Shown here: positions 1-64,000 of the stretch, one piece after another
Position numbering within the stretch: position 1 is the stretch's first letter
Layout of the letters: the number at the start of each line of letters is the position of its first letter
From: a virus
Lineage: Duplodnaviria > Caudoviricetes
Length of the DNA: 64,000 bases
Virus record (IMG/VR): IMGVR_UViG_3300037507_003370
Location: 142,292 to 206,291 of that record
Direction: 5' to 3' (one strand)
Made by a program: the position numbers and the translations under genes
Notes under the pieces: generated by a model
Databases searched by the model: none
What the model saw: the letters and a program-made list of their open reading frames with translations, nothing else
Told to the model about the DNA's origin: nothing

Positions 1-137
1 ATACTCAGAAGGTTTTTCTAAATTAATAATTACAGAATTTGATTGCTTATTATCATTTAATAAATTACTAATATCTGGTTTGAGTAAACCAATTAAAATC
101 AATAATCCTGCAATAATTAATAAAATATTTTTGGTAT

Positions 138-515
138 TCATACTATTTCCTTTTCTTTATTGCAAACATTTGGAGACAAATATGGGAACATTTGATCAGC
201 TACCTTTATTGCTTCCGCACAACCGCTTTTTACAGCAAGGTCTCTAGTTTGCTTCCATGAAACAACTAATTTAAAAAATGTATCTTCGTTATCTTTGATT
301 GTTGTTTTAATTACTTCTGGAGTAACAAATAAAATAGGATCTGTTTTTACATTTTTATTTTTTAGTTTGTTAACTAAATCTAATATAGTTGTTTGTATAG
401 GACTGAGTTTATCCTTGAATAAAACCCATAGAACTATACCTATACCAGCATATAAAGCTAAATCCATAGTTGTGACTTTACTAGCAAATTCCTCGAAACT
501 TTCTGTGTAATTCAT
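138..515 (-). CDS. Hypothetical membrane protein (single N-terminal TM helix)
   Basis: ORF with hydrophobic LALYAGIGIVLWVLF; 4-nt overlap with the upstream gene. Confidence 0.6.
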   Translation of the reverse strand: MNYTESFEEFASKVTTMDLALYAGIGIVLWVLFKDKLSPIQTTILDLVNKLKNKNVKTDPILFVTPEVIKTTIKDNEDTFFKLVVSWKQTRDLAVKSGCAEAIKVADQMFPYLSPNVCNKEKEIV

Positions 516-955
516 TTGCTTTTTCTCTTTCTTTTTGTTGTAGATTTTAGATTTTGAGATTCCATAACAACAGGCTTGGTCTGGAAAATGCCTATGTCTC
601 TGAATGTTGCGACCATTGCGTCTATAGTTGATCCCACAAGAATCATCAAAAATGATTTGATGTATTTATGCATAGCAGGCTCTAACAGATTAGGAACAAA
701 TGGAACATCAACAACCAAGAATACTTTATCATAAAAATTAGAAATGCTATCCATAGCAATTATTTTTTTATCTGATCCTTTTAAAGTAGATCCTGTTTGT
801 TCTATAGTTTGAATAACAATAGCTACTGCTAATTGTAAAACTTTCCATGCTTGACTTACGGCAACTCTTTTTACTTCCTTAAAGGATTCTTTGGTCTCAT
901 TAGTTAATTGATTTAAGGCTAATTGAACCATATCAATCGGGGTGGCATTAGACAT
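512..955 (-). CDS. Hypothetical protein, basic C-terminal tail
   Basis: 147-aa ORF with AGAGG RBS, co-oriented with neighbours. Confidence 0.6.
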   Translation of the reverse strand: MSNATPIDMVQLALNQLTNETKESFKEVKRVAVSQAWKVLQLAVAIVIQTIEQTGSTLKGSDKKIIAMDSISNFYDKVFLVVDVPFVPNLLEPAMHKYIKSFLMILVGSTIDAMVATFRDIGIFQTKPVVMESQNLKSTTKRKRKSK

Positions 956-1011
956 ATATACCTCTTATTTTTATATGATGTTTCCTATAATAGAATACAC
1001 CGCAACTTGAC

Positions 1012-1374
1012 CTATTTTTTAGGTTTGCGCTTTTTGATAGTAGAAGATATCTTTTTTTTGGTAGGTCTTGGTATCGGCTTATCTGAAATATTAGATTCTT
1101 TTTTCCTATTATTGATTGCTACTTTAGATCTTTCTTCTTCAGTAGCAGTACTCCACCAAGTTTGTTTAATTTCTTTTCTACTATTTACATATTTCCATAA
1201 TATAGCTAATTGACCACCAATTAAAATAACACTTTCTACACCATGACTAACATCTCTAATTAGATCTTCTTTTTGACCATTTTCTCCTATTAGTCCAACT
1301 AAATATAATCCGCTAAAAAGAAAGCTTACTAATGTGAACCAAAATTCACTAGTCTTATAACCTGGTTTTATCAT
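1012..1374 (-). CDS. Holin-like two-TM membrane protein
   Basis: N-terminal KPGYKTSEFW motif typical of small phage holin-like proteins; two hydrophobic segments; Lys/Arg-rich tail. Confidence 0.5.
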   Translation of the reverse strand: MIKPGYKTSEFWFTLVSFLFSGLYLVGLIGENGQKEDLIRDVSHGVESVILIGGQLAILWKYVNSRKEIKQTWWSTATEEERSKVAINNRKKESNISDKPIPRPTKKKISSTIKKRKPKK

Positions 1375-1388
1375 AATTATAACCTATA

Positions 1389-1598
1389 TTATGAGCCTTG
1401 AGTAGCATTGCCATGGTAGTAACTAGGATCGTCAAATCTATTTGTATATTTAGCTTGTATGGACTCTATTGTGGGCGTATTTTTAGTATAAACATTTGAT
1501 ACGTCTTTAGCTGTTAGTCCTGTAACTTTTGTACTAACAATTAGGGTTCCATTTTTGATATCATTACTACTGTTTGCTTTTGTAATATCGTTAGGCAT
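1389..1598 (-). CDS. Hypothetical protein
   Basis: 69-aa ORF with GGAG RBS, in operon context. Confidence 0.55.
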   Translation of the reverse strand: MPNDITKANSSNDIKNGTLIVSTKVTGLTAKDVSNVYTKNTPTIESIQAKYTNRFDDPSYYHGNATQGS

Positions 1599-1610
1599 AA
1601 TTTATCTCCA

Positions 1611-1928
1611 TTAGTGTAAAATTCTATTTTCTAGAGCTTCTAAAGTTTTACTTAGAGTTGCTATTTGAATTTTTAATTCATTCATGACATCTGAATTGCG
1701 TTGAAGAGCAGCAGAGAACGTAGCCTGAGTTTCTTTATTAGTATTGAGTCTTTCCATAATAAATTGTTTGTCATTAATATAGGGAGATTGTGTTTCAATC
1801 ATATGTAATACTTCTGATTTAGTTGCCATGTTCCTTCCTATAGTTACCCAAAAACCAAGCATTGTAACTATTACTCCAATGCATGTTGTGGCAATATTTT
1901 CCCAGAAATGTATAATTGTATCGCTCAT
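1611..1928 (-). CDS. Hypothetical membrane/coiled-coil protein
   Basis: Likely start MSDTII after a GGAG RBS; one TM segment followed by a heptad-like region. Confidence 0.55.
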   Translation of the reverse strand: MSDTIIHFWENIATTCIGVIVTMLGFWVTIGRNMATKSEVLHMIETQSPYINDKQFIMERLNTNKETQATFSAALQRNSDVMNELKIQIATLSKTLEALENRILH

Positions 1929-1947
1929 TTTTTTATCTCCGTAAATT

Positions 1948-1980
1948 AAATAAGCCAACGAAAATATCATTGGCTTATTT
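1948..1980. terminator. 11-bp inverted repeat, probable intrinsic terminator
   Basis: AAATAAGCCAA (1948-1958) / TTGGCTTATTT (1970-1980), T-rich flanks, ~40 nt downstream of the 2019..2543 stop. Confidence 0.5.
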
Positions 1981-2018
1981 TTGTTTATGAACTTAAATAA
2001 TAATTATAATGGTAATTA

Positions 2019-2543
2019 TCAGCCTGTTTTAGCTTCATAGCTTTTTTGAACTGGTGTTTTACCAACAAGATAAGCCAATGTGCCAGGAGATGATCTGCTA
2101 ACAGTAGCAGCTTCGTCTGTATAGAATGTATCAACAGCAACAGTTGGGGCTGAGCTAAAGGTACCAGAATAAATATTCCAATTACCAGCTCTTATCGCTG
2201 TTGTGAGTCTACGAGTTCTAATACTATTGATATAGTGAATACCAGTTGTTAAGCTTGGGACTGATGCTCCACTGAGTAATTTTGTGTTAGCTAATCCAGC
2301 CAACACTGTTGAACTACGTACTGCGATTGGCTCAAGATTATTGTATGCAAAAACACCAGAATTATTTGCTGGATCTGTGTTAGTTCCATTCACAACTGTT
2401 GAGCCAAAAGCACTGAATACAGTTCTGCCTAATGAAATACCATCTAATTGTGTTGATTTGGATCCAGCATTAACAGACGAACCACCATTATTTTTGGTTG
2501 ATACTGCTGTTACTGCGGAGCCGCCTTGTTGAATTGTGGCCAT
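2019..2543 (-). CDS. Probable virion structural protein (Ser/Thr/Gly/Ala-rich)
   Basis: Composition, GGAG RBS, followed by a terminator; no family recognised. Confidence 0.45.
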   Translation of the reverse strand: MATIQQGGSAVTAVSTKNNGGSSVNAGSKSTQLDGISLGRTVFSAFGSTVVNGTNTDPANNSGVFAYNNLEPIAVRSSTVLAGLANTKLLSGASVPSLTTGIHYINSIRTRRLTTAIRAGNWNIYSGTFSSAPTVAVDTFYTDEAATVSRSSPGTLAYLVGKTPVQKSYEAKTG

Positions 2544-2615
2544 TTTTTATCTCCAGATGAAATGGGATACTAAAGTAATATTACTAATGTAGTAATACCC
2601 CTAATATAGATTATT

Positions 2616-3263
2616 TTACAAGATTTTTTGAATTAGGTCTAGTCCATTGATGGAAAATAACTTAATTCCGTGTAAATTGGCCTTTTCTATAGTTCTTATA
2701 TGAGATTCAAGCCATATATTACCATTGCATATTATTTTTATGTCTGGAACTTTTTTATTGATTAATGCTGAGGCTAATATATTATCATTAATATCGTCTA
2801 AAGAATGACCAGAGGATGGATATACAGTAGATATCCCATGATCAAGAAGGATTTGGCATACCTTGTACAATAATTCATATGTATATATGCGATACTCTAA
2901 TATATATCTAAGTTCTACATTATTTTCTAAACATAAGCCTAAACATTCCTTGATATCTTCTTTAAATTTATCATATTTTCTATTACATAATGAGTGTGAA
3001 GGTAATAGTAATTCTATAATATTGGCTCCATTTTTAATGGATGAACTTATAGAAGATAGTCTGGACCTAAGATCTAGAGTTCCAAGAGGGTAGTCGATAG
3101 GACAAGATAATTTTATTGAATCTGGTATATTTAATTTAGCTAATTTTAAATATGCTGGCAAAACAGATATGACATTAACGCGACTTTTTGCAGCTATTAA
3201 TATGTTATTTTTTGTTTCTAATTCATTGCTTGATGTGTCATAGTAGCCATATTCTATATTCAT
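2616..3263 (-). CDS. DeoC (deoxyribose-phosphate aldolase)-like TIM barrel, apparently lacking the catalytic lysines
   Basis: DYPLG, GANIIELLL, LRYILE and VYPSSG align to the DeoC motifs GFPLG, GADEIDMV, LKVIIE and VKTSTG. Confidence 0.6.
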   Translation of the reverse strand: MNIEYGYYDTSSNELETKNNILIAAKSRVNVISVLPAYLKLAKLNIPDSIKLSCPIDYPLGTLDLRSRLSSISSSIKNGANIIELLLPSHSLCNRKYDKFKEDIKECLGLCLENNVELRYILEYRIYTYELLYKVCQILLDHGISTVYPSSGHSLDDINDNILASALINKKVPDIKIICNGNIWLESHIRTIEKANLHGIKLFSINGLDLIQKIL

Positions 3264-3265
3264 AG

Positions 3266-3946
3266 TTATTTTTTCTTAACTAGATTTTTTAAACTATCTA
3301 TATTAGGGTATTCTTTTGTACATAATACACCATCCGCAAACCCATAATCAACAGCTTCTTTTGCGGATAATATCCAATCACATCTGTTTGCTAATTGAGA
3401 TTGAATATGTTTTTTCGCCATCATTTTTTTCCAATTTTTATCTTTTGCCATATCGCTATTCATGCACCTTTCAACATATATATCAATCATCTTATCACAT
3501 TCTTTTTCATTCCATTGAACACTTTCTGCCGCCGCTTTACTATGTTCGCTATCTAGGCTTATAGATCCATAATGTATCAATACATTCACATTTGGCATTA
3601 GTACTCTTAAGTCTGGCGCTTGTAAAATAATACTACTAGCAGACTGAGCTTTTGCGTAAGCTAAGATTATAGTTTTAGATTTTGATTCTTTGATCGTATC
3701 GTAAATACCTAAACAATCCTCCCAGTCTCCTCCTGGGATATGCATATGAATTAGAATAGGTTCATTTGAAAGTTGATTTAAGTATCTCATATTTTTTTCA
3801 AATACTATAGCAGACTTAAAATTAACCTCTTCGTTATCACTTTCATTTAGATCAGAATGGAGATATAATTCTCTATTTTTTAGATCTAGTCCATATGTAT
3901 GAATACAGTATAGGTCATGCTCTATAGAATTATTGGCTCGTGGCAT
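3266..3946 (-). CDS. clpP: ClpP-family serine protease subunit
   Basis: HIPGG, AQSAS (Ser), IHYG (His), RCDWILSAKEAVDYGFAD (Asp); catalytic triad intact. Confidence 0.88.
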   Translation of the reverse strand: MPRANNSIEHDLYCIHTYGLDLKNRELYLHSDLNESDNEEVNFKSAIVFEKNMRYLNQLSNEPILIHMHIPGGDWEDCLGIYDTIKESKSKTIILAYAKAQSASSIILQAPDLRVLMPNVNVLIHYGSISLDSEHSKAAAESVQWNEKECDKMIDIYVERCMNSDMAKDKNWKKMMAKKHIQSQLANRCDWILSAKEAVDYGFADGVLCTKEYPNIDSLKNLVKKK

Positions 3947-3948
3947 TG

Positions 3949-4398
3949 CTATTCCTCTAGATGAGAATAAATGGAGGAAGAGACTTTGTTCATAACCTCT
4001 CCACTATTGAATATTTTACCAATAGCGATTCTAAATCTATATCTAGTGAATATATCTAAGGTTTCTACTCCATCTACAGATTCTATAATATTAGCGATAT
4101 TAGGAGTAATAGAAAAATTTGTATGTCCTGTCCAGAAATTAAAAATTTTACTAGATGCTGTATATTCGTTAATAGGAACTATACCCATTGGAGTAGATAT
4201 AACTTTGATCTGAGTATTTTTTTGTTGATTAATTTCTTTTTTTATCATATTATCAAATATTTCGCCAGGAATAATGTCTTCGTCTTCGTAATTACTTTCT
4301 TCGCCTTCATCATCTATTTGGTCAAAAGTATCTTCTTCTTCACCAAAAAATGGATCGACCCATTTTTCCCACACTATTATTTTTTTTGAAATAGACAT
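3949..4398 (-). CDS. Conserved-looking phage hypothetical protein
   Basis: 149-aa ORF with acidic N-terminal region, tightly packed in the operon. Confidence 0.6.
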   Translation of the reverse strand: MSISKKIIVWEKWVDPFFGEEEDTFDQIDDEGEESNYEDEDIIPGEIFDNMIKKEINQQKNTQIKVISTPMGIVPINEYTASSKIFNFWTGHTNFSITPNIANIIESVDGVETLDIFTRYRFRIAIGKIFNSGEVMNKVSSSIYSHLEE

Positions 4399-4435
4399 TG
4401 CAGCTCTCCGTTCTATATTATTATAATACCCCGAG

Positions 4436-4849
4436 CTACTTCTGTCTTGCGATAGAAAATACCTGAGACGGTTTAATAATAGGCTGATTTTGATTGTTGG
4501 TAATATTATTCCTCTTTTCTTGCTCTATAAGAACCAAATTAAATATTAGATTTTCATAAAAAAGAGTATCTTCTGGACTAGAAGAATTAGATTTTATTAT
4601 AGACAAAATTTCTTCTCTCATTTTTGAATTAATGGTCATATATAAAAACTTAGCGAAAGTTTGCGATAATGATTCTATATTTGCAAAATCGCTAAATTCT
4701 GGAAAAAGACAAGAAACATTTATTTTAGACTCTTCATCAATCTCAAATCTAATTGAACCTAAAATTTTTTGAGGCTCTTTATTTTTTACAAAAAAGAATG
4801 ATGAAATTTTCTTAAAATAGATTTGTACATAGCTAATATATTTTTTCAT
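4436..4849 (-). CDS. Hypothetical protein
   Basis: 137-aa ORF, ATGA overlap with the upstream gene. Confidence 0.6.
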   Translation of the reverse strand: MKKYISYVQIYFKKISSFFFVKNKEPQKILGSIRFEIDEESKINVSCLFPEFSDFANIESLSQTFAKFLYMTINSKMREEILSIIKSNSSSPEDTLFYENLIFNLVLIEQEKRNNITNNQNQPIIKPSQVFSIARQK

Positions 4850-5190
4850 AGAATGTACATTGCTCTAGTGAAAAATCTATCATGAATTATTTTTTTGCTT
4901 TTAATTAAATTACCAGAGAGAATATTTTTTTCATATTCTTTAGGAATCATTCCAATAAAATAAATATGATTTTCATTATCTATATTACGAACATCATATA
5001 ACTTGAGCTCTAACCAATCAATATTAACGTATAAATATTTTTTTACTAATTCTGATAGATTCTCTTTTATGGGCTTTGATGTATCATTATCAATATCTGG
5101 TACAACTAGCTCTGCCTCATCTAATGATAATATATATGATTCATTATTCTGAATATCATATGACATTATAATTAATTTTAATTTATTCAT
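4846..5190 (-). CDS. Hypothetical protein
   Basis: 114-aa ORF overlapping both neighbours. Confidence 0.55.
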   Translation of the reverse strand: MNKLKLIIMSYDIQNNESYILSLDEAELVVPDIDNDTSKPIKENLSELVKKYLYVNIDWLELKLYDVRNIDNENHIYFIGMIPKEYEKNILSGNLIKSKKIIHDRFFTRAMYIL

Positions 5191-5779
5191 ACGTCTTGAT
5201 TAGTCCTATCGCTTTTTTGATATTTTGCCTTATGGCTTCTCTGGTAACTCCGTATATTTTCCCAATTTCATTTAGAGTGAGATTTTCAAAATAATATAGC
5301 TTTATTTGTTCTTTTTGCTTATCACTCAATATATCAGAAGACAATAAAGTATCTATGCACTCAGTAACTGATCCATCCTCTTCTTTTTGTATTAGAATAT
5401 CTAGCGGGTCTTGAGCATCACAAGGAATATTACTATAATAGCTTTTTTCAGTAATGTTATCGTCGCTAAAATCTAGTGAGTAGTGTTTATGCTTTGGCGA
5501 TTTATTGTATTTTTTAGTAATATATGTTTGTATAGCCCATATTGCGCATTGGTTTCTATAAGCATACTTACTTTTATGTTGTCCTGTTTTGCCTGTTCTA
5601 TTTGCATCCCATTTCCAGTCTGCTTGCATAATGGCTGTAGCAACATCAGATATAGCGTCTTCGTTGGTTAGCATTTCTTTTCTTAAAGATTCATAGAACT
5701 TACCAGCAAATTTTGATATGGTCTTTTTTGCTAAAGTCATATATGTAGACAGACTTTCAAACTCAATCGTATTTTCCAT
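5183..5779 (-). CDS. Sigma70-family RNA polymerase sigma factor (regions 2 and 4)
   Basis: Region 2-like ADWKWDAN...YAYRNQCAIWAI; region 4 HTH LSDKQKEQIKLYYFENLTLNEIGKIYGVTREAIRQ. Confidence 0.85.
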   Translation of the reverse strand: MENTIEFESLSTYMTLAKKTISKFAGKFYESLRKEMLTNEDAISDVATAIMQADWKWDANRTGKTGQHKSKYAYRNQCAIWAIQTYITKKYNKSPKHKHYSLDFSDDNITEKSYYSNIPCDAQDPLDILIQKEEDGSVTECIDTLLSSDILSDKQKEQIKLYYFENLTLNEIGKIYGVTREAIRQNIKKAIGLIKTYE

Positions 5780-5813
5780 CCTAAAGCTCCTAGTTAAATT
5801 ATGTTAAAATCAA

Positions 5814-6311
5814 TTATTTAGTCAATTTTTTCCACTGATCTGAATCTGGACGATCTTTATCTCCAGGTTTTGCTGGACGATAATTTTTACCTTCTTTTTC
5901 TCTTTTTTTGCGAATGTTTTCCCAAAGTCCAGGCTTGTCCGCTGATGATATTTTATCGGCAGACTCGGTGACGTACATGATAAAATCATGGATCGTTCTC
6001 ATATAGTCCTCTGTGATAGCGATTTTACCTTGTAGCCAGCTTTCTGTCAAGTTTTCTTTAATAGATGGGCTATCTAATGAATTTAGAATATTTTGAGCAT
6101 GATTAGCAATTGCTCTTAGAGACCCAACACTCATTTCATAGAAATCATTTTTATATTCCATCATTTCCATTTCTGGAGACTCTTCTTCAACATCTTCAAT
6201 TTTTGTAAAATCTGTTTCCTCTTCCGAGTTAGACTTATTTATAGGAGCTTTTTGTGCAGCTTCTGTTACGTTTTCTGTTATTGAATTCAACAAGTCATAT
6301 ATTCTATCCAT
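5814..6311 (-). CDS. Phage hypothetical protein with C-terminal KPGLWENIRKKR module
   Basis: 165-aa ORF; short basic module recurrent in large-phage head-region proteins (recognised from memory). Confidence 0.6.
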   Translation of the reverse strand: MDRIYDLLNSITENVTEAAQKAPINKSNSEEETDFTKIEDVEEESPEMEMMEYKNDFYEMSVGSLRAIANHAQNILNSLDSPSIKENLTESWLQGKIAITEDYMRTIHDFIMYVTESADKISSADKPGLWENIRKKREKEGKNYRPAKPGDKDRPDSDQWKKLTK

Positions 6312-6313
6312 TT

Positions 6314-6856
6314 TTACACCTGTAATGTTAGGAAGTTATCTATACCCATTTGTTCTATTAATTTAATATAGCTTTCATATAATTGAATACCATTTTCACT
6401 GCCTTGTAGAAGAGGAATCATAATTTGAGCTGTAAGTTCGTCCCCTATACTTCTAGCAGCTAATATTGTAGCTTTTTCTGTTTCAGCAGCTTCTTTAACT
6501 GATGCTAAATTATATCGTATCATTGCTAACATATCATGGCGAGTCCAAGAAGGGGGACTAACAACTAAAGGTTGATAATCTATATCAAAGAACTCTAATC
6601 TTTTAAGATTTTCTATAGAATGTTGATGCTCTTCTTCTGCATCTGCCTTGATAACAGCAGCTAATTTTTTATATCCCCATCTTTCCAAGTGAGCGGCTTG
6701 GGCTGTTAATGATGTGGTCTGTTGCCAATGAATATTGAGAGATTTTTTAAGTAACTCTACCACATTCAGATTAGCTTGGCTAATATTAGTTTCTGTTGAT
6801 GTTGACCCCTCTACAGTAATGGATTGATTTTTTAATAGTTCTTCTATAGATTGCAT
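6314..6856 (-). CDS. Bacterioferritin-like protein with remodelled metal sites
   Basis: HLERWGYKKL, EEEHQH, RLEFFD and IEQMGIDNFL align colinearly to Bfr; start MQSIEE after an AGGA RBS. Confidence 0.8.
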   Translation of the reverse strand: MQSIEELLKNQSITVEGSTSTETNISQANLNVVELLKKSLNIHWQQTTSLTAQAAHLERWGYKKLAAVIKADAEEEHQHSIENLKRLEFFDIDYQPLVVSPPSWTRHDMLAMIRYNLASVKEAAETEKATILAARSIGDELTAQIMIPLLQGSENGIQLYESYIKLIEQMGIDNFLTLQV

Positions 6857-6876
6857 ATTAGTTATTTCCTTTGAAT

Positions 6877-7389
6877 TTACCATGCTTTACAGGACCAGTA
6901 ACGAGCTTTCCATTTAGGACCAGGATTATCACAATTATGTCTTGCTCTAAAACTTTTACGCCTTTCGGGAATGTTCTTTTTTATTTTCATATTAGGATCG
7001 CCAAAATTAACTTTGACTACATTTCCTTTTTCGTTCTTTACATATACGCTAAATTTTTTGGGGCCATCAGGCGTTCTAAATGGTTTGTTTAGAGTAACTT
7101 TTCTTCCATTTTTTTCAGCTGCAATAATCTTACCATCCTCATCGATAATTTCTGATGCTTCTATTTCTATTACAAATTCATCCCACTCATCATCCCAAGA
7201 GTAATTATTAGCTAGCAATTCGTTATGAACTTGCTCTATAAGAGAAGATCCTTTTGTTTTTGTTTGAGATAGACACACAGCGACTCTTTGTTTTGTGTCT
7301 TCGTAGTCTTTTTTCATCACTTCATCGCTCATGCATCTTGAAACGAACTTTTGATTATCTTCATTTTTTTCTGGTTTAGGAATAGGCAT
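6877..7389 (-). CDS. Two-module phage protein (N-terminal PKPEK..FVSRCM module; C-terminal RRKSFRARHNC..KARYWSCKAW, DUF6321-like)
   Basis: Motifs recognised from memory as common in large phages; GGAG RBS before MPIPK. Confidence 0.55.
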   Translation of the reverse strand: MPIPKPEKNEDNQKFVSRCMSDEVMKKDYEDTKQRVAVCLSQTKTKGSSLIEQVHNELLANNYSWDDEWDEFVIEIEASEIIDEDGKIIAAEKNGRKVTLNKPFRTPDGPKKFSVYVKNEKGNVVKVNFGDPNMKIKKNIPERRKSFRARHNCDNPGPKWKARYWSCKAW

Positions 7390-7400
7390 AGTATTTCTCC

Positions 7401-8474
7401 TTACTTTGATATACACTGAATCAAAGCATCAGTGGCATTGCTCCACGATAACTTTTCGGCCATTTCTAAACCATTTGGATTAGTATTTATTCTATTTTTA
7501 TAGGCATATCTCATAAATTCTTTGAATTGATCAATTTCTTTATCTCCTATTTTTGCCCATTTTCCAAAATTTCTAAAGTATTTATTATCATTGGCCAATT
7601 CTAAATCTGTTATTTCAACAAGAAAAGAATTTTTTTCATTACAAAAAGCGGTATGGGCTGAATAATTAGTTGTTATGACTGGCTTATTCATAGCCATCAT
7701 TTCAAGTAACTCCAAATTCCAGCCTTCTGCTCTTGATGGAAATATCCCACAATCTGCATAACTCATTAATTGAGCAACTTCTTCTTGAGTATTAAGCCTT
7801 GGAAATATTTTAATTTTATCTTTAAGCTTACTATTCATATATAATGAATGCCAGTATTCTAATTCCTGAGAACTAAAAGCAGCTTCTGAAGATGATCCAT
7901 TTATCCATAGCTCTACATCATCTTCCTCTGAAAATGTTTCATTAAATAAATTAATTAATATATCATGTCCTTTTCTTATTTCCCATTTTCCTATATTCAT
8001 AAATACATATTTTTTAGGATCTTTTAGCGACGGCTTAATTGTATGATCAAATAAACTTACATTAACGCCTAAAGGAACAATATCTATAGTTTTATTTATT
8101 CCATTACTTTCTAATACTTTCTTTGCCCATTCACATGTAACTATAATATGATCTGTACTATTTAGATGATGAATTTCTTTTTTTGTTAAATCTGTTAGTT
8201 CAAAAAATGGAAATGCAAAAAATTTACCAGTACCTATTCTAGCACCCAAATCAAATTGATGCCATATTTTTAAACACGGAGCATCTTTATCAAAATCTTC
8301 TTGTTTTTCAAAACTTTTGAAACAAGCGGCCGCATCATCTTGGTTTTCAGCATTAATCTGTCCCATTGGGAAAAGGGTGACATTATGTTGCTTATCATAA
8401 AGTTGCTTTAGGAAATTAATGCCAGCAACGCCATATCCAGTATATCCTATTGCAGAGAAAAAGTTGATATTCAT
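7401..8474 (-). CDS. GT-B glycosyltransferase (GT4-like)
   Basis: GYTGYG, NIGKWEIRKG, PSRAEGWNLELLEMMAMNKPVITT (E-x7-E motif). Confidence 0.88.
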   Translation of the reverse strand: MNINFFSAIGYTGYGVAGINFLKQLYDKQHNVTLFPMGQINAENQDDAAACFKSFEKQEDFDKDAPCLKIWHQFDLGARIGTGKFFAFPFFELTDLTKKEIHHLNSTDHIIVTCEWAKKVLESNGINKTIDIVPLGVNVSLFDHTIKPSLKDPKKYVFMNIGKWEIRKGHDILINLFNETFSEEDDVELWINGSSSEAAFSSQELEYWHSLYMNSKLKDKIKIFPRLNTQEEVAQLMSYADCGIFPSRAEGWNLELLEMMAMNKPVITTNYSAHTAFCNEKNSFLVEITDLELANDNKYFRNFGKWAKIGDKEIDQFKEFMRYAYKNRINTNPNGLEMAEKLSWSNATDALIQCISK

Positions 8475-9589
8475 TTTTCATATATCCTATTGTGGGTGTT
8501 GTTTACTTGTATAAATGTCGTTTTTTTGCCGAAATCTTTTATTTTATTTGCTCCTATATATGTGCAGGCGCTTCGTATTCCTCCACAAATATCTTGTACG
8601 ATATCTTCAGCCGTTCCCTTATATGGAACTATGACGCATTTGCCTTCTGCTGTTCTGTATTTTGCTATTCCATTATGGTGTTTATCCATAGCATTTTTGC
8701 TACTCATCCCATAATATTGTAAAGATACTTTTCTTTTTTCAGTATTTGGGTCACCAGGATCGTATGGCTGATATCCTCCACTCCTCATTTTATATTCATA
8801 TTTCCATTCTCCTTCACATTCATTTGCTCCAGCGAACATACTACCAAGCATAACAAAATCACTATTTGCTCCAAATGCTTTACAAATATCTCCTACTACT
8901 TTGCATCCACCATCTGAACAGATATGTCCTCCAAGACCATGAGCAGCATCTGTACATTCCATTACAGCACTCAATTGAGGGTATCCAACGCCAGTTTTTA
9001 AACGAGTGGTACATACACTACCTGAACCTATACCAACCTTGACTATATCAACCTGACCATGAATTATTAATTCTTCTGTCATTTCTGGAGTAACAACATT
9101 TCCGGCCATTATAACTGATTCTGGAAATAGTTTTCTTATATGAGCTGCTGTTTTTACAAATTGTTCAGTATATCCATTCGCAATATCTAAACATATATTT
9201 GGGCCTGGACGATGTTTGCCTTCTGTCAGATGGTTATGAACGTAAGATAATTTTTCTAGATCTTTCTGTCCAGTTCCTATGGAATAGAAAACTAGGTCTT
9301 TATTAGGAATATTGGGATCGCTATAAAAATCAATATATTTATCTGGTGAATAATGCTTATGTAAACAAGTTATGGCACTATGCTTGACTAGTGATTTAGC
9401 CATAGCAAAAGTTCCGACAGTATCCATATTAGCTACCATAATTGGTACTGCCAATAATTTTCTTGGAGAATATTTAAATTTAAATTCTCTATGAATACAT
9501 ACATCAGATCTGCTATTGAGTGTGGATCTTTTAGGACGAATAAGAACATCGTCAAAATCTAGTTTAATTTCATTAATTATTTTTTGCAT
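8471..9589 (-). CDS. guaC: GMP reductase
   Basis: KLDFDDVLIRPKRSTL, ANMDTVG, DIANGY, KVGIGSGSVCTTR, SDGGC, YGMSS, YRTAEGK. Confidence 0.93.
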   Translation of the reverse strand: MQKIINEIKLDFDDVLIRPKRSTLNSRSDVCIHREFKFKYSPRKLLAVPIMVANMDTVGTFAMAKSLVKHSAITCLHKHYSPDKYIDFYSDPNIPNKDLVFYSIGTGQKDLEKLSYVHNHLTEGKHRPGPNICLDIANGYTEQFVKTAAHIRKLFPESVIMAGNVVTPEMTEELIIHGQVDIVKVGIGSGSVCTTRLKTGVGYPQLSAVMECTDAAHGLGGHICSDGGCKVVGDICKAFGANSDFVMLGSMFAGANECEGEWKYEYKMRSGGYQPYDPGDPNTEKRKVSLQYYGMSSKNAMDKHHNGIAKYRTAEGKCVIVPYKGTAEDIVQDICGGIRSACTYIGANKIKDFGKKTTFIQVNNTHNRIYEK

Positions 9590-10307
9590 AGTTTTCCCAA
9601 TTAATATTATTATTTATGTCGTTAGAAGTATAAGTGGTTCTTTGATGATAAAAATGCCAGATAGGATCGGATACATATGTTCCGTTAGTATCTCCTATGT
9701 TCTGTACGCGAGAAATTAATGGCTTTATTTGTAGTAGTCTTTTGCCTCCACTAAACAAAGAATTATTCAAATGAGTGTCCCAAGAAATTCCTCCATTTCT
9801 TGGAGATAATTGCTTCGTCCAATTGTCTTGAATAATTTTCCATTTATTTGACCAAAAGGCACAACCCCAAGCACAAAAGAATCTTTGAGAAATAACTTTA
9901 TACGTGTCTGTTTCATTTATTTGTTCTGTTTTATTATATCCTGTGATAGAATAAACGTTTTCATCATTTTCATATTTCTCAAATACATACTTATAGTATT
10001 GTAATGAATCCTTTGTAATAGGAGTATCATCTTCTATATGTAGAATATATGGAGAGTATTTAGAGTCAACAGCTCTTTGTATAGCCGATAAAGTATTACG
10101 ATTACATCCTATTGGAGTGTAATTGATTTGCATATCTTTTTCTAATGTAAAATCATCAAATACGGATATTATTTCGTCAGAATAAAAATCAGCGCTTACG
10201 AAAAGTTTTATATTTAGATTTGTAATATCACAAGATAGAATGCTGGATAGTACTTGTCGCAGCATTTCTTTTCTTCTAAAACAAGTGATAGATAATGCTA
10301 TATTCAT
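9573..10307 (-). CDS. GT-A glycosyltransferase (GT2/GnT-I-like)
   Basis: ITCFRR, IEDD, WGCAFW, SWD, SRVQNIG motifs. Confidence 0.75.
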   Translation of the reverse strand: MNIALSITCFRRKEMLRQVLSSILSCDITNLNIKLFVSADFYSDEIISVFDDFTLEKDMQINYTPIGCNRNTLSAIQRAVDSKYSPYILHIEDDTPITKDSLQYYKYVFEKYENDENVYSITGYNKTEQINETDTYKVISQRFFCAWGCAFWSNKWKIIQDNWTKQLSPRNGGISWDTHLNNSLFSGGKRLLQIKPLISRVQNIGDTNGTYVSDPIWHFYHQRTTYTSNDINNNINWENYAKNN

Positions 10308-10843
10308 ATATTAAAGAAATACCATCTATTATGAGAATCTATATTTGCAGCAGTATCTATAGAATTCAGATAAGACTTAATCTCATCCCAAGAAGAAAAG
10401 ATCATCATGTGCGGTATTGTTCCAAATAGCCAATCTGGAGTATTCTTTTTTCCTTGAACCATGTGTATTATGATTGGTTTTTTTTGACGATTTGCCCAAA
10501 AAATTTCTTCATATGTTCCACAGGGATGAACATCTAGATCAAGATTGACTATCAAGAAATCACTAATATCAACGAGTCTTAAATCAACTGATCGTATAGT
10601 TTTCATTAACGAAGATAATTCATTATAGCTTTCTTGTAATTTTAATTGAGTTTTGAGTTTATGTGTCTCATTATCCTCTTGACCAAGAATGGTTGGTTTT
10701 TTTATCGGATTAAAAACAACAACTCCGATTTCTTCTAAAAATGGAGTTATATTATCTCTCCATCCATTTCCTCTGTCTGGAACTCTATCCATAGCACCAG
10801 CAAGATAAACTCTTTGATTTTTTAGTCTATTATTCATTTTCAA
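10304..10843 (-). CDS. Nucleoside 2-deoxyribosyltransferase/nucleotide N-hydrolase-like protein
   Basis: VYLAG, DLRLVDISDFLIV, GTYEE motifs. Confidence 0.75.
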   Translation of the reverse strand: MKMNNRLKNQRVYLAGAMDRVPDRGNGWRDNITPFLEEIGVVVFNPIKKPTILGQEDNETHKLKTQLKLQESYNELSSLMKTIRSVDLRLVDISDFLIVNLDLDVHPCGTYEEIFWANRQKKPIIIHMVQGKKNTPDWLFGTIPHMMIFSSWDEIKSYLNSIDTAANIDSHNRWYFFNI

Positions 10844-10983
10844 TAATCAATAAACATATAGGATACAAAATTTTTTGATCTTTTGATGCCATTGTCAAAA
10901 GTTCCATTATTGATCTTTTTAAGATCAGTAAGTCCTTTGGTAATCCCAGCAAATATAGCCAAAACCAATAATATATATGTCAT
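10840..10983 (-). CDS. Small membrane protein
   Basis: Likely start MTYILLVLAIFAG; ATGA overlap with the downstream gene. Confidence 0.4.
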   Translation of the reverse strand: MTYILLVLAIFAGITKGLTDLKKINNGTFDNGIKRSKNFVSYMFIDY

Positions 10984-10990
10984 ATCAATT

Positions 10991-11566
10991 CTATTTTTTA
11001 ATAAAAGTAGTGTTAGGTTGGTAAACAAAAGTTGTGTAATCTCCCCATATATCATCTATCAAGTCACTTATGAAGGACCAGTTACCTCCAGAAAATCCGC
11101 ATCCAAATTTTGGGGCATGTATTTGGAATAAGGGTCTATTAGATACATTTTTATCAATATTGTTTTTTATAAAAATACTAATATGAGACATGCATTTGGC
11201 TAAAGATCCATAGTTTATTAGTCTCTTATTAGATAATTTTGAAGGTTGATTGTGGCAAATCATATTTGCAAAAATTAATTTGTGTCTATATTCTGATTTT
11301 ATTGGAATATCTATAAATTGCACATGTCCAGGATTTGTTTTAATAAAATTTTGACCTAGTAACAAAAAATTTGTTTCTACTTCTGGATAAAGATCCGCAA
11401 TGTTCTTGGCAAAACCATTTTTAAAGGTATTTGTATTTCCGCATATATGAGGAATTAAGATAGAAGATCCATTAACACCTGATTTTAGAATACTGTTGAC
11501 AGTATCAAATATATTATTCTGACTCATTCTAAAAGAATGAGAATTGATTAGAGCGTTTCTTGGCAT
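10991..11566 (-). CDS. Macrodomain (ADP-ribose-binding/hydrolase) protein
   Basis: IPHICGN..GFAK, IFANMI, HAPKFGCGFSGGNW motifs. Confidence 0.75.
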   Translation of the reverse strand: MPRNALINSHSFRMSQNNIFDTVNSILKSGVNGSSILIPHICGNTNTFKNGFAKNIADLYPEVETNFLLLGQNFIKTNPGHVQFIDIPIKSEYRHKLIFANMICHNQPSKLSNKRLINYGSLAKCMSHISIFIKNNIDKNVSNRPLFQIHAPKFGCGFSGGNWSFISDLIDDIWGDYTTFVYQPNTTFIKK

Positions 11567-11585
11567 GGTTCTTCTCCTTTAACGT

Positions 11586-11613
11586 ATGATAGCACAAAAG
11601 GAGCCGAAGTCAA
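11586..11613 (-). promoter_or_regulatory. sigma70-like promoter TTGACT-N16-TATCAT
   Basis: Read on the minus strand, immediately upstream of the macrodomain gene. Confidence 0.55.
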
Positions 11614-11622
11614 ATCATGTAT

Positions 11623-12927
11623 TCATGGCGTTTCGTCACAATAGTGTCTGGACTCTAGGATACCATACCTGAGATAGTGAACTTTTGCTTTTATCTCGTT
11701 TGTTATTTCGCCTTTTTTAAGATCTGAATTTAATGATAGATATTTTTTCCAATCAAAATTTGAAGGAAGTTTATTTAAATTATATATACGTCCTTCTTTT
11801 GATCCATTATTAATAAAATGACTTAAAGCATAAGCTTCTATAGCGTTTTCTGATAGTGCATGAATTGGTATTTCTTTTATTATATCTTCATTACATATGA
11901 GATATATATTATATTCAAATTGATCAGGAATGCCCAATGATTTATATATTTTGTTTCTATTTTCATCATTAATTTTTAAAAATTTACCATAAGTATCTGG
12001 ATATGTATCTATAAAAGGAAACAAAAAATAAGAAGAGTCATACTTATCTATTTTTTTTGAAATGTTTCCATATTTTTCAATCATCTTATTATTAAGAATT
12101 AGATTAGACTCAGTAAATATAGAGAATATATACTTATTTTGAGTTTTGTATACCTCTCTTGAGGTATCTTCTTTGCCATCATTTTTCCATGACCCATTCC
12201 TTACTCTATTAAATTTTCTAGTTAAGTAATAGTTAAGTGATTGTGTAATATAATGGGCTAAAAAAATATCAGCTTTTGTCGGATCTAGATTATCAGGCAA
12301 GATAATACTTTTAGAATTTGGGTGGTGTGCTCTGTGTTCAAAGTGAATATAATCATGATATATAGAATCAGCAGATATATAATTTTGAATTTTATTATCC
12401 CAAATAATATGATCTATTAATATTTTTGATTTTATCAAACACTTCATAGTTGGAGATGGTGGCTCTTGGCTACTGTAGGATACAACAGAATTGGAGTACT
12501 GAAAAGTATCAATAATTGAATCATAAATTGATTGATTCTCTATAAATCCGTGACCAAATAATATCCATCTAAAACCTATGGTATCATATTCATTATAACC
12601 ATCAGATAAAAATTCTTGGATAGTATCATAATTTTTTAGATATAGAAATTCATCAGCATCAATAAAGAAACAATATTCATAATTATTTTTAGATAAAATA
12701 TTATCAATAAAATATTTAGCATCAGATCCTTGTGATCCGGTTTCATATTTTAATATAGTTATTAGTGATAAATATTTTTTATCTATAAAATACTGTATAT
12801 TAAATTTAGAATTTAAATCTTCTCTGATAAATATATGATTGAAACCTAAATTTATGTAATGAGATATAAACTGATTAATATTTAATTCATCTAAACATGT
12901 ACAATATATACAACATGTATCATTCAT
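11623..12927 (-). CDS. Glycosyltransferase (GT2/GT92-like) with two C-terminal repeats
   Basis: FFIDADEFL, LAHYITQS; repeated F.W/Y..YL..N.D....HF/Y...G.KE/ES.R units. Confidence 0.7.
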   Translation of the reverse strand: MNDTCCIYCTCLDELNINQFISHYINLGFNHIFIREDLNSKFNIQYFIDKKYLSLITILKYETGSQGSDAKYFIDNILSKNNYEYCFFIDADEFLYLKNYDTIQEFLSDGYNEYDTIGFRWILFGHGFIENQSIYDSIIDTFQYSNSVVSYSSQEPPSPTMKCLIKSKILIDHIIWDNKIQNYISADSIYHDYIHFEHRAHHPNSKSIILPDNLDPTKADIFLAHYITQSLNYYLTRKFNRVRNGSWKNDGKEDTSREVYKTQNKYIFSIFTESNLILNNKMIEKYGNISKKIDKYDSSYFLFPFIDTYPDTYGKFLKINDENRNKIYKSLGIPDQFEYNIYLICNEDIIKEIPIHALSENAIEAYALSHFINNGSKEGRIYNLNKLPSNFDWKKYLSLNSDLKKGEITNEIKAKVHYLRYGILESRHYCDETP

Positions 12928-12935
12928 ATAATTTT

Positions 12936-13625
12936 TTAATAGGTTGAGGTATTATATCCAGTATTGTAACAGCATCCATTAACCAGATGAGCAGCCCTGT
13001 AATTATTTTTCATTGCAATAAGATTACATTTATATTCTGTTATAACTCCAGGCTCATTTTCATTATCCATGTGTTCTGCATAGCCATTTGGAAAAAATTT
13101 ATTATAATCCGATTTTCTTCTTAATCCAGGATTGAAACTAAATCCACACCAATTTCCTGTATTTGGAACAGATACCATTCTGTATTTTATATTATTTCCA
13201 ATAGATAAGATATTATTTTCAAAAAGAGTTTTATAACTTCCTTCATTTTCAGCCATATGATCATGGGAGTGTCTACACCATATCTGATGTATATCTGGTC
13301 TACGAGAAAGTATTTCTATAGAATCAAGAATAAAATTTTTATTACCACCAAAAATATAATCATCTTCTATATGAAATATATATTCCGTATCAATCATATT
13401 ATATATTTTGTCTATGGATTTAATTTGACCAATTCTAGATTCGTTTTTCAAGAAATCAACATCTGGATATTTATCTTTTAATAAAACAAGATCTACTGCT
13501 GGATTATCTTCTAAAACAATAAATCTTTCAATAGGATAAGTATTAAGGTTTAAAAATGTTAATATACATTGATCTAATGATTGTATTCTACCATAAGATG
13601 TTACACAGACGCTTACTTTGGTCAT
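12936..13625 (-). CDS. GT2-like glycosyltransferase
   Basis: VTSYGR, FHIEDD, FSFNPGLRR motifs. Confidence 0.75.
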   Translation of the reverse strand: MTKVSVCVTSYGRIQSLDQCILTFLNLNTYPIERFIVLEDNPAVDLVLLKDKYPDVDFLKNESRIGQIKSIDKIYNMIDTEYIFHIEDDYIFGGNKNFILDSIEILSRRPDIHQIWCRHSHDHMAENEGSYKTLFENNILSIGNNIKYRMVSVPNTGNWCGFSFNPGLRRKSDYNKFFPNGYAEHMDNENEPGVITEYKCNLIAMKNNYRAAHLVNGCCYNTGYNTSTY

Positions 13626-13868
13626 TTACCATCTTCCTTCTGGGCATTTTTGATCAGCCCATGCTAATTTATTTAGAAATATTTTTTTATTAGATAGATT
13701 GCATCCGCATATCTTACATTCTGATTTAACAGAATCGTATTTCTCGCAAGCAACACATATGTTAAATCTTCTATTTATTTCTTCTTGAGAACTTTTAGGC
13801 AAGCCTGCGTTAATATGAAACCATAAAGATCTTAAAAAGGTTTTGATTTTAATAATTGTTAATGTCAT
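13626..13868 (-). CDS. Small Cys-rich protein (DUF6171-like)
   Basis: RFNICVAC..CKICGC..K....KCPEGRW. Confidence 0.65.
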   Translation of the reverse strand: MTLTIIKIKTFLRSLWFHINAGLPKSSQEEINRRFNICVACEKYDSVKSECKICGCNLSNKKIFLNKLAWADQKCPEGRW

Positions 13869-14097
13869 CTTTTTTCGTTTCTATGAAAGGAACTATATTA
13901 TTATCTTTATCAGTATAGAATAATTGTATAATTTCTATCATTGTATTAGGCTCTAGCCATCTAGAAGAACCATCAGTTATAGAAATGCAAAGTCTTTGTC
14001 CGTTCTTTTTAAAATCGGATGTTACTATATAATAGCAATTATTATGGTTGATACAATTTCCACTATTGACTAATTCAATGTATTTCATTTTTTCCAT
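13849..14097 (-). CDS. Hypothetical protein
   Basis: 82-aa ORF in operon. Confidence 0.55.
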   Translation of the reverse strand: MEKMKYIELVNSGNCINHNNCYYIVTSDFKKNGQRLCISITDGSSRWLEPNTMIEIIQLFYTDKDNNIVPFIETKKDDINNY

Positions 14098-14830
14098 ATG
14101 TATAAGAGGTTGTTATGCACGGCATGTTACTTGGGTATTTATTTTCTATATATTTTGCACATTCAGATAATTCAAAGTCTACATTAGGACCTCTTTCACT
14201 TTGATCCTTACAATTATGATGTACTAGTGCTGGTAATACATAATTTTTCATACCTTTGTTTTGTGACTGTAAACATATGTCAAGACCATAAGAATGATTA
14301 TACGGTATATTAGTGTCAAAAGATAGATTTTGATTATTTTTTACCACTAAAAAACATTCGTCCAAATATGATATTTCAGATGGAGTACTATATTCGGGGC
14401 TTAATAATATTGTTCCCCATTTTTTATTGTTTTTTTCTTTCAAACATCCTATATTTATATATCCTGGTCCTTTTGCGGCAATTATTTTACCATCGCTAAC
14501 AGGATATTGAATTGATCTATTATTTCTTATGTTAAGAACCCCTGCGGTTCCGCAAACACCCCAATTGCAATCTATATCATTTAGCTTAAATATTGAAGAA
14601 ATAAGTTCATCTTGGAATTTTTCATGAAAAAATACATCATTATGAGCATAAGCTATGTATGTAGAATTAGTTATTGTAATAGAAGAATATGAGTCAACAC
14701 ATTTTTTAAACCCATTGATCCTTATAAATGGAAAAACTTTATCTATATATATTTTTGACTTTGCAATATTTTTCTCAAATACACCAGAATTATCATCTGA
14801 TACTACAAAGGTAAAAAGATTTTTAGCCAT
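14075..14830 (-). CDS. Glycosyltransferase-like protein (GT-A)
   Basis: YAHNDV, GVCGTAG, LDECFL, YGLDICL motifs. Confidence 0.7.
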   Translation of the reverse strand: MAKNLFTFVVSDDNSGVFEKNIAKSKIYIDKVFPFIRINGFKKCVDSYSSITITNSTYIAYAHNDVFFHEKFQDELISSIFKLNDIDCNWGVCGTAGVLNIRNNRSIQYPVSDGKIIAAKGPGYINIGCLKEKNNKKWGTILLSPEYSTPSEISYLDECFLVVKNNQNLSFDTNIPYNHSYGLDICLQSQNKGMKNYVLPALVHHNCKDQSERGPNVDFELSECAKYIENKYPSNMPCITTSYTYGKNEIH

Positions 14831-14836
14831 GATGAA

Positions 14837-15061
14837 TTATGTGTAATCGTTCCATTCTTCCCATATCTCGTCAGCTCTAATAGAATTTTTTTTATTTTTG
14901 AATTCTTTTTTTGCCTTATTTAAGTGTTTATATTCATCACTAATAGACTCTGTTTCTTTTTGTCTATTTTTAGAAATTTTATTTCTTCTTTGTGTCTTTT
15001 CTGACTCAGTTAAGTTATTATCTTTATTGTTGTCTTTATTGTTGTCTTTATTATTGATCAT
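14837..15061 (-). CDS. Small charged protein with NNKD repeats
   Basis: 74-aa ORF, ATGA overlap with the upstream gene. Confidence 0.55.
   Translation of the reverse strand: MINNKDNNKDNNKDNNLTESEKTQRRNKISKNRQKETESISDEYKHLNKAKKEFKNKKNSIRADEIWEEWNDYT
15021..15056. repeat. 12-bp tandem repeat x3 (TCTTTATTGTTG), encodes NNKD x3
   Basis: Read directly; the third copy has one mismatch. Confidence 0.85.
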
Positions 15062-15666
15062 GGTATATATTTAAAAAGTTCTGGATGATGTATTCCGTGA
15101 AAACCAAATGGTATATTATTTTTATCGTAATCGCCAACTTCTATCGAAAATCTATACCCTAATTCCGTTGGAGCAAATTTACATCCACAATCTTCAAAGT
15201 ATTTTCTGTAATAAAATGCCAATATGAAATCTTCTGGTAGATCTTTCCTTACTCCAGCCATTAGGATTTCGTTATAATCAATATTAGGAATCAGATTTTT
15301 CTGTGCAGCAAGAAATTTCTTACTTCTCAAACTAAATCCACCATTTCCGCAAATATGATTAAATGGAGGCCAAGGAGCGCCTATGTAGTCATATTCTAGA
15401 AATTCTGGCGTCCAAGCATTAGGGTTTATTATGAAACCGTCCCACTGAATGACTAAAACATATGATGTAGATATAATATATGGTAATTTATTTATAATAA
15501 ATTGACTATAGTCTACAGTATTTTTTAGCGTTTGGTTCTTAATAAGAACAGTATCAGCGAACTCAGCATAATGTTCACATGTTTTTATCGCTTTTTCTGT
15601 CTCTTCTATTTTTATAGACGTTGTAGAGAACAGTGTAACATGCTTCATATTTAATTTTTTAGCCAT
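15058..15666 (-). CDS. DUF5672-like glycosyltransferase-associated protein
   Basis: IQWDGF, YDYIGAPW, GNGGFSLRS, PED, FGFH motifs. Confidence 0.8.
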   Translation of the reverse strand: MAKKLNMKHVTLFSTTSIKIEETEKAIKTCEHYAEFADTVLIKNQTLKNTVDYSQFIINKLPYIISTSYVLVIQWDGFIINPNAWTPEFLEYDYIGAPWPPFNHICGNGGFSLRSKKFLAAQKNLIPNIDYNEILMAGVRKDLPEDFILAFYYRKYFEDCGCKFAPTELGYRFSIEVGDYDKNNIPFGFHGIHHPELFKYIP

Positions 15667-15688
15667 ACAAATATAATAATTAGTAGGC

Positions 15689-15716
15689 TTGACCTGTCAA
15701 ACAAAAACTATATATA
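15689..15716 (+). promoter_or_regulatory. Possible promoter for the plus-strand GT cassette (TTGACC-N16-TATATA)
   Basis: Lies in the divergent gap ~55 nt before the likely ATG at 15770. Confidence 0.35.
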
Positions 15717-15769
15717 TTATGCAGGGCGCTGGATTATTATATCAATACATAAACTCAAAACTAACCCAT

Positions 15770-17410
15770 ATGAATAACATAACGCTGGTTACTGGCATAT
15801 GGGATCTAAATAGGTCAAATGCCCCAGAGGGTTGGAATAGAGACTTTTCTCATTATAAGAGTAAGTTCATAGAACTGCTAACTGCTACACAACATATTAA
15901 TCTTTGTGTTTTTATAGATAAAGAAAATGAACAATTAGTCTGGGATTACAGAAAAAAAGAAAATACAAAAGTATATTACCATTCAAAAGAAGATTTTTCT
16001 GGTAATTTTTTCCCATTTTTTGATAGAGTTCAAGAAATAAGAAATAGTCCAGAATGGAAGGATCAAGTTGGATGGTTAAAGGATAGTACTCAGTCAACTA
16101 TGGAATTTTACAATCCCATGGTGATGAGTAAGATGTTCATGCTGCATAATGCAAAAATATTTAATCCATTTAATGATGATTATTATTATTGGATAGATGG
16201 AGGAATAACGAACACGATACATTATGGATATTTTAGTCACGATAAAGTTATAGAAAATGTTCCTAATATATGCGATAAATTCTTATTTGTTTGTTTTCCG
16301 TATGAAACAACCACAGAAATCCATGGTTTTGACATAAAAGGAATGAAGAAATATTGCAAGTCAGAAAATGTTGATAGAGTTGCCAGGGGAGGATTTTTTG
16401 GAGGCCATAAAGACTATATAGCAAAAACTAATGAAATATACTACGGTCTGCTTAATGATTCATTAAATGATGGATACATGGGTACAGAAGAAAGTATATT
16501 TACTATAATGACTTATTTGTATCCTGAAACTTTTAAATTTGAACTAATAGAAAATAATGGATTATTAGGAACGTTTTTTGAAAACTTAAAAAATAATTTC
16601 ATAAATTTATCAAAACCTAAATCTATAGAGGACAATAAACTTGTTCTTTATATTAATACTTTTAATTGTCCTAAACAATTAGAGCTATTAATAAATTCTT
16701 TTCATCAACATGATGTAAGATTTCTTCAAGATACAAAAATTATTTTAATAAATAACTCTACTGACGATATACTTCAATGTGATTATGATTTGTTAGTTAA
16801 TAAATATAATATGACCGAGATAAAAATGGGCAATCTTGGTGTTTGCGGAGGAAGACAATACGCTGCCGAACATTTTGATGCCTTAAATAATAAATATATG
16901 ATATTCTTTGAAGATGATATGTTATTAGATTTATCTGATACTAAATGTTCTTTTGGCTTCTCAAAAAATGTAAATAACTTGTTTACAAATATGCAAAGAA
17001 TAATGGATATAGAAAAATATGATTTCTTAAAACTAACATTTTCTGAATTTTATGGAGACAATCATTTACAATGGTCCTGGCATAACGTGCCAAGTCCAAG
17101 AAAAGAAGAATACTTTGGTAATATTAATGAAAAACCATTAACAAAATTTTCTCATATAAAATCTTATGATAAAGTCCCGTATATAGAGGGAGAGGTTTAC
17201 TATTCTAATTGGCCTCATATTATAGGTAAATCTGGAAATAAAAAGATGTTTCTGGATACCAAATGGACCTATCCATACGAACAAACATGGATGAGTCATT
17301 TTTATACATTAACTTTAGAAAAAACAATTAAACCAGCAATTTTATTATCTAGTCCAATAACACATAATAGGGTATATTTCTATGAAGGGTCACAAAGAAA
17401 AGAAAACTAA
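15770..17410 (+). CDS. Two-domain glycosyltransferase: HtrL/YibB-like N-terminus plus GT-A-like C-terminus
   Basis: TLVTGIWD, YNPMVMSK, YYYWIDGG, GGFFGG, TEESI; second domain FFEDD; start moved to MNNITL. Confidence 0.72.
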   Translation: MNNITLVTGIWDLNRSNAPEGWNRDFSHYKSKFIELLTATQHINLCVFIDKENEQLVWDYRKKENTKVYYHSKEDFSGNFFPFFDRVQEIRNSPEWKDQVGWLKDSTQSTMEFYNPMVMSKMFMLHNAKIFNPFNDDYYYWIDGGITNTIHYGYFSHDKVIENVPNICDKFLFVCFPYETTTEIHGFDIKGMKKYCKSENVDRVARGGFFGGHKDYIAKTNEIYYGLLNDSLNDGYMGTEESIFTIMTYLYPETFKFELIENNGLLGTFFENLKNNFINLSKPKSIEDNKLVLYINTFNCPKQLELLINSFHQHDVRFLQDTKIILINNSTDDILQCDYDLLVNKYNMTEIKMGNLGVCGGRQYAAEHFDALNNKYMIFFEDDMLLDLSDTKCSFGFSKNVNNLFTNMQRIMDIEKYDFLKLTFSEFYGDNHLQWSWHNVPSPRKEEYFGNINEKPLTKFSHIKSYDKVPYIEGEVYYSNWPHIIGKSGNKKMFLDTKWTYPYEQTWMSHFYTLTLEKTIKPAILLSSPITHNRVYFYEGSQRKEN

Positions 17411-18653
17411 TAGCATTTTTGTACAGATAGCATCTTATAGGGATCCTCAATTAATTCCAACATTAGAGGATATGATTAATAATGCTAAGTATCCAGAAAA
17501 TTTATCTATAGGAATAGCATGGCAACATCATCCAGACGATGATTTTGATAATCTGGATAAATACAAAAAAGATAAAAGATTTAAAATATTAGATATAGAT
17601 TATAAAGATAGTAAAGGTGTTTGCTGGGCCAGAAATGCTGTTCAGAAATTATATGATGGAGAAAAATATACCTTGCAAATAGATAGTCATCACAGATTTG
17701 CAAAAAATTGGGATGAAACTCTAATAGATATGTTAAAAGATTTACAAGATAAAGGTCATGAAAAACCTTTAATAACTTCTTATATTCCTAGTTTTGATCC
17801 AGAGAAAGATCCTGAGTTAAGAGTTCAAGAACCATGGAAAATGAATTTTGATAGATTCATACCAGAAGGAGCCATATTCTTTTTACCAGCATCTTTTGAT
17901 AGTTTTGATGCAAAAGATAGACCTCTTCAGGGCCGTTTTTATAGTGCTCATTTTGCTTTTACTATTGGTGAGTTTGCATTAGAGGTTCAGCATAATCCAA
18001 ACTATTATTTTCATGGAGAAGAAATAAGCATAGCCGTTAGGGCTTTTACTCACGGATACGATATATTTCATCCTCATAAGGTAGTTTGTTGGCATGAATA
18101 TACCAGAAAGGGAAGATCCAAGCAATGGGACGATGATAGTATGTGGGTTGACAGAAATAACGAGTCTCACAGGATTAACAGAGTTCTATTTGGCATGGAT
18201 GATGAATTTGATAATGTTAATTTTGAAATTTATGGTTTCGGAAACAAAAGAACACTACATGACTATGAAAAGTATGCAGGAATATCTTTTAGTAAAAGAG
18301 CAATTCAGCAAGAGACTCTTGATCATAAAGAACCACCAAATACACAAGTATCAGAAGACGAGTGGGAAAACAGTCTATTAAATATATTCAAACACTGCAT
18401 AGATATAGGATACTCCCAGGTTCCAGAAACAGATTATGACTTTTGGTGCGTTGCATTTAAAGACTCTGAAGGAAAAGATCTTCATAGACAAGACGCCGAC
18501 GCAGATGAAATAGAAAGAATGAAGAATGATCCTGACAAATATTGTAAAGTTTGGAGAGAGTTCCAAACAAAAATCAAACCTAAAAAATGGATAGTTTGGC
18601 CACACAGCGTAAGTAAAGGGTGGTGTGATCCAATTGAGGGAGATCTTCCTTGA
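17382..18653 (+). CDS. GlcNAc-transferase (Gnt1/GT60-like, Pfam GlcNAc family)
   Basis: IFVQIASYRD, GVCWARN, LQIDSHHRF..WD, FHGEEIS..RAFTHGYD. Confidence 0.8.
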   Translation: MKGHKEKKTNSIFVQIASYRDPQLIPTLEDMINNAKYPENLSIGIAWQHHPDDDFDNLDKYKKDKRFKILDIDYKDSKGVCWARNAVQKLYDGEKYTLQIDSHHRFAKNWDETLIDMLKDLQDKGHEKPLITSYIPSFDPEKDPELRVQEPWKMNFDRFIPEGAIFFLPASFDSFDAKDRPLQGRFYSAHFAFTIGEFALEVQHNPNYYFHGEEISIAVRAFTHGYDIFHPHKVVCWHEYTRKGRSKQWDDDSMWVDRNNESHRINRVLFGMDDEFDNVNFEIYGFGNKRTLHDYEKYAGISFSKRAIQQETLDHKEPPNTQVSEDEWENSLLNIFKHCIDIGYSQVPETDYDFWCVAFKDSEGKDLHRQDADADEIERMKNDPDKYCKVWREFQTKIKPKKWIVWPHSVSKGWCDPIEGDLP

Positions 18654-19396
18654 AAAACTATAGTGTTGGCATAACTACTTTTTCAAAAAGATTTGATCAT
18701 TTGTCTAAACTAGTTAATCAAATTAGACAATTAGATGATTGTGATATAATATTAACAATAAATGGAAATTATAATTGTGAATTTGATGAGGATTATAGGA
18801 AAAATGTTTTATCTTTATGCTCACAATATTCAAAAGTTTATCCAATATTCTTTCCTGAACAACGAGGTTTATCTAAGCTTTGGAATAGTATAGTCATACA
18901 TAGTAAAACCGATTGGATATTAATGCTTAACGATGACGTTGAGTTAACAGAAAATGAAATATTTACAATACTAAATAATTTACCAAAAGATAAACCAGAT
19001 ATAAAAAGAATAAATGGTACTTTTTCTCATTTTATCTTGCATAAAGACTGTATAGATGATCTTGGGTACTTTGATGAAAGATTGCTCGGTTTTGGAGAAG
19101 AGGATGGGGATATAGTATATAGATATATAGCTAAATACGACAGATGGTTAGAAGATATATGGGTACATGGTTTTACGAATTTATGCGTATCTAGTAGGGA
19201 TGAAAATATCAAACCTGGAGTAAGTAAGTATTCAGCGTTTAATAGAAATTTCTGTTTCCATAATAATGATTGCAAATATAAACCAGATGAAAATGGTATA
19301 TCAAGTATGTTTGGATACAAGATGACAAAAAATATACCAGATGAATCACAGTATTGTTATGAAAAGTTTTTTAAGCAACATAAACACGAATTATGA
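18650..19396 (+). CDS. GT2-like glycosyltransferase
   Basis: LMLNDD, GYFDERLLGFGEEDGD. Confidence 0.75.
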   Translation: MKNYSVGITTFSKRFDHLSKLVNQIRQLDDCDIILTINGNYNCEFDEDYRKNVLSLCSQYSKVYPIFFPEQRGLSKLWNSIVIHSKTDWILMLNDDVELTENEIFTILNNLPKDKPDIKRINGTFSHFILHKDCIDDLGYFDERLLGFGEEDGDIVYRYIAKYDRWLEDIWVHGFTNLCVSSRDENIKPGVSKYSAFNRNFCFHNNDCKYKPDENGISSMFGYKMTKNIPDESQYCYEKFFKQHKHEL

Positions 19397-19989
19397 ATAT
19401 AAATTTTATAACTCCTTTGTATAGGTACGATAATATACCAACAATATATGAAAATATTAATTCTATAACCTCAAATTTTAATTGGTACTTAATAGAAGGA
19501 TCTAATAAAATAGGAGACACTGATGTATCTCATATCTTAAAAGATAGCAGGGTGGTTTATCATAAAATAAATACTCAACAAATTTGGGGACATGAACAAA
19601 GGAATTTCTTTATCAAAAATATTGAATGCGTTAGTGACGATTGGTGTTATTTTTTAGATGACGATAATTTAATAACTCAAGATATTATTGATGTTATTAA
19701 TGATAAAGACAATTCTAACGCAGATATAATTCTTATGTCTCAAAAGATGGGGAATACAGATCAGACTAGACTATACGGACTTCTAGGACACTTAAGTTTA
19801 GGAAATTGTGATATAGGATCTTTTCTAATAAAATATAAAATCATCAAAAATACATACATATATAATGAAGATCAAAGAAATGCAGATGGTCATTATTGTG
19901 AACAATTAAATTCTATAAATAATATTAATATTAAATATTTGTTAAATAAATTTACTAAATATAATGCTTTATCGGATAAAATTTTATGA
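19393..19989 (+). CDS. GT2-like glycosyltransferase
   Basis: FITPLYR, YFLDDDN, NADG. Confidence 0.7.
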   Translation: MNINFITPLYRYDNIPTIYENINSITSNFNWYLIEGSNKIGDTDVSHILKDSRVVYHKINTQQIWGHEQRNFFIKNIECVSDDWCYFLDDDNLITQDIIDVINDKDNSNADIILMSQKMGNTDQTRLYGLLGHLSLGNCDIGSFLIKYKIIKNTYIYNEDQRNADGHYCEQLNSINNINIKYLLNKFTKYNALSDKIL

Positions 19990-20717
19990 AAAAAACTATA
20001 TCTCTTAATATGAAATTTTGGCACGATGGTCAAGAAGATTCCACAAGAACCAGAAATGTTATATATTGCTGGAATGATCTTAAAAAATTAAATACTTTTA
20101 TAAATAATCATAGTATAAATTTTAATTCTTCTTGTTATTTATTTGATTTTTCTCCAGAAAAAATTATAGACGATGCTATACATATCCCGTATCCCATTGG
20201 AGAATATAAAAAAGCAGAAAAAACTAATATTATATTAAAACAATATGTTAATAATCTAAATTATTTTATGATGTTCGATTCAGACACATTCTTTGACTCC
20301 CAAGACTATGATGCTCTAGTTAAAATTATAGATAATCTAGAAAAAAACGACATAATAACCTTTGACGCTGCTAAATTAGACGATATAAATAATTGTTTTA
20401 TTGATAATATTTTTAATAGAACTAATGCCAATTGGAATTATGCGTATTCTGGAGCAAAAGAAAACGGACCATTAAATGGATACAGAGGTGGTCTTGGAGG
20501 AGTATATATAATAGACACAAGTATACTATTAAATCTTGATGGTTTTGACGAAAAATATATTGGATGGGGAGGAGAGGATGGAGAAATGATGAATAGAATA
20601 TACAATTCTGGATTTTTAAATAATATTAAACCACAAAAAGATATAGCTCCATTCCACATGCCACACTTTTGCGATTACGGCAATGACAAATATTACCAGA
20701 GGTTTAAAGATGAATAA
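19986..20717 (+). CDS. GT2/GT7-like galactosyltransferase
   Basis: MFDSD, GFDEKYIGWGGEDGE. Confidence 0.75.
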   Translation: MKKTISLNMKFWHDGQEDSTRTRNVIYCWNDLKKLNTFINNHSINFNSSCYLFDFSPEKIIDDAIHIPYPIGEYKKAEKTNIILKQYVNNLNYFMMFDSDTFFDSQDYDALVKIIDNLEKNDIITFDAAKLDDINNCFIDNIFNRTNANWNYAYSGAKENGPLNGYRGGLGGVYIIDTSILLNLDGFDEKYIGWGGEDGEMMNRIYNSGFLNNIKPQKDIAPFHMPHFCDYGNDKYYQRFKDE

Positions 20718-21621
20718 AAAAGTTAAAATAGAATGTTGGTGGACTTCTTCTGAAAGTATCACAAAAAGAACGCTAGATCAATTTAATATCAATAATAATA
20801 TTTCAGATTTAGATTTTGTAACAGACTCAGATTATGAATGGTTAGTTATTTGTGGTAAACTACCATCGCATTTACAATCAAATTCTATTGATAAATCTAA
20901 AACAATTTTTTTCGGTATGGAACCCAGTTGGTCTCCTAATACAGACAAAAATGCTGCTGACTATAGTAAATATATTTGTACTCATAACAAAAGTATTTTT
21001 AATAATAAAGATGCAATATTTTTTGAAGAGCCAAATTATATGTTTTATGGTGGTCGAGGAGATGAAGGATGGGATATAAACAATATAAATAAAATGAATT
21101 TTGATAATAAATCTAAAGATTTAAGTATTATAGTAACAAAAAGAGGCAATCATTGGGGAGCCGTAAATATTTATGATCAAAGAGTTGCTCTTGGAGATGC
21201 ATTGACTAAATATAATGATATAGACATATATGGAACATTATGGGAAAATAATAATCAAAATATACATGGAGAAACATGGAATAAATTTGTTGGATTATCT
21301 GACTATAAATTTTCTGTTGCTCTAGAAAATACATCTGAAAATAATTATATCACAGAAAAATTTTATGATTGTTTATTAACTAATACTATTCCCATTTATC
21401 ATGGGGCCCCTAATGTGTCTGACTATTTTGACCCTAATGGCTTCGTTTATCTTCCAGACATATATGATACAACCAGTTGCGTAGAAATAATACGTAATTT
21501 ATTTGATAATATTGATAATGAATATCAGAAAAGAAAAAATGCGTGTATAAATAATAAGAACGTTTATTTGAATAAACATAATATAATCAATAAAATCAAA
21601 AACATTATTTACAATGAGTAA
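20710..21621 (+). CDS. GT10-like fucosyltransferase
   Basis: MEP; YKFSVALENTSENNYITEKFYDCLLTNTIPIYHG (alpha-1,3-fucosyltransferase motif); likely start MNKKVK. Confidence 0.85.
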   Translation: MNKKVKIECWWTSSESITKRTLDQFNINNNISDLDFVTDSDYEWLVICGKLPSHLQSNSIDKSKTIFFGMEPSWSPNTDKNAADYSKYICTHNKSIFNNKDAIFFEEPNYMFYGGRGDEGWDINNINKMNFDNKSKDLSIIVTKRGNHWGAVNIYDQRVALGDALTKYNDIDIYGTLWENNNQNIHGETWNKFVGLSDYKFSVALENTSENNYITEKFYDCLLTNTIPIYHGAPNVSDYFDPNGFVYLPDIYDTTSCVEIIRNLFDNIDNEYQKRKNACINNKNVYLNKHNIINKIKNIIYNE

Positions 21622-22495
21622 TTATATTGTAACAGCTATATACGACGGTCTTCATGGAACTAGTCTTGGAGGAAGAGCATCCAGAGGAGAGCACTATAGA
21701 CATAGCTTTAAATCAATAAGTAAGATTACTGATACCGAATATACAATATATACTAACGAGCATGATCCTATTAAAACATTTATGGTTGATAATATAAGTA
21801 ATGTAAAATATGATTTAAAAACTTATGATCTAAACAATTCAGAGTATTCTGCAAAAATAAATAATATTAAAGATATAGAATCAACTAAATCTTCTTCTCG
21901 ATGTATTGAATTACAATATTCTAAATTTACGTGGATTGAATCTTTAGCAAATTTAATAAATGAAGAAGACTACATATATTGGTTTGATGCTGGGTTGTCT
22001 TATAGTGGATTAATACCAGACAAGCATCTAGGCAATAAAGGATATCACGACTATAATTATTATTCTCCATTATTTAATAATCAATTTTTTAGTAATTTAA
22101 TTTCATATACGGATGAGTCTTTTTTTTGTATAGCAAAAGATAATGTTAACTTTTTTTGGGACGGAGGACTACCAGATAAATGGTATATAAATGGAAAAGA
22201 TTGTTCTAATCATATAATTGGTGGGCTATTTGGTGGAAAATCAAAAATAGTAAAGCAAGTCTGTTCATTATTTAGGTCTTTAGCAAATAATTTATTAGAC
22301 GATGAAAAAAATTTATATAGCGAAGAGAATATTTTAACTGTTTTATATTATAATCATAAAGAATTATTTAAAACAAAAACTTTTGATATATGGTGGCATG
22401 AAAATAATATTGTTGGCAATGTAGGAGAAGAAAGAGCAAAAGAACTACTATCTTCTACTAAAAGTTTTTATCATATACTTGAAGAGCTTCAGTGA
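21614..22495 (+). CDS. HtrL/YibB-like glycosyltransferase (paralog of the 15770 N-terminal domain)
   Basis: IVTAIYD, YIYWFDAG, GGLFGG, SEENIL. Confidence 0.65.
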   Translation: MSNYIVTAIYDGLHGTSLGGRASRGEHYRHSFKSISKITDTEYTIYTNEHDPIKTFMVDNISNVKYDLKTYDLNNSEYSAKINNIKDIESTKSSSRCIELQYSKFTWIESLANLINEEDYIYWFDAGLSYSGLIPDKHLGNKGYHDYNYYSPLFNNQFFSNLISYTDESFFCIAKDNVNFFWDGGLPDKWYINGKDCSNHIIGGLFGGKSKIVKQVCSLFRSLANNLLDDEKNLYSEENILTVLYYNHKELFKTKTFDIWWHENNIVGNVGEERAKELLSSTKSFYHILEELQ

Positions 22496-23193
22496 CTAGT
22501 GTTTTCAATTATCCAATCATAAATTGATGACACCTTCACATGTCCTGATATATCATCAAAATCACTGTCTGGCTTGCTGTCTGATGGAGATTTAACAATC
22601 GAGTTGATGCCTATTAGTTCACCAGTTTTTAAAAACAAGCCCCCACCGCTGTCACCAACAGCAGAGATGCCATTTAATTCTATGTTGGAGTTCGGATCGA
22701 ATTTACAAAAAACAAGATCGCCCATTGTGCCAAAAATCTTATTATTTGCTGCTCTTTTTTTAAAATCATATTTTATTGATCCAACTTGTCCATCGCCGGT
22801 TTTTCCATATCCTACAATTGTACATTCTTGATCTGTTTTTAGATCTTCTATATATAGTTCTGTTTTATTTTTAAATTCTGGAATTTCTACTTTTAACAAA
22901 GCAACATCAGAATTTTTATTTTTTATAATTTCTATTGGATTATATGATTGCCCATTAAATATAATATTAATATCTTTTTTATATTCAATAGAGTGTTTTG
23001 TTGTTAGTATCCAATTATTATTCAATAATACTCCACTAGAAAAAGTAGAGCCAGTTTCAATTTTTAAAACATTATTGAATTTTTCTCCATACTCTATATA
23101 TCTTTGATCGTCATATTTTTTATCTATTACTACTGCACTAGCTTCTGTTGTTACTATAAATAGTGCTAATAAAATTATAGATAAATATTTCAT
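22489..23193 (-). CDS. Trypsin-like (S1) serine protease with predicted signal peptide
   Basis: WILTTKH (His), SDVALL (Asp), GDSGGG (Ser); hydrophobic N-terminus MKYLSIILLALFIV; ATGA overlap with the actin stop. Confidence 0.88.
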   Translation of the reverse strand: MKYLSIILLALFIVTTEASAVVIDKKYDDQRYIEYGEKFNNVLKIETGSTFSSGVLLNNNWILTTKHSIEYKKDINIIFNGQSYNPIEIIKNKNSDVALLKVEIPEFKNKTELYIEDLKTDQECTIVGYGKTGDGQVGSIKYDFKKRAANNKIFGTMGDLVFCKFDPNSNIELNGISAVGDSGGGLFLKTGELIGINSIVKSPSDSKPDSDFDDISGHVKVSSIYDWIIENTSH

Positions 23194-24209
23194 AAAATTT
23201 TTGCAGCTATTAGACATCCCCTAGCAACAGAATGCAGTGGGTCTTTTGCATGTTTAATTTGTTCAATTTTAATTGGAAATGAATTTTCTTTAATCTTTTT
23301 ATTAAACGTTTCTATAAATCCTTTAGGTTGAGAAGTACCTCCAGATATTGCTATCGTTAATGGCTTCTTAAACTTTGGTAACATTTTATGGTCTTCTAAT
23401 GCCGCACATAACTGTTTTACCGTATAGTCTATTAATCTTTCATAATATGCCGATACCGCAGAGAGTATATGATTATCGTTCTTTTCTCCTATTGTGAAAT
23501 CCCCATGCTCTTTCTCTGCTTGAACAACACTATCCTCTTCTCCTGTTGCGACTGCACTCATTCTATCTATCCAGTCCCCAGATTTTGTTGTTGAAAAAGA
23601 TATTACTGGCTCTCCATTAAGCATTACGCATACATTTACCATACCAGCACCCCAAGACAGACCTATTCCCGTATAATTTTCTTCTGATAGTTCTGAATAG
23701 CACAGCGCCTCTGCTTCATATATTGCTTTTGCATTATATCCGCATTCTTTCAAAATATTTTTTACTAAATCCTCGTGGTATCCTACATTAAATTCTTCGT
23801 CTTCTTGATCAACAGGCTGTGCAGGAATACAGAATACTAATTTTTCATTCATTACCTGAGAAATTCCCACAACTTCTTTCAGAATAAAAGATAGTATCTT
23901 TCTTGCATCTTTTTCTTTTGGTGACACAACGCCTCTAAACATTGGCCTTTTAGCGCTTTCATTTCTCTCTAACGCTTGATCTATTGCATCTTGACCCAAC
24001 ACAATAAAAGAACCATCTTGATCTTTTATAAATGTTTTCCCATTTAGTCCTTTTTGTATCATTGTATTGGCTATACTTGTTGCTGGTTTGATAGCATAAA
24101 AAGCATCTCTGAAATCTCTGTATTCAATAGAATTAATTCCATTGTCAGCCTCGTCTGGACTTTTAGCTAATACTATATAAGAGGTACCAACATCTAAGCC
24201 TTTAGCCAT
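23190..24209 (-). CDS. Actin-fold ATPase resembling volactin/salactin (MamK/MreB superfamily)
   Basis: Phosphate-1 GLDVGTS, connect-1 EAEAL, phosphate-2 GLSWGAGMVN, adenosine ISGGTS, connect-2 DPLHSVARGC. Confidence 0.85.
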   Translation of the reverse strand: MAKGLDVGTSYIVLAKSPDEADNGINSIEYRDFRDAFYAIKPATSIANTMIQKGLNGKTFIKDQDGSFIVLGQDAIDQALERNESAKRPMFRGVVSPKEKDARKILSFILKEVVGISQVMNEKLVFCIPAQPVDQEDEEFNVGYHEDLVKNILKECGYNAKAIYEAEALCYSELSEENYTGIGLSWGAGMVNVCVMLNGEPVISFSTTKSGDWIDRMSAVATGEEDSVVQAEKEHGDFTIGEKNDNHILSAVSAYYERLIDYTVKQLCAALEDHKMLPKFKKPLTIAISGGTSQPKGFIETFNKKIKENSFPIKIEQIKHAKDPLHSVARGCLIAAKIL

Positions 24210-24552
24210 TTGAATCTCCTTTTAAATTTTTTAGTTTATTGATATTATTATCAATATCATCTTCTATATATTGTGTTTTATATATATCGTCACAAAATTT
24301 AGTTACACCTTTTACATTTGTGTCGGTTACATATACAGTATCATCAATTAATATTTTGCTCATTTTTTTCTTATTATCTTTTGGAATAATATTTTTGATT
24401 TCATAATCATTAGATTGTTTTTCTATCTTATGGCTATGGCTACTAATAGTTTCAGTATTTTTATTTTTTGCATATAAATATCCTATTGTTATTCCTAAAT
24501 TAAATATAGTTATATAAACTAAAAATATCAACAATAAATCTATTGTATCCAT
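24202..24552 (-). CDS. Single-pass membrane protein coupled to the actin gene
   Basis: TM segment LLLIFLVYITIFNLGITIGYLY; 8-nt overlap with the actin start, whose RBS lies in its 3' end. Confidence 0.7.
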   Translation of the reverse strand: MDTIDLLLIFLVYITIFNLGITIGYLYAKNKNTETISSHSHKIEKQSNDYEIKNIIPKDNKKKMSKILIDDTVYVTDTNVKGVTKFCDDIYKTQYIEDDIDNNINKLKNLKGDSNG

Positions 24553-25463
24553 AATTTAAAATCACCAGGATTTATTATACCATATCCTTCGTATTTTTTA
24601 TTATACGCATAAACAGGATTTGATAGATGTATCGATCCTATTTTTAGTCTTTCAATATATTTATCATAATTCAAAATTATATTTCTATTTTTCATATAAG
24701 AACATAGTAAAGCAGCACATCCCGCAACAAATGGATTGCTCATACTTGTACCACTCATTGTGGCATAGCTATTATTTGGATAACAGCTGATTATATCATG
24801 TCCTGGAGCTAAAAAATCTAAAGTTTCCCCACTACATGTAAAACTTGTTCTATTCATAGTTTTATCTATAGCTCCAATACTAACTGTATTATTGTATTTT
24901 GCAGGGTACATTATATCAACATTTTCTCCACTATTACCAGCGGCACAAAATATTCCACAATTCTTTTTTGCTGCATAATTAATAGCATTTTCAAAAACTT
25001 TGCTATATACAGAAGATCCTAGAGACATAGTAATAATATCAGCACCGTTATCTACTGCCCAATATATTGAATCAATAATCCATGAGTCCATTCCTGAGCC
25101 ATCATCTCCAAGGCACTTTACTGGCATGATTTTAGCTTTTGGTGCAACTCCTACCATTCCTTTTCCATTATTTGACGCGGCTATTGTTCCAGCGACATGC
25201 GTTCCATGACCACACCTATCAATTGGTGGACTATTTTTATCTACAAAATTTTTACCATCAACTAGGTTATCTTTCAAGTCTAAGTGATCTAAATCGCAGC
25301 CAGAATCTAAAACAGCAACAACCACATTTTCTCCCTGAGAATAATTCCATTGAGACACAACATTCAATACATCTAATTCCCAACCAATAAATTGAGAATC
25401 GTTTGGAGACAATCCGTATATATGTTCTTCTGTATATGGAAGTAATTTAATTTTTTTATTCAT
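24540..25463 (-). CDS. Subtilisin-family (S8) protease, intracellular (ISP) type
   Basis: VAVLDSG, HGTHVAGT, AAGN, SGTSM; no signal peptide or propeptide; N-terminal KLLPY resembles the ISP LIPY/F motif. Confidence 0.92.
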   Translation of the reverse strand: MNKKIKLLPYTEEHIYGLSPNDSQFIGWELDVLNVVSQWNYSQGENVVVAVLDSGCDLDHLDLKDNLVDGKNFVDKNSPPIDRCGHGTHVAGTIAASNNGKGMVGVAPKAKIMPVKCLGDDGSGMDSWIIDSIYWAVDNGADIITMSLGSSVYSKVFENAINYAAKKNCGIFCAAGNSGENVDIMYPAKYNNTVSIGAIDKTMNRTSFTCSGETLDFLAPGHDIISCYPNNSYATMSGTSMSNPFVAGCAALLCSYMKNRNIILNYDKYIERLKIGSIHLSNPVYAYNKKYEGYGIINPGDFKLWIQ

Positions 25464-26247
25464 TTTCGTGTTTTTTTATTGTTTCTATTATCCATGGTTT
25501 AAAAGTTGATATTCTAGTATGAGCACTCTCGTCTCCATAATTTGAATCTGGTTTTTTGTCTGTCGATGTTACGAACGAATTTATTCCAGCTAATTTTCCA
25601 TCTATAAATAGACCTCCTCCACTATCTCCGTGTGCTGGTAAAAATTCTAATATAGTTTGATTTTTTTTATTCTCAGTCATATCGCACATAAGCATATATT
25701 CATTTACAGATATTATTCTATTTGTTCCAGCTCTTTTTTTTAAGTCAAAAGTTTTTGCTCCCGTTATCCCGGTGCCATACATTCCATAACCAGATATGCT
25801 GCATATCTTATTTTCTTCTTTTTTATCTGAATATAATATTGGAAATTCATTAATTTCCTCTACTTTCGAAGATAATCTTCCTATAGCTATATCATTCATG
25901 CTCACTGGAATATTTTCATTAAAATCTTTATGTATTATAATAAGATCCAAGTCATACCTTTTATTATCTTCTCCAATAACTATATACTGATCTTTACTAC
26001 AGCTAATTACATGAGCGGCTGTTAGTATCCATTTGGGTTTTATTAAAACGGCAGACGCTGAAATTTCAAGATTCTTTTCTTTAGGACTTTTTATGTTTCC
26101 ATAGATTTTTACTATGGTTTTATATTTTGCAGCATGGTTTAAATATTTTGATTCATCTACATCATGTCTTATAGTTCCAGCACATAGAATTTTTGTGCTA
26201 ATAATAACTATTATAATCCATAGCCATTTATTTTTTGTTAGTAACAT
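25456..26247 (-). CDS. Trypsin-like (S1) serine protease with predicted signal peptide
   Basis: WILTAAHV, NDIAI, GDSGGG; hydrophobic N-terminus followed by GTIRHD. Confidence 0.9.
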   Translation of the reverse strand: MLLTKNKWLWIIIVIISTKILCAGTIRHDVDESKYLNHAAKYKTIVKIYGNIKSPKEKNLEISASAVLIKPKWILTAAHVISCSKDQYIVIGEDNKRYDLDLIIIHKDFNENIPVSMNDIAIGRLSSKVEEINEFPILYSDKKEENKICSISGYGMYGTGITGAKTFDLKKRAGTNRIISVNEYMLMCDMTENKKNQTILEFLPAHGDSGGGLFIDGKLAGINSFVTSTDKKPDSNYGDESAHTRISTFKPWIIETIKKHENE

Positions 26248-26269
26248 TTTATATCTCCAAGTTATTTTG

Positions 26270-26578
26270 CTATGGTCTTGTTTTTACTTTTTTAAAGTAA
26301 TTTTCACAATCTGATATTATATCTTTATTCCAGCTTTGATAATTCATTAAATGACCAAACGTAAAATGACATGGATCATCGCATAGAGTTATCAAATTTT
26401 CTAAATCTAATTCCTTACTAGGGTCTAAATGAACTGGTACTATATGATGCACTTCTAATTTTTTATTTCTTCCACAAGCAGCGCAATTTGGATTGTTTTT
26501 TAAATGCTGTTTTCTAATTTTTGACCAATCTGGTGACCTTTCTGCAAATCTAATTTTTTTAAAAATTAATCCAAACAT
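26270..26578 (-). CDS. HNH endonuclease
   Basis: CAACG..EVHHIVP..NLITLC..CHFTFGH. Confidence 0.88.
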   Translation of the reverse strand: MFGLIFKKIRFAERSPDWSKIRKQHLKNNPNCAACGRNKKLEVHHIVPVHLDPSKELDLENLITLCDDPCHFTFGHLMNYQSWNKDIISDCENYFKKVKTRP

Positions 26579-26994
26579 TTTAATCTATTCTTAATTTCTG
26601 TTGTTGATACGCCTTTAGTATAAGGTATATACACTAATACTATATTGTTTTGTTCTAACCACTGCTGAGTAAAGCTCATTTGGCCATAATAATCTTTTTT
26701 TGCCCAATCATCTCCTATGGCTATGATACTGGGCTTAGTCTGCATTATTGCTGGCTTACTATCTTTACCTTCAATATTCGGTATTACTAGATCAACATAA
26801 CAGCATAATTCTAAACATTTTTTTCTTTCTTCATAAGACATTATTGGTTTTTGTTTTTTGTATTCGAATATAAATTCGTCTGTATTCAATGAAACAACGA
26901 CTTTGTCTGATATCATTTTGCATTGCTTTAAAAAATTCATATGCCCATAGTGAAGTAGGTCGAATGTCCCACCTGTGTATAAGATTTTATCCAT
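26566..26994 (-). CDS. Cytidylyltransferase (TagD/RfaE-like HxGH family)
   Basis: YTGGTFDLLHYGH, ERKKCL, GDDW, GVSTTEI. Confidence 0.9.
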   Translation of the reverse strand: MDKILYTGGTFDLLHYGHMNFLKQCKMISDKVVVSLNTDEFIFEYKKQKPIMSYEERKKCLELCCYVDLVIPNIEGKDSKPAIMQTKPSIIAIGDDWAKKDYYGQMSFTQQWLEQNNIVLVYIPYTKGVSTTEIKNRLKCLD

Positions 26995-27693
26995 TTATTG
27001 TCTTTGTCTCCATTTCTTTATATATGTATAATCAATATTTGGATCTATTTTTATTGTAAAATCTGCAATAACAAGTCCAGGCATATCCAAGTATTGTTTT
27101 GAAATTTCTAATCTATCAAATAAAATAGACCATGCACGTTCCCACGCACATGATCCATTTTTGCAATCTGCTTTTTTTATACTTTTATAAGTATCAGATT
27201 CTATAATCTTTAAGAAAGTTTCTCTTGATGTAGAGAAACAATTATAGTGTACAATATCCCACTTTTTTGACCAACTCTCAGCAATATCTATTTGTGAGTT
27301 CAGCCAATCAAAAGATGGCTGATGTTCTTGCCATCCGCTTTGTCTACCTTCGAAAATTATAGCTGTATTTGTTGGTATTTTATAAAGGATATCTATGTGT
27401 TTTTTAATTATGAATGAATCTTGTATGAATGTAAAATATTGAAAATCATTGCTGTATTTTCTATATCCAATATCGTAAGCTCCAACCTCATAATTTACAT
27501 TATTAATATCTTCTATTATTACATTTTGATTTATTGTTTTTATTTTATCAAAATATGACTTATCTTCTGATTTATTGTCTATAACAATAGGAATGCTATC
27601 CGGATAATTCTCTGTTATTGATGTAATATTTTCGATAATATCATTGCATTTTTCAGAATATTTTGTAGCTATTATTATAGCGTGTGAGTTCAT
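26995..27693 (-). CDS. Glycosyltransferase-like protein
   Basis: VIDNKS, YEVGA, FIQDS, AWERAW; located in the glycan-gene context. Confidence 0.5.
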   Translation of the reverse strand: MNSHAIIIATKYSEKCNDIIENITSITENYPDSIPIVIDNKSEDKSYFDKIKTINQNVIIEDINNVNYEVGAYDIGYRKYSNDFQYFTFIQDSFIIKKHIDILYKIPTNTAIIFEGRQSGWQEHQPSFDWLNSQIDIAESWSKKWDIVHYNCFSTSRETFLKIIESDTYKSIKKADCKNGSCAWERAWSILFDRLEISKQYLDMPGLVIADFTIKIDPNIDYTYIKKWRQRQ

Positions 27694-27696
27694 TTG

Positions 27697-28599
27697 TTAC
27701 CTCATAGGGAAATTGCCTAGCACTCTACCTTTCTGTGTACGCATTACATATCCTTTTCTTATCATATACGGCTCTATACTGTTTTCTATGGTCTCAATAG
27801 CTATTCCACTGATAGAAGATATGCTTTTTAACCCTAGCGGTGTTCCTCTATGTTTTTGTAAAACCTCAATATATAACCTATCATAGATATCAAAACCATT
27901 ACTATCTACACCCTGATTTAGGAATACTTTATTTATGTCCTGTTCTTTATCCTGATGATATGAGGTATAGCTTTGATACCAATTTAATCTGGCATTAAGA
28001 ATTCTAGGAGTACCCTTGCTTCTTTTAGCAATTTCTAATAAGTCAGATTCATTTATCATTAGTCCGAGCTTTTTTGCGTTCGACTCCGCTAGTTTAGCTA
28101 AGTCATTATCGCTATAAAAGATCAAATGTTCTTTAATTTGAAACCTATCATAGAATGGCTGACTTAGATTTCCTCCAGTTGTTGTTGCTCCTATTAATGT
28201 AAAAGGAGGAATATCTATTTGCTCTGGCTCCTTTTCTAAAACTAGATTTAGAACAAAATCTTCCATAACAGGATACAAGAATTCTTCTACCACTATTGGT
28301 AGTCTATGTATTTCATCTATAAAAAGAACAGAGTTTCTCGATATATTCATTAAATACGGTAAGATATTTTTTATTGCTCTAATATTAGCCGCATTAACGA
28401 CATATATGTTTGCATTTAGCTCATTCGCTATAGCACTTGCCATAGTAGTTTTACCAAGCCCAGGAGGCCCGTCTATTAAAATATGCGGCATCGCATTGCC
28501 AGACTTTAAACACCCTGACACAATGATCCTCATTCTCTCAACAACTTCTGATTGTCCAATAATATCATCAAATTTTGATGGCCTAACTATGTTCGACAT
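27697..28599 (-). CDS. ruvB: Holliday-junction branch-migration AAA+ ATPase RuvB
   Basis: RPSKFDDIIGQ, GPPGLGKTT, FIDEIHRL, TLIGATT, KGTPR, IEPYMI..G...RTQKGR; likely start MSNIVRP. Confidence 0.93.
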   Translation of the reverse strand: MSNIVRPSKFDDIIGQSEVVERMRIIVSGCLKSGNAMPHILIDGPPGLGKTTMASAIANELNANIYVVNAANIRAIKNILPYLMNISRNSVLFIDEIHRLPIVVEEFLYPVMEDFVLNLVLEKEPEQIDIPPFTLIGATTTGGNLSQPFYDRFQIKEHLIFYSDNDLAKLAESNAKKLGLMINESDLLEIAKRSKGTPRILNARLNWYQSYTSYHQDKEQDINKVFLNQGVDSNGFDIYDRLYIEVLQKHRGTPLGLKSISSISGIAIETIENSIEPYMIRKGYVMRTQKGRVLGNFPMR

Positions 28600-28960
28600 T
28601 TTGTTCTCCAATTTTTTTAAGTGCAATCTTCAATATTTGTACAGGATCTGTTATGTCATTTTCTTTTATTGCTTTTTCAACAGCATATGTTGCTTCTTGT
28701 TTTGAAAAACCATAATTAAGCAATCCAGAAATTGCTTTCTTTATATAGTCTTTTTCATTTGTAATTACTGCGTTCTTTTTTGTTTTATATTTAATCTTGA
28801 AAGAATCTACAGTTTTAACTTTCAATATTTTTTTACAGTCACATACGATTAAGAATTTGTCTGTTTTTGCTTCATGTATGGATAACCAATGGTTATATCC
28901 ACAATTCGGGCATGAATATTTTAAATGTAAATCGTATTCAGTTGGCTTTAAATTTTTCAT
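28583..28960 (-). CDS. Zinc ribbon fused to RuvA domain III (RuvB-binding domain)
   Basis: CPNC...CDC N-terminus; C-terminal KAISGLLNYGFSKQEA...ILKIALKKI matches RuvA_C; overlaps the ruvB start. Confidence 0.7.
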   Translation of the reverse strand: MKNLKPTEYDLHLKYSCPNCGYNHWLSIHEAKTDKFLIVCDCKKILKVKTVDSFKIKYKTKKNAVITNEKDYIKKAISGLLNYGFSKQEATYAVEKAIKENDITDPVQILKIALKKIGEQNVEHS

Positions 28961-29351
28961 CTGGGTTATCTTTTATCCAAAAAATAAAATCATTCGACTC
29001 ATCATCAAAACCACTATCCAATACGCCCTTATTGACTAAATTATTTAGCATATTGCTTATCATTCTAGAATTTAGGCTATCTATAAATTTTGAAAACTGA
29101 ATATCCGATATGATATATCTTATGTCATTTGTTTTTTTGTTTTTTTGTTGCTTGACATATTCTTTTAATAAAACTTCTGATTCTTCATAAGAAAGTATTT
29201 TGTTTAGTTCGCCTTCTTCCTCAGAAGTTATTTCATAGATAGAATCATTCTGCTTGATATCTCCAAATGTATTAAATACTAAAATTCTAGTAGAATTAAT
29301 AAATTGCTCGATATCTTTAATGACATACCACCCATCATCTGTAGAACTCAT
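28938..29351 (-). CDS. Hypothetical protein
   Basis: 137-aa ORF with GGAA RBS; C-terminus resembles 48429..48851. Confidence 0.6.
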   Translation of the reverse strand: MSSTDDGWYVIKDIEQFINSTRILVFNTFGDIKQNDSIYEITSEEEGELNKILSYEESEVLLKEYVKQQKNKKTNDIRYIISDIQFSKFIDSLNSRMISNMLNNLVNKGVLDSGFDDESNDFIFWIKDNPDEKFKAN

Positions 29352-29359
29352 GATATTTC

Positions 29360-29773
29360 CTAATTAAGTATCTCGTACAATCCCTTATAATATTTTGGCT
29401 GCTGTAAAAAATACCCAGCATGACTTTGTAGATGTTTGACATATTCACTCGCTAATTTGTTTTGAATAAAATGTTTCTTTTTCCATATTCCTTCGTTCCA
29501 ATAGTTGTTCCCCAAGTACAGGGACTTTTTATCATCCGCTGTACTGGAGAACGAACTATTCACAGGTAACGCAATCGGAGAAAATCCATCTGGAAGTAAA
29601 GGAGTATTATAGTTAGGTAGGTTCTTCAACGCATCCTCTATAACTTCCTTAGTTATCCATTTATATTCTATCTTATTGAGCAGACTATCCATATATTTCT
29701 TGATCCATTCAGTATCTATCTGAAAGTAGAATTTGTAGGGATCATTATCTTCTGGATTGTCAGGATTGTTCAT
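29360..29773 (-). CDS. Hypothetical protein
   Basis: 137-aa ORF in operon. Confidence 0.55.
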   Translation of the reverse strand: MNNPDNPEDNDPYKFYFQIDTEWIKKYMDSLLNKIEYKWITKEVIEDALKNLPNYNTPLLPDGFSPIALPVNSSFSSTADDKKSLYLGNNYWNEGIWKKKHFIQNKLASEYVKHLQSHAGYFLQQPKYYKGLYEILN

Positions 29774-29776
29774 AAT

Positions 29777-30955
29777 TTAACCCACACAAAACTTATCGCT
29801 AATCTGGCTTGCCAAGTCTCTGGCAGCACCAGAAAGGAATCGGTTGTTGCTGAAATACAACGCTGTGGATGCTTGGTTGAGGTACTCGACCACCGTTTTT
29901 AAAAGTTTGGCCTGCTCCCCACTCAAAACTAAACCACTGTCACCAGCATGAGAAGGCAATACTGGCGACGGATCACCATAAGCCTTTTCAAACTTGTTGT
30001 TGTAAGCCTTTGAAAGATTCTCGTTGTAACTATTTGGAGTCTCGTTATAAGACGCCCAAGCACTACTCATAGAGTTCTTTTGACCACAACAATCAGAGGT
30101 ACTATTTGTATAGACTGCCCTTTGAGTATTAAGTTCATTCAGAATTTTTGCAGCAGCATCAACCGTTACAGGAAGTCCAGTAGCATCAGACTTCTTATAG
30201 GTTTTTCTCCACTGGTCAAACCAAGCATCACTAGTAGCATTAGGAACAATAGTTACTGTTGCTGGTTGACCATTTAATGCAGAGATTAAATCTTGAACAT
30301 TAACGCTCTGACCAGTTGAGCCATTTAGAATACTGGTAAAGTAAGATGCTTTCTTTTCCCAGCACTTACGCCACCAAGTATAAGGAACTCGATAAATCTG
30401 ATTAATCTTGATGGCTCGTGCATCTCCACCAAAGTAATTTACCAGTTTCTTCTGAATACCATTCCATGTGGTTTGATTAACTAGAGTTCGACTTTGATCA
30501 TCCATAATCCAATAAATCTGATAACCATTACGAGTATCAACTACCCAACTTGGCTTAACAGCAAAGTTATTGATCTTATCAAGAGCAGACTGCTTAAACT
30601 TCATAACCTCTTTTGAGGGCAGATAGTTTCCAGCAGCGTCTCGTCCAGCATCAATATCTACAAAACAACAAGCAATGGTATTGATAGCATACTGCTTTCG
30701 TCCACCGTTAACATAGAAGTAAGCATCAGAGTTGCTATTCTCATTAGCATTACGAACCTCAACAAGATCATTAGTATGCTTCATGCTACTAATTTTTCTG
30801 CGAGGATCTCCATTATAACAAAAAATATGACCAGCATTTAGATTAAAAGAATTTAGAAACTGCTCTTGCAGTCCATTCCACGAATTAGCATAACGCTTTT
30901 CAGCACTGCTATTAGCCTTATCATACGGATTAAAACCAAGTTCCATCTTAAACAT
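29777..30955 (-). CDS. RepB'-type (AEP superfamily) primase-like protein
   Basis: YFYVNGG, FVDID, PSWVVDTRNGYQIYW, IYRVP. Confidence 0.75.
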   Translation of the reverse strand: MFKMELGFNPYDKANSSAEKRYANSWNGLQEQFLNSFNLNAGHIFCYNGDPRRKISSMKHTNDLVEVRNANENSNSDAYFYVNGGRKQYAINTIACCFVDIDAGRDAAGNYLPSKEVMKFKQSALDKINNFAVKPSWVVDTRNGYQIYWIMDDQSRTLVNQTTWNGIQKKLVNYFGGDARAIKINQIYRVPYTWWRKCWEKKASYFTSILNGSTGQSVNVQDLISALNGQPATVTIVPNATSDAWFDQWRKTYKKSDATGLPVTVDAAAKILNELNTQRAVYTNSTSDCCGQKNSMSSAWASYNETPNSYNENLSKAYNNKFEKAYGDPSPVLPSHAGDSGLVLSGEQAKLLKTVVEYLNQASTALYFSNNRFLSGAARDLASQISDKFCVG

Positions 30956-30993
30956 ATTTCACCGTTACCTGTAATTGTAAACAACCCAAACCA

Positions 30994-31030
30994 ATATCGG
31001 GATAGCAACCTCTACTATCATTAGCGATAT
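30994..31030. other. Stem-loop (ATATCG/CGATAT enclosing GATAG/CTATC)
   Basis: Pairings read directly; lies just 3' of the tRNA-like element on the minus strand. Confidence 0.45.
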
Positions 31031-31034
31031 AAAA

Positions 31035-31120
31035 TAGCGGGAGAGGAATTGAACCTCTCTCAAATAGCGTTTGTTGAGTTTCCCAACCAGAGGCTATTAT
31101 CTTAGTCACCAGACTCCACT
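31035..31120 (-). ncRNA. tRNA-like element with an enlarged anticodon arm
   Basis: T-arm AGAGG-TTCAATT-CCTCT; imperfect acceptor AGTGG/CCGCT; stem AATAGC/GCTATT enclosing 24 nt. Confidence 0.4.
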
Positions 31121-31133
31121 TTATTTTTATTAA

Positions 31134-31997
31134 TCAGTTATAATCGTCGTAATCTTCCTCATCATCTTCTTCAGCATAAGCCTCTTCGTCATCATCCTCA
31201 TTCCATCCCCAATCATAGTCATTATCATAATCTTCGTCCTCGTCCTCATAATCATCCTCACTAAAGACAGATGAATAAAGAGGCTTGAGAAGTTCGCCTT
31301 GATACTCTCCGACAACTTCATATCGGCAAGTGCGAAGTTTCTCATAGTTACAATCACTAGGAACGCTCACAACATCAGCAGGATTAATCTTAACGATAAC
31401 AATCTTGTCACCGCTTTCAAGACTACCATAACCGGCTACATAATTCAATGCACCAGCATGAAGCCCATTAGAACAACCTCGACCACGATCATCATCAACC
31501 TTTGATCGAGTCATTTCACAAACATTACCAACATGATTATCAAATACTCCGCGATATTTATCCATGTAATCTGCTCTGACTGCCTTATAGGCAAGGAAAT
31601 AACCATCCTCAGTAATGGGCAGATGCTCATGCTCAAGGAAATCATAGAGTTCCTTTTGACTCTGCATACTGGGATTTTCCATAAGATTATTCAGGAAATT
31701 AACAAGAGGCTGGAAAGGCAGACCCTTACTCATGAACTCCAGAATTCTCTTGCTAATAGACCCATGAACAACTTCGCCCTCATAAGTTACCTGACCATTC
31801 TTGATCTCAACAAGACCGTCACTAAAAGTAGCAACTGCCTTCTCAATATCAATCATTTCAAGCAACTCGTCAGATGTTGCAGTAGGCAATGCCTCCAGAA
31901 TCATCTTATAGTTAAGGTGGTCAGGCAGAACTTGAAAACTCTTGTTGTTCAGCACAACCGTCAGATTACCATCAACAAACATAAACGGAACACTCAT
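31134..31997 (-). CDS. rIIB: rIIB-like protein
   Basis: NPSMQSQKELYDFL, LPITEDGYFLAYKAV, CSNGLH, KINPADVVSVPSD; downstream of rIIA; acidic tail. Confidence 0.9.
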   Translation of the reverse strand: MSVPFMFVDGNLTVVLNNKSFQVLPDHLNYKMILEALPTATSDELLEMIDIEKAVATFSDGLVEIKNGQVTYEGEVVHGSISKRILEFMSKGLPFQPLVNFLNNLMENPSMQSQKELYDFLEHEHLPITEDGYFLAYKAVRADYMDKYRGVFDNHVGNVCEMTRSKVDDDRGRGCSNGLHAGALNYVAGYGSLESGDKIVIVKINPADVVSVPSDCNYEKLRTCRYEVVGEYQGELLKPLYSSVFSEDDYEDEDEDYDNDYDWGWNEDDDEEAYAEEDDEEDYDDYN

Positions 31998-32033
31998 GAT
32001 ATAAACTCCTATTGTTTTTAGTTACCTTGTGAA

Positions 32034-34694
32034 TTACTTGATCAAACTACTTAACTGAATCTTAAACAATTCAACCTTGTCGCTATCCATACTCTCAACC
32101 CATATAGTATTATTTCTCTTACCATAATAATTATCAGCAAATTGAGAGATAGGATTATTCTTGCTGTCCAAATCTCTAAGACTGCCGTTATTCTGGTTGC
32201 TTCCCATAATATACTTCAACATCGGGTTCTTGTCAACCTCGACTTTAAGAATTTTCTTCAAGTCTGCCGCTTTGGTCAACTTATACTTGATTGCTTTAGC
32301 ATCAGACTTAAACAATTTAGTATATCCCTCAATATCATCAGAATGGTCAAACATCTGATGTTGAATATTTATAAGAGTGTTATATTGTACATTTTTCTTC
32401 TTGAGTTCCTTACTATCAAGATGATCAATACCTCGATCCTTGAGCAAAGAGTTGATATGGTCAAAATATTCAGTCTGAGAGAATCGTTTCAGATCAAAAG
32501 TTGCTCTGTGCATAGTATCAGCAAAGAATTCCATTACAAGAAAACTATCAATAATATTGGATAGTTCAGTATTCTTGATATATTTCTTATATTCAAGACC
32601 AAAAATACTCAACATATGACAAGAGAACTGACTAACCAATGTTCCATGATTATAATAATAATTATCGTTATCACCATCCTTACTGATAAATTCCTTTTTG
32701 TAGAATTCAACAATAGAGTTGTACTCATTGGTATTGTTAAAATAATTCTTAATCTTTGTTGAGAGAATCTTCTTGAACCAAGTGTTAAAGTCAACAAGAT
32801 TGTGTCCTTCACTGGTCATTTTTGCTACAAAATTGTTCTTGATAGCATAAACCTTCACATCTCCAAACAGTCCCTTGATATTCTCATTACCAAATAGCGA
32901 TACAATATTATTAATCTTAGGAAACTCTGGTGTGCTTTGATAACGAAGAATAGGAACATAAATGATAGAATCACTATCGCTCAATTCATCTAGTTCGTCA
33001 CTTGTAAGAGTTTTCAAACTTAGGGCATCGTTATATTCGACACTAAGTTTACCAGAATCCTTAGACTGACCATGAATAAAGAATATGTCTTGATCGCTCA
33101 CACTACCATTACTATTTCTGACTCCACTTTTACGAGGGCCAGAACTTTGAGTAAGATGCTTATAGTCAGAAACCTTGAGCAGATTCTCACTACCGACATC
33201 ATTAATCAGATCATCAAAACCCTTATCGCTTTGAGTATGATCCTTTGTATCCATAATCATGTAAGCAAAGCAATCATTTTGACTACAATAACGTGTCACA
33301 ATCTTCTTTGCAGTTTCTTCTGACTTAACATCACAAACGAAGAAAGCAATTTTCCCATTCTTCTTCTGACTATTCCAGTAAGAATATCCCTTACCCGTCA
33401 GAGTATCGTGATGGATTTTGTCTGTTAGAGAAATAAGGCGTCGTGAACGATACCCGCTGCTCTTGTAATTAAAAACGTACAGGTTCTTGCCAGTCTTGAT
33501 TTTATATTCAAGGTCAGCACCACTATTAATATTGTGGCTCTTACCATTAGGGTCAGTCCAAGATGCACCAACACCCCATCCACCAGACAATTCATTCATC
33601 TGATAATATGTTGTGATAGCCTCAATCTTAGTCTTAGCAGCAGAAATTTTCTTGCTAAATTCATCCTTCATCTCAAGATAAATCTCTTGAGTCTTTTGAC
33701 GCAGAGTTTTAATAACGCCCTTAGTATACTGCAAACCTTCACGGGAAACATCCATTTCCAGTTCGCCAATACCAAAATCAAGTTCCAGATAAAGACCAGA
33801 GTTAATGATCTCAGTAACAAAACTCTTCCACGAATCAATATCGGCCTTCTGGAAAGCCCTATTCCACTTGGCAATATGATCTGGTTGATCCTCCTTCTCC
33901 TGACCAATAATCTGAGCAGTCTGAACAGGATATGCAATATTACCCATGATAGCAACAACGCCACTATCAATACGGTGATAGTTGTTGGGATAATACTGGG
34001 TGTCGTTATTAAGTCTGCAAACTCTCCAACCATTACCACTAATAACAATATTAGTATTGCTATACTTATGATCTTGCAGATTATCTCCAAGTCCACCTTC
34101 AATAATGGGTTTCATTCGGAAATAATGGAAAATCCTGATAGCCTTATTGGTAAACTCACTAAAATCATGATTCTTAACAGCAAAACTGATTTCAAGACCA
34201 TTAGCCTCGTCAGTTTCGCAAGTATTAAAAAGATTCAGAGTAGGAACACCACTATCATCAATAGCGGCAATATAGGTATACTTAGTTCCATTGTAATAAG
34301 AACTAGTAGTAAAACTCTTGGTATAAGCAAAAGGACTCTTGCTACCAAGACCAAGACAACCTACAAAATCGTTACTATCATTCTTGTTAGAAGCACCATA
34401 GGTCGTATAAAGGTTCTCCATATCACCCTGACTAAGACCAGTGCCATAATCACGCACGGTAAAAGAAGGATTAGCAGATGTTGGCAAGATCACCTTGAAG
34501 GGATTCTTATTGCCAGCACTAATATGACTATCATAAGCATTAGTAGATAGTTCACGAATGACTGCTTGAACCTTATCGGAATAAAGAGAGTCCGAAAGGA
34601 TTTTAAACATTTTGCTAGTCTGAGCGATTGTAAAACCAGACTCGCTACGAACACCAGCACTATGAGTCTCAATAACGCGATCTGCCAACTTCAT
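32034..34694 (-). CDS. rIIA: rIIA-like protein (N-terminal GHKL/Hsp90-like ATPase)
   Basis: LYSDK..AVIRELSTNAYD, VRDYGTG, GCLGLGSKSPFAY. Confidence 0.9.
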   Translation of the reverse strand: MKLADRVIETHSAGVRSESGFTIAQTSKMFKILSDSLYSDKVQAVIRELSTNAYDSHISAGNKNPFKVILPTSANPSFTVRDYGTGLSQGDMENLYTTYGASNKNDSNDFVGCLGLGSKSPFAYTKSFTTSSYYNGTKYTYIAAIDDSGVPTLNLFNTCETDEANGLEISFAVKNHDFSEFTNKAIRIFHYFRMKPIIEGGLGDNLQDHKYSNTNIVISGNGWRVCRLNNDTQYYPNNYHRIDSGVVAIMGNIAYPVQTAQIIGQEKEDQPDHIAKWNRAFQKADIDSWKSFVTEIINSGLYLELDFGIGELEMDVSREGLQYTKGVIKTLRQKTQEIYLEMKDEFSKKISAAKTKIEAITTYYQMNELSGGWGVGASWTDPNGKSHNINSGADLEYKIKTGKNLYVFNYKSSGYRSRRLISLTDKIHHDTLTGKGYSYWNSQKKNGKIAFFVCDVKSEETAKKIVTRYCSQNDCFAYMIMDTKDHTQSDKGFDDLINDVGSENLLKVSDYKHLTQSSGPRKSGVRNSNGSVSDQDIFFIHGQSKDSGKLSVEYNDALSLKTLTSDELDELSDSDSIIYVPILRYQSTPEFPKINNIVSLFGNENIKGLFGDVKVYAIKNNFVAKMTSEGHNLVDFNTWFKKILSTKIKNYFNNTNEYNSIVEFYKKEFISKDGDNDNYYYNHGTLVSQFSCHMLSIFGLEYKKYIKNTELSNIIDSFLVMEFFADTMHRATFDLKRFSQTEYFDHINSLLKDRGIDHLDSKELKKKNVQYNTLINIQHQMFDHSDDIEGYTKLFKSDAKAIKYKLTKAADLKKILKVEVDKNPMLKYIMGSNQNNGSLRDLDSKNNPISQFADNYYGKRNNTIWVESMDSDKVELFKIQLSSLIK

Positions 34695-34711
34695 CTTTAT
34701 GTCTCCAAATG

Positions 34712-34732
34712 TCCTGTGAATCGTTCCTGTGA
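34712..34732 (-). promoter_or_regulatory. Direct repeat TCACAGGA x2 in the rIIA 5' leader
   Basis: Copies at 34725-34732 and 34712-34719, upstream of the GGAG RBS at 34703-34706. Confidence 0.45.
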
Positions 34733-34739
34733 TAGTCCA

Positions 34740-34767
34740 ATCATACCACAGTGTTATCGGTTGTCAA
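34740..34767 (-). promoter_or_regulatory. Promoter TTGACA-N16-TATGAT with CCGATA in the spacer
   Basis: Upstream of rIIA; extended -10 TG present. Confidence 0.8.
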
Positions 34768-35009
34768 GCCCCTCTATCTTTAGATTGTATCGCCATCCAT
34801 CCTAAATATGCCGTAAGCAAACCAAAAAATCTGAGTAAATTAACTGGTAAAAAACACCAATATATTCCTATTAAAATACTCAAAAGTCCCATTATGTATA
34901 TCACGAATTTTGGAATGAATCTTGATTTACTTAATAGCCAAGTTGCTGGTCCAAGTAGCACCACAAATAAAAACATTAGTGATACCAATAGTGCCAAACT
35001 AGCCATCAA
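34764..35009 (-). CDS. Small membrane protein
   Basis: Three hydrophobic segments. Confidence 0.55.
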   Translation of the reverse strand: MMASLALLVSLMFLFVVLLGPATWLLSKSRFIPKFVIYIMGLLSILIGIYWCFLPVNLLRFFGLLTAYLGWMAIQSKDRGA

Positions 35010-35356
35010 CTTTCATCCTCATAAGTATTCCATTCGCTTTCTTCCTCATCGTCTTCGTCATCATTGTTGTATGAGAAATTTCTTTCATCATAAGGAGTCC
35101 AATCTTCTTCGTCATCTAAATCGTCCCCGTTCATTGATTCAGCATCCTCAATAAAGACCGTAATAGTGTTGAGTATATCGAATAATTTAATAAGAGTATC
35201 ATCCATAGATCTAATCTTAGATTCTATATTTTTGACACTTTTTTTAAGATCAGATATTTCTTTAACTACTTCTTTAGATATATTATTATCTATATTGTGT
35301 AGTTCTTTATTTTGCTTATTAATTTCTCTGATTATATCGTTAAATTCTTTAGACAT
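35006..35356 (-). CDS. Hypothetical coiled-coil protein with acidic tail
   Basis: 116-aa ORF, GGAG RBS. Confidence 0.6.
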   Translation of the reverse strand: MSKEFNDIIREINKQNKELHNIDNNISKEVVKEISDLKKSVKNIESKIRSMDDTLIKLFDILNTITVFIEDAESMNGDDLDDEEDWTPYDERNFSYNNDDEDDEEESEWNTYEDES

Positions 35357-35389
35357 AAATTATACTCCTTATACTAAAGAATACACCAT

Positions 35390-35920
35390 CTAATCACACC
35401 AATAACCATTACTACAACGACACTGATACCTATTACAATAGTCGCATTTTGGCCCAGGTTTTCCAAATCCCCAAGCATTTGCGATACTACTAAAACTCTC
35501 AGCCCCAGTATCAATACAAACTAGTTTAGCCTTATTGTTTCGCTTAACATATCCCACGTTCCAATAATGACAATCCCAAAATCTTAGGCGAGTTTTATTT
35601 TCGATAGTTTCCACAAGATTTTGAATATCTCGTAGTCTTTTTTTCATCACCTTTTCATCAAGTATTTTTGCTCGCTCTGTAACATATCCCCAATCAGTAT
35701 CGTCTCCCCATTGATATTTTAGTTTGGTAATTTTACCAACAACTTTTGGAGCAAGATCAAATTTACTCAATAATTTTTGTTTGTTATAGGCTATAGTGGC
35801 ACTCTTTTTACTACCAAATTGTTTGAATCCAAGAGTTTTATCCTCTTTTATCCAATAAAATTCAGCACAACCACCTTCCTCAAAACAACCAAAACCATCA
35901 TCGTGAATTGTATACTTCAT
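35390..35920 (-). CDS. Protein kinase-like fold protein
   Basis: EGGCA Gly-loop-like segment, GFK, APKV, YVTE, DCHYWNV (catalytic-loop-like), CIDTG. Confidence 0.6.
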   Translation of the reverse strand: MKYTIHDDGFGCFEEGGCAEFYWIKEDKTLGFKQFGSKKSATIAYNKQKLLSKFDLAPKVVGKITKLKYQWGDDTDWGYVTERAKILDEKVMKKRLRDIQNLVETIENKTRLRFWDCHYWNVGYVKRNNKAKLVCIDTGAESFSSIANAWGFGKPGPKCDYCNRYQCRCSNGYWCD

Positions 35921-36236
35921 CTTCTCTGATAATATTCCCTGTTAGTTGTTCAACAATATCAATTGCAGTTTTTAGTTCACTTGTTTCCAGAATTTTAATA
36001 GGAGTTCGTGCAAAATCAAACTTGAATGTTCCAGTAACCATATAGTACGGATCGTCCGTTCCAATACCATCAACATTAAAGTATTCTTCTAAAGAATTTA
36101 CTTCTTCTGGGATGAATCCGCCATTATAGTCACTAATATTTCTAATAGTAAGAATATGATAATGAAGAATATGAGATCGTGGATTACCTTCATTAGAACA
36201 CCATCCCTTAAAATACCTATTTGGATAACTTACCAC
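35898..36236 (-). CDS. Hypothetical protein
   Basis: 112-aa ORF overlapping its neighbours. Confidence 0.55.
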   Translation of the reverse strand: MVSYPNRYFKGWCSNEGNPRSHILHYHILTIRNISDYNGGFIPEEVNSLEEYFNVDGIGTDDPYYMVTGTFKFDFARTPIKILETSELKTAIDIVEQLTGNIIREDEVYNSR

Positions 36237-36633
36237 TTTTCCAATCCCCTTTTAGAAATTCTTCTCTGTTTGAATAGAGAGGTATTAGTCTATCATCCTT
36301 GTCATCAAACCTATTATAGTGCAAAGTTAGGTTGTATAGATCATGTCGGTCATTTATTAAACCATAAGCAACTGGCTTGCTAAAAATAAGATTGATTTTT
36401 TCTTTAAGAGCAACCAATTCTTTTTCACAACTTAGCCAACGATTGTTATCATCAGCGCTATTTTTATTAGCATTGAAAGCATCTTGTGCTAAATCTCTTT
36501 TGGCTTCTCGTAACTTTTCTAATTCATTCCTGGCATTTAATACTGTGAATCTTGTCAAATTCCAACGTCCAGTATTTATTGCTGTTTCACAGCACTGAAT
36601 TAAATAGTCTAGTGGATTAGAATTTTCATTCAT
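36217..36633 (-). CDS. Hypothetical protein
   Basis: 138-aa ORF. Confidence 0.55.
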   Translation of the reverse strand: MNENSNPLDYLIQCCETAINTGRWNLTRFTVLNARNELEKLREAKRDLAQDAFNANKNSADDNNRWLSCEKELVALKEKINLIFSKPVAYGLINDRHDLYNLTLHYNRFDDKDDRLIPLYSNREEFLKGDWKSGKLSK

Positions 36634-36847
36634 TGTGGAATCCTATCTTAAACTTTTCTGGCATAACAACTTCAATAGCATTAGGAGCAAAGTGTTCGGT
36701 ACAATAACTACGTCCGTTCCACCAACCACACTTGTAACTAACAGAATTGTCTCCAAAAATATTTATTTCTTCAATTGTTCCATAAACATCATCGGTCAAC
36801 TTAACCCTACTGCCAATCTTATATAGTTCTAAAACATTTTTGCTCAT
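36626..36847 (-). CDS. Small SH3-like phage protein
   Basis: YKIGSRVKL..GTI..Y.C.WW pattern; AGGA RBS. Confidence 0.55.
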   Translation of the reverse strand: MSKNVLELYKIGSRVKLTDDVYGTIEEINIFGDNSVSYKCGWWNGRSYCTEHFAPNAIEVVMPEKFKIGFHNE

Positions 36848-36880
36848 TGGTTTTCCTTTCGATAATTATCATTCTACAAA

Positions 36881-37150
36881 TAGGAGCGGTGGGAGTCGAA
36901 CCCACACTTGAAGGATTTTCTTACCACTATAACTTTTGTTACCATTTCTGTTTGTGGTCTGGACTTTATCTTAACCATAACTTTCGTTTTAGGTTCCTGC
37001 CGTCAAGTCTCTACACCTTCATATTTCTATGCTTGGCTCGGTATTAGCAGTTAAGCCTTCACCGAATTTGACAGGTTCTACATTAAAAGTTTCCCTTTAT
37101 GCACTCAAATTAGTTCAAGTCCTTTGTCTCTGCCTTTGGACTACACTCCC
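36881..37150 (-). tRNA. tRNA-Leu(UAA), split by a group I intron (exon 1 37150-37117, exon 2 36919-36881)
   Basis: Spliced 73 nt: acceptor GGGAGTG/CGCTCCT, A73, anticodon arm AAGGA-CTTAAAA-TCCTT, T-arm GTGGG-TTCGACT-CCCAC; CCA not encoded. Confidence 0.9.
36920..37116 (-). ncRNA. Group I self-splicing intron (197 nt, no ORF)
   Basis: P AAATTCGGTGAA, Q AATACCGAG, R GTGTAGAGACTTGACG, S AAGATAAAGTCC; U before the 5' splice site pairs with IGS GAGT; terminal G. Confidence 0.9.
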
Positions 37151-37156
37151 ATAATA

Positions 37157-37234
37157 GTGACCGACTACAACAATCAATGATTTGAGGTTGAATACTTTGT
37201 GTGCCTCAACCATTTAAGTATTGTAGCCGATCAC
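37157..37234 (-). ncRNA. Long stem-loop RNA immediately 5' of tRNA-Leu
   Basis: 16-bp stem GTGATCGGCTACAATA/TGTTGTAGTCGGTCAC (with G-U pairs) plus inner TTGAGG/CCTCAA. Confidence 0.55.
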
Positions 37235-37248
37235 CCTTTTGGTTTTAA

Positions 37249-37554
37249 TCAACCGTTCGCATGAGCCTTGAGGCGACGAACAACCTCTGCCATAGCCTCT
37301 ACGTTGTCAACCGTCTTGGTTGGCTTCGCACGTTCCATAGCGGGCAGTTCAATACCCTTCTTGGTCAGAGCGGACTTTGTACGGGCATAACGAGCCATCG
37401 TACTAGCAACCTTCTGACCAGTCTTAGTGGCAATTTCAGCATACGTCTTGCTGGAAAAAACTGCCTCAAGAAACTGTTCATCAGAACAACGAACGCGAGT
37501 CTGCTTATCAACCGTAGTAACTTCAGCCATAATCAACCTCCAAATCATTTCCAA
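37249..37554 (-). CDS. Small putative HTH DNA-binding protein
   Basis: TYAEIATKTGQKVASTMARYAR helix-turn-helix-like segment; own promoter; GGAGG RBS (likely start at 37530). Confidence 0.55.
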   Translation of the reverse strand: MEMIWRLIMAEVTTVDKQTRVRCSDEQFLEAVFSSKTYAEIATKTGQKVASTMARYARTKSALTKKGIELPAMERAKPTKTVDNVEAMAEVVRRLKAHANG

Positions 37555-37564
37555 GTCTTGTCTT

Positions 37565-37594
37565 GCGAGTCAGTCGCATGACTGATACTCTCGC
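37565..37594 (-). promoter_or_regulatory. 5' leader hairpin
   Basis: GCGAG/CTCGC and TCAGTC/GACTGA stems between the promoter and the RBS. Confidence 0.55.
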
Positions 37595-37605
37595 TTGACT
37601 CCTTC

Positions 37606-37633
37606 ATTCTAACATCTCTTATCGGCTTGTCAA
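37606..37633 (-). promoter_or_regulatory. Promoter TTGACA-N16-TAGAAT with CCGATA
   Basis: Read on the minus strand. Confidence 0.8.
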
Positions 37634-38182
37634 CTGGGCGACCTTGAATTTTTTCTCTCTGTCGCCAAATAGTTTCTGAATCTCTTTAAAACTGTACGGA
37701 GTGCCAAATCCAACCCCATCCCTTTTATTATCGACCCCCACATCAAGCGTAAAGCGTCCTAATGATTCATCCTCATTGTGAAGTCTGCCATGAACATGAC
37801 CATACAGCATCCAACTTTTACGATAACTTTTGTTCCATGCTCTCATAGGATAGTGAAATAGAATAATCTTTTGATTACAATGAATTATTTCTTTCATTAG
37901 TCCTATGGAAGAAAAATCTTTTTCACTAAATTTATCTTCGTTGTCGTGGTTGCCAAGAATCAAATGAATATCTTCACAAATTATTTGTTTTCGGTATTTC
38001 TTAGGATCACCACCTCTATGACAAAAATCTCCAAGAAAGTATAATGTATCACTTGGCTTAACAACACTATTGATATTATCAATAATGGTCTTATTCATTT
38101 CGTGAGTATCAGTGAATGGTCTTTTGCAATACCCCACAATATTCTTGTGTCCAAAGTGGGTATCAGAAATAAAATAAATCAT
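37619..38182 (-). CDS. Calcineurin-like metallophosphoesterase
   Basis: SDTHFGH, LGDF, GNHD, FHYP, GHVH. Confidence 0.9.
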   Translation of the reverse strand: MIYFISDTHFGHKNIVGYCKRPFTDTHEMNKTIIDNINSVVKPSDTLYFLGDFCHRGGDPKKYRKQIICEDIHLILGNHDNEDKFSEKDFSSIGLMKEIIHCNQKIILFHYPMRAWNKSYRKSWMLYGHVHGRLHNEDESLGRFTLDVGVDNKRDGVGFGTPYSFKEIQKLFGDREKKFKVAQLTSR

Positions 38183-38361
38183 TATTCGTCAATAGGTAGA
38201 ACTATTCCAAGTAGAAGATAAATCCAGAACAATAAACTTCCAGTAAATATAGTTCCTAAAATAAAAACAATTCTTATTAATGGAGAATCTATACCAAGAG
38301 TTTTTGCTATTCCGCCACAGACTCCAAAAAGAACCCTATCATTTTTGCTTTTTTTAAACAT
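38182..38361 (-). CDS. PspC-domain protein (59 aa, below the ORF-track cutoff)
   Basis: Translated by hand: MFKKSKNDRVLFGVCGGIAKTLGIDSPLIRIVFILGTIFTGSLLFWIYLLLGIVLPIDE. Confidence 0.85.
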   Translation of the reverse strand: MFKKSKNDRVLFGVCGGIAKTLGIDSPLIRIVFILGTIFTGSLLFWIYLLLGIVLPIDE

Positions 38362-38386
38362 AGTTAAGCCTTTTTGTATTTAGGTT

Positions 38387-38581
38387 TTATATTTTTTCAA
38401 TACCTTCTAATAATTCTATATCATATTTCGTATTCTCTGGATACATATTAGAAAGAAGATCTTTTAAATTTTGATTCTCTAACTCAAGAATAGAAATAAT
38501 TTTTTTAGACTGTTCTAGTGCTTGGTGAAGATGGTATACTTTATTTGCCAACTCATCAGCGATATATGGCGATACTTTCAT
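38387..38581 (-). CDS. Small coiled-coil protein
   Basis: 64-aa ORF, GGAG RBS. Confidence 0.5.
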   Translation of the reverse strand: MKVSPYIADELANKVYHLHQALEQSKKIISILELENQNLKDLLSNMYPENTKYDIELLEGIEKI

Positions 38582-38627
38582 GATATTTCTCCATATAGTA
38601 ACTATTTTAGAGACTATATATCATACA

Positions 38628-38897
38628 CTAAAGTATATCTTGTATAAAATCTTTTAGATCACGAAGATTAGACTTGTCTAAGACCATCTGATCTTCATAA
38701 GTCTTATTATTCCACAATAAATCCCATATAATTTTTAATTTTTTTGTCAATGACAATTTATTTATATGGCTATTATAGTAACTATATATAGATAACTCAG
38801 CTAATTGCTCTTTTTCGTAGTAATTAAGTGTTAAAACTTCACTAGTGCAATTACACAGCAAGAATATAATCTTATTAGTATCAAATTTTGTTATCAT
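38628..38897 (-). CDS. Hypothetical protein
   Basis: 89-aa ORF, ATGA overlap. Confidence 0.5.
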   Translation of the reverse strand: MITKFDTNKIIFLLCNCTSEVLTLNYYEKEQLAELSIYSYYNSHINKLSLTKKLKIIWDLLWNNKTYEDQMVLDKSNLRDLKDFIQDIL

Positions 38898-39442
38898 GAA
38901 GATCTTTGTATTACTAGAACAATATCATCCCATCGACCCTTAATTGATCTTAAATCATATAATGTAGTATCACTTGGTATGGATTTATCTATATGATTTT
39001 TTATATCTTCTACCCAAGAAATATCTTGTATATCTTCCAATATGAGATATCCATTGTCTTTTACTTTGCTGAGATATTTAGAAACAAAAACTCTCATACT
39101 CTCTAAAGTATGAGGACCGTCATCTATAATTACATCGTAAAATTTATCTTCTATAGAATAGATGAATTTTTCAGAGTAGGCGTCGTCACAAAAGGTTTTT
39201 ATCCTATCATTTAGAGAATGTGAAGATAGATCTATATTAGATATGTCTACTCCATGAACAGATGCCGTAGAAAAGTATTCCTGCCATAGCAAAATACTTC
39301 CTCCGTAATATATACCAATTTCTAATATTGCTGTGGCTGAATCCTTTAGTTTAAGAAATAAATCTTCATAAACGTAATCTATATAACAATGGTCTGTATT
39401 TTTATCAGTATTATGTTTTTTTACTATTTCTCTTAGAGTCAT
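38894..39442 (-). CDS. Class I SAM-dependent methyltransferase (glycan O-methyltransferase-like)
   Basis: ILEIGIYYGGS, GVDI, DVIIDDGPH, YLILED. Confidence 0.85.
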   Translation of the reverse strand: MTLREIVKKHNTDKNTDHCYIDYVYEDLFLKLKDSATAILEIGIYYGGSILLWQEYFSTASVHGVDISNIDLSSHSLNDRIKTFCDDAYSEKFIYSIEDKFYDVIIDDGPHTLESMRVFVSKYLSKVKDNGYLILEDIQDISWVEDIKNHIDKSIPSDTTLYDLRSIKGRWDDIVLVIQRSS

Positions 39443-39536
39443 TTTTTTTCCTAAATATTTTTTGCCAGTTTTGATCCCATACTTTATAAGTTACACTTTT
39501 TGGCCTTGGTTTACTTCCTTTTCCATTTTGGCTCAT
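39411..39536 (-). CDS. Small basic phage protein (41 aa, not in the ORF track)
   Basis: MSQNGKGSKPRPKSVTYKVWDQNWQKIFR...; GKGSKPRP..NW..IF pattern recurrent in phages. Confidence 0.6.
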   Translation of the reverse strand: MSQNGKGSKPRPKSVTYKVWDQNWQKIFRKKNDSKRNSKKT

Positions 39537-40156
39537 ATTAATTTACCAGACTTTTTTAAATTATCAATAGCCCACAATGGCTGTAAGTTACTATAATGAA
39601 AACATAACTTTTGTTGTTCTATATCGGTTAAGTCAAAAGAGCAACAAGGTTTTATATGATCTATATGCCATTGTCCATAATTATCCCAAGTCATACCATC
39701 TGCAAATAACCTCTCTAAATATAGTTTCAAATGTTCCCAAGAGCAACCTGTTAAGTTATAAGAGGTACTATTTTTTGAACCTCTAGACAAAGCCATTCTA
39801 ATACGATTACTAATAATAGTTCTTAGTCTAAAATTAACATTGTTTTTTCTTTTTTGTTGCCTGTATTTATTAATTTTATCTCGATATTTTTCTCTATATT
39901 TTTTAGCATTTATAGCAACTTTATCTGGATTCTCTTGTCCCCATTTTTTTCTACTTGCATTTAAATTTTCTTTATGTTTAGATCTGTATTCTTGTTGTTG
40001 TTTTTTTATTTTCTTTTTATTCTTTTGTCTTCTTATAGAATTGTATTCTTTATGACAAGTTTTACAATATGGTGATTTACCATCTTTTGATGCCGTTTGA
40101 TTATGAAAATTTATTAATTCTTGTTTTTTATTACATTTTACACATTGTTTTTTCAT
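39533..40156 (-). CDS. HNH homing-type endonuclease with N-terminal Zn finger
   Basis: Start MKKQCVKC; CKTC; WHIDHIKPC..HYSNLQPLWAIDNLKK. Confidence 0.85.
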   Translation of the reverse strand: MKKQCVKCNKKQELINFHNQTASKDGKSPYCKTCHKEYNSIRRQKNKKKIKKQQQEYRSKHKENLNASRKKWGQENPDKVAINAKKYREKYRDKINKYRQQKRKNNVNFRLRTIISNRIRMALSRGSKNSTSYNLTGCSWEHLKLYLERLFADGMTWDNYGQWHIDHIKPCCSFDLTDIEQQKLCFHYSNLQPLWAIDNLKKSGKLI

Positions 40157-40199
40157 GGTATATATCTCTCTTCGCTTATTGTATACACCAAAACTAGAA

Positions 40200-40913
40200 T
40201 CAATTTTCAAAAACATATGACCAATAACGAGAATCTGTCTTATTCTGTTTTGCGTCCCAAAAAATAGATCGTGCAATGTATGCTGGGACGCCAATTTTAC
40301 CACAATTAACACTCCAGTGTCTTTCCATTTTTTTATATAGATCAAGACCCTTTTTGGATTGGTATGTCAATGTTTTCATGCCATAAAGTTCAAGCATATG
40401 AGTATCACCACAAAAGACTCTACATTCATTAGGATGAGATTGTTCAAGAGCGAAAGAAACCTTAGCAGTTCCGAGTCCAGAAATATTATTGACAATCTGA
40501 TCTCTTTTCTTAACATGGTACTTCTTAGTTGTAAGATAAAACTCTTTGGGATTTGCCCAGAATTTATCCTTAAAACCCCAAATGAACTTTGTGCGGTTAT
40601 TGTAAAGTCCACATCCACTATTCTTGATCTTTTCTCTTAAAAGTTCTTTATCATCTAGCCATTCACTAAAATTCTTAATAGCGTTATATCCGGCAACATT
40701 AGATTTCCAAGTAGTATGGACGCTCATGTAGGCAAAAAGATATCTACGAAAAATTTCATCATCACTATTTGGTCGAATACTTTCCCAATATTCCTTATAA
40801 CTAACTACCTTATCTTTGGGAAAGTTCTTAAAAAAATCGTCAGCCTTGCTAGTATCCATAGCAATATCTTGAACAGGAATAACAGAGTTCTCAACGATCA
40901 TGGGTTTCTCCAA
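40200..40913 (-). CDS. HhH-GPD superfamily DNA glycosylase-like protein
   Basis: GCGLYNNR, HhH ISGLGTAKVSF, then CGDTHM (Asp). Confidence 0.65.
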   Translation of the reverse strand: MEKPMIVENSVIPVQDIAMDTSKADDFFKNFPKDKVVSYKEYWESIRPNSDDEIFRRYLFAYMSVHTTWKSNVAGYNAIKNFSEWLDDKELLREKIKNSGCGLYNNRTKFIWGFKDKFWANPKEFYLTTKKYHVKKRDQIVNNISGLGTAKVSFALEQSHPNECRVFCGDTHMLELYGMKTLTYQSKKGLDLYKKMERHWSVNCGKIGVPAYIARSIFWDAKQNKTDSRYWSYVFEN

Positions 40914-40937
40914 AAGTGTTTCAAGCGTTATGCTAAC

Positions 40938-40966
40938 ATTCTACACTAGCGTTATCGTCTTGTCAA
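40938..40966 (-). promoter_or_regulatory. Promoter TTGACA-N17-TAGAAT with ACGATA
   Basis: Upstream of the glycosylase gene. Confidence 0.8.
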
Positions 40967-40976
40967 GCACGATTCT

Positions 40977-42293
40977 TTAAATCGTTCTAGCAGACCCGTG
41001 TAAAACTTTAAAAGTTGGGAAACGAAGACTTAATCCTCCATCTTGGTTCTTAGTCTCTTCAAAATACTGTACGGTTATTTGCTTACCAAGAATCTTCTTA
41101 GGATTCTTATAGAACTCCTGACGCTGCTCAATACTAAAACCGCTACCAACTCGTACAGTATAATCCTTATGGTTAATCATAACACAAGAAAGCATAGTCT
41201 CCTCATGCTCTGCACCATCTTTAACATAACGAAATGGCCCCATCTCAGTATCAACTACCTCATATTCATCATCAAAAAATTTCTTAACTTTGAGTAGGTC
41301 TTTGCTTCGTTTGCCTTTATACGGTTCGTCAGCACGAAGCATGACTCCTTCCCATTTGTAATCAGTAGCATAGTCTGTCCATTGCAGAAAATCATCATCG
41401 TTTTCAATTTTACATTGTGCCAATACACTAAGACAAGTACAAGTATTATCTCTCATAACTTCTCGCAGATTATTGTAACGAATAGAATAGGGACGATTCT
41501 TTTCACCCTTCTTGCTATAAAATTCATCGTGCGTAATCATATCAAAAATCTTGTATGACGGATTAGGAATAGTGTGATCCTTCTTTTTCAGTTGCTTCAT
41601 AACTCCCTGAAAATCCTCATTACCATCCTCGTCAACCAAACAAAGTTCACCATCAAATACAACATTAGTAATTCCCAATGCCTTGATTCCACCAGCAACA
41701 ATATCAAGGGTATCAAAAGATTTTCCGGTTCGTGAGAAGAAAGAAGCATCGCCATTTTCATCAACAATAGCGATACATCTGGCCCCGTCGATTTTACGAC
41801 TAACATACCAACCGTCCTTCCAACTTACCAGTTTAGGCTCATACTTATCTGCCAGAGCAACACTAAACTCTGGAATATGGTCAGGAATAGCCTTGTTGAT
41901 AATCTTATCGCCAGCACGGGTTTTCAAGTCCTTATCAATAATACAATGAATGAGTTCTTCAATGTTGTTTTTATTTGACTGACTATCAATAAAAGTATGG
42001 ACTGCTCCGATAGCATCGTGACCAGTAATTTTGCGACTCTTTAGGTCATCTAGCAGACCAAAGAAATTCTTATAAGACTTTCCCCTCAAAGAGTTTTTCT
42101 TCTTGAGATTATCACTTGTGACATTATATTGCCAAAGAGGATGGTAGGTATAGAGTAGAATTTTCTTAGCAAAACTTGCAGCCTCAGAATTATGATTACA
42201 ATAATCCTCAATAATCCCTTGCTTATCAATAGTGCTGCTAGTCGCCCTAAGATCACGAACCATATACCAAACATAATTAAAATCGTGAATCAT
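40977..42293 (-). CDS. ATP-dependent DNA ligase
   Basis: Motif I RKIDG, FDGEL, KIFD, EGVML, LLKVK, GSGF, LRFP. Confidence 0.93.
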   Translation of the reverse strand: MIHDFNYVWYMVRDLRATSSTIDKQGIIEDYCNHNSEAASFAKKILLYTYHPLWQYNVTSDNLKKKNSLRGKSYKNFFGLLDDLKSRKITGHDAIGAVHTFIDSQSNKNNIEELIHCIIDKDLKTRAGDKIINKAIPDHIPEFSVALADKYEPKLVSWKDGWYVSRKIDGARCIAIVDENGDASFFSRTGKSFDTLDIVAGGIKALGITNVVFDGELCLVDEDGNEDFQGVMKQLKKKDHTIPNPSYKIFDMITHDEFYSKKGEKNRPYSIRYNNLREVMRDNTCTCLSVLAQCKIENDDDFLQWTDYATDYKWEGVMLRADEPYKGKRSKDLLKVKKFFDDEYEVVDTEMGPFRYVKDGAEHEETMLSCVMINHKDYTVRVGSGFSIEQRQEFYKNPKKILGKQITVQYFEETKNQDGGLSLRFPTFKVLHGSARTI

Positions 42294-42318
42294 CCAAATA
42301 GTCTCCTGTGTTTAGCGT

Positions 42319-42347
42319 ATTCTACCATACGCCAATCCTATTGTCAA
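42319..42347 (-). promoter_or_regulatory. Promoter TTGACA-N17-TAGAAT (CGATA just upstream of the -35)
   Basis: Upstream of the ligase; leader contains CACAGGAG. Confidence 0.8.
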
Positions 42348-42382
42348 GTATCGACACATGCGTAGTTTTTCTTTAAGCGTTC

Positions 42383-43111
42383 TTACTTATGTTTCCAAAT
42401 CGAAATATCATTATACTCATTTTTATGAAATCTAGTATTTATATGAATACCATAGTCAATATTATCTTTAAAATATTTAAATAATACATAATTAAAAATT
42501 GGCATATCTAAAGATATTTCTATATTTTTTGAAACTTGAGAATGATATTGTGTTAATTGTTCTAATAATCTAATACATATGTTATAGTCTCCACCAACTA
42601 TACCTGCATTTAGTAAAGTATGATCTCTATATTGATTTAATACTTCATCAAAATCTGATATGGTTATATATTTAAATTTTTTTTTCATATAAGTAGATAA
42701 AAGTTTGTCTTTATATTCACTACCACAATATAAAGTATTATTTTTTATATCATAGTTTTTTAACATAAGCACGTCGGTACTATCAACCATAAATAAATTT
42801 GAAAATTTATGTTTTTTTAAATACTTATAATAAACAAACCATCTATATGTTGTTGGAGTATATTCTTCATTGTTTTCAATTCTTACCCATAAACAACCAT
42901 CTATATTCGGAATATTATCAAAACAATCATGGAATACAACAATATTAGATCCATTTTTTAGAACACTATCAATTAGTGGAAGTATTAGAGTATAATCATT
43001 TTTCCAAAAATCTATCCTTTGATCATCTCTAACAACATGTTTTCTATAATCATTAAGCAATAAAGGATCAGGCGTTGAACAGAAATATGATGCTAAAACT
43101 GTATTTATCAT
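42383..43111 (-). CDS. Glycosyltransferase-like protein
   Basis: MVDSTDV, LLNAGIVGG, DMPIFN. Confidence 0.55.
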   Translation of the reverse strand: MINTVLASYFCSTPDPLLLNDYRKHVVRDDQRIDFWKNDYTLILPLIDSVLKNGSNIVVFHDCFDNIPNIDGCLWVRIENNEEYTPTTYRWFVYYKYLKKHKFSNLFMVDSTDVLMLKNYDIKNNTLYCGSEYKDKLLSTYMKKKFKYITISDFDEVLNQYRDHTLLNAGIVGGDYNICIRLLEQLTQYHSQVSKNIEISLDMPIFNYVLFKYFKDNIDYGIHINTRFHKNEYNDISIWKHK

Positions 43112-43785
43112 GGGATATGTAATATGTCTTCGGTTGTTCCGTTAAGTGTTTGAAAAATACTACAATTATCGTCAATTAAAATTTTAGGGTACCATTTATA
43201 AAAATTTTGTTTAACAATTTTTTGTTCAGAGTAATCTTCGACCTTTACAAAAGATAGGCACTCGCTATAAAATTTAAGCATTGATTCTTTTTTGCCGATA
43301 CACGCTCCAGCATTTAAATAACAAAAGGGTTCACGAAACCATTTTTTTTCATCGCTATAATCTTTAGGCCAACAATTTATTTCGGCATTAAACAGAATAT
43401 CACAATTTTTCAATAAAAACTTTTCTATAATTTCGCCCAAACAAAAAACAACAACATCTGAGGAATCCATACTGAGAACATAATCGGTCTGATTCGACTT
43501 TAAGTAATCTATTATTAGTGATATTTTGTGAATATTATTCCATTTTTTTATATCGGCTCCCATAACTGTGCATCTATTTTGAATTGAGTTCTCTAAACTC
43601 CCGACATCTTTATTGCAGTGTGATGATCCATTATTAAATGTGACTATTTGTAGATTATGAGGTATAAAAACATCGTTGTTACATAAATCTTTAATTCTTT
43701 GCCACAAAGGGGATTTTTGTGGTATTCCATGAGCATGAAAAATAGTTGGATTTGTATTATAGATTAGATTACAAAATTGTTTCAT
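43108..43785 (-). CDS. PLOD/LH3-glycosyltransferase-domain-like protein
   Basis: KI, LSMDSSDV, LFNAEINCWP, YLNAGACIG, SEQ, ILIDDNCSIFQTL. Confidence 0.7.
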   Translation of the reverse strand: MKQFCNLIYNTNPTIFHAHGIPQKSPLWQRIKDLCNNDVFIPHNLQIVTFNNGSSHCNKDVGSLENSIQNRCTVMGADIKKWNNIHKISLIIDYLKSNQTDYVLSMDSSDVVVFCLGEIIEKFLLKNCDILFNAEINCWPKDYSDEKKWFREPFCYLNAGACIGKKESMLKFYSECLSFVKVEDYSEQKIVKQNFYKWYPKILIDDNCSIFQTLNGTTEDILHIP

Positions 43786-43788
43786 AAA

Positions 43789-44634
43789 TTATTTAATGCT
43801 TTTTATATATACTGATAAATTATTTTTTGGATTCCAATTTAAAATGGTTTTTGTTTCATTATTTTCTGCCAGAGTAGTTGGTGCTTCTCCAACCAAATCT
43901 GGTTTGTATATTATATTATTGTATTGAAACATATCTACTACTTCAGATACGCTATAATTCTCACCTCTGCCTAATTCAAATTCAAATCCGTATTTGTGAT
44001 TTATTATAATTTTAATTATTGCATCACATACATCATCAACATGAGTAAAGTCACGGCGTTTAGATCCATCACCATAAATGATAAAAGGTAAATTGTTTTT
44101 ATAATTATATTTCCATTTACCAATTAATGTTCCATTATCATCCATCAATTCATTCGGTCCATACACATTATATAATCTAGCAATAGATGCTAATAAACTA
44201 AAATTTTGTTGATATAGTCTTATTATGTCTTCTCCAACATCTTTCGTAAAAGTATATGGATTACTAAATTTGCCGCTATGATGAGAACTTGTTCCAATAT
44301 AAACTATTGGAATACTATTTTGAGCAGCATACTTTGTAATATTATATGTCCCAAGAATGTTAGTATGGAAATATTCTTTATCGTCAATAAAAGATTGTTT
44401 TATCCTGGCCTTTGCTGCACAATGAACTATAGCATCAAACTTACCATATCTATGGTAATCTATGGTTGATATAATGTCATTCTTAATATATTCTATGCCT
44501 TCTGTGTGATTATTTTCTGATCCGGTAGAATAATTATCTATAGACACTACAGAACATCCTAAAGAATATAATCTTTTTCCAAGATTTGACCCCACAAATC
44601 CAGCACCTCCTGTGATAAGAATATTTTTATTCAT
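43789..44634 (-). CDS. NAD-dependent nucleotide-sugar epimerase/dehydratase (SDR)
   Basis: ITGGAGFVGS, HCAA, YTFTK (YxxxK), RLYNVYG, RDFTHVDD. Confidence 0.92.
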   Translation of the reverse strand: MNKNILITGGAGFVGSNLGKRLYSLGCSVVSIDNYSTGSENNHTEGIEYIKNDIISTIDYHRYGKFDAIVHCAAKARIKQSFIDDKEYFHTNILGTYNITKYAAQNSIPIVYIGTSSHHSGKFSNPYTFTKDVGEDIIRLYQQNFSLLASIARLYNVYGPNELMDDNGTLIGKWKYNYKNNLPFIIYGDGSKRRDFTHVDDVCDAIIKIIINHKYGFEFELGRGENYSVSEVVDMFQYNNIIYKPDLVGEAPTTLAENNETKTILNWNPKNNLSVYIKSIK

Positions 44635-44636
44635 AT

Positions 44637-45323
44637 TTAATTATCAATAAATTTTCTATTTGAATTTCTGTATTCGTTACCAATATATGTTGTAGATTTT
44701 GGCCCAGTCCATTCGTGATGACATAATGCTTTGTTTACTATAATCACTCTTTGTTGACTAGAAAGTTTTCTCTGAGGATGGTCTGCTGGCATAGACATGG
44801 TTCTTAATAATAAATAAAGTTCTAATATTGCTAATTTTTTTGTATAAAATAATTGATTCCCCCATGGACTTTCATCACACATTGAAAATATCTCTTTTTT
44901 TATACTATAGACTTTTTTCTTATTTACGTCTGGATATTCGTGTAAAAGCATCATATCTGCTGTAGGAAATTCTTTTTTTCCCTCAGATATTGTATTAAAT
45001 AATTCGTCTTTGTTTTTTATTAATGGAGTTATATCATCCTCCATAATAATTACTTCTTCATAATTATTCTCTAATAAGTGCTCATAGAGAAGGCAAAAAC
45101 TTGTAGCACATGCTATCTCTCCTTCGCTCAGTTGTCTGCCCATAAAACTTATTGCTAATTTTTTATCATATGGATATATAAATTTATTATTTGTTATATT
45201 TTTTCTATCATAACCTTTCCAAAAAACAATATCTAAATTTAGTTTATCTATCCATTCTTTCTGTATTAAAGATTTTCTTTCTGTTGCTCGTTCAAGATTA
45301 ATACAAAATATTGGAATATTCAT
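44637..45323 (-). CDS. GT25-like glycosyltransferase
   Basis: FCINLERATER, GEIACATS, IMEDD. Confidence 0.85.
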   Translation of the reverse strand: MNIPIFCINLERATERKSLIQKEWIDKLNLDIVFWKGYDRKNITNNKFIYPYDKKLAISFMGRQLSEGEIACATSFCLLYEHLLENNYEEVIIMEDDITPLIKNKDELFNTISEGKKEFPTADMMLLHEYPDVNKKKVYSIKKEIFSMCDESPWGNQLFYTKKLAILELYLLLRTMSMPADHPQRKLSSQQRVIIVNKALCHHEWTGPKSTTYIGNEYRNSNRKFIDN

Positions 45324-45326
45324 ATG

Positions 45327-46145
45327 TTAAAAATAATATTTATCTATCATATCTAAAAATAAATTTAGTCCCATAAATTCTTCAAACGTATTCTTTAGTC
45401 CCCACAAATGTAATATTTTATGTTCTTTTAGTCTGTGTCTTATTCCAATCTCACCTTTTGCTGTTATGGATCCTGGCACTAAAACTGGTAAATTTTGTTT
45501 ATTCATTTTTTTTGCAATAATCGAGGGTAATATATATTGCTCTAAAAATACTGATGTTTTCCAATTATATCCGTCTGTCTTTAGTGTTGATAAAAATTCG
45601 GTTATTTCATTATTATGATTGTTAATACCTGTTATTAGATGATCTATGCTGTTTTTAATAGTAATATAGTCCGTACCGCCAAAAATGCCAAAATTATAAC
45701 ATTGAGCAATATCATTATCTATATTAAACCACTCGTCTATTTTGTCTTTAGGCAACTTACTAAAAAAACAAGTTTTCATCCACGGTTCGTGATGCAAAGT
45801 TATAAAAGGTTCATTTTTATATGGCTGTATAATATCTTCTACTAAAAATAAATCTAAATCCACATGATAAAATGGCTCATTAACTAATAAACAAGAAACA
45901 AGTTTAGTAACAGACCAAAAGTCAAAAGTATTTGGTAATTCATAATCTTTTAAATCTATTATTCTTATATCATCATATGGTATGTGTTTAAAATAAGGTA
46001 GGCTTTTTGTATCAGTATATAATATGGTAGTATATTGATGCTTTTTTAAGAACTTGTTTGATAATTCTGCTTGCTTACTTGCTGCTGAAATATTAGCTCT
46101 GATGCTAGATGTATCGTTAGGGAAAAAGCTATGTATTGTTATCAT
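45327..46145 (-). CDS. Glycosyltransferase-like protein (DUF6734-like)
   Basis: LYTD, FWSVTK, FYHVDLD, NFGIFGG, FLEQ, HLWG. Confidence 0.6.
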   Translation of the reverse strand: MITIHSFFPNDTSSIRANISAASKQAELSNKFLKKHQYTTILYTDTKSLPYFKHIPYDDIRIIDLKDYELPNTFDFWSVTKLVSCLLVNEPFYHVDLDLFLVEDIIQPYKNEPFITLHHEPWMKTCFFSKLPKDKIDEWFNIDNDIAQCYNFGIFGGTDYITIKNSIDHLITGINNHNNEITEFLSTLKTDGYNWKTSVFLEQYILPSIIAKKMNKQNLPVLVPGSITAKGEIGIRHRLKEHKILHLWGLKNTFEEFMGLNLFLDMIDKYYF

Positions 46146-46491
46146 TTTGCTGGTTCCTATTTTTTGCCATGATTAAATAGTTTACAGCCTTAATTACACC
46201 GGTTAAATTGTCATCAAGTTTACCTATGCCAGTATTACACCTATCACAGAGCCAACCTCTAAAAGAATCATCAGAATGATCGTGATCCAAGCACCATTTT
46301 AATGGTATTTTTTTACAACACTCACAAAGTTCTGGTTTTGGTGGTGCTTTTTTATGAAGTTTACCACGAACTTTAGTTTGTTTTTTTACACACTTTTTGC
46401 ATCTGCTATCCAGATTGTCTTTATACATAGTGTGTTTAGGAAAACTTCCTTTGTTTTTCCTTTTACCGCAATATGAACAAATTTTTCTCAT
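46129..46491 (-). CDS. Endonuclease VII-like nuclease
   Basis: CECC..LDHDH...RGWLCDRCNTGIG. Confidence 0.88.
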   Translation of the reverse strand: MRKICSYCGKRKNKGSFPKHTMYKDNLDSRCKKCVKKQTKVRGKLHKKAPPKPELCECCKKIPLKWCLDHDHSDDSFRGWLCDRCNTGIGKLDDNLTGVIKAVNYLIMAKNRNQQNDNNT

Positions 46492-46499
46492 AATATAAG

Positions 46500-46849
46500 T
46501 GGACTAGAGGGGAGTCGAACCCCTGTCCAGAATAAACATCAATATAAACTTCTACATCGTTAGTCTATTGTAATTCGGACACTAGACAAACCTAGAAGAA
46601 ATTATCTTCATCAGATCGGTTACGATCATTGTCTATGTTTTCGGGTTAGACTTCCTTATCAGATTTATCTGAGTCAACATGATTGGGTAATAAGGCCCAT
46701 ATAGCCCCACTCGTACCTAATTAATTAGGCAGCGAGAGCGAGATTTACTTCGCCAATTAACATTTTTTGAATAACTTTTATACTGGCCCGTTATTCAACC
46801 AGTCGATGCCGTCTATATCTATTTTACCTGTCGATACCTTTACTAGCCC
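46500..46849 (-). ncRNA. ssrA: tmRNA, one-piece, tag (A)GEVNLALAA*
   Basis: Acceptor GGGCTAG/CTAGTCC with G3-U70 and A discriminator; 5' GGTATCGAC; T-arm GGGGTTCGACTCCCC; tag ORF 46754-46725; CCA not encoded. Confidence 0.93.
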
Positions 46850-47026
46850 TTAGTTTTCCAGTTCAATCAATCTATCGTGTAGATTACTGACCATTTTTGT
46901 ATGTATCATATCGTTGATCTTATTAACTTCTTTAACAGCCTCCAAAGATTCTGAATGAATAACATTCATTGTTAGTGAAGCAAATAAAACTGATAATAGA
47001 CATATAAACAGAAGTCTGTATTTCAT
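46850..47026 (-). CDS. Small membrane/secreted protein whose stop abuts the tmRNA 5' end
   Basis: 58 aa MKYRLLFICLLSVLFASL..., translated by hand. Confidence 0.5.
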   Translation of the reverse strand: MKYRLLFICLLSVLFASLTMNVIHSESLEAVKEVNKINDMIHTKMVSNLHDRLIELEN

Positions 47027-47086
47027 GATAATCTTTCTTTTAGGCGGGTTAGTTACTTAACTAATGTAAAGGAAGGTCACTATGTT

Positions 47087-47546
47087 TTACACCATTCCGT
47101 TTTTAATCATATTCAGATACTCTTTTTTGCTTATCCAAATATCGTCATTTTGATACCTTTTTGACAATAATGAACGAATCTTTTTTCTTCCAACATAGCA
47201 TGGTTGAAACCTTAAAGATTGTCCACTAAAATAGCATTTCCTATTAAACAAACAATATTTTAATGTCCATTGTCTATCATGTGTAATTTCAGAAATCATT
47301 TTTGATTGGTTCTCTAGTTTTAATATCGTACTTAGTGCCTGAAGTATATGTTTGTTTTGATAGTCTTTTAACTTCTTCCATCAATTTCTTCAGTTCATCA
47401 TTATCAACTGGCGAAGTTATGCTATTAACTATATGATGTAGTTGATTGATTTTTTCAAGAAATATCCAATTAAAACCAACTGACAAAACTAATAGACCAA
47501 CTAAAAGAGTTACTATTGGCATACAGCATAATGAACGATGAGTCAT
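47087..47546 (-). other. Two small hypothetical CDS (47087..47299, 47289..47546)
   Basis: Overlapping co-oriented ORFs. Confidence 0.5.
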
Positions 47547-47620
47547 AAACTTTCCTTATTTTTGATATGATTAGTGTCCACGATATAATAGTTTCACTGT
47601 TATCAAAAGCAAGTTTAAAA

Positions 47621-47696
47621 TAGGGCGAGTAGGAGTCGAACCTACCTATGAACACCTTATAAGAGTGTCGGATGCAACCGGCTTACCTTCCGCCCC
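47621..47696 (-). tRNA. tRNA-Ile(UAU) with atypical D-arm
   Basis: Acceptor GGGGCGG/TCGCCCT, A73, anticodon arm ACACT-CTTATAA-GGTGT, T-arm GTAGG-TTCGACT-CCTAC. Confidence 0.8.
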
Positions 47697-47729
47697 GTCT
47701 TGTTAAAGATCAATCACCGTCCTGCCACC

Positions 47730-47757
47730 ATTATATCATCGTCATCCATCTTGTCAA
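47730..47757 (-). promoter_or_regulatory. Promoter TTGACA-N16-TATAAT for tRNA-Ile
   Basis: Consensus hexamers, extended -10 TG, ~30 nt upstream of the tRNA. Confidence 0.85.
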
Positions 47758-47765
47758 GACTTGAA

Positions 47766-48305
47766 TTATTTTGCGAGATGGCTTGTATATTTGTCGCCCT
47801 CTAATAAACGGTAATAATGTAGTACATAAAAACCTTGTGCTACAATACATTTTTTACCAAGAGAATTTACTTTATTATAAAATAATCTATCAACGTGTAA
47901 TATTCCCTTTTCAAAACCACCTACTTCTTTCCATACTCTTTTTTTAAATGAAAAATAAAATCCAGATAAAAAAGTTCCAGTCATCAGTTTTGTAGAATAT
48001 TGATTTTTATCAAAGAGGTCTTGAGCATATTTTTTATGCTTTATAATATTTTTTTCATTATACATATCTTTGCAAACTTGATCAATATTGGACGTAGCCG
48101 CTCTATTAGTTAGACAAGTAACTATCCCAACATCTTTATTTTGATCTAAAATAGAACCCCATATTTCTCCCCAATTCAGATGTAACTGCATTATATCTCC
48201 ATCAGAAAATGTTATCCAATCATCGTCATCTGGAACAAGACTACAATAATGATTATAGGCTTCTCCTAAGTCACCTTTTACGAAAGGAGTAAAATAATAT
48301 ATCAT
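47766..48305 (-). CDS. GT-A glycosyltransferase-like protein
   Basis: LGEAYN, TFSDGD, VGGFEKG, VLHYYR. Confidence 0.65.
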   Translation of the reverse strand: MIYYFTPFVKGDLGEAYNHYCSLVPDDDDWITFSDGDIMQLHLNWGEIWGSILDQNKDVGIVTCLTNRAATSNIDQVCKDMYNEKNIIKHKKYAQDLFDKNQYSTKLMTGTFLSGFYFSFKKRVWKEVGGFEKGILHVDRLFYNKVNSLGKKCIVAQGFYVLHYYRLLEGDKYTSHLAK

Positions 48306-49139
48306 ACAGAATCAGTATTCTTTAATTTCTGAATTTCAATTTGATACTGTTCTATCTTTTTATACATTTCTTGACATGAAACACAAAAATCAGAGGCTAT
48401 GTATGCTTTGCAGTCATGTATTTTATCCTCAAGATCCCGTATCTTTCTTTTTGTTTCTTCGTTTAATTGGTTTGTCATTTGATTTTCTCTTCTTGGTTGT
48501 GGAACTAGTTTCTTGATTTGCCCAAAAAACCATCTCATTACTTTCATTATCCCAAGCACATTCTACTAATCCTTTAGCAGCGAGTTTTGCTAATCCAACA
48601 TTATGAATCCATGTTACAGTATGTTCATAAATTTTTTCATTAGCATCCTCATTGAGCAAAGGACGCTCTTTATTATCAAACCCAACACATTCGGTTATAA
48701 CAAGATTAATCATTTGTCCGATACTAATAAAATCATCAAGATTTTCATCGTAAGACTGTGATAGGCTTTTAGCAGCAGCCTCACGCATTTCTGTGACATA
48801 TCCTTCAAGATCAGTAATGGCATAAACGTCGCCCATGTTCATACTCTCCAAAGTAATTGACTAGATATACTTACTTACACCTTTATCCATATCATTAATT
48901 AGACGATCAATTAAACGATTTATAGTGTAATCCATCGAATATTGTCCTCTAGGAAGCCATTTAGTATCATCTCTTAGGCCAGTTTTTATCTGAGGCAACC
49001 AATGTTGATATGCCAGATCATATTCTTTTGGAAAATACATCTTTAAAATAGTATCAATTTTATTCAGATGATCTTCTATATGATCTCTATGAGAGTATAG
49101 ATTTTGTAGTGCTTCTTTTTGTTGAGGATTTAAACTCAT
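48302..49139 (-). other. Three small hypothetical CDS (48302..48478, 48429..48851, 48861..49139)
   Basis: Co-oriented overlapping ORFs with RBSs. Confidence 0.5.
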
Positions 49140-49546
49140 ACAGCCTGCTCTCTTTGTTTCAATTTGATCAACTTATGCTTGATTTTCCAAACACCGGTTT
49201 CCTTATTTTGAATATCTCCACCCATATAAATATGGGCGATACCACCGCTCTTATCAATTCCCCATGCAAGGATACCTTTATCGTCAATTCTTTCTACAAC
49301 AAATCGACCCCTATATCCCATAGGAATAAATTCACCTGTCTTGGAAAGATAGTACGGCCCGCCACCAACTTTGATTCTGTCGCCTTTAATCAATTCACGC
49401 CAATTTACCTTATGAATTTGCTTAATGCTTTTTGCTTCTTTGCCCTTTGGCTTGAATACAAAAATATGATTACATTTTGCACACGAATAAGCACGGGGGC
49501 CAGTTTCATAAGAACAATTCGGACAGGTCTTTTTACCTTTAGGCAT
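49136..49546 (-). CDS. Zn-ribbon plus SH3-like protein
   Basis: CPNC..CAKC; own promoter; CACAGGAG leader. Confidence 0.6.
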   Translation of the reverse strand: MPKGKKTCPNCSYETGPRAYSCAKCNHIFVFKPKGKEAKSIKQIHKVNWRELIKGDRIKVGGGPYYLSKTGEFIPMGYRGRFVVERIDDKGILAWGIDKSGGIAHIYMGGDIQNKETGVWKIKHKLIKLKQREQAV

Positions 49547-49576
49547 CGTTTTCTCCTGTGTTAGTGGTATGCTCCT

Positions 49577-49604
49577 AGTATAGCATGAGTATCGGCGTTG
49601 TCAA
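49577..49604 (-). promoter_or_regulatory. Promoter TTGACA-N16-TATACT with CCGATA
   Basis: Read on the minus strand. Confidence 0.8.
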
Positions 49605-49614
49605 GCCGGTTTCT

Positions 49615-50040
49615 TTAAGATTTTCTGCAACCGTCACAAAGAGTGCTAATCCAGCCATTTTCATTTGGACTTCCTCTGTCTCCACAAACTTCACAAATCT
49701 TATAACTCATAGCCCCTGCCATAGAAACTAATCCTTCAATATAATCATCCCCGCCACTAAAGTAGATTCTAAGACCGCCAAATTTTTCTTTGATTTGATC
49801 GAACTTTACAGGAATATAATCGTTTTTGTATTCTGGTTCAGTTTTTTGTTTATATTCTGTTTGCCAAACAATATTATTTTCGTGATTCTTAATCATAAAA
49901 CAAAGAGGAGAAATAATATCAAACCAACCATTTCCACATTCTATTCCCCATGCCATGCAACTGCTCATAATATCCTTATCTTTATTAGAAAAAAGTTCTG
50001 GATACTTTTCAAAAAGTTGATTTTGTAGTTGCTGATCCAT
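49615..50040 (-). CDS. Conserved phage protein (QIKEKFGGLR motif, C-terminal Zn finger)
   Basis: CGNGW, QIKEKFGGLRIY, CEVCG..TLCDGC. Confidence 0.65.
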   Translation of the reverse strand: MDQQLQNQLFEKYPELFSNKDKDIMSSCMAWGIECGNGWFDIISPLCFMIKNHENNIVWQTEYKQKTEPEYKNDYIPVKFDQIKEKFGGLRIYFSGGDDYIEGLVSMAGAMSYKICEVCGDRGSPNENGWISTLCDGCRKS

Positions 50041-50462
50041 CGGGTCTACCTTTTATTTCTAATTTGCCGGGATTATAATGACAAAAATAACTACTGTGAA
50101 TACGCTTCTTAGTCAAATTATCTTCTTCAATCTCAATATATACATTGATACGATACCGATTTTCCCAAACATTAATGATCTTTGTCATAAGATGATGCTT
50201 AGGCTTTTCAACTTGCTTAAACAAGAGGCTTTCAATTTCTAAATCCATTTTAAACAGTCTCCATATTTGTGTTAGAAGTATCAATACTCAAAGAAATTTT
50301 ATTATCCGGCATTTGAATAAAATCAGTAGGATAATATTCTAGAGTTTCAAAATCAAATACTTGCACATTTTCTTGCCAAGGAAAACTGCCGGGATTATTA
50401 ATATCATTTGCTCTTTCATAAAGAAAGTTATATAAATCTAACCAAGTCATATTATTATTCAT
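50009..50462 (-). other. Two small hypothetical CDS (50009..50284, 50250..50462)
   Basis: Co-oriented overlapping ORFs. Confidence 0.5.
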
Positions 50463-50677
50463 CTTGCTCTCCTATTGGCACGATCAAGTTTACGAATAGT
50501 TTGTGTAGCATTAGCAGGAACCATAACAAGAGAGGGAGCAGTTTTATGTCCCCAATCCATAAATCCAACAGCACGATTTTCTACGCTGCAATCTTTACAA
50601 ATAATTTTGCGACCAGTTTCAACAAGAAACTCGTAGCGATCAACTCCAACACAGTTTTTGCAATAAACACAATTCAT
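50459..50677 (-). CDS. C4 zinc-finger protein, possibly DksA/TraR-like
   Basis: CVYC-x9-R-x11-CKDC; strong promoter and GGAGG RBS. Confidence 0.45.
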   Translation of the reverse strand: MNCVYCKNCVGVDRYEFLVETGRKIICKDCSVENRAVGFMDWGHKTAPSLVMVPANATQTIRKLDRANRRAR

Positions 50678-50696
50678 GGTTTCCTCCGTTTAGCGG

Positions 50697-50724
50697 ATTA
50701 TACCATAACCATCGGCATTGTCAA
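50697..50724 (-). promoter_or_regulatory. Promoter TTGACA-N16-TATAAT with CCGATG
   Basis: Consensus hexamers plus extended TG. Confidence 0.85.
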
Positions 50725-51156
50725 CTCGTTGCCTTCAATCAAATTTCCAACACTGTCAATAAAATTCCCGTCATCATTACTATAATAGACCTCATTCAAT
50801 CCTACAGCATTAAGAAGTTTATTACAATTTTCACAAGGTTTACTTCCTAAAATTAATCCCTTTCGATTAATACGCATAACAACAACTGACCAATTAGGAT
50901 CAATGGTATTATACTTATCCAAAAGTTTAGAAATAAGACGAGATTCAGAATGATAATATGGGAACTCCTTATATTTTTCCAGATTAAAATCTTCACCGAT
51001 TCTATAAGCACCAGTGTGAGTCTTGATCGGGTTATTTTGGGTGAAACAAATTAGTTTGGTTCCATCAAATGCGGCGGCATAGTGGTAGCACCTAATTAGT
51101 CTGGTCGGATTCCAATTGTTGTATGCTTTGCGAATTGTTTTGTTTATTATCTTCAT
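50698..51156 (-). CDS. Zn-dependent cytidine/dCMP-deaminase-fold protein
   Basis: HSE and SKPCENC motifs. Confidence 0.75.
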   Translation of the reverse strand: MKIINKTIRKAYNNWNPTRLIRCYHYAAAFDGTKLICFTQNNPIKTHTGAYRIGEDFNLEKYKEFPYYHSESRLISKLLDKYNTIDPNWSVVVMRINRKGLILGSKPCENCNKLLNAVGLNEVYYSNDDGNFIDSVGNLIEGNELTMPMVMV

Positions 51157-51277
51157 TTTTTATCCAAATATCATCTAACATTTCAACATCATAATATTGC
51201 GTTGATGGTAGTGGTGTTAATTTTACGTTTTTATTTTCTGGATTATCTGTAAGTTTTATTTTTTTGGGCTCTTTCAT
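51092..51277 (-). CDS. Hypothetical protein
   Basis: 61-aa ORF, GAGG RBS. Confidence 0.4.
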   Translation of the reverse strand: MKEPKKIKLTDNPENKNVKLTPLPSTQYYDVEMLDDIWIKNEDNKQNNSQSIQQLESDQTN

Positions 51278-51433
51278 AAATAGTTCCTCATTTTGATGCT
51301 AACATATATAAGCCTATATTTGCAAATGCGTATCCAATATATGTAATAAGCATACCATAGTTCTTATGCAAGATTCCCTGCTCAAAAGCAACCCAAATAT
51401 AAATTAATCCTGTGATTAAAATTAAATGATGGC

Positions 51434-52345
51434 TCATGCCGCAACTCCCTTAGTAATTTCTATGTGATTTTGTATAGCCAAATCTTTTGCTTTTAGTTCC
51501 ATATCCACATCAAATTCCAACCCATAAGTATTAAAAGCATTTTCTGAATAATCAGCGTGTTTACGAGGATTATTTCCAACAGCAGATTCACTATAATGAA
51601 ACAAAGGTTTCGTCTGCCAAGTATCCCAGCACATATTGATAGCCTCACACTCTGTCAAATTATTAGAATGACACTTATGATGCAGATAATCAAAACAGAT
51701 TGGGATGCGTGTAATTGGATGGAAAATATCAACCAATTCTTTTACGCTCCAACAGTTGAGTTTATCGTCGTTTTCAATGGTTAATCGTGCCTGACAATTT
51801 TCATCAAGACGCTTAAAGTTTTCATAAAAACGATGACTAATTTCTTCTCTAGTACCATTGTTATTATGAACGTGTAGATTCATGGGGGAATTAGTGTTTA
51901 CTGGCAAGCCAATTCTATCGAAAAAACTACTATAGAAGTTCAATTCTGTAATAGTCTTTTCCACAACTTTTGGAGTCAAACTAGACAAACTATTAAATTC
52001 TGATGGATGTGCAGAAACTCTTACATTACTACCAATAATACTTTGTGCAATATTATCAAATTCATCTTGAATTTCATCATGATTAGGTAAATCTTCCAAA
52101 CTTACATTAGCCTCATCATAAGTAATAAGGGGGAAAATGTCACTACTAACACGATAAACATAATCATTCTGTCCGCAAAACTCAATAGTTTTACGAGTAG
52201 TAATAAGATTATTAAGAATCCTATCTCCAAGGATTGTTATGGCTTCTTCTCGCGGCAGAGAATCGAAGCGTTTAAAAGTCATGGTCTGATGACAAATACC
52301 CTGCTCTTTAAGTTTGAGCGAAATGCAACACAGTCCGTAACGCAT
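51434..52345 (-). CDS. uvsE: UV-damage endonuclease (UvsE/Uve1 family)
   Basis: Start MRYGLCC; YRVSSDIFP, SAHP, NLHV, LTIENDD, PICFDYLHH, PLFHYS, HAD, MELKAKD. Confidence 0.92.
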   Translation of the reverse strand: MRYGLCCISLKLKEQGICHQTMTFKRFDSLPREEAITILGDRILNNLITTRKTIEFCGQNDYVYRVSSDIFPLITYDEANVSLEDLPNHDEIQDEFDNIAQSIIGSNVRVSAHPSEFNSLSSLTPKVVEKTITELNFYSSFFDRIGLPVNTNSPMNLHVHNNNGTREEISHRFYENFKRLDENCQARLTIENDDKLNCWSVKELVDIFHPITRIPICFDYLHHKCHSNNLTECEAINMCWDTWQTKPLFHYSESAVGNNPRKHADYSENAFNTYGLEFDVDMELKAKDLAIQNHIEITKGVAA

Positions 52346-52364
52346 AGTCTCCTCGTTTCTTACC

Positions 52365-52392
52365 ACTATACCATAAGTATCGGCATAGTCAA
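52365..52392 (-). promoter_or_regulatory. Promoter TTGACT-N16-TATAGT with CCGATA
   Basis: Upstream of uvsE. Confidence 0.8.
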
Positions 52393-52583
52393 GAGGCAAC
52401 TTGAAAAATTTCTTCCGCACTGTAAATTTTAACTAGAGAATATTCTATACTAGGAAAATGAAGTTTGAAATTAGATAATGCTTCATCAGACGATGCACCG
52501 TCGTGAACCTCATTTATTAATAGATTCTGTTTTGATGAATCATTATTCTTATAAACTTGAGCAGTAATATTAAACAGTTTCAT
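52389..52583 (-). CDS. Hypothetical protein
   Basis: 64-aa ORF. Confidence 0.45.
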   Translation of the reverse strand: MKLFNITAQVYKNNDSSKQNLLINEVHDGASSDEALSNFKLHFPSIEYSLVKIYSAEEIFQVAS

Positions 52584-52622
52584 AATGTGTAAATTCTTGA
52601 AAATTGGTGTCTATTAAAATAA

Positions 52623-53276
52623 TTAAATAATCCATTCTTTATCATACCCACCAAGAGCCTCACTAACGGTAGGAAACTGTTCACAAAAAATCTTTTTACA
52701 CTCTTTTGCAATAATCATATGTTCTTTTTGAGTTCCACTTTTTTCTCTGAGTGCTATATAGGTCATCCATGATCTAGGGTTTCCTGTCATATATAGTCTA
52801 GTTGGAGTTGCTAGGGGTAATATAAATCTGGCACACTCTTTTGCTACTCCATCTTTAATCATACCATCGTATATTGCTTTGCCTTTAGCAAAATGCTCTC
52901 GTATCTGAGTATTCCATTTTACCTTAATTTCATCAGAAATATTTTCAATACTATTTTGTCTATTTTTATTATCTTGTCCACGAAGTTCAAATAGTGGAAT
53001 TTCTTCAGCTAATAATGTAGTGTCAGCATATCTTTGCGAAAATTCCTGAAAATTAAAACTTCTATGTCGTAAAATTTGAGCGGCTAATCCTCTAGTTGTG
53101 TTAATTTCTAGACTTAGTGATGCGTGTTCAAAAATAGAAATATGCTTATGATCAATACAATACTTTAAAAGTTTAGCATAGTTATCGTTGTTTTGATTAT
53201 TCGGATTGCTTACTCTCGCACAATAGGCCATTAATTTTTCAGCATCTGGAGTAACACTAACTAATTTTACGTTCAT
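52623..53276 (-). CDS. thyX: Flavin-dependent thymidylate synthase
   Basis: ARVS, HISIFEH, QILRHRSFNFQEFSQRY, ARFILP. Confidence 0.95.
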   Translation of the reverse strand: MNVKLVSVTPDAEKLMAYCARVSNPNNQNNDNYAKLLKYCIDHKHISIFEHASLSLEINTTRGLAAQILRHRSFNFQEFSQRYADTTLLAEEIPLFELRGQDNKNRQNSIENISDEIKVKWNTQIREHFAKGKAIYDGMIKDGVAKECARFILPLATPTRLYMTGNPRSWMTYIALREKSGTQKEHMIIAKECKKIFCEQFPTVSEALGGYDKEWII

Positions 53277-53922
53277 CTTTTATTTCCTTAAATGAATAAA
53301 AATATTCCTCTTCTTCTGATTCACTAATCCATCTACTGCCAGTATTCTCACAACTGAATTCTTTACTAAATACTTTCCAATCTGGTTTTTTGTCGAACTT
53401 TTTTCCTATCCAACTTCCACCATCCATCCACAATACTCTGTTATTTGGCTGAATGAAGTATTGACCATTACCCTCAAATACATGACCGCACTTATGCCCT
53501 GCTGCCATCTCAGCATAATTAAATTGGTATTGTGGCCCAAAACACCAATCTATAGTAAATAGATATTTTACTTTTTCCATAGTTTTATTTTTGAGTATTA
53601 TGTTCGCTGCCCTATTTTTTGTATATGAATTTATATTTATAGAAGCATAATAACTCATACTATCCCAGAGTTGAATCCAATCCAAAGAATAGTCTGTACC
53701 ACCATCTGAAGACGTTCTTAAATAATGAATAGGAACTCTAGCGTGTTGACTACCATATTCTGTCATTATAGAAAACAAACCACATCTTTGAGGTATGCTA
53801 GTAAAACTAAATACTTCTATGGGTATTCTTTTTGCATTTACATCTGGCAACTTATCATATAAAAAAGAAGTGTCTAGATAACAGGCAAAAACAGGAATAT
53901 CTAAATTAAGATAATTACTCAT
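53257..53922 (-). CDS. Conserved phage protein of unknown function
   Basis: ARVPIH, QLWD, YLFTIDW, HKCGH, QPNNR motifs recognised from memory as recurrent in aquatic phages. Confidence 0.65.
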   Translation of the reverse strand: MSNYLNLDIPVFACYLDTSFLYDKLPDVNAKRIPIEVFSFTSIPQRCGLFSIMTEYGSQHARVPIHYLRTSSDGGTDYSLDWIQLWDSMSYYASININSYTKNRAANIILKNKTMEKVKYLFTIDWCFGPQYQFNYAEMAAGHKCGHVFEGNGQYFIQPNNRVLWMDGGSWIGKKFDKKPDWKVFSKEFSCENTGSRWISESEEEEYFYSFKEIKDERKIS

Positions 53923-54804
53923 TTATATTCCATCTCCATTTCTTAACTATTTTTTCCCATACTGGCTTAAAAAAATAAGCAGTAATTACACTAGATATTC
54001 CTCCAATCACACCATTTACTACAGGTGTTGCAACAACAACTGGTACTATGCACTGATTTTCAATATCTTTATTCTGCTGTTGACAATTTGACATCTTCTT
54101 GTTTTTCTAGATATTGTTTTTGATGTTCTACATATTTATCATTAGTCATATGATTATAAATAGCCAGTGCTACTTTACTAACACTAAGAGCAACTCCAGT
54201 AGCATTAGGATCGTCGTTCTTGCACCAGTAATAACTAGCACCGTTCACGCTATCATCTTTCTCTTTTATGATAGAATAACCCCAAGTTTTTGCCCAACTT
54301 TTTACTTCGGTAATTTTAAACATAGTCAACAACCCATATTATCTGTTCGTTTTGGTTTGTCAAGATGTTCTGTAAAAATAGATTCATCTTTGTCGTATCT
54401 TTTCCAGGCCACCTTGTGTTTTATGGCAACAATTTGTTTAGTTTGTTCTGATATAGTTTTTCTTTGATAATCAATCAGATTCCACAATTGTTTGATATAG
54501 TCAAGAACATCGTCATGCTTATACTGAACTAACATTCTATTTATATTAGTTTCACTCATTGGCTCATATTTTAGAGTCAAATCAAATTCTTCACTCCAAT
54601 CGTTTGGATTATACATTGGACTCATTTTTGTAACCATTCTTTAGACTGAAGTTCTTTTTTAAATTGAAATCCGGCTGCAAATCCTTCCATATACAACTTT
54701 TTCATAACAGTAACGTGCTGTTTATTGTGTGAGATATAATCTATATTTTTTGCTACCCACTTATGATAGCTTTTTTCTTCATCACAAAATTCTTCTTCAA
54801 TCAT
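53915..54804 (-). other. Run of small hypothetical CDS (53915..54094, 54069..54332, 54326..54637, 54622..54804)
   Basis: Co-oriented overlapping ORFs; the first was translated by hand. Confidence 0.5.
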
Positions 54805-55412
54805 TGTAGTTTCCTGTATTTTTTGTATATCTTATTGATATCTAAAATAATATGAGGATCAGTATTAATTATAATAGTTTGATCATCATTATCTGTAATA
54901 TAAGCCTGTATTTCATCGTTCAATACTTCTTCAGCATATCCTTTATCTAGAATATATTGTCTTGTTTTAGCCAATCCTCTTTTATTCTTTTTAATATAAG
55001 AATCAATCTCATTTCGATATTTTTCATTAGAATCATAAAGAGCATGAGACAGTTCGTGTCTTAATGTTGCACTATTTTGAGCGCCCATAATATAAAAGTT
55101 ATCATGCCTATATTTAAATAGGTTTAACAATTCAATTTCTTCAGAAGTCAAAGGGTCAAATAGTCCCTGTTTGAAAGGAAGTAATATTCTGCTTGGAAAG
55201 TTAAATCCTGTCCAATCATGGTGATAAGTATCAGCACCATATTTAACAGAATACCATTGTCTAACTACTCCTAGCGTAAATATCTTGCCTCTAAAGTCTG
55301 GATTAGGACTTTCATAGTATTCTTGAAAACGAATAAAAGTTCGCCCTAATTCTTCTTGAGAATCAGCACTTATCCAGACACTATTATATGGTTGGGTTTT
55401 TATTTTAAGCAT
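54801..55412 (-). CDS. Phage protein with HExxH (zincin-like) motif
   Basis: RFQEYYESP, DWTGFNFP, LRHELSHALY, DEIQAY. Confidence 0.55.
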   Translation of the reverse strand: MLKIKTQPYNSVWISADSQEELGRTFIRFQEYYESPNPDFRGKIFTLGVVRQWYSVKYGADTYHHDWTGFNFPSRILLPFKQGLFDPLTSEEIELLNLFKYRHDNFYIMGAQNSATLRHELSHALYDSNEKYRNEIDSYIKKNKRGLAKTRQYILDKGYAEEVLNDEIQAYITDNDDQTIIINTDPHIILDINKIYKKYRKLQ

Positions 55413-56173
55413 TTTCGTATGATGGATTGTTATCTGGACTCATATAACCATCATAAGCCTGCTCAAGATATTCAACAACCTTTAGTTTCCATAAAGGAAT
55501 AATATTCTCATTTTGTATAGAATCATCAAGCACCTCAATTAAACACTGAAGCGTTCTATCAAACCCTATTTCATTGACAAATTGTTTTAATTGATCATTA
55601 TTCTTCATTTTAAAATCTTATCCGATTCATTCAGCGGAGGGTCTTGTTTAATCTGACCAGAACTGTAGTCCATGTATTTAAAGTTTGCTCTGCAAAGATC
55701 AACAGCATCGTATACTGCTTGATTAAGAGGAGTATGACCCTTGATGGCACGTTCCAAATTTGTTCTGACAGTAGCCACAACTTTTGTTAGAGCCGAATTT
55801 CTTTCTTCCATACTCTTAATTATATTGTCTTTTTCAACCAAACTACTTTGAATCGTCCAAATTGCCTCAATAGTATTCATATATTATCTCCAATGGTTAT
55901 CTCTAGTATACCACATCGACAATCTGTTGTCAAGACTTTAATTTTACGGGTCAGGGTAGAGTTTTATATATCGTATATATCTTCTAATTTTTCTTTTAAA
56001 AATGAATTTTCTCTATATAACCTATTATTTAATGTCATAGCATCTTGAATATTTTTTGGATGATCATAATGTATTATATTAATGTCTTCTATAATGTGTC
56101 TCATTCTCTCATTATCAATGAGTAAAGCCTTATTCTCGCTAGTAATTTTTTCTATATTTTTTTCAATAATCAT
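55405..56173 (-). other. Three small hypothetical CDS (55405..55608, 55605..55880, 55964..56173)
   Basis: Co-oriented ORFs. Confidence 0.5.
55905..55933 (-). promoter_or_regulatory. Promoter TTGACA-N17-TATACT
   Basis: Extended TG; GTCGATG in the spacer. Confidence 0.8.
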
Positions 56174-56631
56174 TTTTTAGAACCTTTTGTATCTCTATTT
56201 ATTGACGAAGATCCGAAATTACGATTGGTATTAATTGAACCATTTGACCATCTGGTTTGAGAGCCATTACCGTAAGGTTGAACTATTCCAGAAGTTGTTC
56301 TACCAGATGATGTTGTATTGTTTATTATTGTACTATTTCCTAATTTACTAGTTTTTGTTGTAGAACCGTCGCTCCATCTTGTGATAGATCCATTATTTGT
56401 TGGAGAAGTAATGCCTGTTGTAGTTTTGCCATTGCTATTTGTTTCTCTAGTAATAGAACTCTTACCGAATGGCTGGGTTTGACTTTTTGAACCATCTGAT
56501 CTATTTGTTAGAGTACCATTATTCGTTGGTTTGGTGATGCTGGTTCTATTAGTTGACAAGTCTGGCCTATTTTTTGTTTGATAGTCAGCAGCTAAAAAGA
56601 AAACACACATAATTGCTAAAATAATTTTCAT
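56170..56631 (-). CDS. Secreted Ser/Thr/Gly/Asn-rich protein with three internal repeats
   Basis: Signal peptide MKIILAIMCVFFLAA; repeats PTNNGTLTNRSDGS / PTNNGSITRWSDGS / PYGNGSQTRWSNGS. Confidence 0.65.
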   Translation of the reverse strand: MKIILAIMCVFFLAADYQTKNRPDLSTNRTSITKPTNNGTLTNRSDGSKSQTQPFGKSSITRETNSNGKTTTGITSPTNNGSITRWSDGSTTKTSKLGNSTIINNTTSSGRTTSGIVQPYGNGSQTRWSNGSINTNRNFGSSSINRDTKGSKK

Positions 56632-58395
56632 TGTTCTATATCCTTTTCAATTTGAGTAAAATTTACAATGTTCGGCCCTTTATCAGCATCAAATAATATT
56701 TTTTGTTCTTCTCTTAATGTCGCAATTTCTTTACGTTGAGTTCTTACTTCTAATTTCAAACTCTGAACAGTATTTTTTAAATTTTCATTATCTTTTATCA
56801 GAGAATTAATATAATCGTCTATGTCCATTCTTTTTCTAACTTATCTAAGGTTAACTTAACCATTCCGTCATCATAAAAACAATCTTCTTTGCTTGCTACT
56901 AATTCTTTATACTTCTCAGGCCAGATATTATACAAGGTATTCATGATGGTTTGACCATATCTCAACTCAAACGCATAATGATTATAAGTATCGTCTACAA
57001 GTTGTAGAAAGTCTTTAAATGAAATTTTATTCGACATCATACCACTCCGGAAAATCTAGTAGATATAAATCTGCAAAAGGAGCATTAACGCCATCATTAA
57101 TACTACTTCCTAATATTGGCGATTCTTCTTGAGCCATCATCTTCTAATTCCTTTACTCTATTTTGTAGAATATTGAACTGTTTTTCCGTTACCATTTCAA
57201 TTTTAATAAGAGTTTCCAGAGTATCCTGTGTGATCTTTAGTGTTTTATCCTGAATATAATTTCCGGCCAGTATCAATCCTATTGAGAAATATGCTACGCA
57301 GAGTAGAATAAAATTAATAGTATCGTTTTTCATTTAATCTACCATTATTTTTTCGTTTAAATCCACAACTATCTCTACTCCATCAAAAGAACACTCTGTA
57401 CCAAGTCCATTTGTTGCATAACGCAACTTAAATTGTACATTGAATATTCCGCTAACTCCTTGATTCTGATAAAGATACTTTATAATAGCATCCTTAACAT
57501 CTTCATCGCTCATAGTAATATGAGTCTTATTATTAATTTTCATTTACAAAGTCCTTTAGTTTTTTAATAGCACTGTCGATAGTTTTAACAACCGCCCCAC
57601 TTAATGCGTAGTCTTTTTTATAGGATGCTAGAGCATCTAGCATCTTCCATGCTTCGTTTTTGTTAATATCAATACTCATACAAATAATCTGTCCTTTAGT
57701 AATTCTGCAATAGTTTCATTAATATTGATTCCGTTTACAACCATAGTTTTGTCAGAATCATATTCGTCAATTTCCATATATTTCATAGCGTTATTGAAAC
57801 ACCAAAAGATAGCAAACTTTTGTTCAGTTGTTAAACTCGTCATTAGTTATACTCTGGTGGATTCCAGTTGGGCCAATATTTTTTTGGTTCAGCGTTTTGT
57901 GGATGATAATACCTTTGTGTATGCAAACTTTCTACTTTACCTATTAGTTCCTTCACTCTTTGTTCAAGATGAACTAATGACTCTAATACCACATCAATCT
58001 TTTGTTTGACGGGCTTTTTCTTTTTAGAAACTTTCTTCTTCATTATTTGATCCCTTTAAAAGTTTACGACTTTCATTCATATATTCATCATGATCTCTTA
58101 CTGTCCATCCCATCATCATAAGGTCAAGTTTAATTTCATCAGTAACAAAACCTTCTCCAACGTCGCCTTCTTCACCACCAATTCCAGAACAATAAAAGTC
58201 TAAATATGATTCTCCGCAACCTCTAATATCAGCAATTATTCCACCACTCATTCTCCATGAGCAAGTCCATGTCTTATCTCCATACAAGAATTGGTTGTTA
58301 CAAAGAGCGGCATAAAGATTTTGAGAGTAAATGTCGCTAGTTTTACATTTAGTCACAATGCGTTCATTATTAATAAGATGTTGTTCTAAGTCCAC
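56628..58395 (-). other. Run of small hypothetical CDS (56628..56828, 56819..57040, 57103..57333, 57334..57543, 57843..58043, 58024..58395 plus two <60-aa ORFs near 57540-57844)
   Basis: Dense co-oriented ORFs typical of a phage early region. Confidence 0.5.
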
Positions 58396-59117
58396 AGTGA
58401 ACTCCTTATCTTAATTAGTTCAATTAATTTTTCAGTATCTTCTTCCTCATACTTATGTTCCATCTCATCAATTTTACGATAGTAATATTTACCATCTTTC
58501 TCTTTAGTAAACAAATCGTATGGACTAGCCCTATAATCTCTATCCAACCACCAATTGTAAAGTTGTAAAATCTTCTGAGAGTCTATAGACTGTGCTGTTG
58601 GCTTATTATAATCTTCATCTTCTGGATTGAAACCATAATCTTCATTCAATTTTAATTGACCAGCCCAGTTTAGATAATCCAAACCCGCTTGTTTACATCG
58701 TCCTTTAACGAACTTATATTTTCGTTCTGGATATGCTTTCATCAAATGAGCCTGCTCACTCTCAACAAAAATAACCAACTCATTAAAAAGACCATGAAGA
58801 ATTCTATGATCTAGGTCATAATATTCTCCCGGCTTTAATCCTGTACGAAGATAATGAAGTTTATCAATGAATCTATTGCGAATATAAACTTCTATGGTAT
58901 GATAAATATCCATTGGAAAATTCACAATATCTTGCAAAAAATCCAGTCCTTTTTCTGCTAACCAATAACGATAAGGATGTTTCTTTGCCGATGTTTCTCT
59001 CCACTGTTGCCATTCATCCCAAGGCAAAGCACAAGGTTTTTCTTCGCCTCTAATAAGATTAGCGAAGTTTGAACAACTCCAGTAATTGATTCGACTTCTT
59101 TTCTTTAGTTTAAACAT
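58386..59117 (-). CDS. Conserved phage hypothetical protein
   Basis: 243-aa ORF; YWSCS..ANLIRG, LYNWW, LIKIRSSLWT. Confidence 0.65.
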   Translation of the reverse strand: MFKLKKRSRINYWSCSNFANLIRGEEKPCALPWDEWQQWRETSAKKHPYRYWLAEKGLDFLQDIVNFPMDIYHTIEVYIRNRFIDKLHYLRTGLKPGEYYDLDHRILHGLFNELVIFVESEQAHLMKAYPERKYKFVKGRCKQAGLDYLNWAGQLKLNEDYGFNPEDEDYNKPTAQSIDSQKILQLYNWWLDRDYRASPYDLFTKEKDGKYYYRKIDEMEHKYEEEDTEKLIELIKIRSSLWT

Positions 59118-61532
59118 TATAGATCAATATTTACTTCGTAATTGTTGAGCATCTTATAGAATTCTTCTCTTATACTATATACGGCATTATCCGCACTATT
59201 AAACTGATGTCCATATTTTTCCCACTCTCGTAGTTGTTGACTAAATTGCCACAACATACGCTGAGATTTTTGTGCTTGGTTCATTATGTCATACTGAGCC
59301 TTATCTTCTGGAATATCCAGATCAAAATTAAATGTGGCTTTCATAATGGAAAATAACACTTCCCTTCTAGTGGATCTTTTTCATGTGGATAATTAAATGG
59401 TTCTAAAACTTTTCGTCGTTTGTCTTTAATAAAATTTAATACTTCAGCAAAACAATTTTCACAAATTTGAATATCATATTGAGTACCATCTTGATTGGAA
59501 CAATATCCCCAAGTAGCACTTAGTTCAGCATATTCATGGTCTATGTCTTTGGAGCAATTTTCTCCACAACAATCACAATGAATCCTGTCAAGAACTTTAA
59601 CTGTTTTTTTCTTATAGGTTTTCATTTGTATCTTTGTCTACCATAACACTGATTAATTCTTGGTCTTGATGGATCTTTAATCACATTAGAAAATGTTTGC
59701 TCTTCTAATGCTCTGTTAATATCAACAGCAGTATTGTAAGATTCACAAGGATTGTGATATTTTCCCCATCCCATTCGTAAATATAAATCTTCCATGCTTT
59801 CGTCTAGTGTTTTAGGACTAAAACAACCAAACAGGTTGCAGAAACCTTTCCAAAAACTATTCATGTTTATTCTCCTTAGAATGTTGTTCGTCCCAAGTTT
59901 GCTGAGTATGCCATTGTCCCGTACTTAAATCTTTGCTACTAAAAGTTCCCATTCCCATACATTCACTACACGCTGCCATATCTATTTTCGGCCCAGCAAC
60001 AGCATATTCTTGAAGTAAAGTTTGGTATTTGTTTTCAACAGTATCACAGTATTCATAACCGTCGCCATAAGGTAGTTTAACACACTTTTCACATTTGTCA
60101 ACCATCATATGATGATTTAAAAATAATGCCAGTGACGCATCCATCATGAGTTTATTTATATCTGTAGAAATTTCTCCCTTACCTTTGCAGAATGAACAAA
60201 CTATTAGTGGAGGTTCTGATTCTTTTTGTATATTCTTTTTATAGAAACTATTTAAACAGGATACTCCGGTTAAAGCAACAGCAAAAATAACTATTGTGAT
60301 ATAAAACAAACCTAGTAGATCTTTTTCGTCCTCAATCATATCCTATTATCCACTCTATTTCATGAAATTTAAAAGTTTTATTCAGTTGTTTACAATGCAC
60401 TACTGGATGATAGCCCCATAAATATACTACTTCTCCTTTTGTCCAACCAATCTCGTCTGGCTTATAAAACCATACTGGATCAGATTGCCTTAAGGTATAT
60501 TGTTGACATAATGGTTTTGATATATTCTTTTTATGAAGTGGATTCAGAAGAAATGTAGTAAATAGTACCAAAATAATTGGCAAAGTTATTAGCCAAAGGT
60601 CTGATGCTTGCATATAACTCTTATATCTTCGATGAGGATTCATAGTTTAATTTTGCTTACTCCGTAAAGTATAGATCGTGCCAATAATATGCCACAACAT
60701 ACTTCTACTATTTTAAGCAGACTTAGGTACAACATTATACTTAACTTCCTTGTTGTGACTCTTTGGCTTTTTGTAGCCCATAAATACTGTGCTAGTAATA
60801 ACCCCCATACCAGTTATGAGGGTTACTACTATGCCTACGATAAATATGGTAAGATTGCTCATTTGAATAAATTTCCCAGAGAAAGAATACTTGGAACCCA
60901 CAATCCTACGAATAGTGCCTGTTGCTTGTTGAGGTCACTATCTCCTGCGAACCATAGTGTAACACTAAAAACAAAACTAGCAAATGCGGCCACAAGAAAA
61001 TAATTTCGACTGTTCATAATATTCCTTTTTGTTAAATTTGAAACTCTTTTAGTATCTCTAATATTCGTCGGGCTAACGATGCACCGCCGACAATTCTTCC
61101 ATCAGTATAATCTTCTCCATATCCAGCAGAAGATTCATGATCCTTTTGTTTTTTGATTTTTTGATTACACAACTTGATAACTTCAAGTATTTTGTCTTTT
61201 TGAGTTTGGTTCATTGGTTAGTAGTAATCAATACCCTCAATAGGTGACTCATCAATAAGACCATCCATAGTCTCTTTCATAGCATCCCTACAACTTTGTT
61301 TTACTCTTTCGTGATGTTCATTATGAAGTTTCACAATGTATTCGGCGGTTTGTTGATCCAAATCCCCAGCATCAGCAATAATATATTCCTCTTCATCATC
61401 TGGTGACGTTGATTCTGTATAGAGTATTGGTTCAACTGGAACGATTCTTTTACACCAACAATTTGATACATGACATTCAACGGCTTTCCACTTTACTAGG
61501 AAAGATAATTCTTTTGCTTGTTCAAAGTTCAT
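59117..61532 (-). other. Run of small hypothetical CDS (59117..59359, 59341..59625, 59622..59864, 59857..60339, 60332..60643, 60713..60901, 61032..61214, 61218..61532); several carry CxxC pairs or TM helices
   Basis: Co-oriented, mostly overlapping ORFs. Confidence 0.5.
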
Positions 61533-61588
61533 TTTGGTGTATTGTATTATAGAGATGTGTTGCAGACATTTCTGAACCCGTACAATTC

Positions 61589-61617
61589 ATTATACCAGAA
61601 GCCTGAGTGTTTGTCAA
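61589..61617 (-). promoter_or_regulatory. Promoter TTGACA-N17-TATAAT
   Basis: Perfect consensus with extended TG; restarts minus-strand transcription past the HNH gene. Confidence 0.85.
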
Positions 61618-61660
61618 CTGCAACTTGACAACATTTGGGCTTTCTGTGTTTGAGGAATCT

Positions 61661-62290
61661 ATGATTACAAAAATATGTACATTATGTAAAAAAGATAAAG
61701 AATTAGATGAATATTATTTAGATAGTCGTATGCTATGTGGAAGAACATCTGGATGTAAAGAGTGTTTATCTTATAAAAATAAAATACAGAAAAGAAAAAA
61801 ATACGATTTCAAACCTAGAGTAAAAAACCATAATTTACCTTCGTACTACAGTAGGAATAAGGAAAGACTATTATTAAGGAAAAAAGAATATGATGATAAT
61901 CCAATTAACAAAGAAAAAAGAAAACAATATATCAAAGAATACAACCGCAAACAAAGATTACTGAATAAATCTTATAAAGTAAGAGATAATATAAGTAGAA
62001 GAATTCGTTCTGCTATTAATAATGGCTATAAAAGTAAAAAAACCTTGGAATTATTAGGATGCTCTATAGAGGAACTCAAAAAATATTTGGAAAAACAATT
62101 TAGAGAAGGTATGAGTTGGAAAAATTATGGATTATATGGTTGGCATATAGATCATATAATACCATGTTCTAGTTTTGATTTAACAAATATAGATCAACAA
62201 AAAATTTGTTTCCATTATACTAATTTACAACCATTATGGGCTAAAGATAATTTATCTAAAGGAAATAAAAGCAGCATTTCAATCTTATAG
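61661..62290 (+). CDS. HNH homing-type endonuclease (paralog of 39533..40156)
   Basis: Start MITKICTLC after a GAGG RBS; WHIDHIIPC..HYTNLQPLWAKDNLSK. Confidence 0.87.
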   Translation: MITKICTLCKKDKELDEYYLDSRMLCGRTSGCKECLSYKNKIQKRKKYDFKPRVKNHNLPSYYSRNKERLLLRKKEYDDNPINKEKRKQYIKEYNRKQRLLNKSYKVRDNISRRIRSAINNGYKSKKTLELLGCSIEELKKYLEKQFREGMSWKNYGLYGWHIDHIIPCSSFDLTNIDQQKICFHYTNLQPLWAKDNLSKGNKSSISIL

Positions 62291-62297
62291 AAACCCT

Positions 62298-62353
62298 GCC
62301 GAAACTTTACGGATGGTTGATTATGGGACTACCCGCGATCCCAACCTTTCGGC
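62298..62353 (-). ncRNA. Small structured RNA candidate with nested pseudoknot
   Basis: GCCGAAA/TTTCGGC, GGTT/AACC and GGGAT/GTCCC stems; loop GCGGGT complementary to bulge ATCCGT; directly after a consensus promoter. Confidence 0.55.
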
Positions 62354-62365
62354 ATCAACATTTTC

Positions 62366-62394
62366 ATTATATCAGACATTTCAGCCTTTGTCAA
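62366..62394 (-). promoter_or_regulatory. Promoter TTGACA-N17-TATAAT
   Basis: Perfect consensus with extended TG; no co-oriented ORF follows. Confidence 0.85.
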
Positions 62395-63014
62395 TAGCCG
62401 TATACATCACCCTTGGTTAAAATTTCTGTTTCCAACTCGTTCAAACACCTAAAATCTGTACCATTAATAACTTTTCTCCAACTCTGATGAAAATGACCAA
62501 ATCGCCAGAACTTAGGCTGATGAATATTAAATAGTTCTTCTAAAGCCCAACTAGTAATATTCTCATAAATCTTAGCACCCGGAGGAAGAAGATAAGAATA
62601 AAGACTTTGAGGACAATCATGAGTTATTACAACATCTGGTTTAGTCTCACGATATAGTTCTCTAGCCTTCATAAAGTCTTCAATTTTTACCTGCTCATCT
62701 TCCCACCAATCAATACCTATTGTACGATATTGTCGGTCAATACTATAAGCACCACGATAATAAAAGAACTCTATTCTGTTCAGACTTGTATATCCATAGT
62801 CTCCCAAAAAATGAGGATAATTATAACAAGTATTATAATTGTCATGATTGCCTGGCAATATAAGATGTCTTGTAGAATCTATATTTTTCAATGTATCATA
62901 CTTAAACCCAAAATCCCCTATCTGTAGAGTGTACGGATTTTCTGCCTGACGAGACAGTATACGATGATACTTCTCATACTTACCATGAACGTCGCCAATT
63001 AATGTAATACTCAT
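62391..63014 (-). CDS. Calcineurin-like metallophosphoesterase
   Basis: IGDVHG, IGDFG, GNHD, ITHDCP, GHFH. Confidence 0.9.
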   Translation of the reverse strand: MSITLIGDVHGKYEKYHRILSRQAENPYTLQIGDFGFKYDTLKNIDSTRHLILPGNHDNYNTCYNYPHFLGDYGYTSLNRIEFFYYRGAYSIDRQYRTIGIDWWEDEQVKIEDFMKARELYRETKPDVVITHDCPQSLYSYLLPPGAKIYENITSWALEELFNIHQPKFWRFGHFHQSWRKVINGTDFRCLNELETEILTKGDVYGY

Positions 63015-63679
63015 ATAAAAGTTTCTAGTTTTATTTCGCCGTCTTTAACAGTTAGATAAGTGCAACTTTTTTCTGTCCAACACCCACTATTAGCATACCA
63101 TACAACATGGTCTTTGTCAATGATTGGATAATGAGTATGTCCTAAACAAACACAATCAATAGTTTTGTTTATAGCATATCCCCTTGACTTTTGCATCATA
63201 TGCTCATTACATCTAAGATATATTTTAGATCGCTGCTTGATAAATTGTGGCAGAAATCTTTTATCAAATCTTTGAATAGTTCTATAGAAAAAATCTGCTA
63301 TCTTTGTAGTATTAGGATATTTGTAGATAAAATCATCAAACTGGTCGCCATGCAAGCACAAAAAGTTTTTATTTCCACTAGAAAAAACGTATTCGTTCTT
63401 AAAATCTATACCAATTAAATGAGAGATGGTTTCAGCATCACCATCATGGTTGCCCCTAATCCAAATAATCTCTACATATTTACTCATTCGTCGCAATAAA
63501 GATAGTATCTTCCAATGATTCTTCTTTAGTCTGCGAAAATCCAGATTGTCAAAAAAGTCCCCATTAATAATAAGCCTATTTGTTTTAGAAAATACTAGTT
63601 CTAGAAAAGCATACAATTGTTTGCTTTCACAAACATCGCTTCCTAAATGAGTATCACTTATTATTATTGCATCCAGCAT
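63011..63679 (-). CDS. LpxH-like metallophosphoesterase (UDP-2,3-diacylglucosamine hydrolase family)
   Basis: SDTHLG, NGDFFD, GNHD, LHGDQFD, GHTH, NSGCW. Confidence 0.85.
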   Translation of the reverse strand: MLDAIIISDTHLGSDVCESKQLYAFLELVFSKTNRLIINGDFFDNLDFRRLKKNHWKILSLLRRMSKYVEIIWIRGNHDGDAETISHLIGIDFKNEYVFSSGNKNFLCLHGDQFDDFIYKYPNTTKIADFFYRTIQRFDKRFLPQFIKQRSKIYLRCNEHMMQKSRGYAINKTIDCVCLGHTHYPIIDKDHVVWYANSGCWTEKSCTYLTVKDGEIKLETFI

Positions 63680-63892
63680 TTATCTATACTCATCAAGTTT
63701 CAATGCTTGACTAAAAACCTCAAACAATTTATCGGAATGACACTTCAATAAAATAGCAAGACCATTAAGAGCATTAGAGATTTCATCTTGACTAAGATTA
63801 CCATTTAATACAGAGTCACTCAAATCATTAATATGAGTAACAAAGTTATAAGTATCAGTAATTTTGCTTTCTAAATCAAATCTGTCGGCCAT
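63680..63892 (-). CDS. Conserved small phage protein
   Basis: 70-aa ORF, AGGA RBS. Confidence 0.55.
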   Translation of the reverse strand: MADRFDLESKITDTYNFVTHINDLSDSVLNGNLSQDEISNALNGLAILLKCHSDKLFEVFSQALKLDEYR

Positions 63893-64000
63893 TATGTTGT
63901 CCTTTCAAGTAGTCAACCATATATCTTGCAGTATCTTCAGCATTATTACCTCCAAGATAATAACCATACATCATATCCCACAATTTATCAAAGTGTTTTC

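Follow-up and report, generated by a model that had tools for sequence, protein, structure and literature searches.

Does a run of five overlapping phage genes, coding for two putatively exported trypsins, an intracellular subtilase, a single-pass membrane protein and an actin-like ATPase, represent one functional unit, or do only some of its members belong together? The run lies in a 64,000-nucleotide stretch of DNA (hereafter the window), part of the genome of an uncultured, aquatic T4-like phage, its phage nature being indicated by RIIA/RIIB, DNA ligase, UvdE, RuvB and tmRNA. The first-pass annotation of the window had proposed a translationally coupled operon in which a membrane-anchored filament positions proteolysis, with proteases located on either side of the membrane.

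Genes of the locus

The five open reading frames, all intact and co-oriented, sit within a tightly packed leftward gene block (table 1), and the genes themselves, with their domains, overlaps and three catalytic triads, are as first described. Read off the sequence, tryp1 and the subtilase overlap by 8 nt, the subtilase and the anchor by 13, the anchor and the actin by 8, and the actin and tryp2 by 4. Such coupling is not distinctive: overlaps are found at 23 of the 46 same-strand junctions at window positions 1..36633, and the HNH, cytidylyltransferase and RuvB genes upstream of tryp1 are packed as tightly as the five. Gene overlap is the norm of this phage genome and no special mark of the five-gene stretch.

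Table 1. Features of the locus, with their positions in the window
Feature	Position	Strand	Evidence or remark
RuvB-like AAA+ ATPase	27697..28626	-	RuvB_N 2.3e-47, RuvB_C 7.1e-18; synteny landmark of the cluster locus
HNH homing endonuclease	26270..26578	-	PF01844 2.3e-08; just upstream of tryp1
tryp1, putatively exported S1 trypsin-like protease, 263 aa	25456..26247	-	PF00089 2.8e-18
ISP-type intracellular subtilase, 307 aa	24540..25463	-	Peptidase_S8 PF00082 2.4e-56
Single-pass membrane anchor/adaptor, 116 aa	24202..24552	-	N-terminal hydrophobic helix; no Pfam family
Volactin-family actin-like ATPase, 339 aa	23190..24209	-	PF25216 6.2e-67, full length
tryp2, second putatively exported trypsin-like protease, 234 aa	22489..23193	-	PF00089 9.4e-16 (22489-23217)

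Against the Pfam Volactin model (PF25216) the actin scores 226.8 bits, the cut-off being 35, and its residues 1-336 cover model positions 1-321. Homologues, of which there are 2397 in the protein database, carry the same precomputed assignment, and some of them touch the Salactin model faintly. The nucleotide motifs LDVGTS at residue 5 (phosphate-1), SWGAGM at 185 (phosphate-2) and SGGTS at 289 (adenosine) are invariant in 49 sequences. With an AF2 monomer model of moderate quality (pLDDT 72.5, residues 1-36 poorly modelled), Foldseek placed MamK, MreB and BeeR on top, with actin also among the matches, at probability 1.0 and a TM-score of about 0.5-0.57; the protein thus combines the three motifs with an actin-like fold. 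Membership of the MreB/Mbl family (PF06723) was considered and rejected, the match being partial (residues 65-134) and below the gathering cut-off (20.9 against 27 bits). Mean column identity is 77% for the actin, across 49 phage homologues, versus 27% in the anchor alignment. From family membership and this very high conservation, we infer that the actin would form filaments in an ATP-dependent manner.

The two trypsins score 67 and 58.7 bits with PF00089, whose cut-off is 20.6. In tryp1, which has 395 relatives in IMG/VR, the triad is H79/D119/S209 and is invariant in 8 relatives; in tryp2 it is H75/D104/S190 in the numbering of a 242-aa product, an in-frame ATG at 23217 being an alternative start, while the start at 23193 fits the 4-nt overlap of the L006 orthologue. 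The two are paralogues (33% identical; BLASTP 8e-34). Besides the window, only L006 and L007 have a tryp2 orthologue in the same position, and tryp2 is a lineage-specific paralogue. Both N-termini consist of one or more basic residues and then a hydrophobic run, resembling a Sec signal peptide, and both proteins are therefore putatively exported; signal peptides, as well as the membrane topology discussed below, were assigned from sequence features and a natural fusion rather than with a dedicated predictor.

A hydrophobic N-terminal segment is absent from the subtilase, as it is from the actin. The catalytic residues are D53/H86/S240 plus N177, the closest solved relative (top PDB match) is the intracellular serine protease 7y6m, and its residues 4-70 can be aligned with 3-66 of Bacillus ISP (2x8j/2wv7). 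The protein falls in the ISP subgroup by its triad, the lack of a signal peptide and an N-terminal extension that is short and replaces an I9 propeptide; LLPY at residues 7-10 may be the counterpart of the inhibitory LIPY/F motif of ISPs. It resembles the Bacillus ISPs (2WV7, 2X8J, 7Y6M) in this N-terminal organisation, which lacks a long propeptide, but is phage-encoded and lies beside a trypsin or the actin.

The anchor and its predicted contact with the actin

The anchor, roughly 100-125 aa long among relatives, is composed of about 5 residues, a transmembrane (TM) helix with G20xxxG24, a linker and, at the C-terminus, a conserved domain about 50 aa long. A G[YF]xxG motif in the TM helix and the C-terminal domain are conserved in the alignment, the conserved columns being G20, I69, D70, L90, G91, D98, K106, L107, L110 and K111. 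A Pfam search detected neither a family nor a DNA-binding domain. The N-terminus is predicted to lie outside and the C-terminus inside, because a natural fusion (see below) puts an exported trypsin N-terminal to the TM helix; the charge distribution of the anchor agrees with this orientation.

The predicted anchor-actin complex has a median ipSAE of 0.77 (best of three controls, 0.00), a score that expresses the model's own confidence and may owe something to solved actin-peptide complexes that the model has learnt; of 80 solved complexes, 58 reach this ipSAE mark, and of 110 mismatched pairs, 2 do. At least 88% of the contacts are common to three prediction runs, with partner pLDDT of at least 57. 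The predicted interface, anchor residues 82-111, includes all of the conserved columns from L90 to K111. In the model, the C-terminal domain of the anchor would add a beta-strand to the N-terminal hairpin of the actin, and a short basic helix would sit in a groove between the hinge helix, helix 99-114 and the C-terminal helix, that is, in the cleft of subdomains IA/IIA. Binding of the actin by the cytoplasmic tail of the anchor is thus supported by the predicted complex. The coupling of membrane protein and actin, proposed in the first-pass annotation, is supported by this prediction and by the gene order described below.

Gene order among relatives and trypsin-anchor fusions

Among about 230 related loci, the gene immediately upstream of the actin is, in essentially every case, that of the anchor; this holds for nearly all of 87 loci of other clades collected with the window's actin, and for each of the 63 informative loci in the window's own clade. 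The invariable core of the locus is therefore two genes, the anchor and the Volactin-family actin. An exported trypsin is adjacent to the pair, within 3.5 kb, in 58 of these 63 loci (about 92%). The clade displays at least six gene orders; that of the window, TRYP-SUBT-anchor-ACTIN, recurs in L216, L219, L221 and L225, and along the actin tree the trypsin swaps several times between upstream and downstream. The subtilase is present in 34 of the 63 loci, where it always adjoins the trypsin or the actin, and missing in 29, and none was found in five large genomes of other actin clades; it is an optional cytoplasmic member of the cluster. By these counts, and given the narrow distribution of tryp2, the five genes are neither a conserved nor an obligate unit.

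Synteny in the window's clade follows the pattern 'RuvB [Trx] small ACTIN ...', with the module downstream of RuvB. Most of its loci also show the adjacency 'HNH TRYP', and the HNH gene is probably a recurrent neighbour of the trypsin and not a functional part. As it travels with the trypsin, it could be what reshuffles the genes at this locus, even if they were functionally unrelated.

On the midpoint-rooted actin tree, protease adjacency is restricted to one clade, and so may represent a single ancestral placement at the existing locus of the trypsin. In most other actin clades the pair resides inside a replication module (PolA, gp32, UvsX, dUTPase, anchor, ACTIN, 5'-3' exonuclease, DnaB, RNR); outside the window's clade it is found between dUTPase and 5'-3' exonuclease/DnaB, or adjoining ThyX, and a tryp1-family trypsin maps 12-77 kb away. 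Five of five large actin-bearing genomes of these clades encode one PF00089 trypsin each. Additionally, the actin is absent from five complete or near-complete trypsin-bearing genomes, which indicates that the protease works without the filament, and relatives lacking actin exist with the arrangement 'RuvB [Trx] [HNH] TRYP [SUBT]'.

In some relatives the trypsin and the anchor are fused in frame, in the order signal peptide, trypsin, linker, TM helix and actin-binding tail. Such fusions occur in two groups (L104/L105/L106/L235 and L213/L215/L232) that are 47% identical to each other, the fused architecture being kept at 92.7% identity within one lineage; one of the groups corresponds to a single cluster in the database, with 18 sequences from 16 contigs. 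In L007 the stop of the trypsin gene and the start of the anchor gene share 4 nt, and losing one stop codon would be enough to join the two. Trypsin adjacency and fusion to the anchor fit a link across the membrane. The trypsin is likely a clade-specific periplasmic partner of the anchor-actin module, and we put at about even the chance that in the window's clade the two-gene module and this partner form a trans-membrane filament-protease assembly.

Competing readings and known systems

In an alternative scenario, possible though in our view doubtful, anchor and actin are a self-contained device for membrane-associated replication or recombination of phage DNA, the proteases are unrelated accessory genes at a variable RuvB locus, and the fusions are tolerated accidents of two overlapping genes. 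The placement of the pair within replication modules in most other clades, and next to RuvB in the window's clade, agrees with this scenario, as do the trypsin, with or without subtilase, at the same locus in relatives without actin, the HNH gene that accompanies it, and the L007 overlap, one stop codon from fusion. There is also a precedent, to which the scenario is likened: in AlpA/AlpC of the Corynebacterium glutamicum prophage CGP3, the adaptor is encoded upstream of the actin and binds the filament, expression of the genes is early and the phage requires both to replicate efficiently, and the use of host MreB by phi29, together with the membrane protein p16.7, is discussed alongside (PMC4446434). 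The window shares with AlpA/AlpC a phage actin-like ATPase with a small, co-oriented adaptor gene directly upstream (8-nt overlap). However, the soluble adaptor AlpA binds DNA, at repeats that lie upstream of its operon (PMC4446434), whereas, comparing by gene order and description, the adaptor here is a single-pass membrane protein for which no DNA-binding domain (Pfam) and no such repeats were found: positions 22000-27000 contain two-copy, low-identity repeats only and no centromere-like array. Furthermore, the scenario does not readily explain why a fused architecture is kept over 47% identity, or why trypsin adjacency outlasts repeated reordering.

A type II partition system (ParMRC) was also considered and rejected, given an adaptor with an N-terminal TM helix and no Pfam domain, and no iterated centromere. 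ParR reportedly binds ParM at its IA/IIA region, in work attributed to Gayathri et al. 2012, and the likeness extends to an actin partnered by a small adaptor with a C-terminal helix that, by prediction, occupies the IA/IIA groove; here, however, the adaptor gene comes first, the reverse of the ParM/ParR order, its product is membrane-anchored and not DNA-binding, and the carrier is not a plasmid but a lytic-type T4-like phage.

We regard as unlikely that anchor and actin make an MreB-like membrane polymer that takes over host morphology or division, perhaps so as to hold or enlarge the infected cell, with proteases that cut envelope proteins or are unrelated. The Pfam family of the actin is named after volactin, a cell-shape determinant of Haloferax (PMC10869688), MamK and MreB are its nearest solved folds and the polymer would be tethered to the membrane; nevertheless, the MreB family match does not reach the Pfam cut-off, nothing was found that ties the pair to host shape proteins, and the neighbouring genes serve DNA metabolism rather than envelope synthesis. 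The likeness to volactin (HVO_2015) and salactin consists in a full-length match to the Volactin model, far above its cut-off. These two are chromosomal proteins of haloarchaea, investigated for their part in cell shape and for roles related to DNA; neither paper on them mentions phages, and the passages searched name no protease partner and no membrane adaptor.

That all five genes make up one obligate machine, its filament coordinating trypsins outside with a subtilase inside to remodel an S-layer or wall or to allow egress, is very improbable, since, for all the intactness and common orientation of the genes, the constant proximity of the subtilase to trypsin or actin and the recurrence of the window's order in four loci, the subtilase is missing from many loci, tryp2 is confined to the window and L006/L007, and the proteases persist in genomes without actin. 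Nothing found bears on the wall type of the host, or on the roles in S-layer or proteinaceous-wall remodelling, in a compartmentalised host or in virion egress that had been suggested.

Among cellular systems, MreB-RodZ likewise combines a cytoplasmic actin-like filament, a single-pass membrane protein and an enzyme acting in the periplasm. RodZ has a cytoplasmic N-terminal HTH, a TM helix and a periplasmic C-terminus. A RodZ architecture was rejected for the anchor, in which about 5 residues precede the TM helix and the conserved domain follows it in a tail predicted to be cytoplasmic; the orientation is opposite to that of RodZ, and the periplasmic partner would be a protease, not a cell-wall synthase. 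PhuZ and TubZ are comparable as polymers of large phages thought to organise infection in space, but have a tubulin rather than an actin fold, and we know of no membrane anchor gene or protease partner for them.

Returning to the trans-membrane filament-protease assembly, the anchor would be a small bitopic inner-membrane protein, with few residues outside, a GxxxG-type TM helix and a cytoplasmic tail, and the predicted anchor-actin binding would tether filaments to the cytoplasmic face of the membrane. A Sec-exported S1 trypsin would be the periplasmic partner, beside the anchor or fused to its outside end, and the cytoplasmic filament may hold or position this protease, with the subtilase as an optional cytoplasmic add-on. 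The genes themselves, how far they are conserved, their arrangements and the fusions are observed, and anchor-actin binding and anchor topology are predicted; filament formation, tethering and protease positioning, as well as any target, are steps that we infer. More tentatively, we put forward that during infection the actin filament works through the anchor tail to position or pattern a serine protease in the periplasm, along the inner membrane of the host, as a trans-envelope device. Within the literature searchable here, no description of a phage filament-to-periplasm link was found. The membrane-anchored form of the phage actin-plus-adaptor module is new, and the trans-envelope device, if true, would be the MreB-RodZ logic in viral form, put to envelope proteolysis.

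A membrane anchor and its actin-like ATPase

The first-pass annotation had read window positions 22489-26247 (minus strand) as a candidate new system, a translationally coupled protease-protease-membrane anchor-actin-protease operon. The five open reading frames lie exactly where it placed them, their overlaps of 8, 13, 8 and 4 nt hold on the sequence itself, and the catalytic residues are in place in all three proteases: H79/D119/S209 in the upstream trypsin (tryp1), H75/D104/S190 in the downstream one (tryp2) and D53/H86/N177/S240 in the subtilase. However, 23 of the 46 same-strand junctions in window positions 1-36633 overlap, so these genes do not stand out by being coupled. Upstream the genes remain just as closely packed, through HNH, cytidylyltransferase and RuvB.

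Features of the window and of related phage loci (L001, L003)
Feature	Position	Strand	Assignment or remark
Glycosyltransferase island	15689-22495	+	seven consecutive genes, mostly overlapping, opposite in strand to the five-gene stretch
tryp2	22489-23193	-	Pfam Trypsin
Actin-like ATPase	23190-24209	-	Pfam Volactin actin family, full length
Membrane anchor	24202-24552	-	116 aa
Subtilase	24540-25463	-	Pfam Peptidase_S8
tryp1	25456-26247	-	Pfam Trypsin
HNH homing endonuclease	26270-26578	-	
RuvB-like AAA+ ATPase	27697-28626	-	all three RuvB domains
RIIB/RIIA	31134-34694	-	
tmRNA	46499-46849	-	tag peptide GEVNLALAA
tRNA-Ile	47621-47696	-	anticodon TAT
RNR large subunit, L001	13484-17410		intein
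RNR large subunit, L003	1-2707		intein

The actin-like ATPase has 2397 homologues in the protein database, most near 70% identity, and the contigs bearing them are phage, reaching about 300 kb. In the phage genome collection its only matches are two huge uncultured phages, LR756511 and LR745208 (34-35% identity). It scores below a match to the MreB Pfam model and finds nothing in the PDB by sequence at E <= 1; by structure comparison it folds like an actin, its top matches being MamK, MreB and BeeR, in an AF2 monomer model of moderate confidence (pLDDT 72.5) that is unreliable over residues 1-36.

Immediately 5' of the actin, almost all of 87 loci drawn on the window's protein carry a gene for a 97-137-aa protein. 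In this family a hydrophobic helix at the N-terminus ends in G[YF]xxG[RK]; a variable linker follows, and then a conserved C-terminal domain of ~50 aa. The window's membrane protein, to which the Pfam search assigns no family, belongs here: it has G20xxxG24 and I69, D70, L90, G91, D98, K106, L107, L110 and K111, and its single N-terminal hydrophobic helix is preceded by acidic and followed by basic residues. An additional 106-aa ORF separates anchor from actin in three loci (L165, L167 and L168), and a 118-nt gap in another (L033). The ORFs upstream of the LR756511 and LR745208 actins, whose C-termini seem by eye to resemble that of the anchor, were dropped as candidate anchors, their match to the anchor profile not being significant (E 0.16-0.55). 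Sequence constraint is far stronger on the actin than on the anchor (mean column identity 77% vs 27%), and the actin is unusually conserved by the standards of phage proteins.

The multimer prediction that the first-pass annotation had suggested for the membrane-protein tail and the actin supports binding. With alignments of both proteins, the complex reached a median score of 0.77 (best of three controls, 0.00), a value attained by 58/80 solved complexes and 2/110 mismatched pairs. Some of this score may come from solved actin-peptide complexes that the model had memorised. Runs had at least 88% of contacts in common, with a partner pLDDT of at least 57. Anchor residues 82-111 are predicted to meet the N-terminal hairpin (25-33), helix 99-114, the hinge helix (171-179) and the C-terminal helix (323-338) of the actin; the contact list and secondary structure suggest that this site would be the IA/IIA groove. 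We are fairly confident that anchor and actin form the functional unit and that the two bind through the anchor's tail.

Proteases beside the pair

Both trypsins begin with signal-peptide-like sequence features. The subtilase lacks such a segment; among solved structures it is closest to intracellular subtilisins, and it matches their N-terminal extension. The second trypsin is a paralogue of the first (33% identical), observed nowhere but in the window and the related loci L006 and L007; as a pattern-search query on its own it returned no IMG/VR relatives.

A survey of the 80 IMG/VR loci closest to the window's actin, all of which turned out to represent other actin clades, found protease adjacency only in L006/L007 (actin 75% identical), arranged trypsin-anchor-actin-trypsin with no subtilase. 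Elsewhere in this sample the pair sits between dUTPase and 5'-3' exonuclease/DnaB or adjoins ThyX. The impression that the proteases are merely incidental proved to be a sampling effect, as the window's own clade, reached through the trypsin and the actin of a clade member, shows the opposite. The 395 IMG/VR relatives of tryp1, together with the 410 of that actin, reveal a large clade with the module downstream of RuvB. Among 63 clade loci flanked by 2.5 kb or more of sequence on either side, the anchor is present in all 63, a tryp1-family trypsin lies within 3.5 kb in 58 and a subtilase is present in 34. The co-occurrence of actin with membrane and protease genes thus stands for the anchor and the trypsin within this clade, but not to the same degree for the subtilase, and not for tryp2. 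Nor do the five genes form one conserved set across actin clades. Protease adjacency is confined to a single clade of the actin tree.

Within the clade the genes stand in at least six arrangements: anchor-ACTIN-[HNH]-TRYP-[SUBT]; anchor-ACTIN-SUBT-TRYP; TRYP-anchor-ACTIN-[SUBT]; TRYP-SUBT-anchor-ACTIN, which is the window's and also that of L216, L219, L221 and L225; forms with a second trypsin (window and L006); and fused trypsin-anchor forms. Mapped on the actin tree, these imply several switches of the trypsin from one side of the pair to the other. The HNH homing-endonuclease gene stands directly beside the trypsin in most clade loci (L088-L248), on whichever side the trypsin lies. This endonuclease might move the trypsin cassette about and be one source of the gene shuffling. 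In seven loci of the ThyX-adjoining clade (L003, L017, L036, L044, L067, L072 and L077) a Trypsin_2-type S1 protease lies 3-5 kb from the pair; no close relation to tryp1 was detected for it.

In the fused form, one 382-aa ORF comprises signal peptide, trypsin, linker, TM helix and conserved tail, with the actin gene 2 nt downstream. Two fusion lineages, 47% identical to each other, were found: the first, a cluster in the database, numbers 18 sequences on 16 contigs, and the second, which came from inspecting loci, consists of two variants (92.7% identity). A protein-word search for further fused forms matched only the query's own cluster. The fusions place the anchor's N-terminus outside and its C-terminus inside, and show that a putative periplasmic protease tethered to the predicted actin-binding anchor is stably tolerated.

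The phage and its surroundings

The presence of RIIA, RIIB, an ATP-dependent ligase, UvdE, RuvB, many glycosyltransferases, a tmRNA and a tRNA places the window (GC about 30%) in a large T4-like phage. No close relative was found in the phage genome collection searched, where the 3.8-kb five-gene stretch gave no blastn match. In this T4-like phage only a few genes separate RIIB/RIIA from the RuvB-like ATPase, which has the full domain set. On the other side of the stretch, several of the island's genes are of glycosyltransferase type, among them HtrL/YibB-like and GlcNAc-transferase (PF11397) genes, with others having no family; L006/L007 have a conserved counterpart of the island opposite tryp2, in which GT10-type and GT7C-type enzymes are called too. 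The RNR inteins of related phages carry HNH or LAGLIDADG domains. One phage contig with the actin pair (L005; GCA_009919195.1) sits inside a bacterial MAG labelled 'bacterium' / Candidatus Elulimicrobium, probably through binning carry-over.

Possible roles of the module

Is the trypsin a real partner of the anchor-actin module in the window's clade? We put the chances at close to even, relying chiefly on the diverged fusions and on an adjacency that persists through reordering. Outside this clade, each of five large genomes has one PF00089 trypsin, placed 12-77 kb away from the actin gene, and none (0/5) has a subtilase. Moreover, relatives of the window's clade show RuvB-[Trx]-[HNH]-TRYP-[SUBT] without actin, and five genomes that bear the trypsin and are complete or nearly so contain no actin gene at all. 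Hence the trypsin can do without the filament, and it is the more constant occupant of the locus. That the subtilase shares the module's function seems rather unlikely. The main rival to a trypsin partnership would have the pair act in membrane-associated DNA replication or recombination, the proteases only co-occupying a variable locus; AlpA/AlpC and the use of MreB with p16.7 by phi29 offer precedents for such a role (PMC4446434). Partition in the manner of ParMRC is an unlikely role, since the adaptor has no detected DNA-binding domain and no centromere-like repeats were found around the pair. The roles in S-layer remodelling, unusual host walls or egress that the first-pass annotation had inferred find no evidence among these results.

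The literature searched contains no description of this actin family from phages, nor any of the anchor or the protease link, and phages are not mentioned in the volactin and salactin papers. To our knowledge, phage cytoskeletons are mainly PhuZ/TubZ tubulins, with some actin-like proteins such as AlpC, all linked to DNA positioning. Its abundance, its strong conservation, its lack of a close homologue in the phage genome collection searched, and a membrane protein rather than a DNA-binding adaptor as partner mark this actin family out. The module can be described as a phage actin-like ATPase with an adaptor, the latter a membrane anchor with a putative periplasmic partner. Even if the protease link is wrong, the anchor-actin pair by itself raises the question of how T4-like phages of aquatic hosts would use a membrane-tethered filament. 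The natural fusions are ready-made constructs for topology and localisation tests, and yield the testable hypothesis that an enzyme is organised across the membrane by a cytoplasmic polymer.

Follow-up and report, generated by a model that had tools for sequence, protein, structure and literature searches.

A phage RuvB motor encoded in tandem with a zinc ribbon-RuvA domain III protein, a candidate minimal substitute for RuvA

RuvAB is the textbook branch-migration machine of bacteria, and to our knowledge every RuvB motor described so far is coupled to DNA through a RuvA tetramer. The locus described here raises the question of what a RuvB motor works with when the gene overlapping its start encodes only one domain of RuvA, joined to an unrelated zinc-binding module. 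It is found on the minus strand of a 64,000-nucleotide stretch of DNA (the whole of which is referred to below as the window), derived from a large uncultured water phage with an AT-rich genome (about 30% GC). A search of an isolate-phage collection at the DNA level gave no close relative of the window.

Three minus-strand ORFs, those of orf137a, of a small protein referred to here as the adaptor, and of RuvB, overlap head to tail (Table 1). The likely start of ruvB is the ATG at 28599, with a GGAG located 6 nt upstream. With this start, the overlap between the adaptor gene and the beginning of ruvB, which had been pointed out in the initial annotation, amounts to 17 nt, and such an overlap recurs in related phages. 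The alternative listed start, TTG 28626, would give a 44-nt overlap with the adaptor ORF. On the other side, orf137a and the start of the adaptor gene share 23 nt. Besides the genes given in Table 1, the window contains many glycosyltransferases. The gene for endonuclease VII, likely the junction resolvase of the phage, is not adjacent to the adaptor-ruvB pair but lies 17 kb from it.

Table 1. Positions of the adaptor-ruvB genes, their domains and other annotated genes in the window.
Feature	Position	Strand	Basis or remark
ruvB, 300 aa from ATG 28599	27697-28599	-	RuvB_N, AAA_lid_4, RuvB_C
RuvB presensor-1 beta-hairpin, residues 117-130, LNLVLEKEPEQIDI; expected D3 docking site	28210-28251	-	E. 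coli alignment
Overlap of adaptor end and ruvB start, 17 nt, translational coupling	28583-28599	-	Sequence; overlap kept in relatives
Adaptor gene, 125 aa: zinc ribbon, linker and RuvA domain III	28583-28960	-	ORF
RuvA domain III-like three-helix domain, residues 70-123	28592-28753	-	Profiles and structure
Lysine-rich flexible linker, residues 55-69, KIKYKTKKNAVITNE	28754-28798	-	Lowest-confidence model block
Zinc ribbon, four cysteines, residues 1-54	28799-28960	-	Alignment of 79 sequences, AF2 model
orf137a, possible further module member	28938-29351	-	In 80/80 loci
orf137b, possible further module member	29360-29773	-	In 79/80 loci
rIIB	31134-31997	-	
rIIA	32034-34694	-	
Ogg-like glycosylase	40200-40913	-	
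ATP-dependent DNA ligase	40977-42293	-	
Endonuclease VII	46129-46491	-	Pfam Endonuclease_7 2.3e-10; phrog_2633 1.4e-20
UvdE UV endonuclease	51434-52420	-	
ThyX	52623-53276	-	

The C-terminal three-helix domain of the adaptor is a homologue of domain III (D3) of RuvA. This identity is based on six lines of evidence, four from sequence profiles and two from structure. The Pfam family RuvA_C (PF07499) matches residues 76-117 with an E-value of 1.1e-4 and 23.0 bits, 1 under the gathering score of 24; it is matched by 10 of the 79 family members (best 3.5e-6) and is the sole Pfam family with more than two members matching. In the case of the NCBIfam model TIGR00084 (ruvA), positions 144-202 of 202 are aligned with an E-value of 9e-5 (22.2 bits, cut-off 85). 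The family profile, compared with the PDB, finds D3 of Thermus thermophilus RuvA crystallised with RuvB (1ixs_A) at 5.4e-4 along the full length of the domain, with weaker matches to further RuvA chains, while hhalign against three bacterial RuvA proteins gives an E-value of 2.2e-5 and a probability of 76%. These sequence matches are mutually consistent, each of them near threshold. A PDB search with the single adaptor sequence returned chance zinc-knuckle matches only.

The AF2 model of the full adaptor, built on the alignment of 79 sequences, has a mean pLDDT of 92.4 and consists of two domains, with values of about 95 in the D3 region. The first six Foldseek matches to D3 are all RuvA, as are most of the top 40, with rmsd values of 1-2 Å over 44-48 residues. 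With VIA the top four matches are likewise RuvA D3 (2ztc, 1ixs, 1ixr and 7pbp, with Z of 8.6, 7.7, 7.6 and 7.5, respectively), superposed with rmsd of 1.4-1.8 Å over 48-51 residues. The next match has a Z of 6.3, and the UBA-like and other helical folds are found at this value or below.

The residues by which RuvA acts on RuvB can be followed into the adaptor. In E. coli RuvA, mutation of L167 and L170 abolishes RuvB activity and leaves junction binding unaffected (PMC2628435). L167 corresponds to adaptor L80 (L, M or F in 79/79 members), L170 to Y83 (Y, F, L or M in 74/79) and G171 to the invariant G84; further equivalents are E176 and E89, R196 and K111, and L199 and L114. As far as can be judged from these alignments, the RuvB-activating hydrophobic positions of helix alpha7 are thus conserved in the adaptor family. 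The domain might alternatively be a generic UBA-like three-helix bundle with a role unrelated to RuvB, the adjacency to ruvB reflecting operon packing. UBA, CUE and EF-Ts N-terminal domains do occur among the fold matches (Z 5-6), and the E-values obtained with the single sequence are modest (about 1e-4), but RuvA comes first by every method, in sequence and in structure, the RuvB-activating positions are conserved, and the linkage to ruvB is strict; we regard this as the least probable of the explanations considered here.

The motor itself has the three-domain architecture of RuvB, with an AAA+ large domain, a lid and a winged helix (RuvB_N 2.3e-47, AAA_lid_4 4.6e-9 and RuvB_C 7e-18 in Pfam), plus the presensor-1 hairpin. 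It scores 303.7 bits with the NCBIfam equivalog NF000868 (cut-off 282) and 276.6 bits with TIGR00635, which is below the cut-off of 299; passing the first and missing the second marks it as a divergent member. E. coli RuvB (9dx3) is aligned over residues 4-293 with 226 bits, and the identity to bacterial RuvB proteins is about 38%, with values of 35-39%. In this alignment the Walker A (GPPGLGKT), Walker B (FIDEIH), DRF and GTPRI motifs are all present in the window RuvB, and the basic C-terminal hairpin reads RTQKGR where E. coli has RTPRGR. In E. coli RuvB the presensor-1 hairpin (L135-L152) contacts RuvA (PMC2628435, PMC9477746). The corresponding stretch of the window protein, LNLVLEKEPEQIDI, has a 4-aa deletion at the tip, and the hairpin is kept in all 63 distinct RuvB relatives. 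Judging by its sequence, RuvB is genuine and intact, though divergent. The best RuvB matches among isolate phages share 35-39% identity. Two of these records were examined, Acinetobacter phage MD-2021a and an unverified Wolbachia phage WO; both are pieces of bacterial chromosome deposited under a phage name, in which a canonical ruvA-ruvB pair adjoins housekeeping genes, and they were set aside.

The N-terminal half of the adaptor is a zinc ribbon. In the window protein its cysteines are arranged as C17-P-N-C20 and C40-D-C42, and both the CxxC and the CxC pair are invariant in the 79 sequences, in which Y15, W25 and the four cysteines (C17, C20, C40 and C42) do not vary and P6, H24 and K49 are nearly invariant. 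Modelled alone with AF2, the domain has four short strands and a pLDDT of 90.8. Its Foldseek and VIA neighbours are weak, generic ribbons such as ZitP (Z 3.6), LysW and S27e, and assignment to a specific fold was rejected, as both methods return generic ribbons with Z of 3.6 or below. The ribbon is followed by the linker, which includes the basic stretch KIKYKTKK (residues 55-62) and has the lowest confidence in the adaptor model (pLDDT 64). When the domains are split by motif, the linker measures 0-32 aa with a mean net charge of +2 (63 members), and the net charge of the zinc ribbon averages +3.2, with a range from -6 to +9.

Domains I and II of RuvA are absent from the adaptor. RuvA_N (the OB fold) has no Pfam match in its residues at E<=1, there is no Pfam match to HHH_5 or another helix-hairpin-helix family, and in the model the zinc ribbon and D3 are not separated by any helical segment. 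Profiles and predicted structure therefore agree on the architecture read from the letters in the initial annotation, namely a zinc ribbon, a basic linker and RuvA domain III.

The adaptor belongs to a family of its own. When 1.84 billion representatives were searched exhaustively, 296 clusters were obtained at an E-value of 1e-3 or better, labelled viral where taxa are known, with lengths of 65-184 aa among the best 150 of the 296. In the ESM Atlas the neighbouring clusters are labelled as viral hypothetical proteins. No longer or fused member turned up when such forms were searched for, which is weak evidence, and isolate phages gave no close DNA or protein relative of the adaptor. A search of viral contigs for related loci seeded with the adaptor was empty, the protein being too divergent for peptide patterns. 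The RuvB query did work and retrieved 163 related IMG/VR stretches, 80 of which were kept (contigs of up to 238 kb; RuvB identity 63-74%).

In 60 of these 80 loci the gene immediately preceding ruvB encodes a family member. Its stop codon overlaps or abuts the ruvB ATG, with an overlap of 8 nt in 33 of the 60. The recurrence of the arrangement and the conservation of the stop/start overlap indicate that it is not due to chance. From the adaptor side, with sequences 29-35% identical, RuvB follows immediately in all six contigs that have downstream DNA. In 66/66 informative contigs the adaptor stands beside ruvB, with no instance lacking an adjoining ruvB. The pair is part of a conserved block, in which rIIB is found in 75 of the 80 loci, a primase-like gene in 49, orf137b in 79, orf137a in 80, the adaptor in 60 and RuvB in 80, while the genes downstream of ruvB differ between loci. 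Neither orf137a nor orf137b has any Pfam, PHROG, NCBIfam or PDB-profile match. The idea that these two proteins are hidden RuvA domains I and II was rejected, with an hhalign probability against RuvA of less than 1%.

The strict linkage bears on the possibility that the adaptor is directed at the host, as a decoy or hijacker whose D3 binds host RuvB and either blocks host RuvAB or recruits host RuvB to phage DNA. Cross-species complementation between RuvA and RuvB is known (PMC9477746), so that binding of D3 to the RuvB of another species is conceivable, and the adaptor changes much faster than phage RuvB (29-57% vs 63-74% identity), as host-directed proteins often do. A host-directed role is nevertheless very unlikely in our view, given a gene that always adjoins, and is translationally coupled to, the phage's own ruvB in the 66 informative contigs.

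The presence of canonical RuvA and RuvC was assessed in the window and in ten complete relatives (CheckV 100% complete, 150-238 kb, four of them with terminal repeats). RuvA_N, representing domain I, gave no match at E<=1 in any of the ten, and the control bacteria did match. In the five of these genomes tested for them, RuvC was not found and HHH_5 gave no match above cut-off. Within the window, about 38 ORFs scanned with Pfam or PHROGs contain no match to RuvA or RuvC, and tblastn with two bacterial RuvA proteins gave nothing; the earlier remark that there is no RuvC in the window accordingly stands for those ORFs. A Pfam RuvA_C search of the related genomes missed even known carriers of the adaptor and is therefore not informative. 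Endonuclease VII is present in all five complete relatives tested, and a RecA/UvsX-family recombinase in all five tested for it (four of the endonuclease VII set and one other complete relative). PF11637, which is UvsW.1 and not UvsW, matched nothing anywhere. The gene content of the relatives thus comprises a recombinase, a motor and a resolvase of their own, but not a RuvA platform. Host RuvA is a possible partner of phage RuvB.

The adaptor is not found in every related phage. In 20 of the 80 ruvB loci it is missing, with orf137a abutting ruvB directly, and in three complete genomes no member of the family is found genome-wide at E<=1, with RuvB kept. On the RuvB tree the absences are scattered, requiring about 10 changes, at least 2 of which are forced by well-supported branches. 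No correlation is visible between the RuvB hairpin and the presence of the adaptor, and an insertion at the hairpin tip occurs in both groups. Scattered absences with RuvB retained indicate that the adaptor was lost repeatedly, so that in some lineages RuvB functions without it. The adaptor is thus an accessory and not an obligatory replacement of RuvA. The original wording, according to which RuvB is paired with this protein instead of RuvA, is supported indirectly, by the ten complete relatives devoid of RuvA_N and the five of them devoid of RuvC and of HHH_5 matches above cut-off.

We propose, with moderate confidence, that the adaptor serves as a reduced stand-in for RuvA, docking on the phage's RuvB to activate or tether the motor, where both the contact and the activation are inferred. 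The docking surface would be that used by RuvA D3, formed by the presensor-1 beta-hairpin and by helix alpha3 of RuvB. RuvA D3 is described as a nucleotide-exchange factor, an activator and a fulcrum for RuvB (PMC9477746). Docked on RuvB in the same manner, the adaptor D3 would stimulate nucleotide exchange (ADP release) and ATP hydrolysis, and would form the anchor, or fixed point, against which the RuvB hexamer pulls DNA. Anchoring, in RuvA the task of domains I and II, would fall to the basic zinc ribbon together with the lysine-rich linker, which would most likely bind DNA directly, or else another phage protein. With the moderate mean charge of the zinc ribbon, its binding to DNA is a guess.

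The exchange-factor and activator functions ascribed to D3 in the same study (PMC9477746) would also suit a pure regulator, in which D3 acts as a soluble exchange or ATPase-activating factor, the ribbon does no more than stabilise or oligomerise the protein, and junctions are recognised by host RuvA or by RuvB alone. Such a role would be in line with the dispensability of the adaptor in 20/80 relatives and with a zinc ribbon that has no specific structural relative. On the other hand, conservation is higher in the zinc ribbon than in the other half of the protein, and its seven invariant or near-invariant positions and several conserved lysines point to a specific ligand; in addition, the fulcrum role of RuvA (PMC9477746) needs anchorage. 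A regulator of this kind is therefore considered rather unlikely, and the docked and anchored adaptor is retained as the preferred reading.

Together the adaptor and RuvB would power branch migration, or the remodelling of recombination and repair intermediates, which would be made by a UvsX/RecA-type recombinase and cut by endonuclease VII. The repair-gene setting (UvdE, the Ogg-like glycosylase and the ligase in the window, and in the relatives endonuclease VII and a UvsX-type recombinase) suggests recombinational repair or recombination-dependent replication. More tentatively, and with distinctly lower confidence than for the docking itself, the zinc ribbon-D3 protein, possibly with orf137a and orf137b, might be a RuvA-independent loader that places the RuvB hexamer onto DNA structures different from the four-way junction held by a RuvA tetramer, such as forks, D-loops or duplex adjacent to lesions. 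In the initial annotation RuvB was likewise supposed to be redirected to another DNA structure or protein, perhaps in conjunction with endonuclease VII or the nearby primase; of these two, endonuclease VII occurs in all five complete relatives tested but is encoded 17 kb from the pair, and the primase-like gene is found in only 49 of the 80 loci.

With bacterial RuvA (E. coli and T. thermophilus; 1ixs, 7pbl) the adaptor shares the C-terminal D3, the L-x-x-[L/Y]-G-[Y/F] helix, the conserved Glu and a flexible linker. In both cases the gene directly precedes ruvB and is coupled to it, and the presensor-1 hairpin is the expected point of contact. It differs in lacking the OB-fold domain I and the two-HhH domain II, and hence the tetramer-forming, junction-binding platform, in place of which there is a four-cysteine zinc ribbon of about 55 aa. 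It is also shorter (125 aa against about 200 for RuvA) and dispensable in a quarter of the related phages. The isolated RuvA D3 studied by Nishino et al. (in 1ixs and 7x7p) resembles the adaptor in being D3 without domains I and II, and, according to PMC9477746 (refs 22 and 23 therein), it binds RuvB and regulates its ATPase. It is, however, a laboratory fragment, whereas the adaptor is a natural gene that carries a zinc ribbon and occurs across hundreds of phage lineages.

Much of the surrounding context, namely rIIA/rIIB, the ATP-dependent ligase, endonuclease VII and the RecA/UvsX-family recombinase of the relatives, is shared with the T4-type set (UvsX, UvsW and the gp49 endonuclease VII). 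In T4 branch migration is carried out by the SF2 helicase UvsW, in contrast to the AAA+ RuvB with a D3 adaptor present here. In proteins of the Mgs1/WRNIP1/RarA group, which are clamp-loader/RuvB-like AAA+ ATPases with an N-terminal zinc finger, the small zinc-binding module guides the ATPase to the place where it acts; in Mgs1/WRNIP1 the finger is part of the ATPase polypeptide and has ubiquitin as its ligand, and the likeness to the adaptor is an analogy only. No publication on a phage RuvB partnered by a zinc ribbon-D3 protein came up in a literature search. What is new at this locus is the replacement of the junction-binding platform, while the RuvB motor and the RuvA-domain handle are those known from the RuvAB system.

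If the proposed role is true, D3 would be a modular handle for RuvB, and a RuvA-independent loader would make it a portable "RuvB handle" that evolution can graft onto unrelated targeting modules. The two proteins (125 aa and 300 aa) would offer a minimal system in which the activation of the motor by RuvA can be separated from the holding of the junction, and the repeated losses of the adaptor provide natural controls, with RuvB working both with and without it. For the phages themselves, the pair would point to an unstudied route of recombination or repair in abundant lake and ocean phages.

The two genes upstream of the adaptor-ruvB pair, orf137a and orf137b (the adaptor being the zinc ribbon-RuvA domain III protein), show a closer linkage to ruvB among the related loci than the adaptor itself, being present with it in 80 and 79 of the 80 loci, respectively. 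Neither product was matched in Pfam, PHROG, NCBIfam or PDB-profile searches, and no RuvA likeness was found in either of them. A low-confidence Atlas model hints at a winged helix in the C-terminal half of orf137a.

In the relatives, the presensor-1 hairpin of RuvB is polymorphic at its tip (residues ~121–127; e.g. in related loci L026 and L061), and in many of them the tip carries an insertion of 5–7 acidic and basic residues (such as KDEQDKEKPE), which is unrelated to the presence or absence of the adaptor. The HNH endonuclease gene has homologues at 37/80 related loci, suggesting a mobile gene of the homing type.

The RuvB matches in the phage collection include bacterial DNA, since the two records inspected (of 51), L091 (CAKLQF020000007.1, filed as 'Acinetobacter phage MD-2021a') and L092 (MN180249.1, filed as 'Wolbachia phage WO (unverified)'), are ordinary bacterial chromosome segments, where the genes flanking ruvA-ruvB are purL, dgt and tolQ in one and mraY, rnhB and purF in the other.

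Features of the window
Feature	Position	Strand	Remark
orf137a	28938-29351	-	~137-aa protein, ruvB-linked
orf137b	29360-29773	-	~137-aa protein, ruvB-linked
Small HNH endonuclease	26270-26578	-	downstream of ruvB
tmRNA	46497-46849	-	Rfam RF00023, 95.7 bits; ARAGORN
tRNA-Ile (anticodon TAT)	47621-47696	-	ARAGORN prediction
Ogg-like HhH glycosylase	40200-40913	-	DNA-repair kit
ATP-dependent ligase	40977-42293	-	DNA-repair kit
UvdE UV-damage endonuclease	51434-52420	-	DNA-repair kit
ThyX	52623-53276	-	DNA-repair kit

The endonuclease VII gene immediately adjoins the phage tmRNA, for which ARAGORN gives the tag peptide GEVNLALAA. Despite the ARAGORN tRNA-Ile, no tRNA was among the matches of an Rfam scan of 46000-48000 at the gathering threshold. 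The phage repair kit (glycosylase, ligase, UvdE and ThyX) fits a phage of sunlit water, and also a role of RuvB in repair.

Follow-up and report, generated by a model that had tools for sequence, protein, structure and literature searches.

How does a phage obtain a tRNA that reads UUA from a gene whose anticodon is split in two? The question is raised by a locus on the minus strand of the 64,000-nt stretch of viral DNA analysed here (the window). Positions 37150-36881 hold a tRNA(UAA) gene which is interrupted within the anticodon by a group I intron, and the pre-tRNA body is 270 nt long (ARAGORN, introns allowed). The source of the gene is an uncultured T4-like lake phage. No close relative among cultured phages was found by megablast of 20 kb; the rIIA-like protein is ~31% identical to that of enterobacterial T4-like phages. 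As far as the 64-kb window gives a view, production of Leu-UAA from this gene depends on a ribozyme, and the UUA decoder is made only after splicing. We read the locus as a functional phage gene whose tRNA reads UUA and is very probably a tRNA-Leu, and which contains a compact group I ribozyme lacking an endonuclease gene; the intron would splice itself out and the product would be charged with leucine. The probability of this reading is put at roughly 0.8. The parts of the locus are as follows.

36881..37150, minus strand: the whole interrupted tRNA(UAA) gene (ARAGORN with introns; alignment with intron-plus and intron-minus alleles).
37117..37150, minus strand: exon 1, 34 nt, with the acceptor 5' strand GGGAGUG, U8 A9, the D-arm (3-bp stem), the anticodon stem 5' strand and C32 U33 U34 (ARAGORN; identical in the intronless alleles L322 and L337).
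36920..37116, minus strand: group I intron, 197 nt, subgroup IC3-like, type Leu.3Ug, without ORF (RF00028, 60 bits; covariation in 58 homologues; missing base for base from L322 and L337).
37104..37119, minus strand: P1, in which C32-U33-U34 and the first intron base are paired with the internal guide GAGU (covariation).
37083..37100, minus strand: P2 hairpin, capped by the nearly invariant GAAA tetraloop L2; covariation is seen in each of its six pairs.
36996..37075, minus strand: domain closed by P3 (37075-37070 with 37001-36996); pairs changed on both sides.
37065-37060/37043-37038, minus strand: P4, enclosed by P3; pairs changed on both sides.
37056-37055/37048-37047, minus strand: P5, enclosed by P3; pairs changed on both sides.
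37037-37028/37023-37015, minus strand: P6, enclosed by P3; pairs changed on both sides.
36962..37009, minus strand: domain closed by P7, the guanosine-binding helix (GACU 37009-37006 with AGUC 36965-36962); invariant in 58 of 58 sequences.
36995-36986/36981-36973, minus strand: P8, enclosed by P7; covaries.
36920..36958, minus strand: 3' domain, consisting of a closing helix, P9 and the terminal G at 36920.
36958-36954 with 36927-36923, minus strand: closing helix ACCAC/GUGGU, which brings the terminal G to the core; covaries.
36941-36930, minus strand: P9 hairpin, with L9 = AAAA at 36937-36934; P9 covaries.
36881..36919, minus strand: exon 2, 39 nt, with A35 A36 A37 A38, the anticodon stem 3' strand, the variable loop CAAGU, the T-arm, the acceptor 3' strand CGCUCCU and A73 (ARAGORN; allele alignment; survey of class I bodies).

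ARAGORN in its default mode does not call the gene; the call appears once introns are allowed. Standard finders of this type miss split genes, and phage tRNA counts and codon analyses are consequently off. The joined exons form a 73-nt cloverleaf with the anticodon loop CU-UAA-AA, and no CCA is encoded (ARAGORN). Its acceptor stem is GGGAGUG/CGCUCCU, with a G1.U72 pair and discriminator A73. A 3-bp D-stem with a long D-loop, the anticodon stem AAGGA/UCCUU and the T-loop UUCGACU complete the body. The variable loop has only 5 nt (CAAGU), as a sequence-only reading of the locus had noticed; the long arm of class II bacterial tRNA-Leu is not present. The intron lies between U34 and A35 (CUU/AAAA) of a tRNA with anticodon UAA, which is the position that defines the type Leu.3Ug. 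That reading had likewise put the insertion after U34, and both the ARAGORN map and the intron-minus alleles bear it out.

The intron matches Rfam model RF00028 at 37126-36938 with 60.0 bits (threshold 50, E 1e-12, full model 1-253), and this is the sole such match in the window. The match ends before the true 3' end because the model does not cover the last helices. For comparison, the core strand GAAGGTGYAGAGACTNGACGG was scanned in public viral contigs (at least 119 loci) and in bacterial genomes. All cases were re-cut at CUU/AAAA, which gave 131 introns at the Leu.3Ug site (117 unique) among the matches listed. An alignment of 58 of these (A1) yields an RNAalifold consensus of 46 pairs, and compensatory changes among the 58 homologues are found in 30 of them. 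They span the anticodon stem, P1, P2, P3, P4, P5, P6, P8 and P9. The claim of a group I intron in a tRNA(UAA) gene at 36881-37150 was thus exact in its coordinates and agrees with model and covariation alike.

All helices from P1 to P9 are present. The wobble pair at the 5' splice site is U37117.G37106, and it is U:G in all 56 ungapped homologues; the terminal G before the 3' splice site is G36920. Both had been named from the letters alone. A UUU immediately 5' of the guide can pair with A35-A37 as a candidate P10. This P10 is read from the sequence; it is invariant and yields no covariation. P7, which is invariant partly owing to the search motif, is uninformative for covariation. Within the closing helix, a C-G pair has become U-A in 6 sequences, and the cyanobacterial version of the helix is UUCUC/GAGAA. 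GNRA tetraloops are expected on both P2 and P9 for docking in Leu.3Ug/IC3 introns; in the window, L2 is GAAA and L9 is AAAA.

The boundaries can also be taken from natural alleles. Syntenic relatives were found by BLAST of the surrounding 3 kb against fetched viral loci (alignment A2). At the syntenic locus, L086 (92% identical) and L115 carry the intron. Two others, L322 and L337, agree with the window in their flanking genes and in every base of the exons, with a gap of exactly 36920-37116 (197 bases); the intron is their sole difference from the window at the locus, with no gene added or missing. It is thus a discrete element which is present or absent among close relatives, and its boundaries are independently confirmed. 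The syntenic contigs L011 and L032 have the same intron lineage within a long-arm (class II) tRNA-Leu(UAA). When L011, L032, L027 and L099 are set beside the window, one syntenic locus is seen to carry a single intron lineage in tRNA-Leu(UAA) genes of both kinds, short-loop in some phages and long-arm in others; the tRNA class has here been exchanged in nature.

The intron was described in the sequence-only reading as compact and free of a homing endonuclease. At 197 nt without an ORF it is compact, and no nuclease domain was found by Pfam or PHROG in the antisense ORFs of the intron or in the five neighbouring ORFs. Among the neighbours, a phosphoesterase at 37619-38182 is alone in having an annotation. 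Intron-plus loci showed no regulatory element peculiar to them, and a scan for promoters and terminators gave weak consensus matches only (9/12 at 37248-37220 and 11/12 at 37633-37606).

A small part of the stretch is present in six metatranscriptome runs. RNA-library contigs from four of them cover the tRNA with its intron and the upstream gene and none covers 36500-36870, a lack of contig cover which proves nothing. Contig X15 (198 nt) spans 36918-37112, almost exactly the intron; it is derived from a relative (10 mismatches), and its ends cannot show RNA ends. In X15 and X18, which come from two studies, exon 2 is joined directly to a related exon 1. Intronless alleles with the same junction are abundant in DNA, and these joins therefore do not show splicing.

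The tRNA body is found in phages far more widely than the intron of the window might suggest. A pattern spanning the junction recovered at least 120 further viral contigs with an uninterrupted gene of the same short-loop body (65 unique). Intronless class I tRNA(UAA) is thus very common in phages, and the short variable loop, although correctly noticed in the window, is not tied to the intron. Among introns at this site, short-loop tRNAs occur in none of ~60 bacterial examples and in ~17 phage contigs among the matches listed. One intronless allele, which matches the mature tRNA of the window at 71 of 73 positions, has 89% identity over 73 nt to a gene of Prochlorococcus phage P-SSM7 annotated as tRNA-Leu; further matches are to genes with the same annotation in phages of Synechococcus, Pseudomonas, Lactobacillus, Bacillus, Vibrio, Streptomyces and other hosts. 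The short-loop tRNA-Leu(UAA) genes of P-SSM7, cyanophage P-RSM6 and Pseudomonas phage ZC03 share the tRNA body and the GenBank assignment as tRNA-Leu, and differ from the window gene in being uninterrupted.

Several features of the body point indirectly to leucine. Across 59 unique class I bodies, whose D-arm conservation is in part imposed by the pattern used to find them, A73 is found in 59, G1.U72 in 49, and the 15:48 pair covaries (A:U in 50, G:C in 4). The E. coli-type leucine identity set (A73, A14, A15-U48, G18G19 and U54-A58, as listed in PMC6614811) is present in full in the window tRNA; by sequence, these features are compatible with leucine identity. The acceptor stem GGGAGCG/CGCUCCU with A73 of the closely related class I tRNAs L115, L097 and L086 recurs unchanged in L062 and L063, which are class II tRNA-Leu genes of phages, and the acceptor stem of the window differs from it at one pair (U6.G67 for C6-G67). 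Taken as sequence, the product is very probably a tRNA-Leu. Charging of a type I tRNA-Leu by a bacterial LeuRS has a precedent in Streptomyces coelicolor tRNA-Leu(CAA) (Fan et al. 2019, PMC6614811). That tRNA and human mitochondrial tRNA-Leu(UUR) resemble the window tRNA in having a 5-nt variable loop, and LeuRS charging has been shown for them; anticodon and organism are different.

Codon usage gives such a tRNA ample work. UUA is the commonest leucine codon of the window (38.8% of Leu, 29 per 1000) at a GC content of 31.6%, and AUA is the commonest isoleucine codon (40 per 1000). The two tRNAs of the window, Leu-UAA and Ile-UAU, match these commonest Leu and Ile codons. In the T4-like cyanophage Syn9, scarcity of the Leu-TAA tRNA blocks translation of key phage proteins and the host becomes resistant (PMC11726456). 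As Leu-TAA supply limits Syn9, a UUA decoder is a valuable phage gene. The tRNA-Ile of the window has a genomic UAU anticodon and lies at 47621-47696. A phage tmRNA is found at 46499-46849 (RF00023, 95.7 bits; tag GEVNLALAA).

From what is known of the intron family, maturation of the tRNA may be pictured as follows. Transcription would give a precursor of ~270 nt, in which the anticodon stem stacks on the short P1 and the internal guide holds U34 in the U.G wobble. A free guanosine, bound by P7, would attack after U34. The terminal G (36920) would then occupy the P7 site, and the 3'-OH of U34 would attack before A35, so that the exons are joined and the loop CU-UAA-AA is restored. Host RNase P, 3' trimming and the CCA-adding enzyme would produce the finished 73-nt short-loop tRNA, which would be charged by host LeuRS and serve the phage's most used leucine codon. 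Spread and loss of the intron among the tRNA-Leu(UAA) genes of T4-like aquatic phages would occur through recombination between co-infecting genomes. For the intron itself, the likeliest role is that of a selfish or near-neutral passenger.

Other explanations of the locus have to be set against this one. The AAAA at L9 is unique to the window. In a census of the 131 introns at the site, 105 were scored directly as GAAA, and most of the 24 which could not be scored for L9 have GAAA too (so that nearly all relatives have it); one intron has CAAA, and L061 has GCAA. GAAA is also found in L086, the 92%-identical relative, and the RNA-library contigs of relatives which cover 36937 all have G there. 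L9 is the tetraloop that docks onto P5 in the Azoarcus and Anabaena model ribozymes of the subgroup, and the AAAA copy may for this reason fold less well. If splicing were impaired, the gene would be a tRNA pseudogene, or a poorly productive gene, on its way to loss. We consider such decay quite unlikely, since every other helix, P7 among them, is preserved together with L2, the U.G pair and the terminal G, and the exons, identical to those of intronless alleles, bear no mark of decay. The contact made by L9 is moreover peripheral, and ribozymes that lose one tetraloop contact usually stay catalytic but need more Mg2+. The AAAA is either a private mutation or a single-base assembly error. The intron could also have a protective role, in that it disrupts a DNA site in the anticodon loop which is cut by a free-standing or intron-borne endonuclease, and could spread through repair of the cut during co-infection. 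Collaborative homing of this kind is reportedly known for the psbA intron of cyanophage S-PM2, and both the polymorphism among syntenic relatives and the occurrence of one lineage in class I and class II bodies at one locus would fit. The searched ORFs hold no nuclease domain, whether within the intron, antisense to it or among the five flanking it in the window, and L322 and L337 differ from the window at the locus by the intron alone; this course of events is unlikely.

The sequence-only reading had gone further and proposed that the unspliced precursor hides the anticodon loop from host anticodon nucleases, or that splicing times the supply of the UUA decoder. It is true that Leu-TAA tRNA supply can decide the infection of a T4-like cyanophage (PMC11726456), and that phage tRNAs have been proposed to evade tRNA-targeting defences (PMC10264068). 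The locus lends this proposal no support, and we hold it to be highly improbable: the spliced loop CUUAAAA is ordinary and the same as in intronless alleles, so the mature product would gain no protection, and intron-plus and intron-minus forms alternate among close relatives, as they would for a dispensable element. A different objection concerns the amino acid. Nearly all bacterial tRNA-Leu belongs to class II, and the Streptomyces type I tRNA-Leu was not charged by E. coli LeuRS (PMC6614811); the short-loop tRNA(UAA) might then be uncharged or carry a different amino acid, and would act in recoding or as a decoy. We give this scarcely any credence. UUA codons in window genes align mainly with Leu codons of relatives (136 of ~200, from subject contigs which are mutually related, so that the counts are not independent). 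A class II tRNA-Leu(UAA) replaces the class I gene at the syntenic locus, and A73, G1.U72, A14 and A15:U48 are conserved and match the E. coli tRNA-Leu identity set (PMC6614811). What the failure of E. coli LeuRS does imply is that charging of a short-loop tRNA-Leu depends on the host.

The insertion site is that of the tRNA-Leu(UAA) intron of cyanobacteria and plastids (Kuhsel et al. 1990, as cited in PMC3984707), which was named Leu.3Ug by Williams (2020, bioRxiv 10.1101/2020.01.27.920355). The cyanobacterial introns and the window intron share the insertion CUU/AAAA after U34, the U.G wobble, the terminal G and an IC3-type core; in both, P2 and P9 are capped by tetraloops, P5abc is lacking, and the core strands (GAAGGUGYAGAGACUNGACGG) are near-identical. 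They differ in that the cyanobacterial examples fetched are 220-312 nt long and the window intron 197 nt, and in the closing helix, which is UUCUC/GAGAA in cyanobacteria and ACCAC/GUGGU in the window, where the intron is in a phage, in a short-loop tRNA and in an all-phage clade. The same site is used in many Proteobacteria, Acidobacteriota and other phyla (Williams 2020). The Leu.3Ug introns of Proteobacteria, Acidobacteriota and other bacteria (examples L123-L242) have the site, the fold and the guide region GAGUGC in common with the window lineage. They are longer and GC-rich, are found in class II tRNA-Leu only (none of ~60 bacterial examples has a short loop), and are set apart from phage introns at 99/96. 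The label 'cyanobacterial/plastid-type', which the intron had been given at the outset, stands as far as the shared insertion site is concerned. It is too narrow otherwise, as the site is widespread in Proteobacteria and Acidobacteriota and the window falls in an all-phage clade (100/96).

Other known introns resemble it in part. The intron of Azoarcus sp. BH72 pre-tRNA-Ile(CAU), of ~205 nt, is a bacterial model IC3 ribozyme without an ORF. It is like the window intron in its small size, its helices and its strongly similar P3-P8 core strands; it differs in residing in another tRNA, at another position of the anticodon loop, and is not known to have the extended 3' domain seen in the window. 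The group I introns of T4-type and other phages (td, nrdB, nrdD, S-PM2 psbA and others) are, like this one, phage-borne, self-splicing and patchy among relatives. Unlike it, all are in protein-coding genes, and many carry homing endonuclease genes. A 2014 review placed all phage introns then known in protein-coding genes, despite the many tRNA genes of phages (PMC3984707). 'Enigmatic' introns were later described in tRNA genes of Lak megaphages, whose authors stated that none had been reported earlier in phage tRNAs (Devoto et al. 2019, PMC6784885). Those introns likewise occupy phage tRNA genes but were not classified as group I, as the window intron is. Full-text literature searches, outside which most subscription journals lie, turned up no subsequent paper describing a group I intron within a tRNA gene of a phage. 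Judged from sequence matches, the intron type is nevertheless widespread in phage tRNA genes, and the window is one clear case out of many.

A tree was built from 104 unique introns at the Leu.3Ug site. The window intron belongs to a 9-row clade which is all phage (100/96), where L115 and L086 (the latter 96% identical) stand closest to it. This clade is part of a set of 50 rows in which phage and cyanobacterial Leu.3Ug introns come together, apart from those of other bacteria (99/96). A long branch of their own is formed by the cyanobacterial introns, and base composition differs between the groups; a phage-only clade is not rejected by the AU test (p 0.41). A quick tree had nested the cyanobacterial introns within the phage introns. 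This placement is no more than a lead, as long branches that meet were flagged in the careful tree and the AU p value was 0.41. Short-loop and long-arm tRNAs are mixed inside intron clades, and two intron lineages are each found in both tRNA kinds, so that intron and tRNA body have partly separate histories. One phage intron lineage, found in T4-like cyanophage contigs, has the guide region GAGCCU, as in cyanobacteria, which is again a lead only; no intron of this lineage was found in cultured cyanophages in the INPHARED set.

Phages had been suggested as a reservoir or vector of the intron. The first half of this suggestion fits the distribution, since 85 of the 122 motif sites examined in phage or viral loci lie in tRNA genes. 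The second half is a possibility only, since the AU test does not decide how phage and cyanobacterial introns are linked. A stronger form, in which phage tRNA-Leu(UAA) genes rather than cells would be a main reservoir of Leu.3Ug and the cyanobacterial (hence plastid) intron would share a recent pool with cyanophage copies, is tentative and on balance doubtful. If it were true, the 'ancient intron' of plastid trnL would have a history of traffic through viruses. Alleles with and without the intron, and short-loop and long-arm alleles sharing one intron, provide a natural system for studying spread without an endonuclease. The same alleles are useful for asking whether phages link the bacterial and cyanobacterial intron pools.

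The core motif is also found in tRNA genes which ARAGORN calls Pro(UGG), Lys(CUU), Lys(UUU), Arg(UCU), Met/Ile2(CAU) and Thr(UGU), where the splice sites are candidates (L009, L022, L039, L040, L041, L052, L059, L064, L084, L095, L104, L105, L112 and L116). Phage tRNA introns are thus not confined to tRNA-Leu. In Pelagibacter phage HTVC120P (L003), a stretch which resembles the intron core, below the RF00028 threshold, lies between P120_gp29 and gp30, both annotated 'capsid protein'. Its position suggests a related intron which splits a capsid gene.

Unannotated copies are present in GenBank phage genomes, including that of a cultured phage. In the jumbo Agrobacterium phage Atu_ph07 (L002, MF403008.1, about 112890-113251), a 278-nt group I intron interrupts a long-arm tRNA-Leu(UAA) at this very position. 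No tRNA is annotated there, the 'hypothetical protein' AUZ94936.1 overlaps the locus, and the RF00028 score is below threshold. An uncultured 735-kb phage (L001, LR756501.1, about 190243-190533), among the largest phage genomes known, has an unannotated long-arm tRNA-Leu(UAA) with a 205-nt intron which belongs to the same family (RF00028, 56.6 bits). In Synechococcus phage S-SRM01 (MW015081.1, 33608-33669), a match resembling short-loop tRNA-Leu has no annotated feature and is syntenic with the cyanophage-like contig L012; the RefSeq record of this phage has an HNH endonuclease near the match.

Follow-up and report, generated by a model that had tools for sequence, protein, structure and literature searches.

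The DNA analysed is a 64,000-nt stretch of a viral genome (hereafter the window), with a GC content of about 30% and genes almost all on the minus strand. The sole tmRNA that ARAGORN found lies at 46499-46849 (-) of the window and has the tag GEVNLALAA*. The Rfam scan gave a match to RF00023 at 46497-46849 (-) with a score of 95.7 bits (gathering score, 47 bits) and an E-value of 4.6e-36; the match spans model positions 1-374 of 374 and is not truncated. Both programs, which had been proposed as a check on the original prediction of a complete phage-encoded tmRNA, call the gene where it had been predicted and place it on the minus strand, a detail missing from the prediction; covariation among relatives agrees with them. 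The E-value and the covariation exclude a chance match, and the comparison of the sequences supports the identity as tmRNA with high confidence. The parts of the molecule named in the prediction could be read in the sequence: tRNA-Ala-like ends with a G3.U70 pair, UUAAUU directly 5′ of the resume codon GGC (46754-46752), nine sense codons followed by UAA that encode the tag (A)GEVNLALAA, which is also the ARAGORN tag, and the UAA within the stem of a hairpin (nt 114-140). As had also been noted, the stop codon of the upstream ORF (TAA, 46852-46850) touches G1 of the tmRNA (46849). The features of the locus are listed in Table 1.

Table 1. Features of the tmRNA locus in the window, from upstream to downstream on the minus strand; tmRNA nucleotide (nt) n is window position 46850-n.
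Feature	Position	Strand	Basis
Sigma-70-type promoter: TTGACA, 16 nt, TG-TATAAT	47730-47757	-	12/12 match
tRNA-Ile(UAU), first gene of the tmRNA transcription unit, CCA not encoded	47621-47696	-	ARAGORN, sequence
Small ORF, 58 aa, hydrophobic N-terminus, TAA stop adjoining tmRNA G1	46850-47026	-	Sequence, homologues
One-piece tmRNA (ssrA), 350 nt, from G1 (46849) to discriminator A (46500)	46500-46849	-	ARAGORN, Rfam, covariation in relatives
Acceptor stem 5′ strand GGGCUAG, nt 1-7, with G3 of the G3.U70 alanine identity pair	46843-46849	-	Covariation
Helix 2 5′ strand, nt 20-46, joining the tRNA-like and mRNA-like parts	46804-46830	-	RNAalifold
PK1, nt 47-84: stem 1 ACUGG/CCAGU, stem 2 UUGAAUAAC/GUUAUUC.AA	46766-46803	-	Covariation
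Tag frame: resume GGC, GEVNLALAA, stop UAA	46725-46754	-	ARAGORN, 41 copies
Helix 5 hairpin, nt 114-140, stop codon in stem	46710-46736	-	Folding and covariation
PK2, nt 139-172	46678-46711	-	Crossing covarying helices
Rest of structured body (PK3/PK4 zone)	46560-46677	-	RNAalifold, type I and type II sub-alignments
Helix 2 3′ strand, nt 291-322, with conserved UGUAGA bulge region	46528-46559	-	RNAalifold, covariation
T-arm, nt 326-342: 5-bp stem AGGGG/CCCCU, loop UUCGACU	46508-46524	-	Covariation
Acceptor stem 3′ strand CUAGUCC, nt 343-349, plus discriminator A, nt 350	46500-46507	-	Sequence
Endonuclease VII-like gene, ATG 8 nt past the tmRNA discriminator	46129-46491	-	Pfam PF02945, PHROG

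Searches with PHROGs and Pfam identified rIIA, an ATP-dependent DNA ligase, endonuclease VII, glycosyltransferases and a sigma-like factor in the window, and rIIA, the ligase and endonuclease VII, together with hundreds of related viral contigs, bear out that the tmRNA is phage-encoded. Phage genes flank it on either side, and its full length and constant slot among diverged phages set it apart from a host gene or an att-site remnant. A blastn search of positions 46300-47900 against 50,697 phage records (INPHARED) gave no DNA match, and the best amino-acid identity of rIIA and the ligase to cultured phages was 31-32%, so that no cultured relative or host could be borrowed. A ligase-based scan of IMG/VR retrieved 313 related stretches; the CheckV-complete relatives are 152-224 kb long. 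The Rfam scan of the whole window also returned a group I intron match at 36938-37126 (-) (RF00028, 60 bits, E-value 1e-12).

The tmRNA was detected by ARAGORN or an nhmmer profile in 67 of 98 loci of this clade, on the ligase strand and upstream of the endonuclease VII and ligase genes, and in 40 of the 42 loci having at least 3.5 kb upstream of the ligase. The two exceptions (L083 and L110), as well as a shorter fragment (L046), have neither tmRNA nor endonuclease VII near the ligase. The four long relatives examined for it, three of them CheckV-complete, all carry the tmRNA, one copy being cut by the contig end. A 152-kb relative (G013) that had been considered as tmRNA-free was rejected as such, since its contig ends inside the tmRNA gene. 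Identity in relatives is 81-84% for the tmRNA versus about 74% for ligase DNA. Taken together, the tmRNA is nearly universal in this clade, which comprises at least 313 contigs, with L046, L083 and L110 leaving universality unproven.

The structure was evaluated on an alignment (A2) of 41 distinct tmRNA copies, which split into type I, to which the window's copy belongs, and type II; homology between the two types extends over the 5′ part, the tag and the 3′ end, but their bodies are strongly divergent. RNAalifold on A2 recovered the acceptor stem, three segments of helix 2 (columns 20-26, 35-41 and 43-48), PK1 stem 2 and the T-arm, and compensatory changes were present in 30 of the 46 pairs. 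For the tested structure, PK1 stem 1 was put in and one helix, between the resume codon and the tag end, was taken out because it did not covary. The 45 pairs in seven helices of this structure were 97.4% paired over the 41 copies, and compensatory changes, in which both sides had changed, were seen in 34 of them. None of 500 shuffles matched the observed pairing and compensation values, and sliding the partners by 1-3 columns as a control lowered pairing to 40-45%.

The first three acceptor pairs (G1-C, G2-C and G3.U) were unchanged in 41/41 copies, which upholds the alanine-type ends of the original prediction, and pairs 4-6 covary (CG/GC/UA and others), the forms seen being GGGCUAG, GGGCGAG, GGGUGCG, GGGGGCG, GGGCCGG and GGGGACG. 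All copies terminate in UCCA. The T-stem has compensatory changes in all five pairs and is 99% paired across relatives. The anticodon arm is absent, and in its place is the long helix 2, with compensatory changes in 15 of 19 pairs. PK1, located just 5′ of the resume codon, consists of two crossing stems with 14 pairs, 11 of them compensated (4/5 in stem 1 and 7/9 in stem 2), both stems being 95-97% paired. The helix 5 hairpin forms in every tested variant and its pairs covary within type I. In PK2, a hairpin (nt 139-146/154-161) presents a loop whose nt 149-153 pair with nt 168-172, and these crossing helices covary in both tmRNA types. In the PK3/PK4 zone, RNAalifold on the sub-alignments gave four or five conserved covarying hairpins, crossing pairs not being demonstrated there. 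The best conserved part of the tmRNA is the tRNA-like domain.

The tag frame, which in the window ends with UAA at 46727-46725 after nine sense codons, was open in 41/41 copies, and the resume codon GGC was unchanged in 41/41. The copies encode 12 peptide variants, which differ in what precedes LALAA (GEVN-, GEVT-, GEVST-, GEVTLT-, GETQ-, GTNQ-, GVNQ-, GNTQ-, GKTQ-, GTTQ-, GSHQ- and GNNQ-). The LALAA peptide was constant in the 41 copies despite synonymous codon changes (Leu CUC/UUA, Ala GCU/GCA/GCC, Leu CUC/CUU, Ala GCC/GCU), the tag length differed by 3 or 6 nt only, and the stop codon, UAA or UGA, lay in the hairpin in 41/41 copies. Judged from the alignment, this pattern is the signature of a translated tag, and purifying selection acts on the helices and the tag frame throughout a broad clade of related phages.

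A different function to be weighed is that the RNA mainly titrates host SmpB and so blocks host trans-translation, a mode of action that has been put forward for the TLD-only RNA of mycobacteriophage DS6A (PMC4131195); the high conservation of the tRNA-like domain would suit it. However, titration needs no tag, and the resume codon, the frame, LALAA, the stop in its hairpin, PK1 and PK2 are all kept, with synonymous and compensatory changes in these elements. The translated-tag signature argues against titration and equally against a role in processing only, which is taken up below. Because selection acts on both the tag and the tRNA-like part, real tagging is favoured over mere SmpB titration, which we consider highly improbable.

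ARAGORN is blind to a subgroup of copies with the tags GEVTLALAA, GEVSTLALAA and GEVTLTLALAA, to which Rfam gives 93-98 bits; the overlooked copies are those of L001, L007, L008, L010, L015, L018 and L019. Phage tmRNAs will thus be undercounted in surveys using ARAGORN only.

The genes on both sides of the tmRNA are closely packed. Homologues of the 58-aa ORF precede the tmRNA in 20 related loci and keep their C-terminus through synonymous changes, indicating that this ORF is a real gene; in the distinct copies examined, the gap between such a homologue and the tmRNA is mostly 0 nt, and 4 nt in two. An upstream stop codon directly adjoins G1 in 12 of 40 distinct copies, including copies of both tmRNA types. 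On the other side, the ATG of endonuclease VII lies 2-9 nt past the discriminator in most relatives, with no Shine-Dalgarno motif between. Endonuclease VII belongs to the core genes of the clade (70 of 98 loci have it) and usually lies immediately upstream of the ligase, within about 0.2-0.3 kb of it in most relatives. In the window a 3.8-kb sugar-enzyme module lies between the two genes (42383-46145 (-); PLOD-type GT, SDR epimerase, GT25 and DUF6734), and given the short distance in most relatives it looks like a lineage-specific insertion. The epimerase matched viral clusters only in the protein atlas and gave no host hint.

The promoter listed in Table 1 is the sole 12/12 sigma-70 match nearby and lies about 880 nt upstream of the tmRNA, before tRNA-Ile. 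The promoter scan found no promoter-like site on the minus strand in about 290 nt upstream of the tmRNA, and further upstream on that strand it gave, besides the 12/12 site, weaker 9/12 matches only. No minus-strand terminator is predicted downstream of the promoter, which likely starts a transcript carrying tRNA-Ile, three small ORFs and the tmRNA. In relatives, tRNA-Ile(UAU) is also found upstream of the tmRNA, typically some 0.8 kb away (range 0.2-1.4 kb). The tmRNA has a promoter of its own in many relatives, an extended -10 box (TGnTATAAT-like) placed 5-7 nt ahead of G1. The original prediction had held that the RNA must be processed from a longer transcript. This stands for the phage studied here, with spacers of 0 and 8 nt and no near promoter, but not as a rule of the family, because of the many relatives with a -10 box right before G1.

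Such tight packing raises the question of whether the tRNA-like ends serve chiefly to recruit RNase P and RNase Z, which would cleave a polycistronic transcript precisely behind the upstream stop codon and again 2-9 nt ahead of the endonuclease VII start, with ribosome rescue secondary or lost. The abutting stop codons and the nearby endonuclease VII start codons lacking a Shine-Dalgarno motif are in favour of this explanation. Yet a minimal tRNA-like element would suffice for it, and a 240-nt mRNA-like body and the tag are conserved; moreover, many of the relatives have a promoter right before G1 and other genes downstream. A role mainly in processing is very unlikely.

On a tree of the ligase, the tmRNA type label changes four times, at least three of these changes being forced by well-supported branches, and the window, with its type I tmRNA, groups with the type II carriers L043 and L044 (99% SH-aLRT). 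Two copies are mosaics: in L105:6174-6521 a type I body is combined with the acceptor GGGGGCG and a differing T-arm, and in L078:3089-3439 the body is again of type I but the T-arm is one that other copies carry only when they are of type II. The mosaics point to recombination breakpoints inside the 3′ end of the tmRNA, and together with the type changes on the ligase tree they show repeated recombination of the tmRNA slot among these phages.

A more speculative proposal, which we hold to be doubtful, is that the locus is an exchangeable slot with two jobs, in which two deeply diverged alleles are traded and the tRNA-like ends are cutting marks that couple processing, rescue and resolvase expression. 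If so, co-infecting phages would trade alleles whose acceptor and T-arm ends can be swapped, and the trade might match the tmRNA to the SmpB and AlaRS of different hosts or cause different tags to be written. The cuts would trim the upstream mRNA at its stop codon and free a nearly leaderless endonuclease VII mRNA.

A search with PF01668 did not find SmpB in the four relatives G001-G004, of which three are CheckV-complete, and the same search found SmpB in 10 control bacteria. The bases following discriminator A 46500 are CUU, so CCA is not encoded in the window, and CCA was encoded in none of the copies. These two results imply that host factors are needed, consistent with the earlier claim that the RNA requires SmpB and CCA addition. 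On the established tmRNA pathway, RNase P, the 3′ endonuclease, the CCA-adding enzyme, AlaRS, EF-Tu, SmpB and the tag-reading proteases would all come from the host; compatibility with host SmpB and AlaRS is assumed. The window also contains a ClpP-family ORF at 3266-3946 (-) (Pfam CLP_protease, 58.9 bits), with 60-72% identity in four CheckV-complete relatives. It was rejected as a partner of the tmRNA, as its best PHROG matches are head-maturation proteases and it is present wherever checkable, so that no specific tie between ClpP and the tmRNA is demonstrable.

A search with the exact 3′ 24-mer of the tmRNA yielded 19 viral contigs, 15 of which have a full-length Rfam tmRNA match. Twelve of these 15 matches are the window's kind of tmRNA, and among those with sufficient flanking sequence most have tRNA-Ile(UAU) upstream; the other three (L006, L009 and L012) are a different tmRNA with the tag ANDNLAYAA and scores of 130-132 bits. 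The latter tmRNAs (L006:100-438, L009:100-438 and L012:90-428, on IMG/VR contigs of 101-156 kb) resemble those of Lachnospiraceae and have tRNA-like ends in common with the window's gene. They are probably separate phage-borne tmRNAs, carried by phages of Lachnospiraceae-like hosts.

The same 24-mer occurs in 22 bacterial genomes, mostly Lachnospiraceae, in Lachnospiraceae-type tmRNAs with other tags (AEENLAYAA and similar) and other bodies. The inference of a Lachnospiraceae host from this match was rejected, as tags and bodies differ and acceptor stems vary freely within the clade, and we read the shared 24-mer as a coincidence in a small sequence space that carries no host signal. In the Lachnospiraceae MAG behind one of the matches (L020), a second full-model tmRNA match (G007:C117:162-476, 79.5 bits) was seen besides the main one (149 bits); this weaker match could represent an additional ssrA copy borne by a mobile element. 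Two bins labelled 'Bacteroidaceae/Prevotella' (L036 and L038) have the same tmRNA tag as an Oscillospiraceae match (L035).

The original prediction had further suggested that the host might be inferred by comparing the tag with candidate host tags. The form of the phage tag, with a Gly resume codon and nine residues, is like that of Bacteroidota tags. However, Shine-Dalgarno motifs precede 39 of 91 minus-strand ORFs in the window, versus 6.8% of random positions, and five TTGACA/TATAAT promoters were found in the window, all on the coding strand. Bacteroidota expression signals are unlike this usage. These signals speak against the Bacteroidota host that the tag form would suggest, and the comparison of tags did not deliver the host inference expected of it.

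A further possibility is that the phage tmRNA competes with the host tmRNA and replaces the host tag by a short phage tag (G-x-x-N/Q-LALAA). Such rewriting would alter recognition by adaptors and proteases, for example by evading an SspB-type adaptor while keeping the LAA degron. The first four residues vary freely among the 12 variants around a constant LALAA, the Shine-Dalgarno and TTGACA/TATAAT signals suggest that the host tag may be of another style, and two tmRNA types are swapped between close relatives, all of which would fit. Against it, no difference from a host tag is shown, and the variation at the N-terminus of the tag could be neutral. Tag rewriting, which we judge quite unlikely, is compatible with plain rescue and not exclusive of it.

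The reading that we prefer, with a probability of roughly 0.82, is that a large uncultured phage carries here a tmRNA gene that is in one piece and works. According to this model, the early-type promoter at 47757 would drive a single transcript containing tRNA-Ile, three small ORFs and the tmRNA. The 5′ end of the tmRNA would be cut by host RNase P directly past the stop of the preceding ORF, an RNase Z/BN-type 3′ endonuclease of the host would cut after A350, and the 3′ end would be completed by the host CCA-adding enzyme. The mature RNA would be charged by host AlaRS through G3.U70 and delivered by host SmpB and EF-Tu to ribosomes stalled on broken mRNAs. Translation would resume at GGC and add (A)GEVNLALAA, an LAA-type degron for ClpXP-like proteases. 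The phage would probably gain extra ribosome rescue and recycling of truncated proteins during the destruction of host mRNA and falling host ssrA expression; this benefit is the least certain step, a conjecture as for all published phage tmRNAs. The purpose given in the original prediction, continued rescue after host RNA decay or defence-induced mRNA cleavage, is likewise conjectural.

The published cases of phage tmRNAs are mostly single genomes. The clade described here is a natural comparative set, with 41 distinct copies, 12 tag variants and two exchanged types, and it includes operon-embedded copies as well as copies with their own promoter. A literature search found no publication on the tmRNA family of this clade.

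Compared with bacterial SsrA (RF00023), the phage RNA has the same acceptor with G3.U70, T-arm, helix 2 and PK1 before the resume codon, a likewise short, ALAA-terminated tag whose stop codon falls within helix 5, and beyond it a structured body with a knot at PK2. The bacterial resume codon is more usually Ala, whereas that of the phage tmRNA is Gly (GGC). In addition, the phage copy has no adjacent smpB, none having been found elsewhere in the genomes of the relatives, CCA is not encoded, and the window's gene is squeezed between protein genes with spacers of 0 and 8 nt. The tRNA cluster of phage T4 offers another parallel. There, host RNase P and 3′ enzymes excise stable RNAs from an early transcript of greater length, and some RNAs of the cluster lack an encoded CCA and rely on its addition by the host. 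The locus is likened to this cluster, on established knowledge, in that its RNA would be cut from a longer transcript and depend on host CCA addition; it differs in that T4 has no tmRNA and in that the RNA here is directly flanked by protein genes, outside any RNA-only cluster.

That tmRNA occurs in some phages, as stated in the original prediction, is borne out by the literature. It has been described in eight Bxz1-type mycobacteriophages and Bacillus phage G (PMC4131195), in huge phages, some of which also have SmpB (PMC7162821), and, as a two-piece tmRNA with a glutamine riboswitch, in the Methylophilales phage Melnitz and pelagimyophages, in a study that counted a tmRNA in 402 of 18,146 phage genomes (PMC9004378). 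The present gene resembles these published cases in being a complete ssrA in a large lytic-type phage without integrase context and in the proposed upkeep of the hijacked translation machinery. Unlike the RNA of Melnitz and the pelagimyophages, the window's tmRNA is in one piece, and the SmpB carried by some huge phages was not found in the four relatives searched from this clade. In contrast to the published phage tmRNAs, the gene is near-universal in its clade and exists as two exchanged types. The current picture of trans-translation is unchanged by these results; phage tmRNAs are already known, and the additions are near-universality in a large uncultured clade, direct evidence of selection on the tag, exchange of types and tight packing.

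Follow-up and report, generated by a model that had tools for sequence, protein, structure and literature searches.

Within the 64,000-nt window analysed here (the whole stretch of DNA, which forms part of a large A+T-rich phage genome), a perfect consensus promoter faces the 3' end of a convergent HNH gene, and no co-oriented ORF lies behind it in this allele. What the promoter transcribes, and whether the product has anything to do with the HNH gene, is the question raised by this locus. The original prediction proposed an unclassified, compact pseudoknotted RNA of ~60 nt, driven by this orphan promoter and running antisense into the HNH gene. Our comparison with homologous loci revealed a real, uncatalogued structured RNA, in agreement with that proposal, with covariation and no Rfam match. 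However, the RNA is about 90 nt long and overlaps the last HNH codons, and its fold differs from the proposed one. It is a new combination of known fold elements.

Conserved fold of the RNA

Pattern scans, together with a synteny search via the upstream phosphoesterase gene, yielded 145 matches, of which 91 were distinct and 90 could be parsed; most are on viral contigs. The synteny search, which is independent of the RNA, detected it in 13 of 15 loci, all with the same L3 loop, and searches in which L3 was left free added only one variant (L252, with C2 of L3 changed to U). Since the search patterns fixed parts of the core, distant members may be missed. Searches with the 5' or the 3' part alone revealed no fusion to other domains.

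Of the cells in a model-fitted alignment (88 distinct sequences), 96.5% are paired, and 16 of the 22 pairs show changes on both sides, counts that overstate independence because the homologues are related and recombining. None of 500 shuffles scored as high as the real alignment, and slid structures were at most 50% paired. The model used for the fitting did not contain the pseudoknot pairs. An independent MAFFT alignment gave 90.8% pairing, and the minimum free energy fold of the full 97 nt (-26.0 kcal/mol) equals the nested part of the comparative model, comprising P1, P2, P3 and P5. The coordinates of all features are collected in Table 1.

The 5' domain is a three-way junction of P1, P2 and P3. 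In the most divergent members (L073, L112, L124, L135, L139, L155 and L159), all of its helices are replaced by other complementary sequences, and P2 is longer. The complementarities named in the original prediction are all present in the window, and its P3 is the correct helix. The P1 put forward there can form all seven pairs in only 10 of the 90 homologues, is 30-75% paired in alignment A2 and shows no compensatory change; the former P2 likewise lacks compensatory change, and the bases of its 3' side are part of the real P1. The proposed pairing of the loop with a 3' bulge survives in its core of three to four invariant pairs, while its two outer pairs are not kept. In the present model, the CGG of L3 would form the pseudoknot PK1 with an invariant CCG that sits 1-4 nt after P1 among the homologues. 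All three pairs are possible in every one of the 88 sequences, and as they are invariant, PK1 is not proven by covariation.

Directly 3' of the junction domain, P4 and P5 interleave into an H-type pseudoknot. At the end of P4, 40 sequences have a G-C pair and another 40 have C-G, and the central P4 mismatch, A.A in the window and G.G in most relatives, switches on both sides together. Each of the inner three pairs of P5 has changes on both sides; outer P5 is variable in sequence and length. About 24 junction bases are near-invariant, namely L3, CCGUA, the 3' strand of P4 and J5. An additional pairing between L3 and J5 of 2 bp (G7-Y and U8-A) is compatible with all of the sequences, without two-sided change. 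A further candidate pair, C2-G, is broken in seven sequences and was rejected.

The U-rich loop L1 precedes P5, and its second position changes together with the second P5 pair: the combination is U/U/A in 69 homologues, C/C/G in 20 and another in one. This three-way exchange holds in 89 of the 90 homologues and in 60 of 61 distinct 3' halves; no intermediate between the two states was seen, and the exchange may be a single evolutionary event. U.A-U and C.G-C are the two canonical major-groove triples, so that the exchange is as expected for a triple helix (PMC7583470). Taken together with the two interleaved covarying stems and the U-rich loop, the sequence comparison suggests that L1 forms a triple helix of three triples on inner P5. 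A natural swap of U.A-U to C.G-C provides comparative evidence for a triple helix ahead of any solved structure.

On the minus strand, the 66-nt piece alone is no more stably folded than shuffled sequences (z -1.5). A reading on the plus strand, where this piece folds better (z -3.8), was also considered and rejected. The minus strand is favoured because the promoter, the G-U pairs (76 in P2) and the U-rich third strand fit only there.

The promoter named in the original prediction, TTGACA-N17-TATAAT, is present on the minus strand as proposed. Perfect consensus promoters number four in the window, as compared to 0.23 expected, and about 13 promoters of similar type drive the small-gene region; being one of these, it is an ordinary strong phage promoter. 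A promoter matching at least 10 of 12 positions stands ahead of 58 of the 90 homologues but at only 1.6% of random sites. For 55 of the 58, 6-7 nt separate the end of the -10 box from P1, a distance at which transcription should begin with the first paired base or its neighbour. From this sigma70 spacing, we infer that the +1 in the window is G62359, the first paired base of P1. The sequence CCGAT shortly after the -35 box is common to several promoters of the window (50724, 49604, 37633 and 34767, minus strand), and is possibly a phage-specific promoter element.

Table 1. Position of the RNA, its structural elements and the adjacent features in the window
Feature	Position	Strand	Basis
Structured RNA, 89 nt, followed by a U tail	62271..62359	-	Model R1, 94.7 bits (member of the training set)
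5' domain, three-way junction	62316..62359	-	Comparative fold, helix variants among homologues
P1	62359-62354/62321-62316	-	Changes on both sides at 5/5 pairs
P2 hairpin	62353-62344	-	Changes on both sides at 2/3 pairs
P3	62343-62339/62328-62324	-	Changes on both sides at 4/4 pairs
Loop L3, UCGCGGGUA plus one variable base	62329..62338	-	Near-invariant among homologues
Predicted PK1 partner CCG, pairing with CGG of L3	62310..62312	-	Pairable in 88/88, invariant
P4, first stem of the 3' H-type pseudoknot (62309-62305 with 62290-62286)	62286..62309	-	
L1, U-rich predicted third strand on the inner end of P5	62300..62304	-	
P5 (62299-62291 with 62279-62271)	62271..62299	-	Inner three pairs 98.8% paired
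J5, conserved joining strand	62285-62280	-	
U tract, 7/8 U, terminator-like with P5	62263..62270	-	Sequence
Sigma70-type promoter, 12/12 consensus, extended -10	62366..62394	-	TTGACA-N17-TATAAT read in the sequence
Calcineurin-like metallophosphoesterase gene, upstream, usual neighbour	62391..63014	-	Pfam PF00149
Free-standing HNH/endonuclease VII-like gene, 209 aa from ATG, with ribosome-binding site	61661..62290	+	PHROG 1035, E 7e-20
Second perfect promoter, carried by the HNH cassette	61589..61617	-	Sequence
Small gene, directly after the RNA in the HNH-free allele L020	61218..61532	-	

Likeness to known RNAs

The RNA has no match in Rfam 15 at the gathering score, and nothing overlapped it at E values up to 10, either in the window or in seven homologous loci, in line with an unclassified RNA. 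The families covered include twister, twister-sister, pistol, hatchet, hammerhead, HDV-like, riboswitches and orphan motifs. Among 185,579 prokaryotic genomes, a strict pattern found no match and a relaxed pattern two chance matches, exact patterns being liable to miss divergent members. No cultured phage among 50,697 phage records matched the RNA, and the nearest DNA ligases of cultured phages are only about 31% identical to that of the window.

In phage T4, the non-coding RNAs RNAC and RNAD lie in the tRNA cluster, and some members of the present family are also among tRNA genes. Like this RNA, RNAC and RNAD are small phage-encoded RNAs of unknown function (PMC9697503). However, they are late, whereas this RNA has a predicted early sigma70 promoter and a double pseudoknot, and bears no similarity to the phage records searched. 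We found no paper that names the family or bears the loop sequence; a prior listing among the motifs of a large survey of viral structured RNAs (PMC10690425) is possible.

The 5' domain resembles class 1 flaviviral exonuclease-resistant RNAs (xrRNAs) in its P1-P2-P3 three-way junction, in the predicted pairing of L3 just 3' of P1 and in the further helix that comes after it (PMC8374639, PMC5760640). An xrRNA requires that its 5' strand be threaded through a ring and paired into the junction (PMC8374639). In contrast, the predicted +1 of this RNA is the first P1 base, so that it would have no 5' strand to thread through the 15-16 nt ring. Nor is there any sign of a pseudoknot between the 5' end and the junction, as the upstream bases show no consistent pairing with J3/1. 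Furthermore, this RNA differs in its invariant L3, its extra H-type pseudoknot, its DNA phage origin and its position at the start of a transcript.

The 3' domain, with its U-rich L1 and predicted major-groove triples on stem 2, is reminiscent of telomerase RNA and of the SAM-II, SAM-V and preQ1-II riboswitches (PMC7583470). Unlike the triple-helix riboswitches, it is fused to a three-way junction, and it lacks an Rfam match, a sequestered ribosome-binding site and downstream metabolic genes. The put elements of phage HK022 share a length of ~70-90 nt, a position right after an early phage promoter, an indifference to the downstream genes and a triplex, a predicted one in the present RNA (PMC9378689). 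However, put consists of two stem-loops with a minor-groove triplex, whereas this RNA has a terminator-like end stem and persists before convergent genes.

An xrRNA-like junction and a predicted triple-helix pseudoknot are joined in one phage RNA. New classes of riboswitches and ribozymes have emerged from folds of this profile, small (here 90 nt), well defined and uncatalogued with an invariant core; the find is less surprising in that such phages often carry orphan structured RNAs.

Genomic surroundings and the HNH cassette

The window encodes, among others, rIIA, DNA ligase, tmRNA, a tRNA and a group I intron, and complete relatives that carry the RNA are 167-244 kb in length. The RNA locus is one of four G+C-rich islands in the window, within the top 0.3% of its 60-nt windows, and the window contains no second copy. 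A group I intron core matches Rfam RF00028 with 60 bits at 36938-37126 on the minus strand. The tmRNA and the tRNA-Ile (anticodon TAT) lie on the same strand, at 46497-46849 and 47621-47696, respectively, and a perfect promoter (47757-47730) stands directly ahead of the tRNA-Ile.

A phosphoesterase gene is located within 900 nt upstream of the RNA in 70 of the 90 homologues, a linkage that common descent alone can explain. In the window, two different calcineurin-like metallophosphoesterase genes are arranged in tandem upstream of the RNA (62391-63679, minus strand).

The description of the promoter as an orphan applies to the HNH-bearing alleles and fails elsewhere: a co-oriented ORF follows the RNA in 73 of the 90 homologues, mostly ~20 nt after P5, and several of the remainder have shorter ORFs. 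This is a variable small gene, the ORFs falling into 27 unrelated groups, and its ribosome-binding site lies outside the fold. The bases after P5 are U-rich, with a mean of 4.1 of 8 as compared to 2.5 in the background; the mean is 6.5 of 8 in the HNH lineage and 4.75 in 52 others, and 19 homologues have no UU run there. A simple terminator scan did not call P5 with the U tract of the window. Given the weak U tract and the co-oriented ORF close behind, the RNA of the HNH-free alleles probably doubles as the 5' end of an early message.

Three divergent members (L073, L135 and L155) lie within tRNA arrays. P1 begins 3-4 nt after the tRNA 3' end in L073 and L135, and the gap is ~20 nt in L155; such adjacency is absent from the remaining loci examined. 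In L135, a new promoter directly follows the RNA. In L155, a tRNA-like element (706-768), not called by ARAGORN, is present a few bases after it.

The antisense relation to the HNH gene is real as an overlap, since the P4 3' strand, in its A.A variant, reads as the HNH stop codon on the opposite strand, but it is incidental, as an HNH gene or remnant occurs at the site in only about 11 of the 90 homologues. The near-identical allele L020 has no HNH gene at the RNA site. Its identity to the window is 92.8% as far as 62277, and the match picks up again at 61532, indicating that ~750 bp are inserted in the window. The HNH gene is an insertion, and the RNA does not depend on it. The HNH proteins at the RNA site are 47-100% alike, and several alleles retain only remnants. 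By analogy, this pattern fits a free-standing homing endonuclease (PMC2988022). One 3' half of the RNA is common to all HNH-bearing alleles, which may reflect homing accompanied by co-conversion, but the 5' and 3' halves of the RNA shuffle among all allele classes.

Like the mob and seg free-standing homing endonucleases of T4 (PMC2988022), the HNH neighbour, a candidate homing endonuclease, is intergenic, belongs to the HNH family and is present or absent between close relatives. Its HNH domain is C-terminal, whereas in the T4 mob genes it lies ahead of a distinct C-terminal region. The sequence of the promoter carried by the cassette recurs in L024, L127, L150 and L197 at the distal end of the HNH gene, a position from which it could set off transcription of the genes below anew. 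On the opposite strand, the leader before the HNH start (61559-61665) has a strong fold of -34 kcal/mol. A related HNH cassette, with 76-83% DNA identity to that of the window, lies ~1 kb downstream in L020 (5790-6601) and has no RNA.

Possible functions of the RNA

We tentatively favour a self-contained, decay-resistant small RNA whose ~24-nt core would bind a protein or a small molecule, a reading that the comparative data render quite possible, if short of probable. Host RNA polymerase would start the RNA at its first paired base from the strong early-type promoter, and the RNA would end at P5 and the U tract, or be trimmed back to P5 from a longer transcript. With a paired 5' end and a 3' end clamped by the triple helix, it would resist decay. 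The near-invariant bases would form one surface for a protein, of host or phage, or for a small molecule, irrespective of the neighbouring gene, and the phage might use the RNA as an abundant early decoy or modulator; the HNH gene would be a mobile element that landed against its 3' end. A stand-alone RNA is favoured because the core survives where it has nothing to regulate in cis, because its neighbours lack coherence and because there is a single copy. The core is intact beside convergent HNH genes with a strong U tract, as well as right before the new promoter of L135 and the tRNA-like element of L155, and the RNA is present once in each complete virus record with a match, rather than once per early promoter. 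The argument from these decoupled copies is weakened in that the HNH-bearing alleles may have arisen recently. No partner gene co-travels with the RNA among the homologues, and the L3 8-mer has no antisense target in the window.

The functional readings of the RNA are not fully exclusive of each other. A doubtful but serious candidate is a leader that acts in cis on an early operon, be it a ligand-sensing attenuator whose folded core stabilizes the P5 terminator or an RNA similar to HK022 put that binds RNA polymerase and alters elongation. It would account for a compact, aptamer-like core in a 5' leader at the +1 of a strong promoter, for the gene behind it in most homologues and for the U-rich bases after P5. 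In six riboswitch classes, the ligand pocket is built by a triple helix within an H-type pseudoknot (PMC7583470), and putL of HK022, which contains a triplex, is likewise located shortly after its promoter (PMC9378689). However, the 27 groups of downstream genes share no common function, the ribosome-binding site is left outside the fold, and the core is kept in the HNH and tRNA-array alleles, where no gene follows. A conserved alternative helix did not emerge from the one candidate tested, the P1 of the original prediction, which is possible in few homologues. Absence from the prokaryotic genomes, by the two patterns used, would also be unusual for a metabolite riboswitch. An aptamer or ribozyme of a new class, in which the triple-helix pocket and the invariant junction bind a small molecule or catalyse an undescribed reaction, is unlikely; its ligand would be, for example, a nucleotide that signals in the anti-phage defence of the host, soaked up in trans.

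It is rather more doubtful still that the RNA is a mechanical roadblock, its xrRNA-like 5' and triple-helix 3' domains only protecting its own transcript or a processed product from exonucleases. The helix order of class 1 xrRNAs, with L3 predicted to latch 3' of P1, speaks for such a role, as these folds block bacterial RNase J1 (PMC5760640) and triple helices are known RNA stability elements (PMC7583470). However, the threaded strand and the J3/1 pairing of the xrRNAs are missing, a purely mechanical pseudoknot would be expected to covary rather than stay invariant, and only one of the about 13 promoters has the RNA. We give even less credit to a self-cleaving ribozyme of a new class, trimming for example tRNA trailers or the transcript. 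In HDV-like and theta ribozymes, a P2 5' strand between P1 and P3 pairs with the 3' end, and J4/2 holds an invariant catalytic C; theta ribozymes are tRNA-associated and start at the tRNA 3' end. The compact double pseudoknot with its invariant junction bases speaks for a ribozyme, and the position of P1 in L073 and L135 is reminiscent of the theta ribozymes. On the other hand, no Rfam ribozyme model matches, the parsed alignment of the homologues lacks the HDV-like P2 strand, and the candidate catalytic pyrimidine in J5 is U in 29 of the 90 homologues. In addition, most copies have nothing 5' of P1 to cut, the tRNA gap is wider in L155, and the RNA is single-copy.

Finally, it is very improbable that the RNA is part of the HNH element and serves it as antisense repressor or as an OMEGA- or HEARO-like guide. 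The overlap with the HNH stop codon and the shared 3' half of the HNH-bearing alleles would suggest such a link, but the ~79 of 90 homologues without an HNH gene at the site largely refute it. OMEGA and HEARO RNAs are obligately linked to, and co-oriented with, their nuclease; this RNA is antisense to a protein of the HNH/endonuclease VII type and is present where most alleles have no HNH gene, and related HNH cassettes stand at other sites without it, as in L020. Whether decoy, attenuator, roadblock or catalyst, the RNA would add a mechanism to early expression in large phages.

Two relatives depart from the usual arrangement. In L032 (4615-4680), the promoter position is kept, but only a remnant resembling the 3' part of the RNA follows; the RNA is deleted in this relative and is thus dispensable in some relatives. 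L059 carries two different copies ~3.3 kb apart on the minus strand (4802-4903 and 8160-8258), the only two-copy case.
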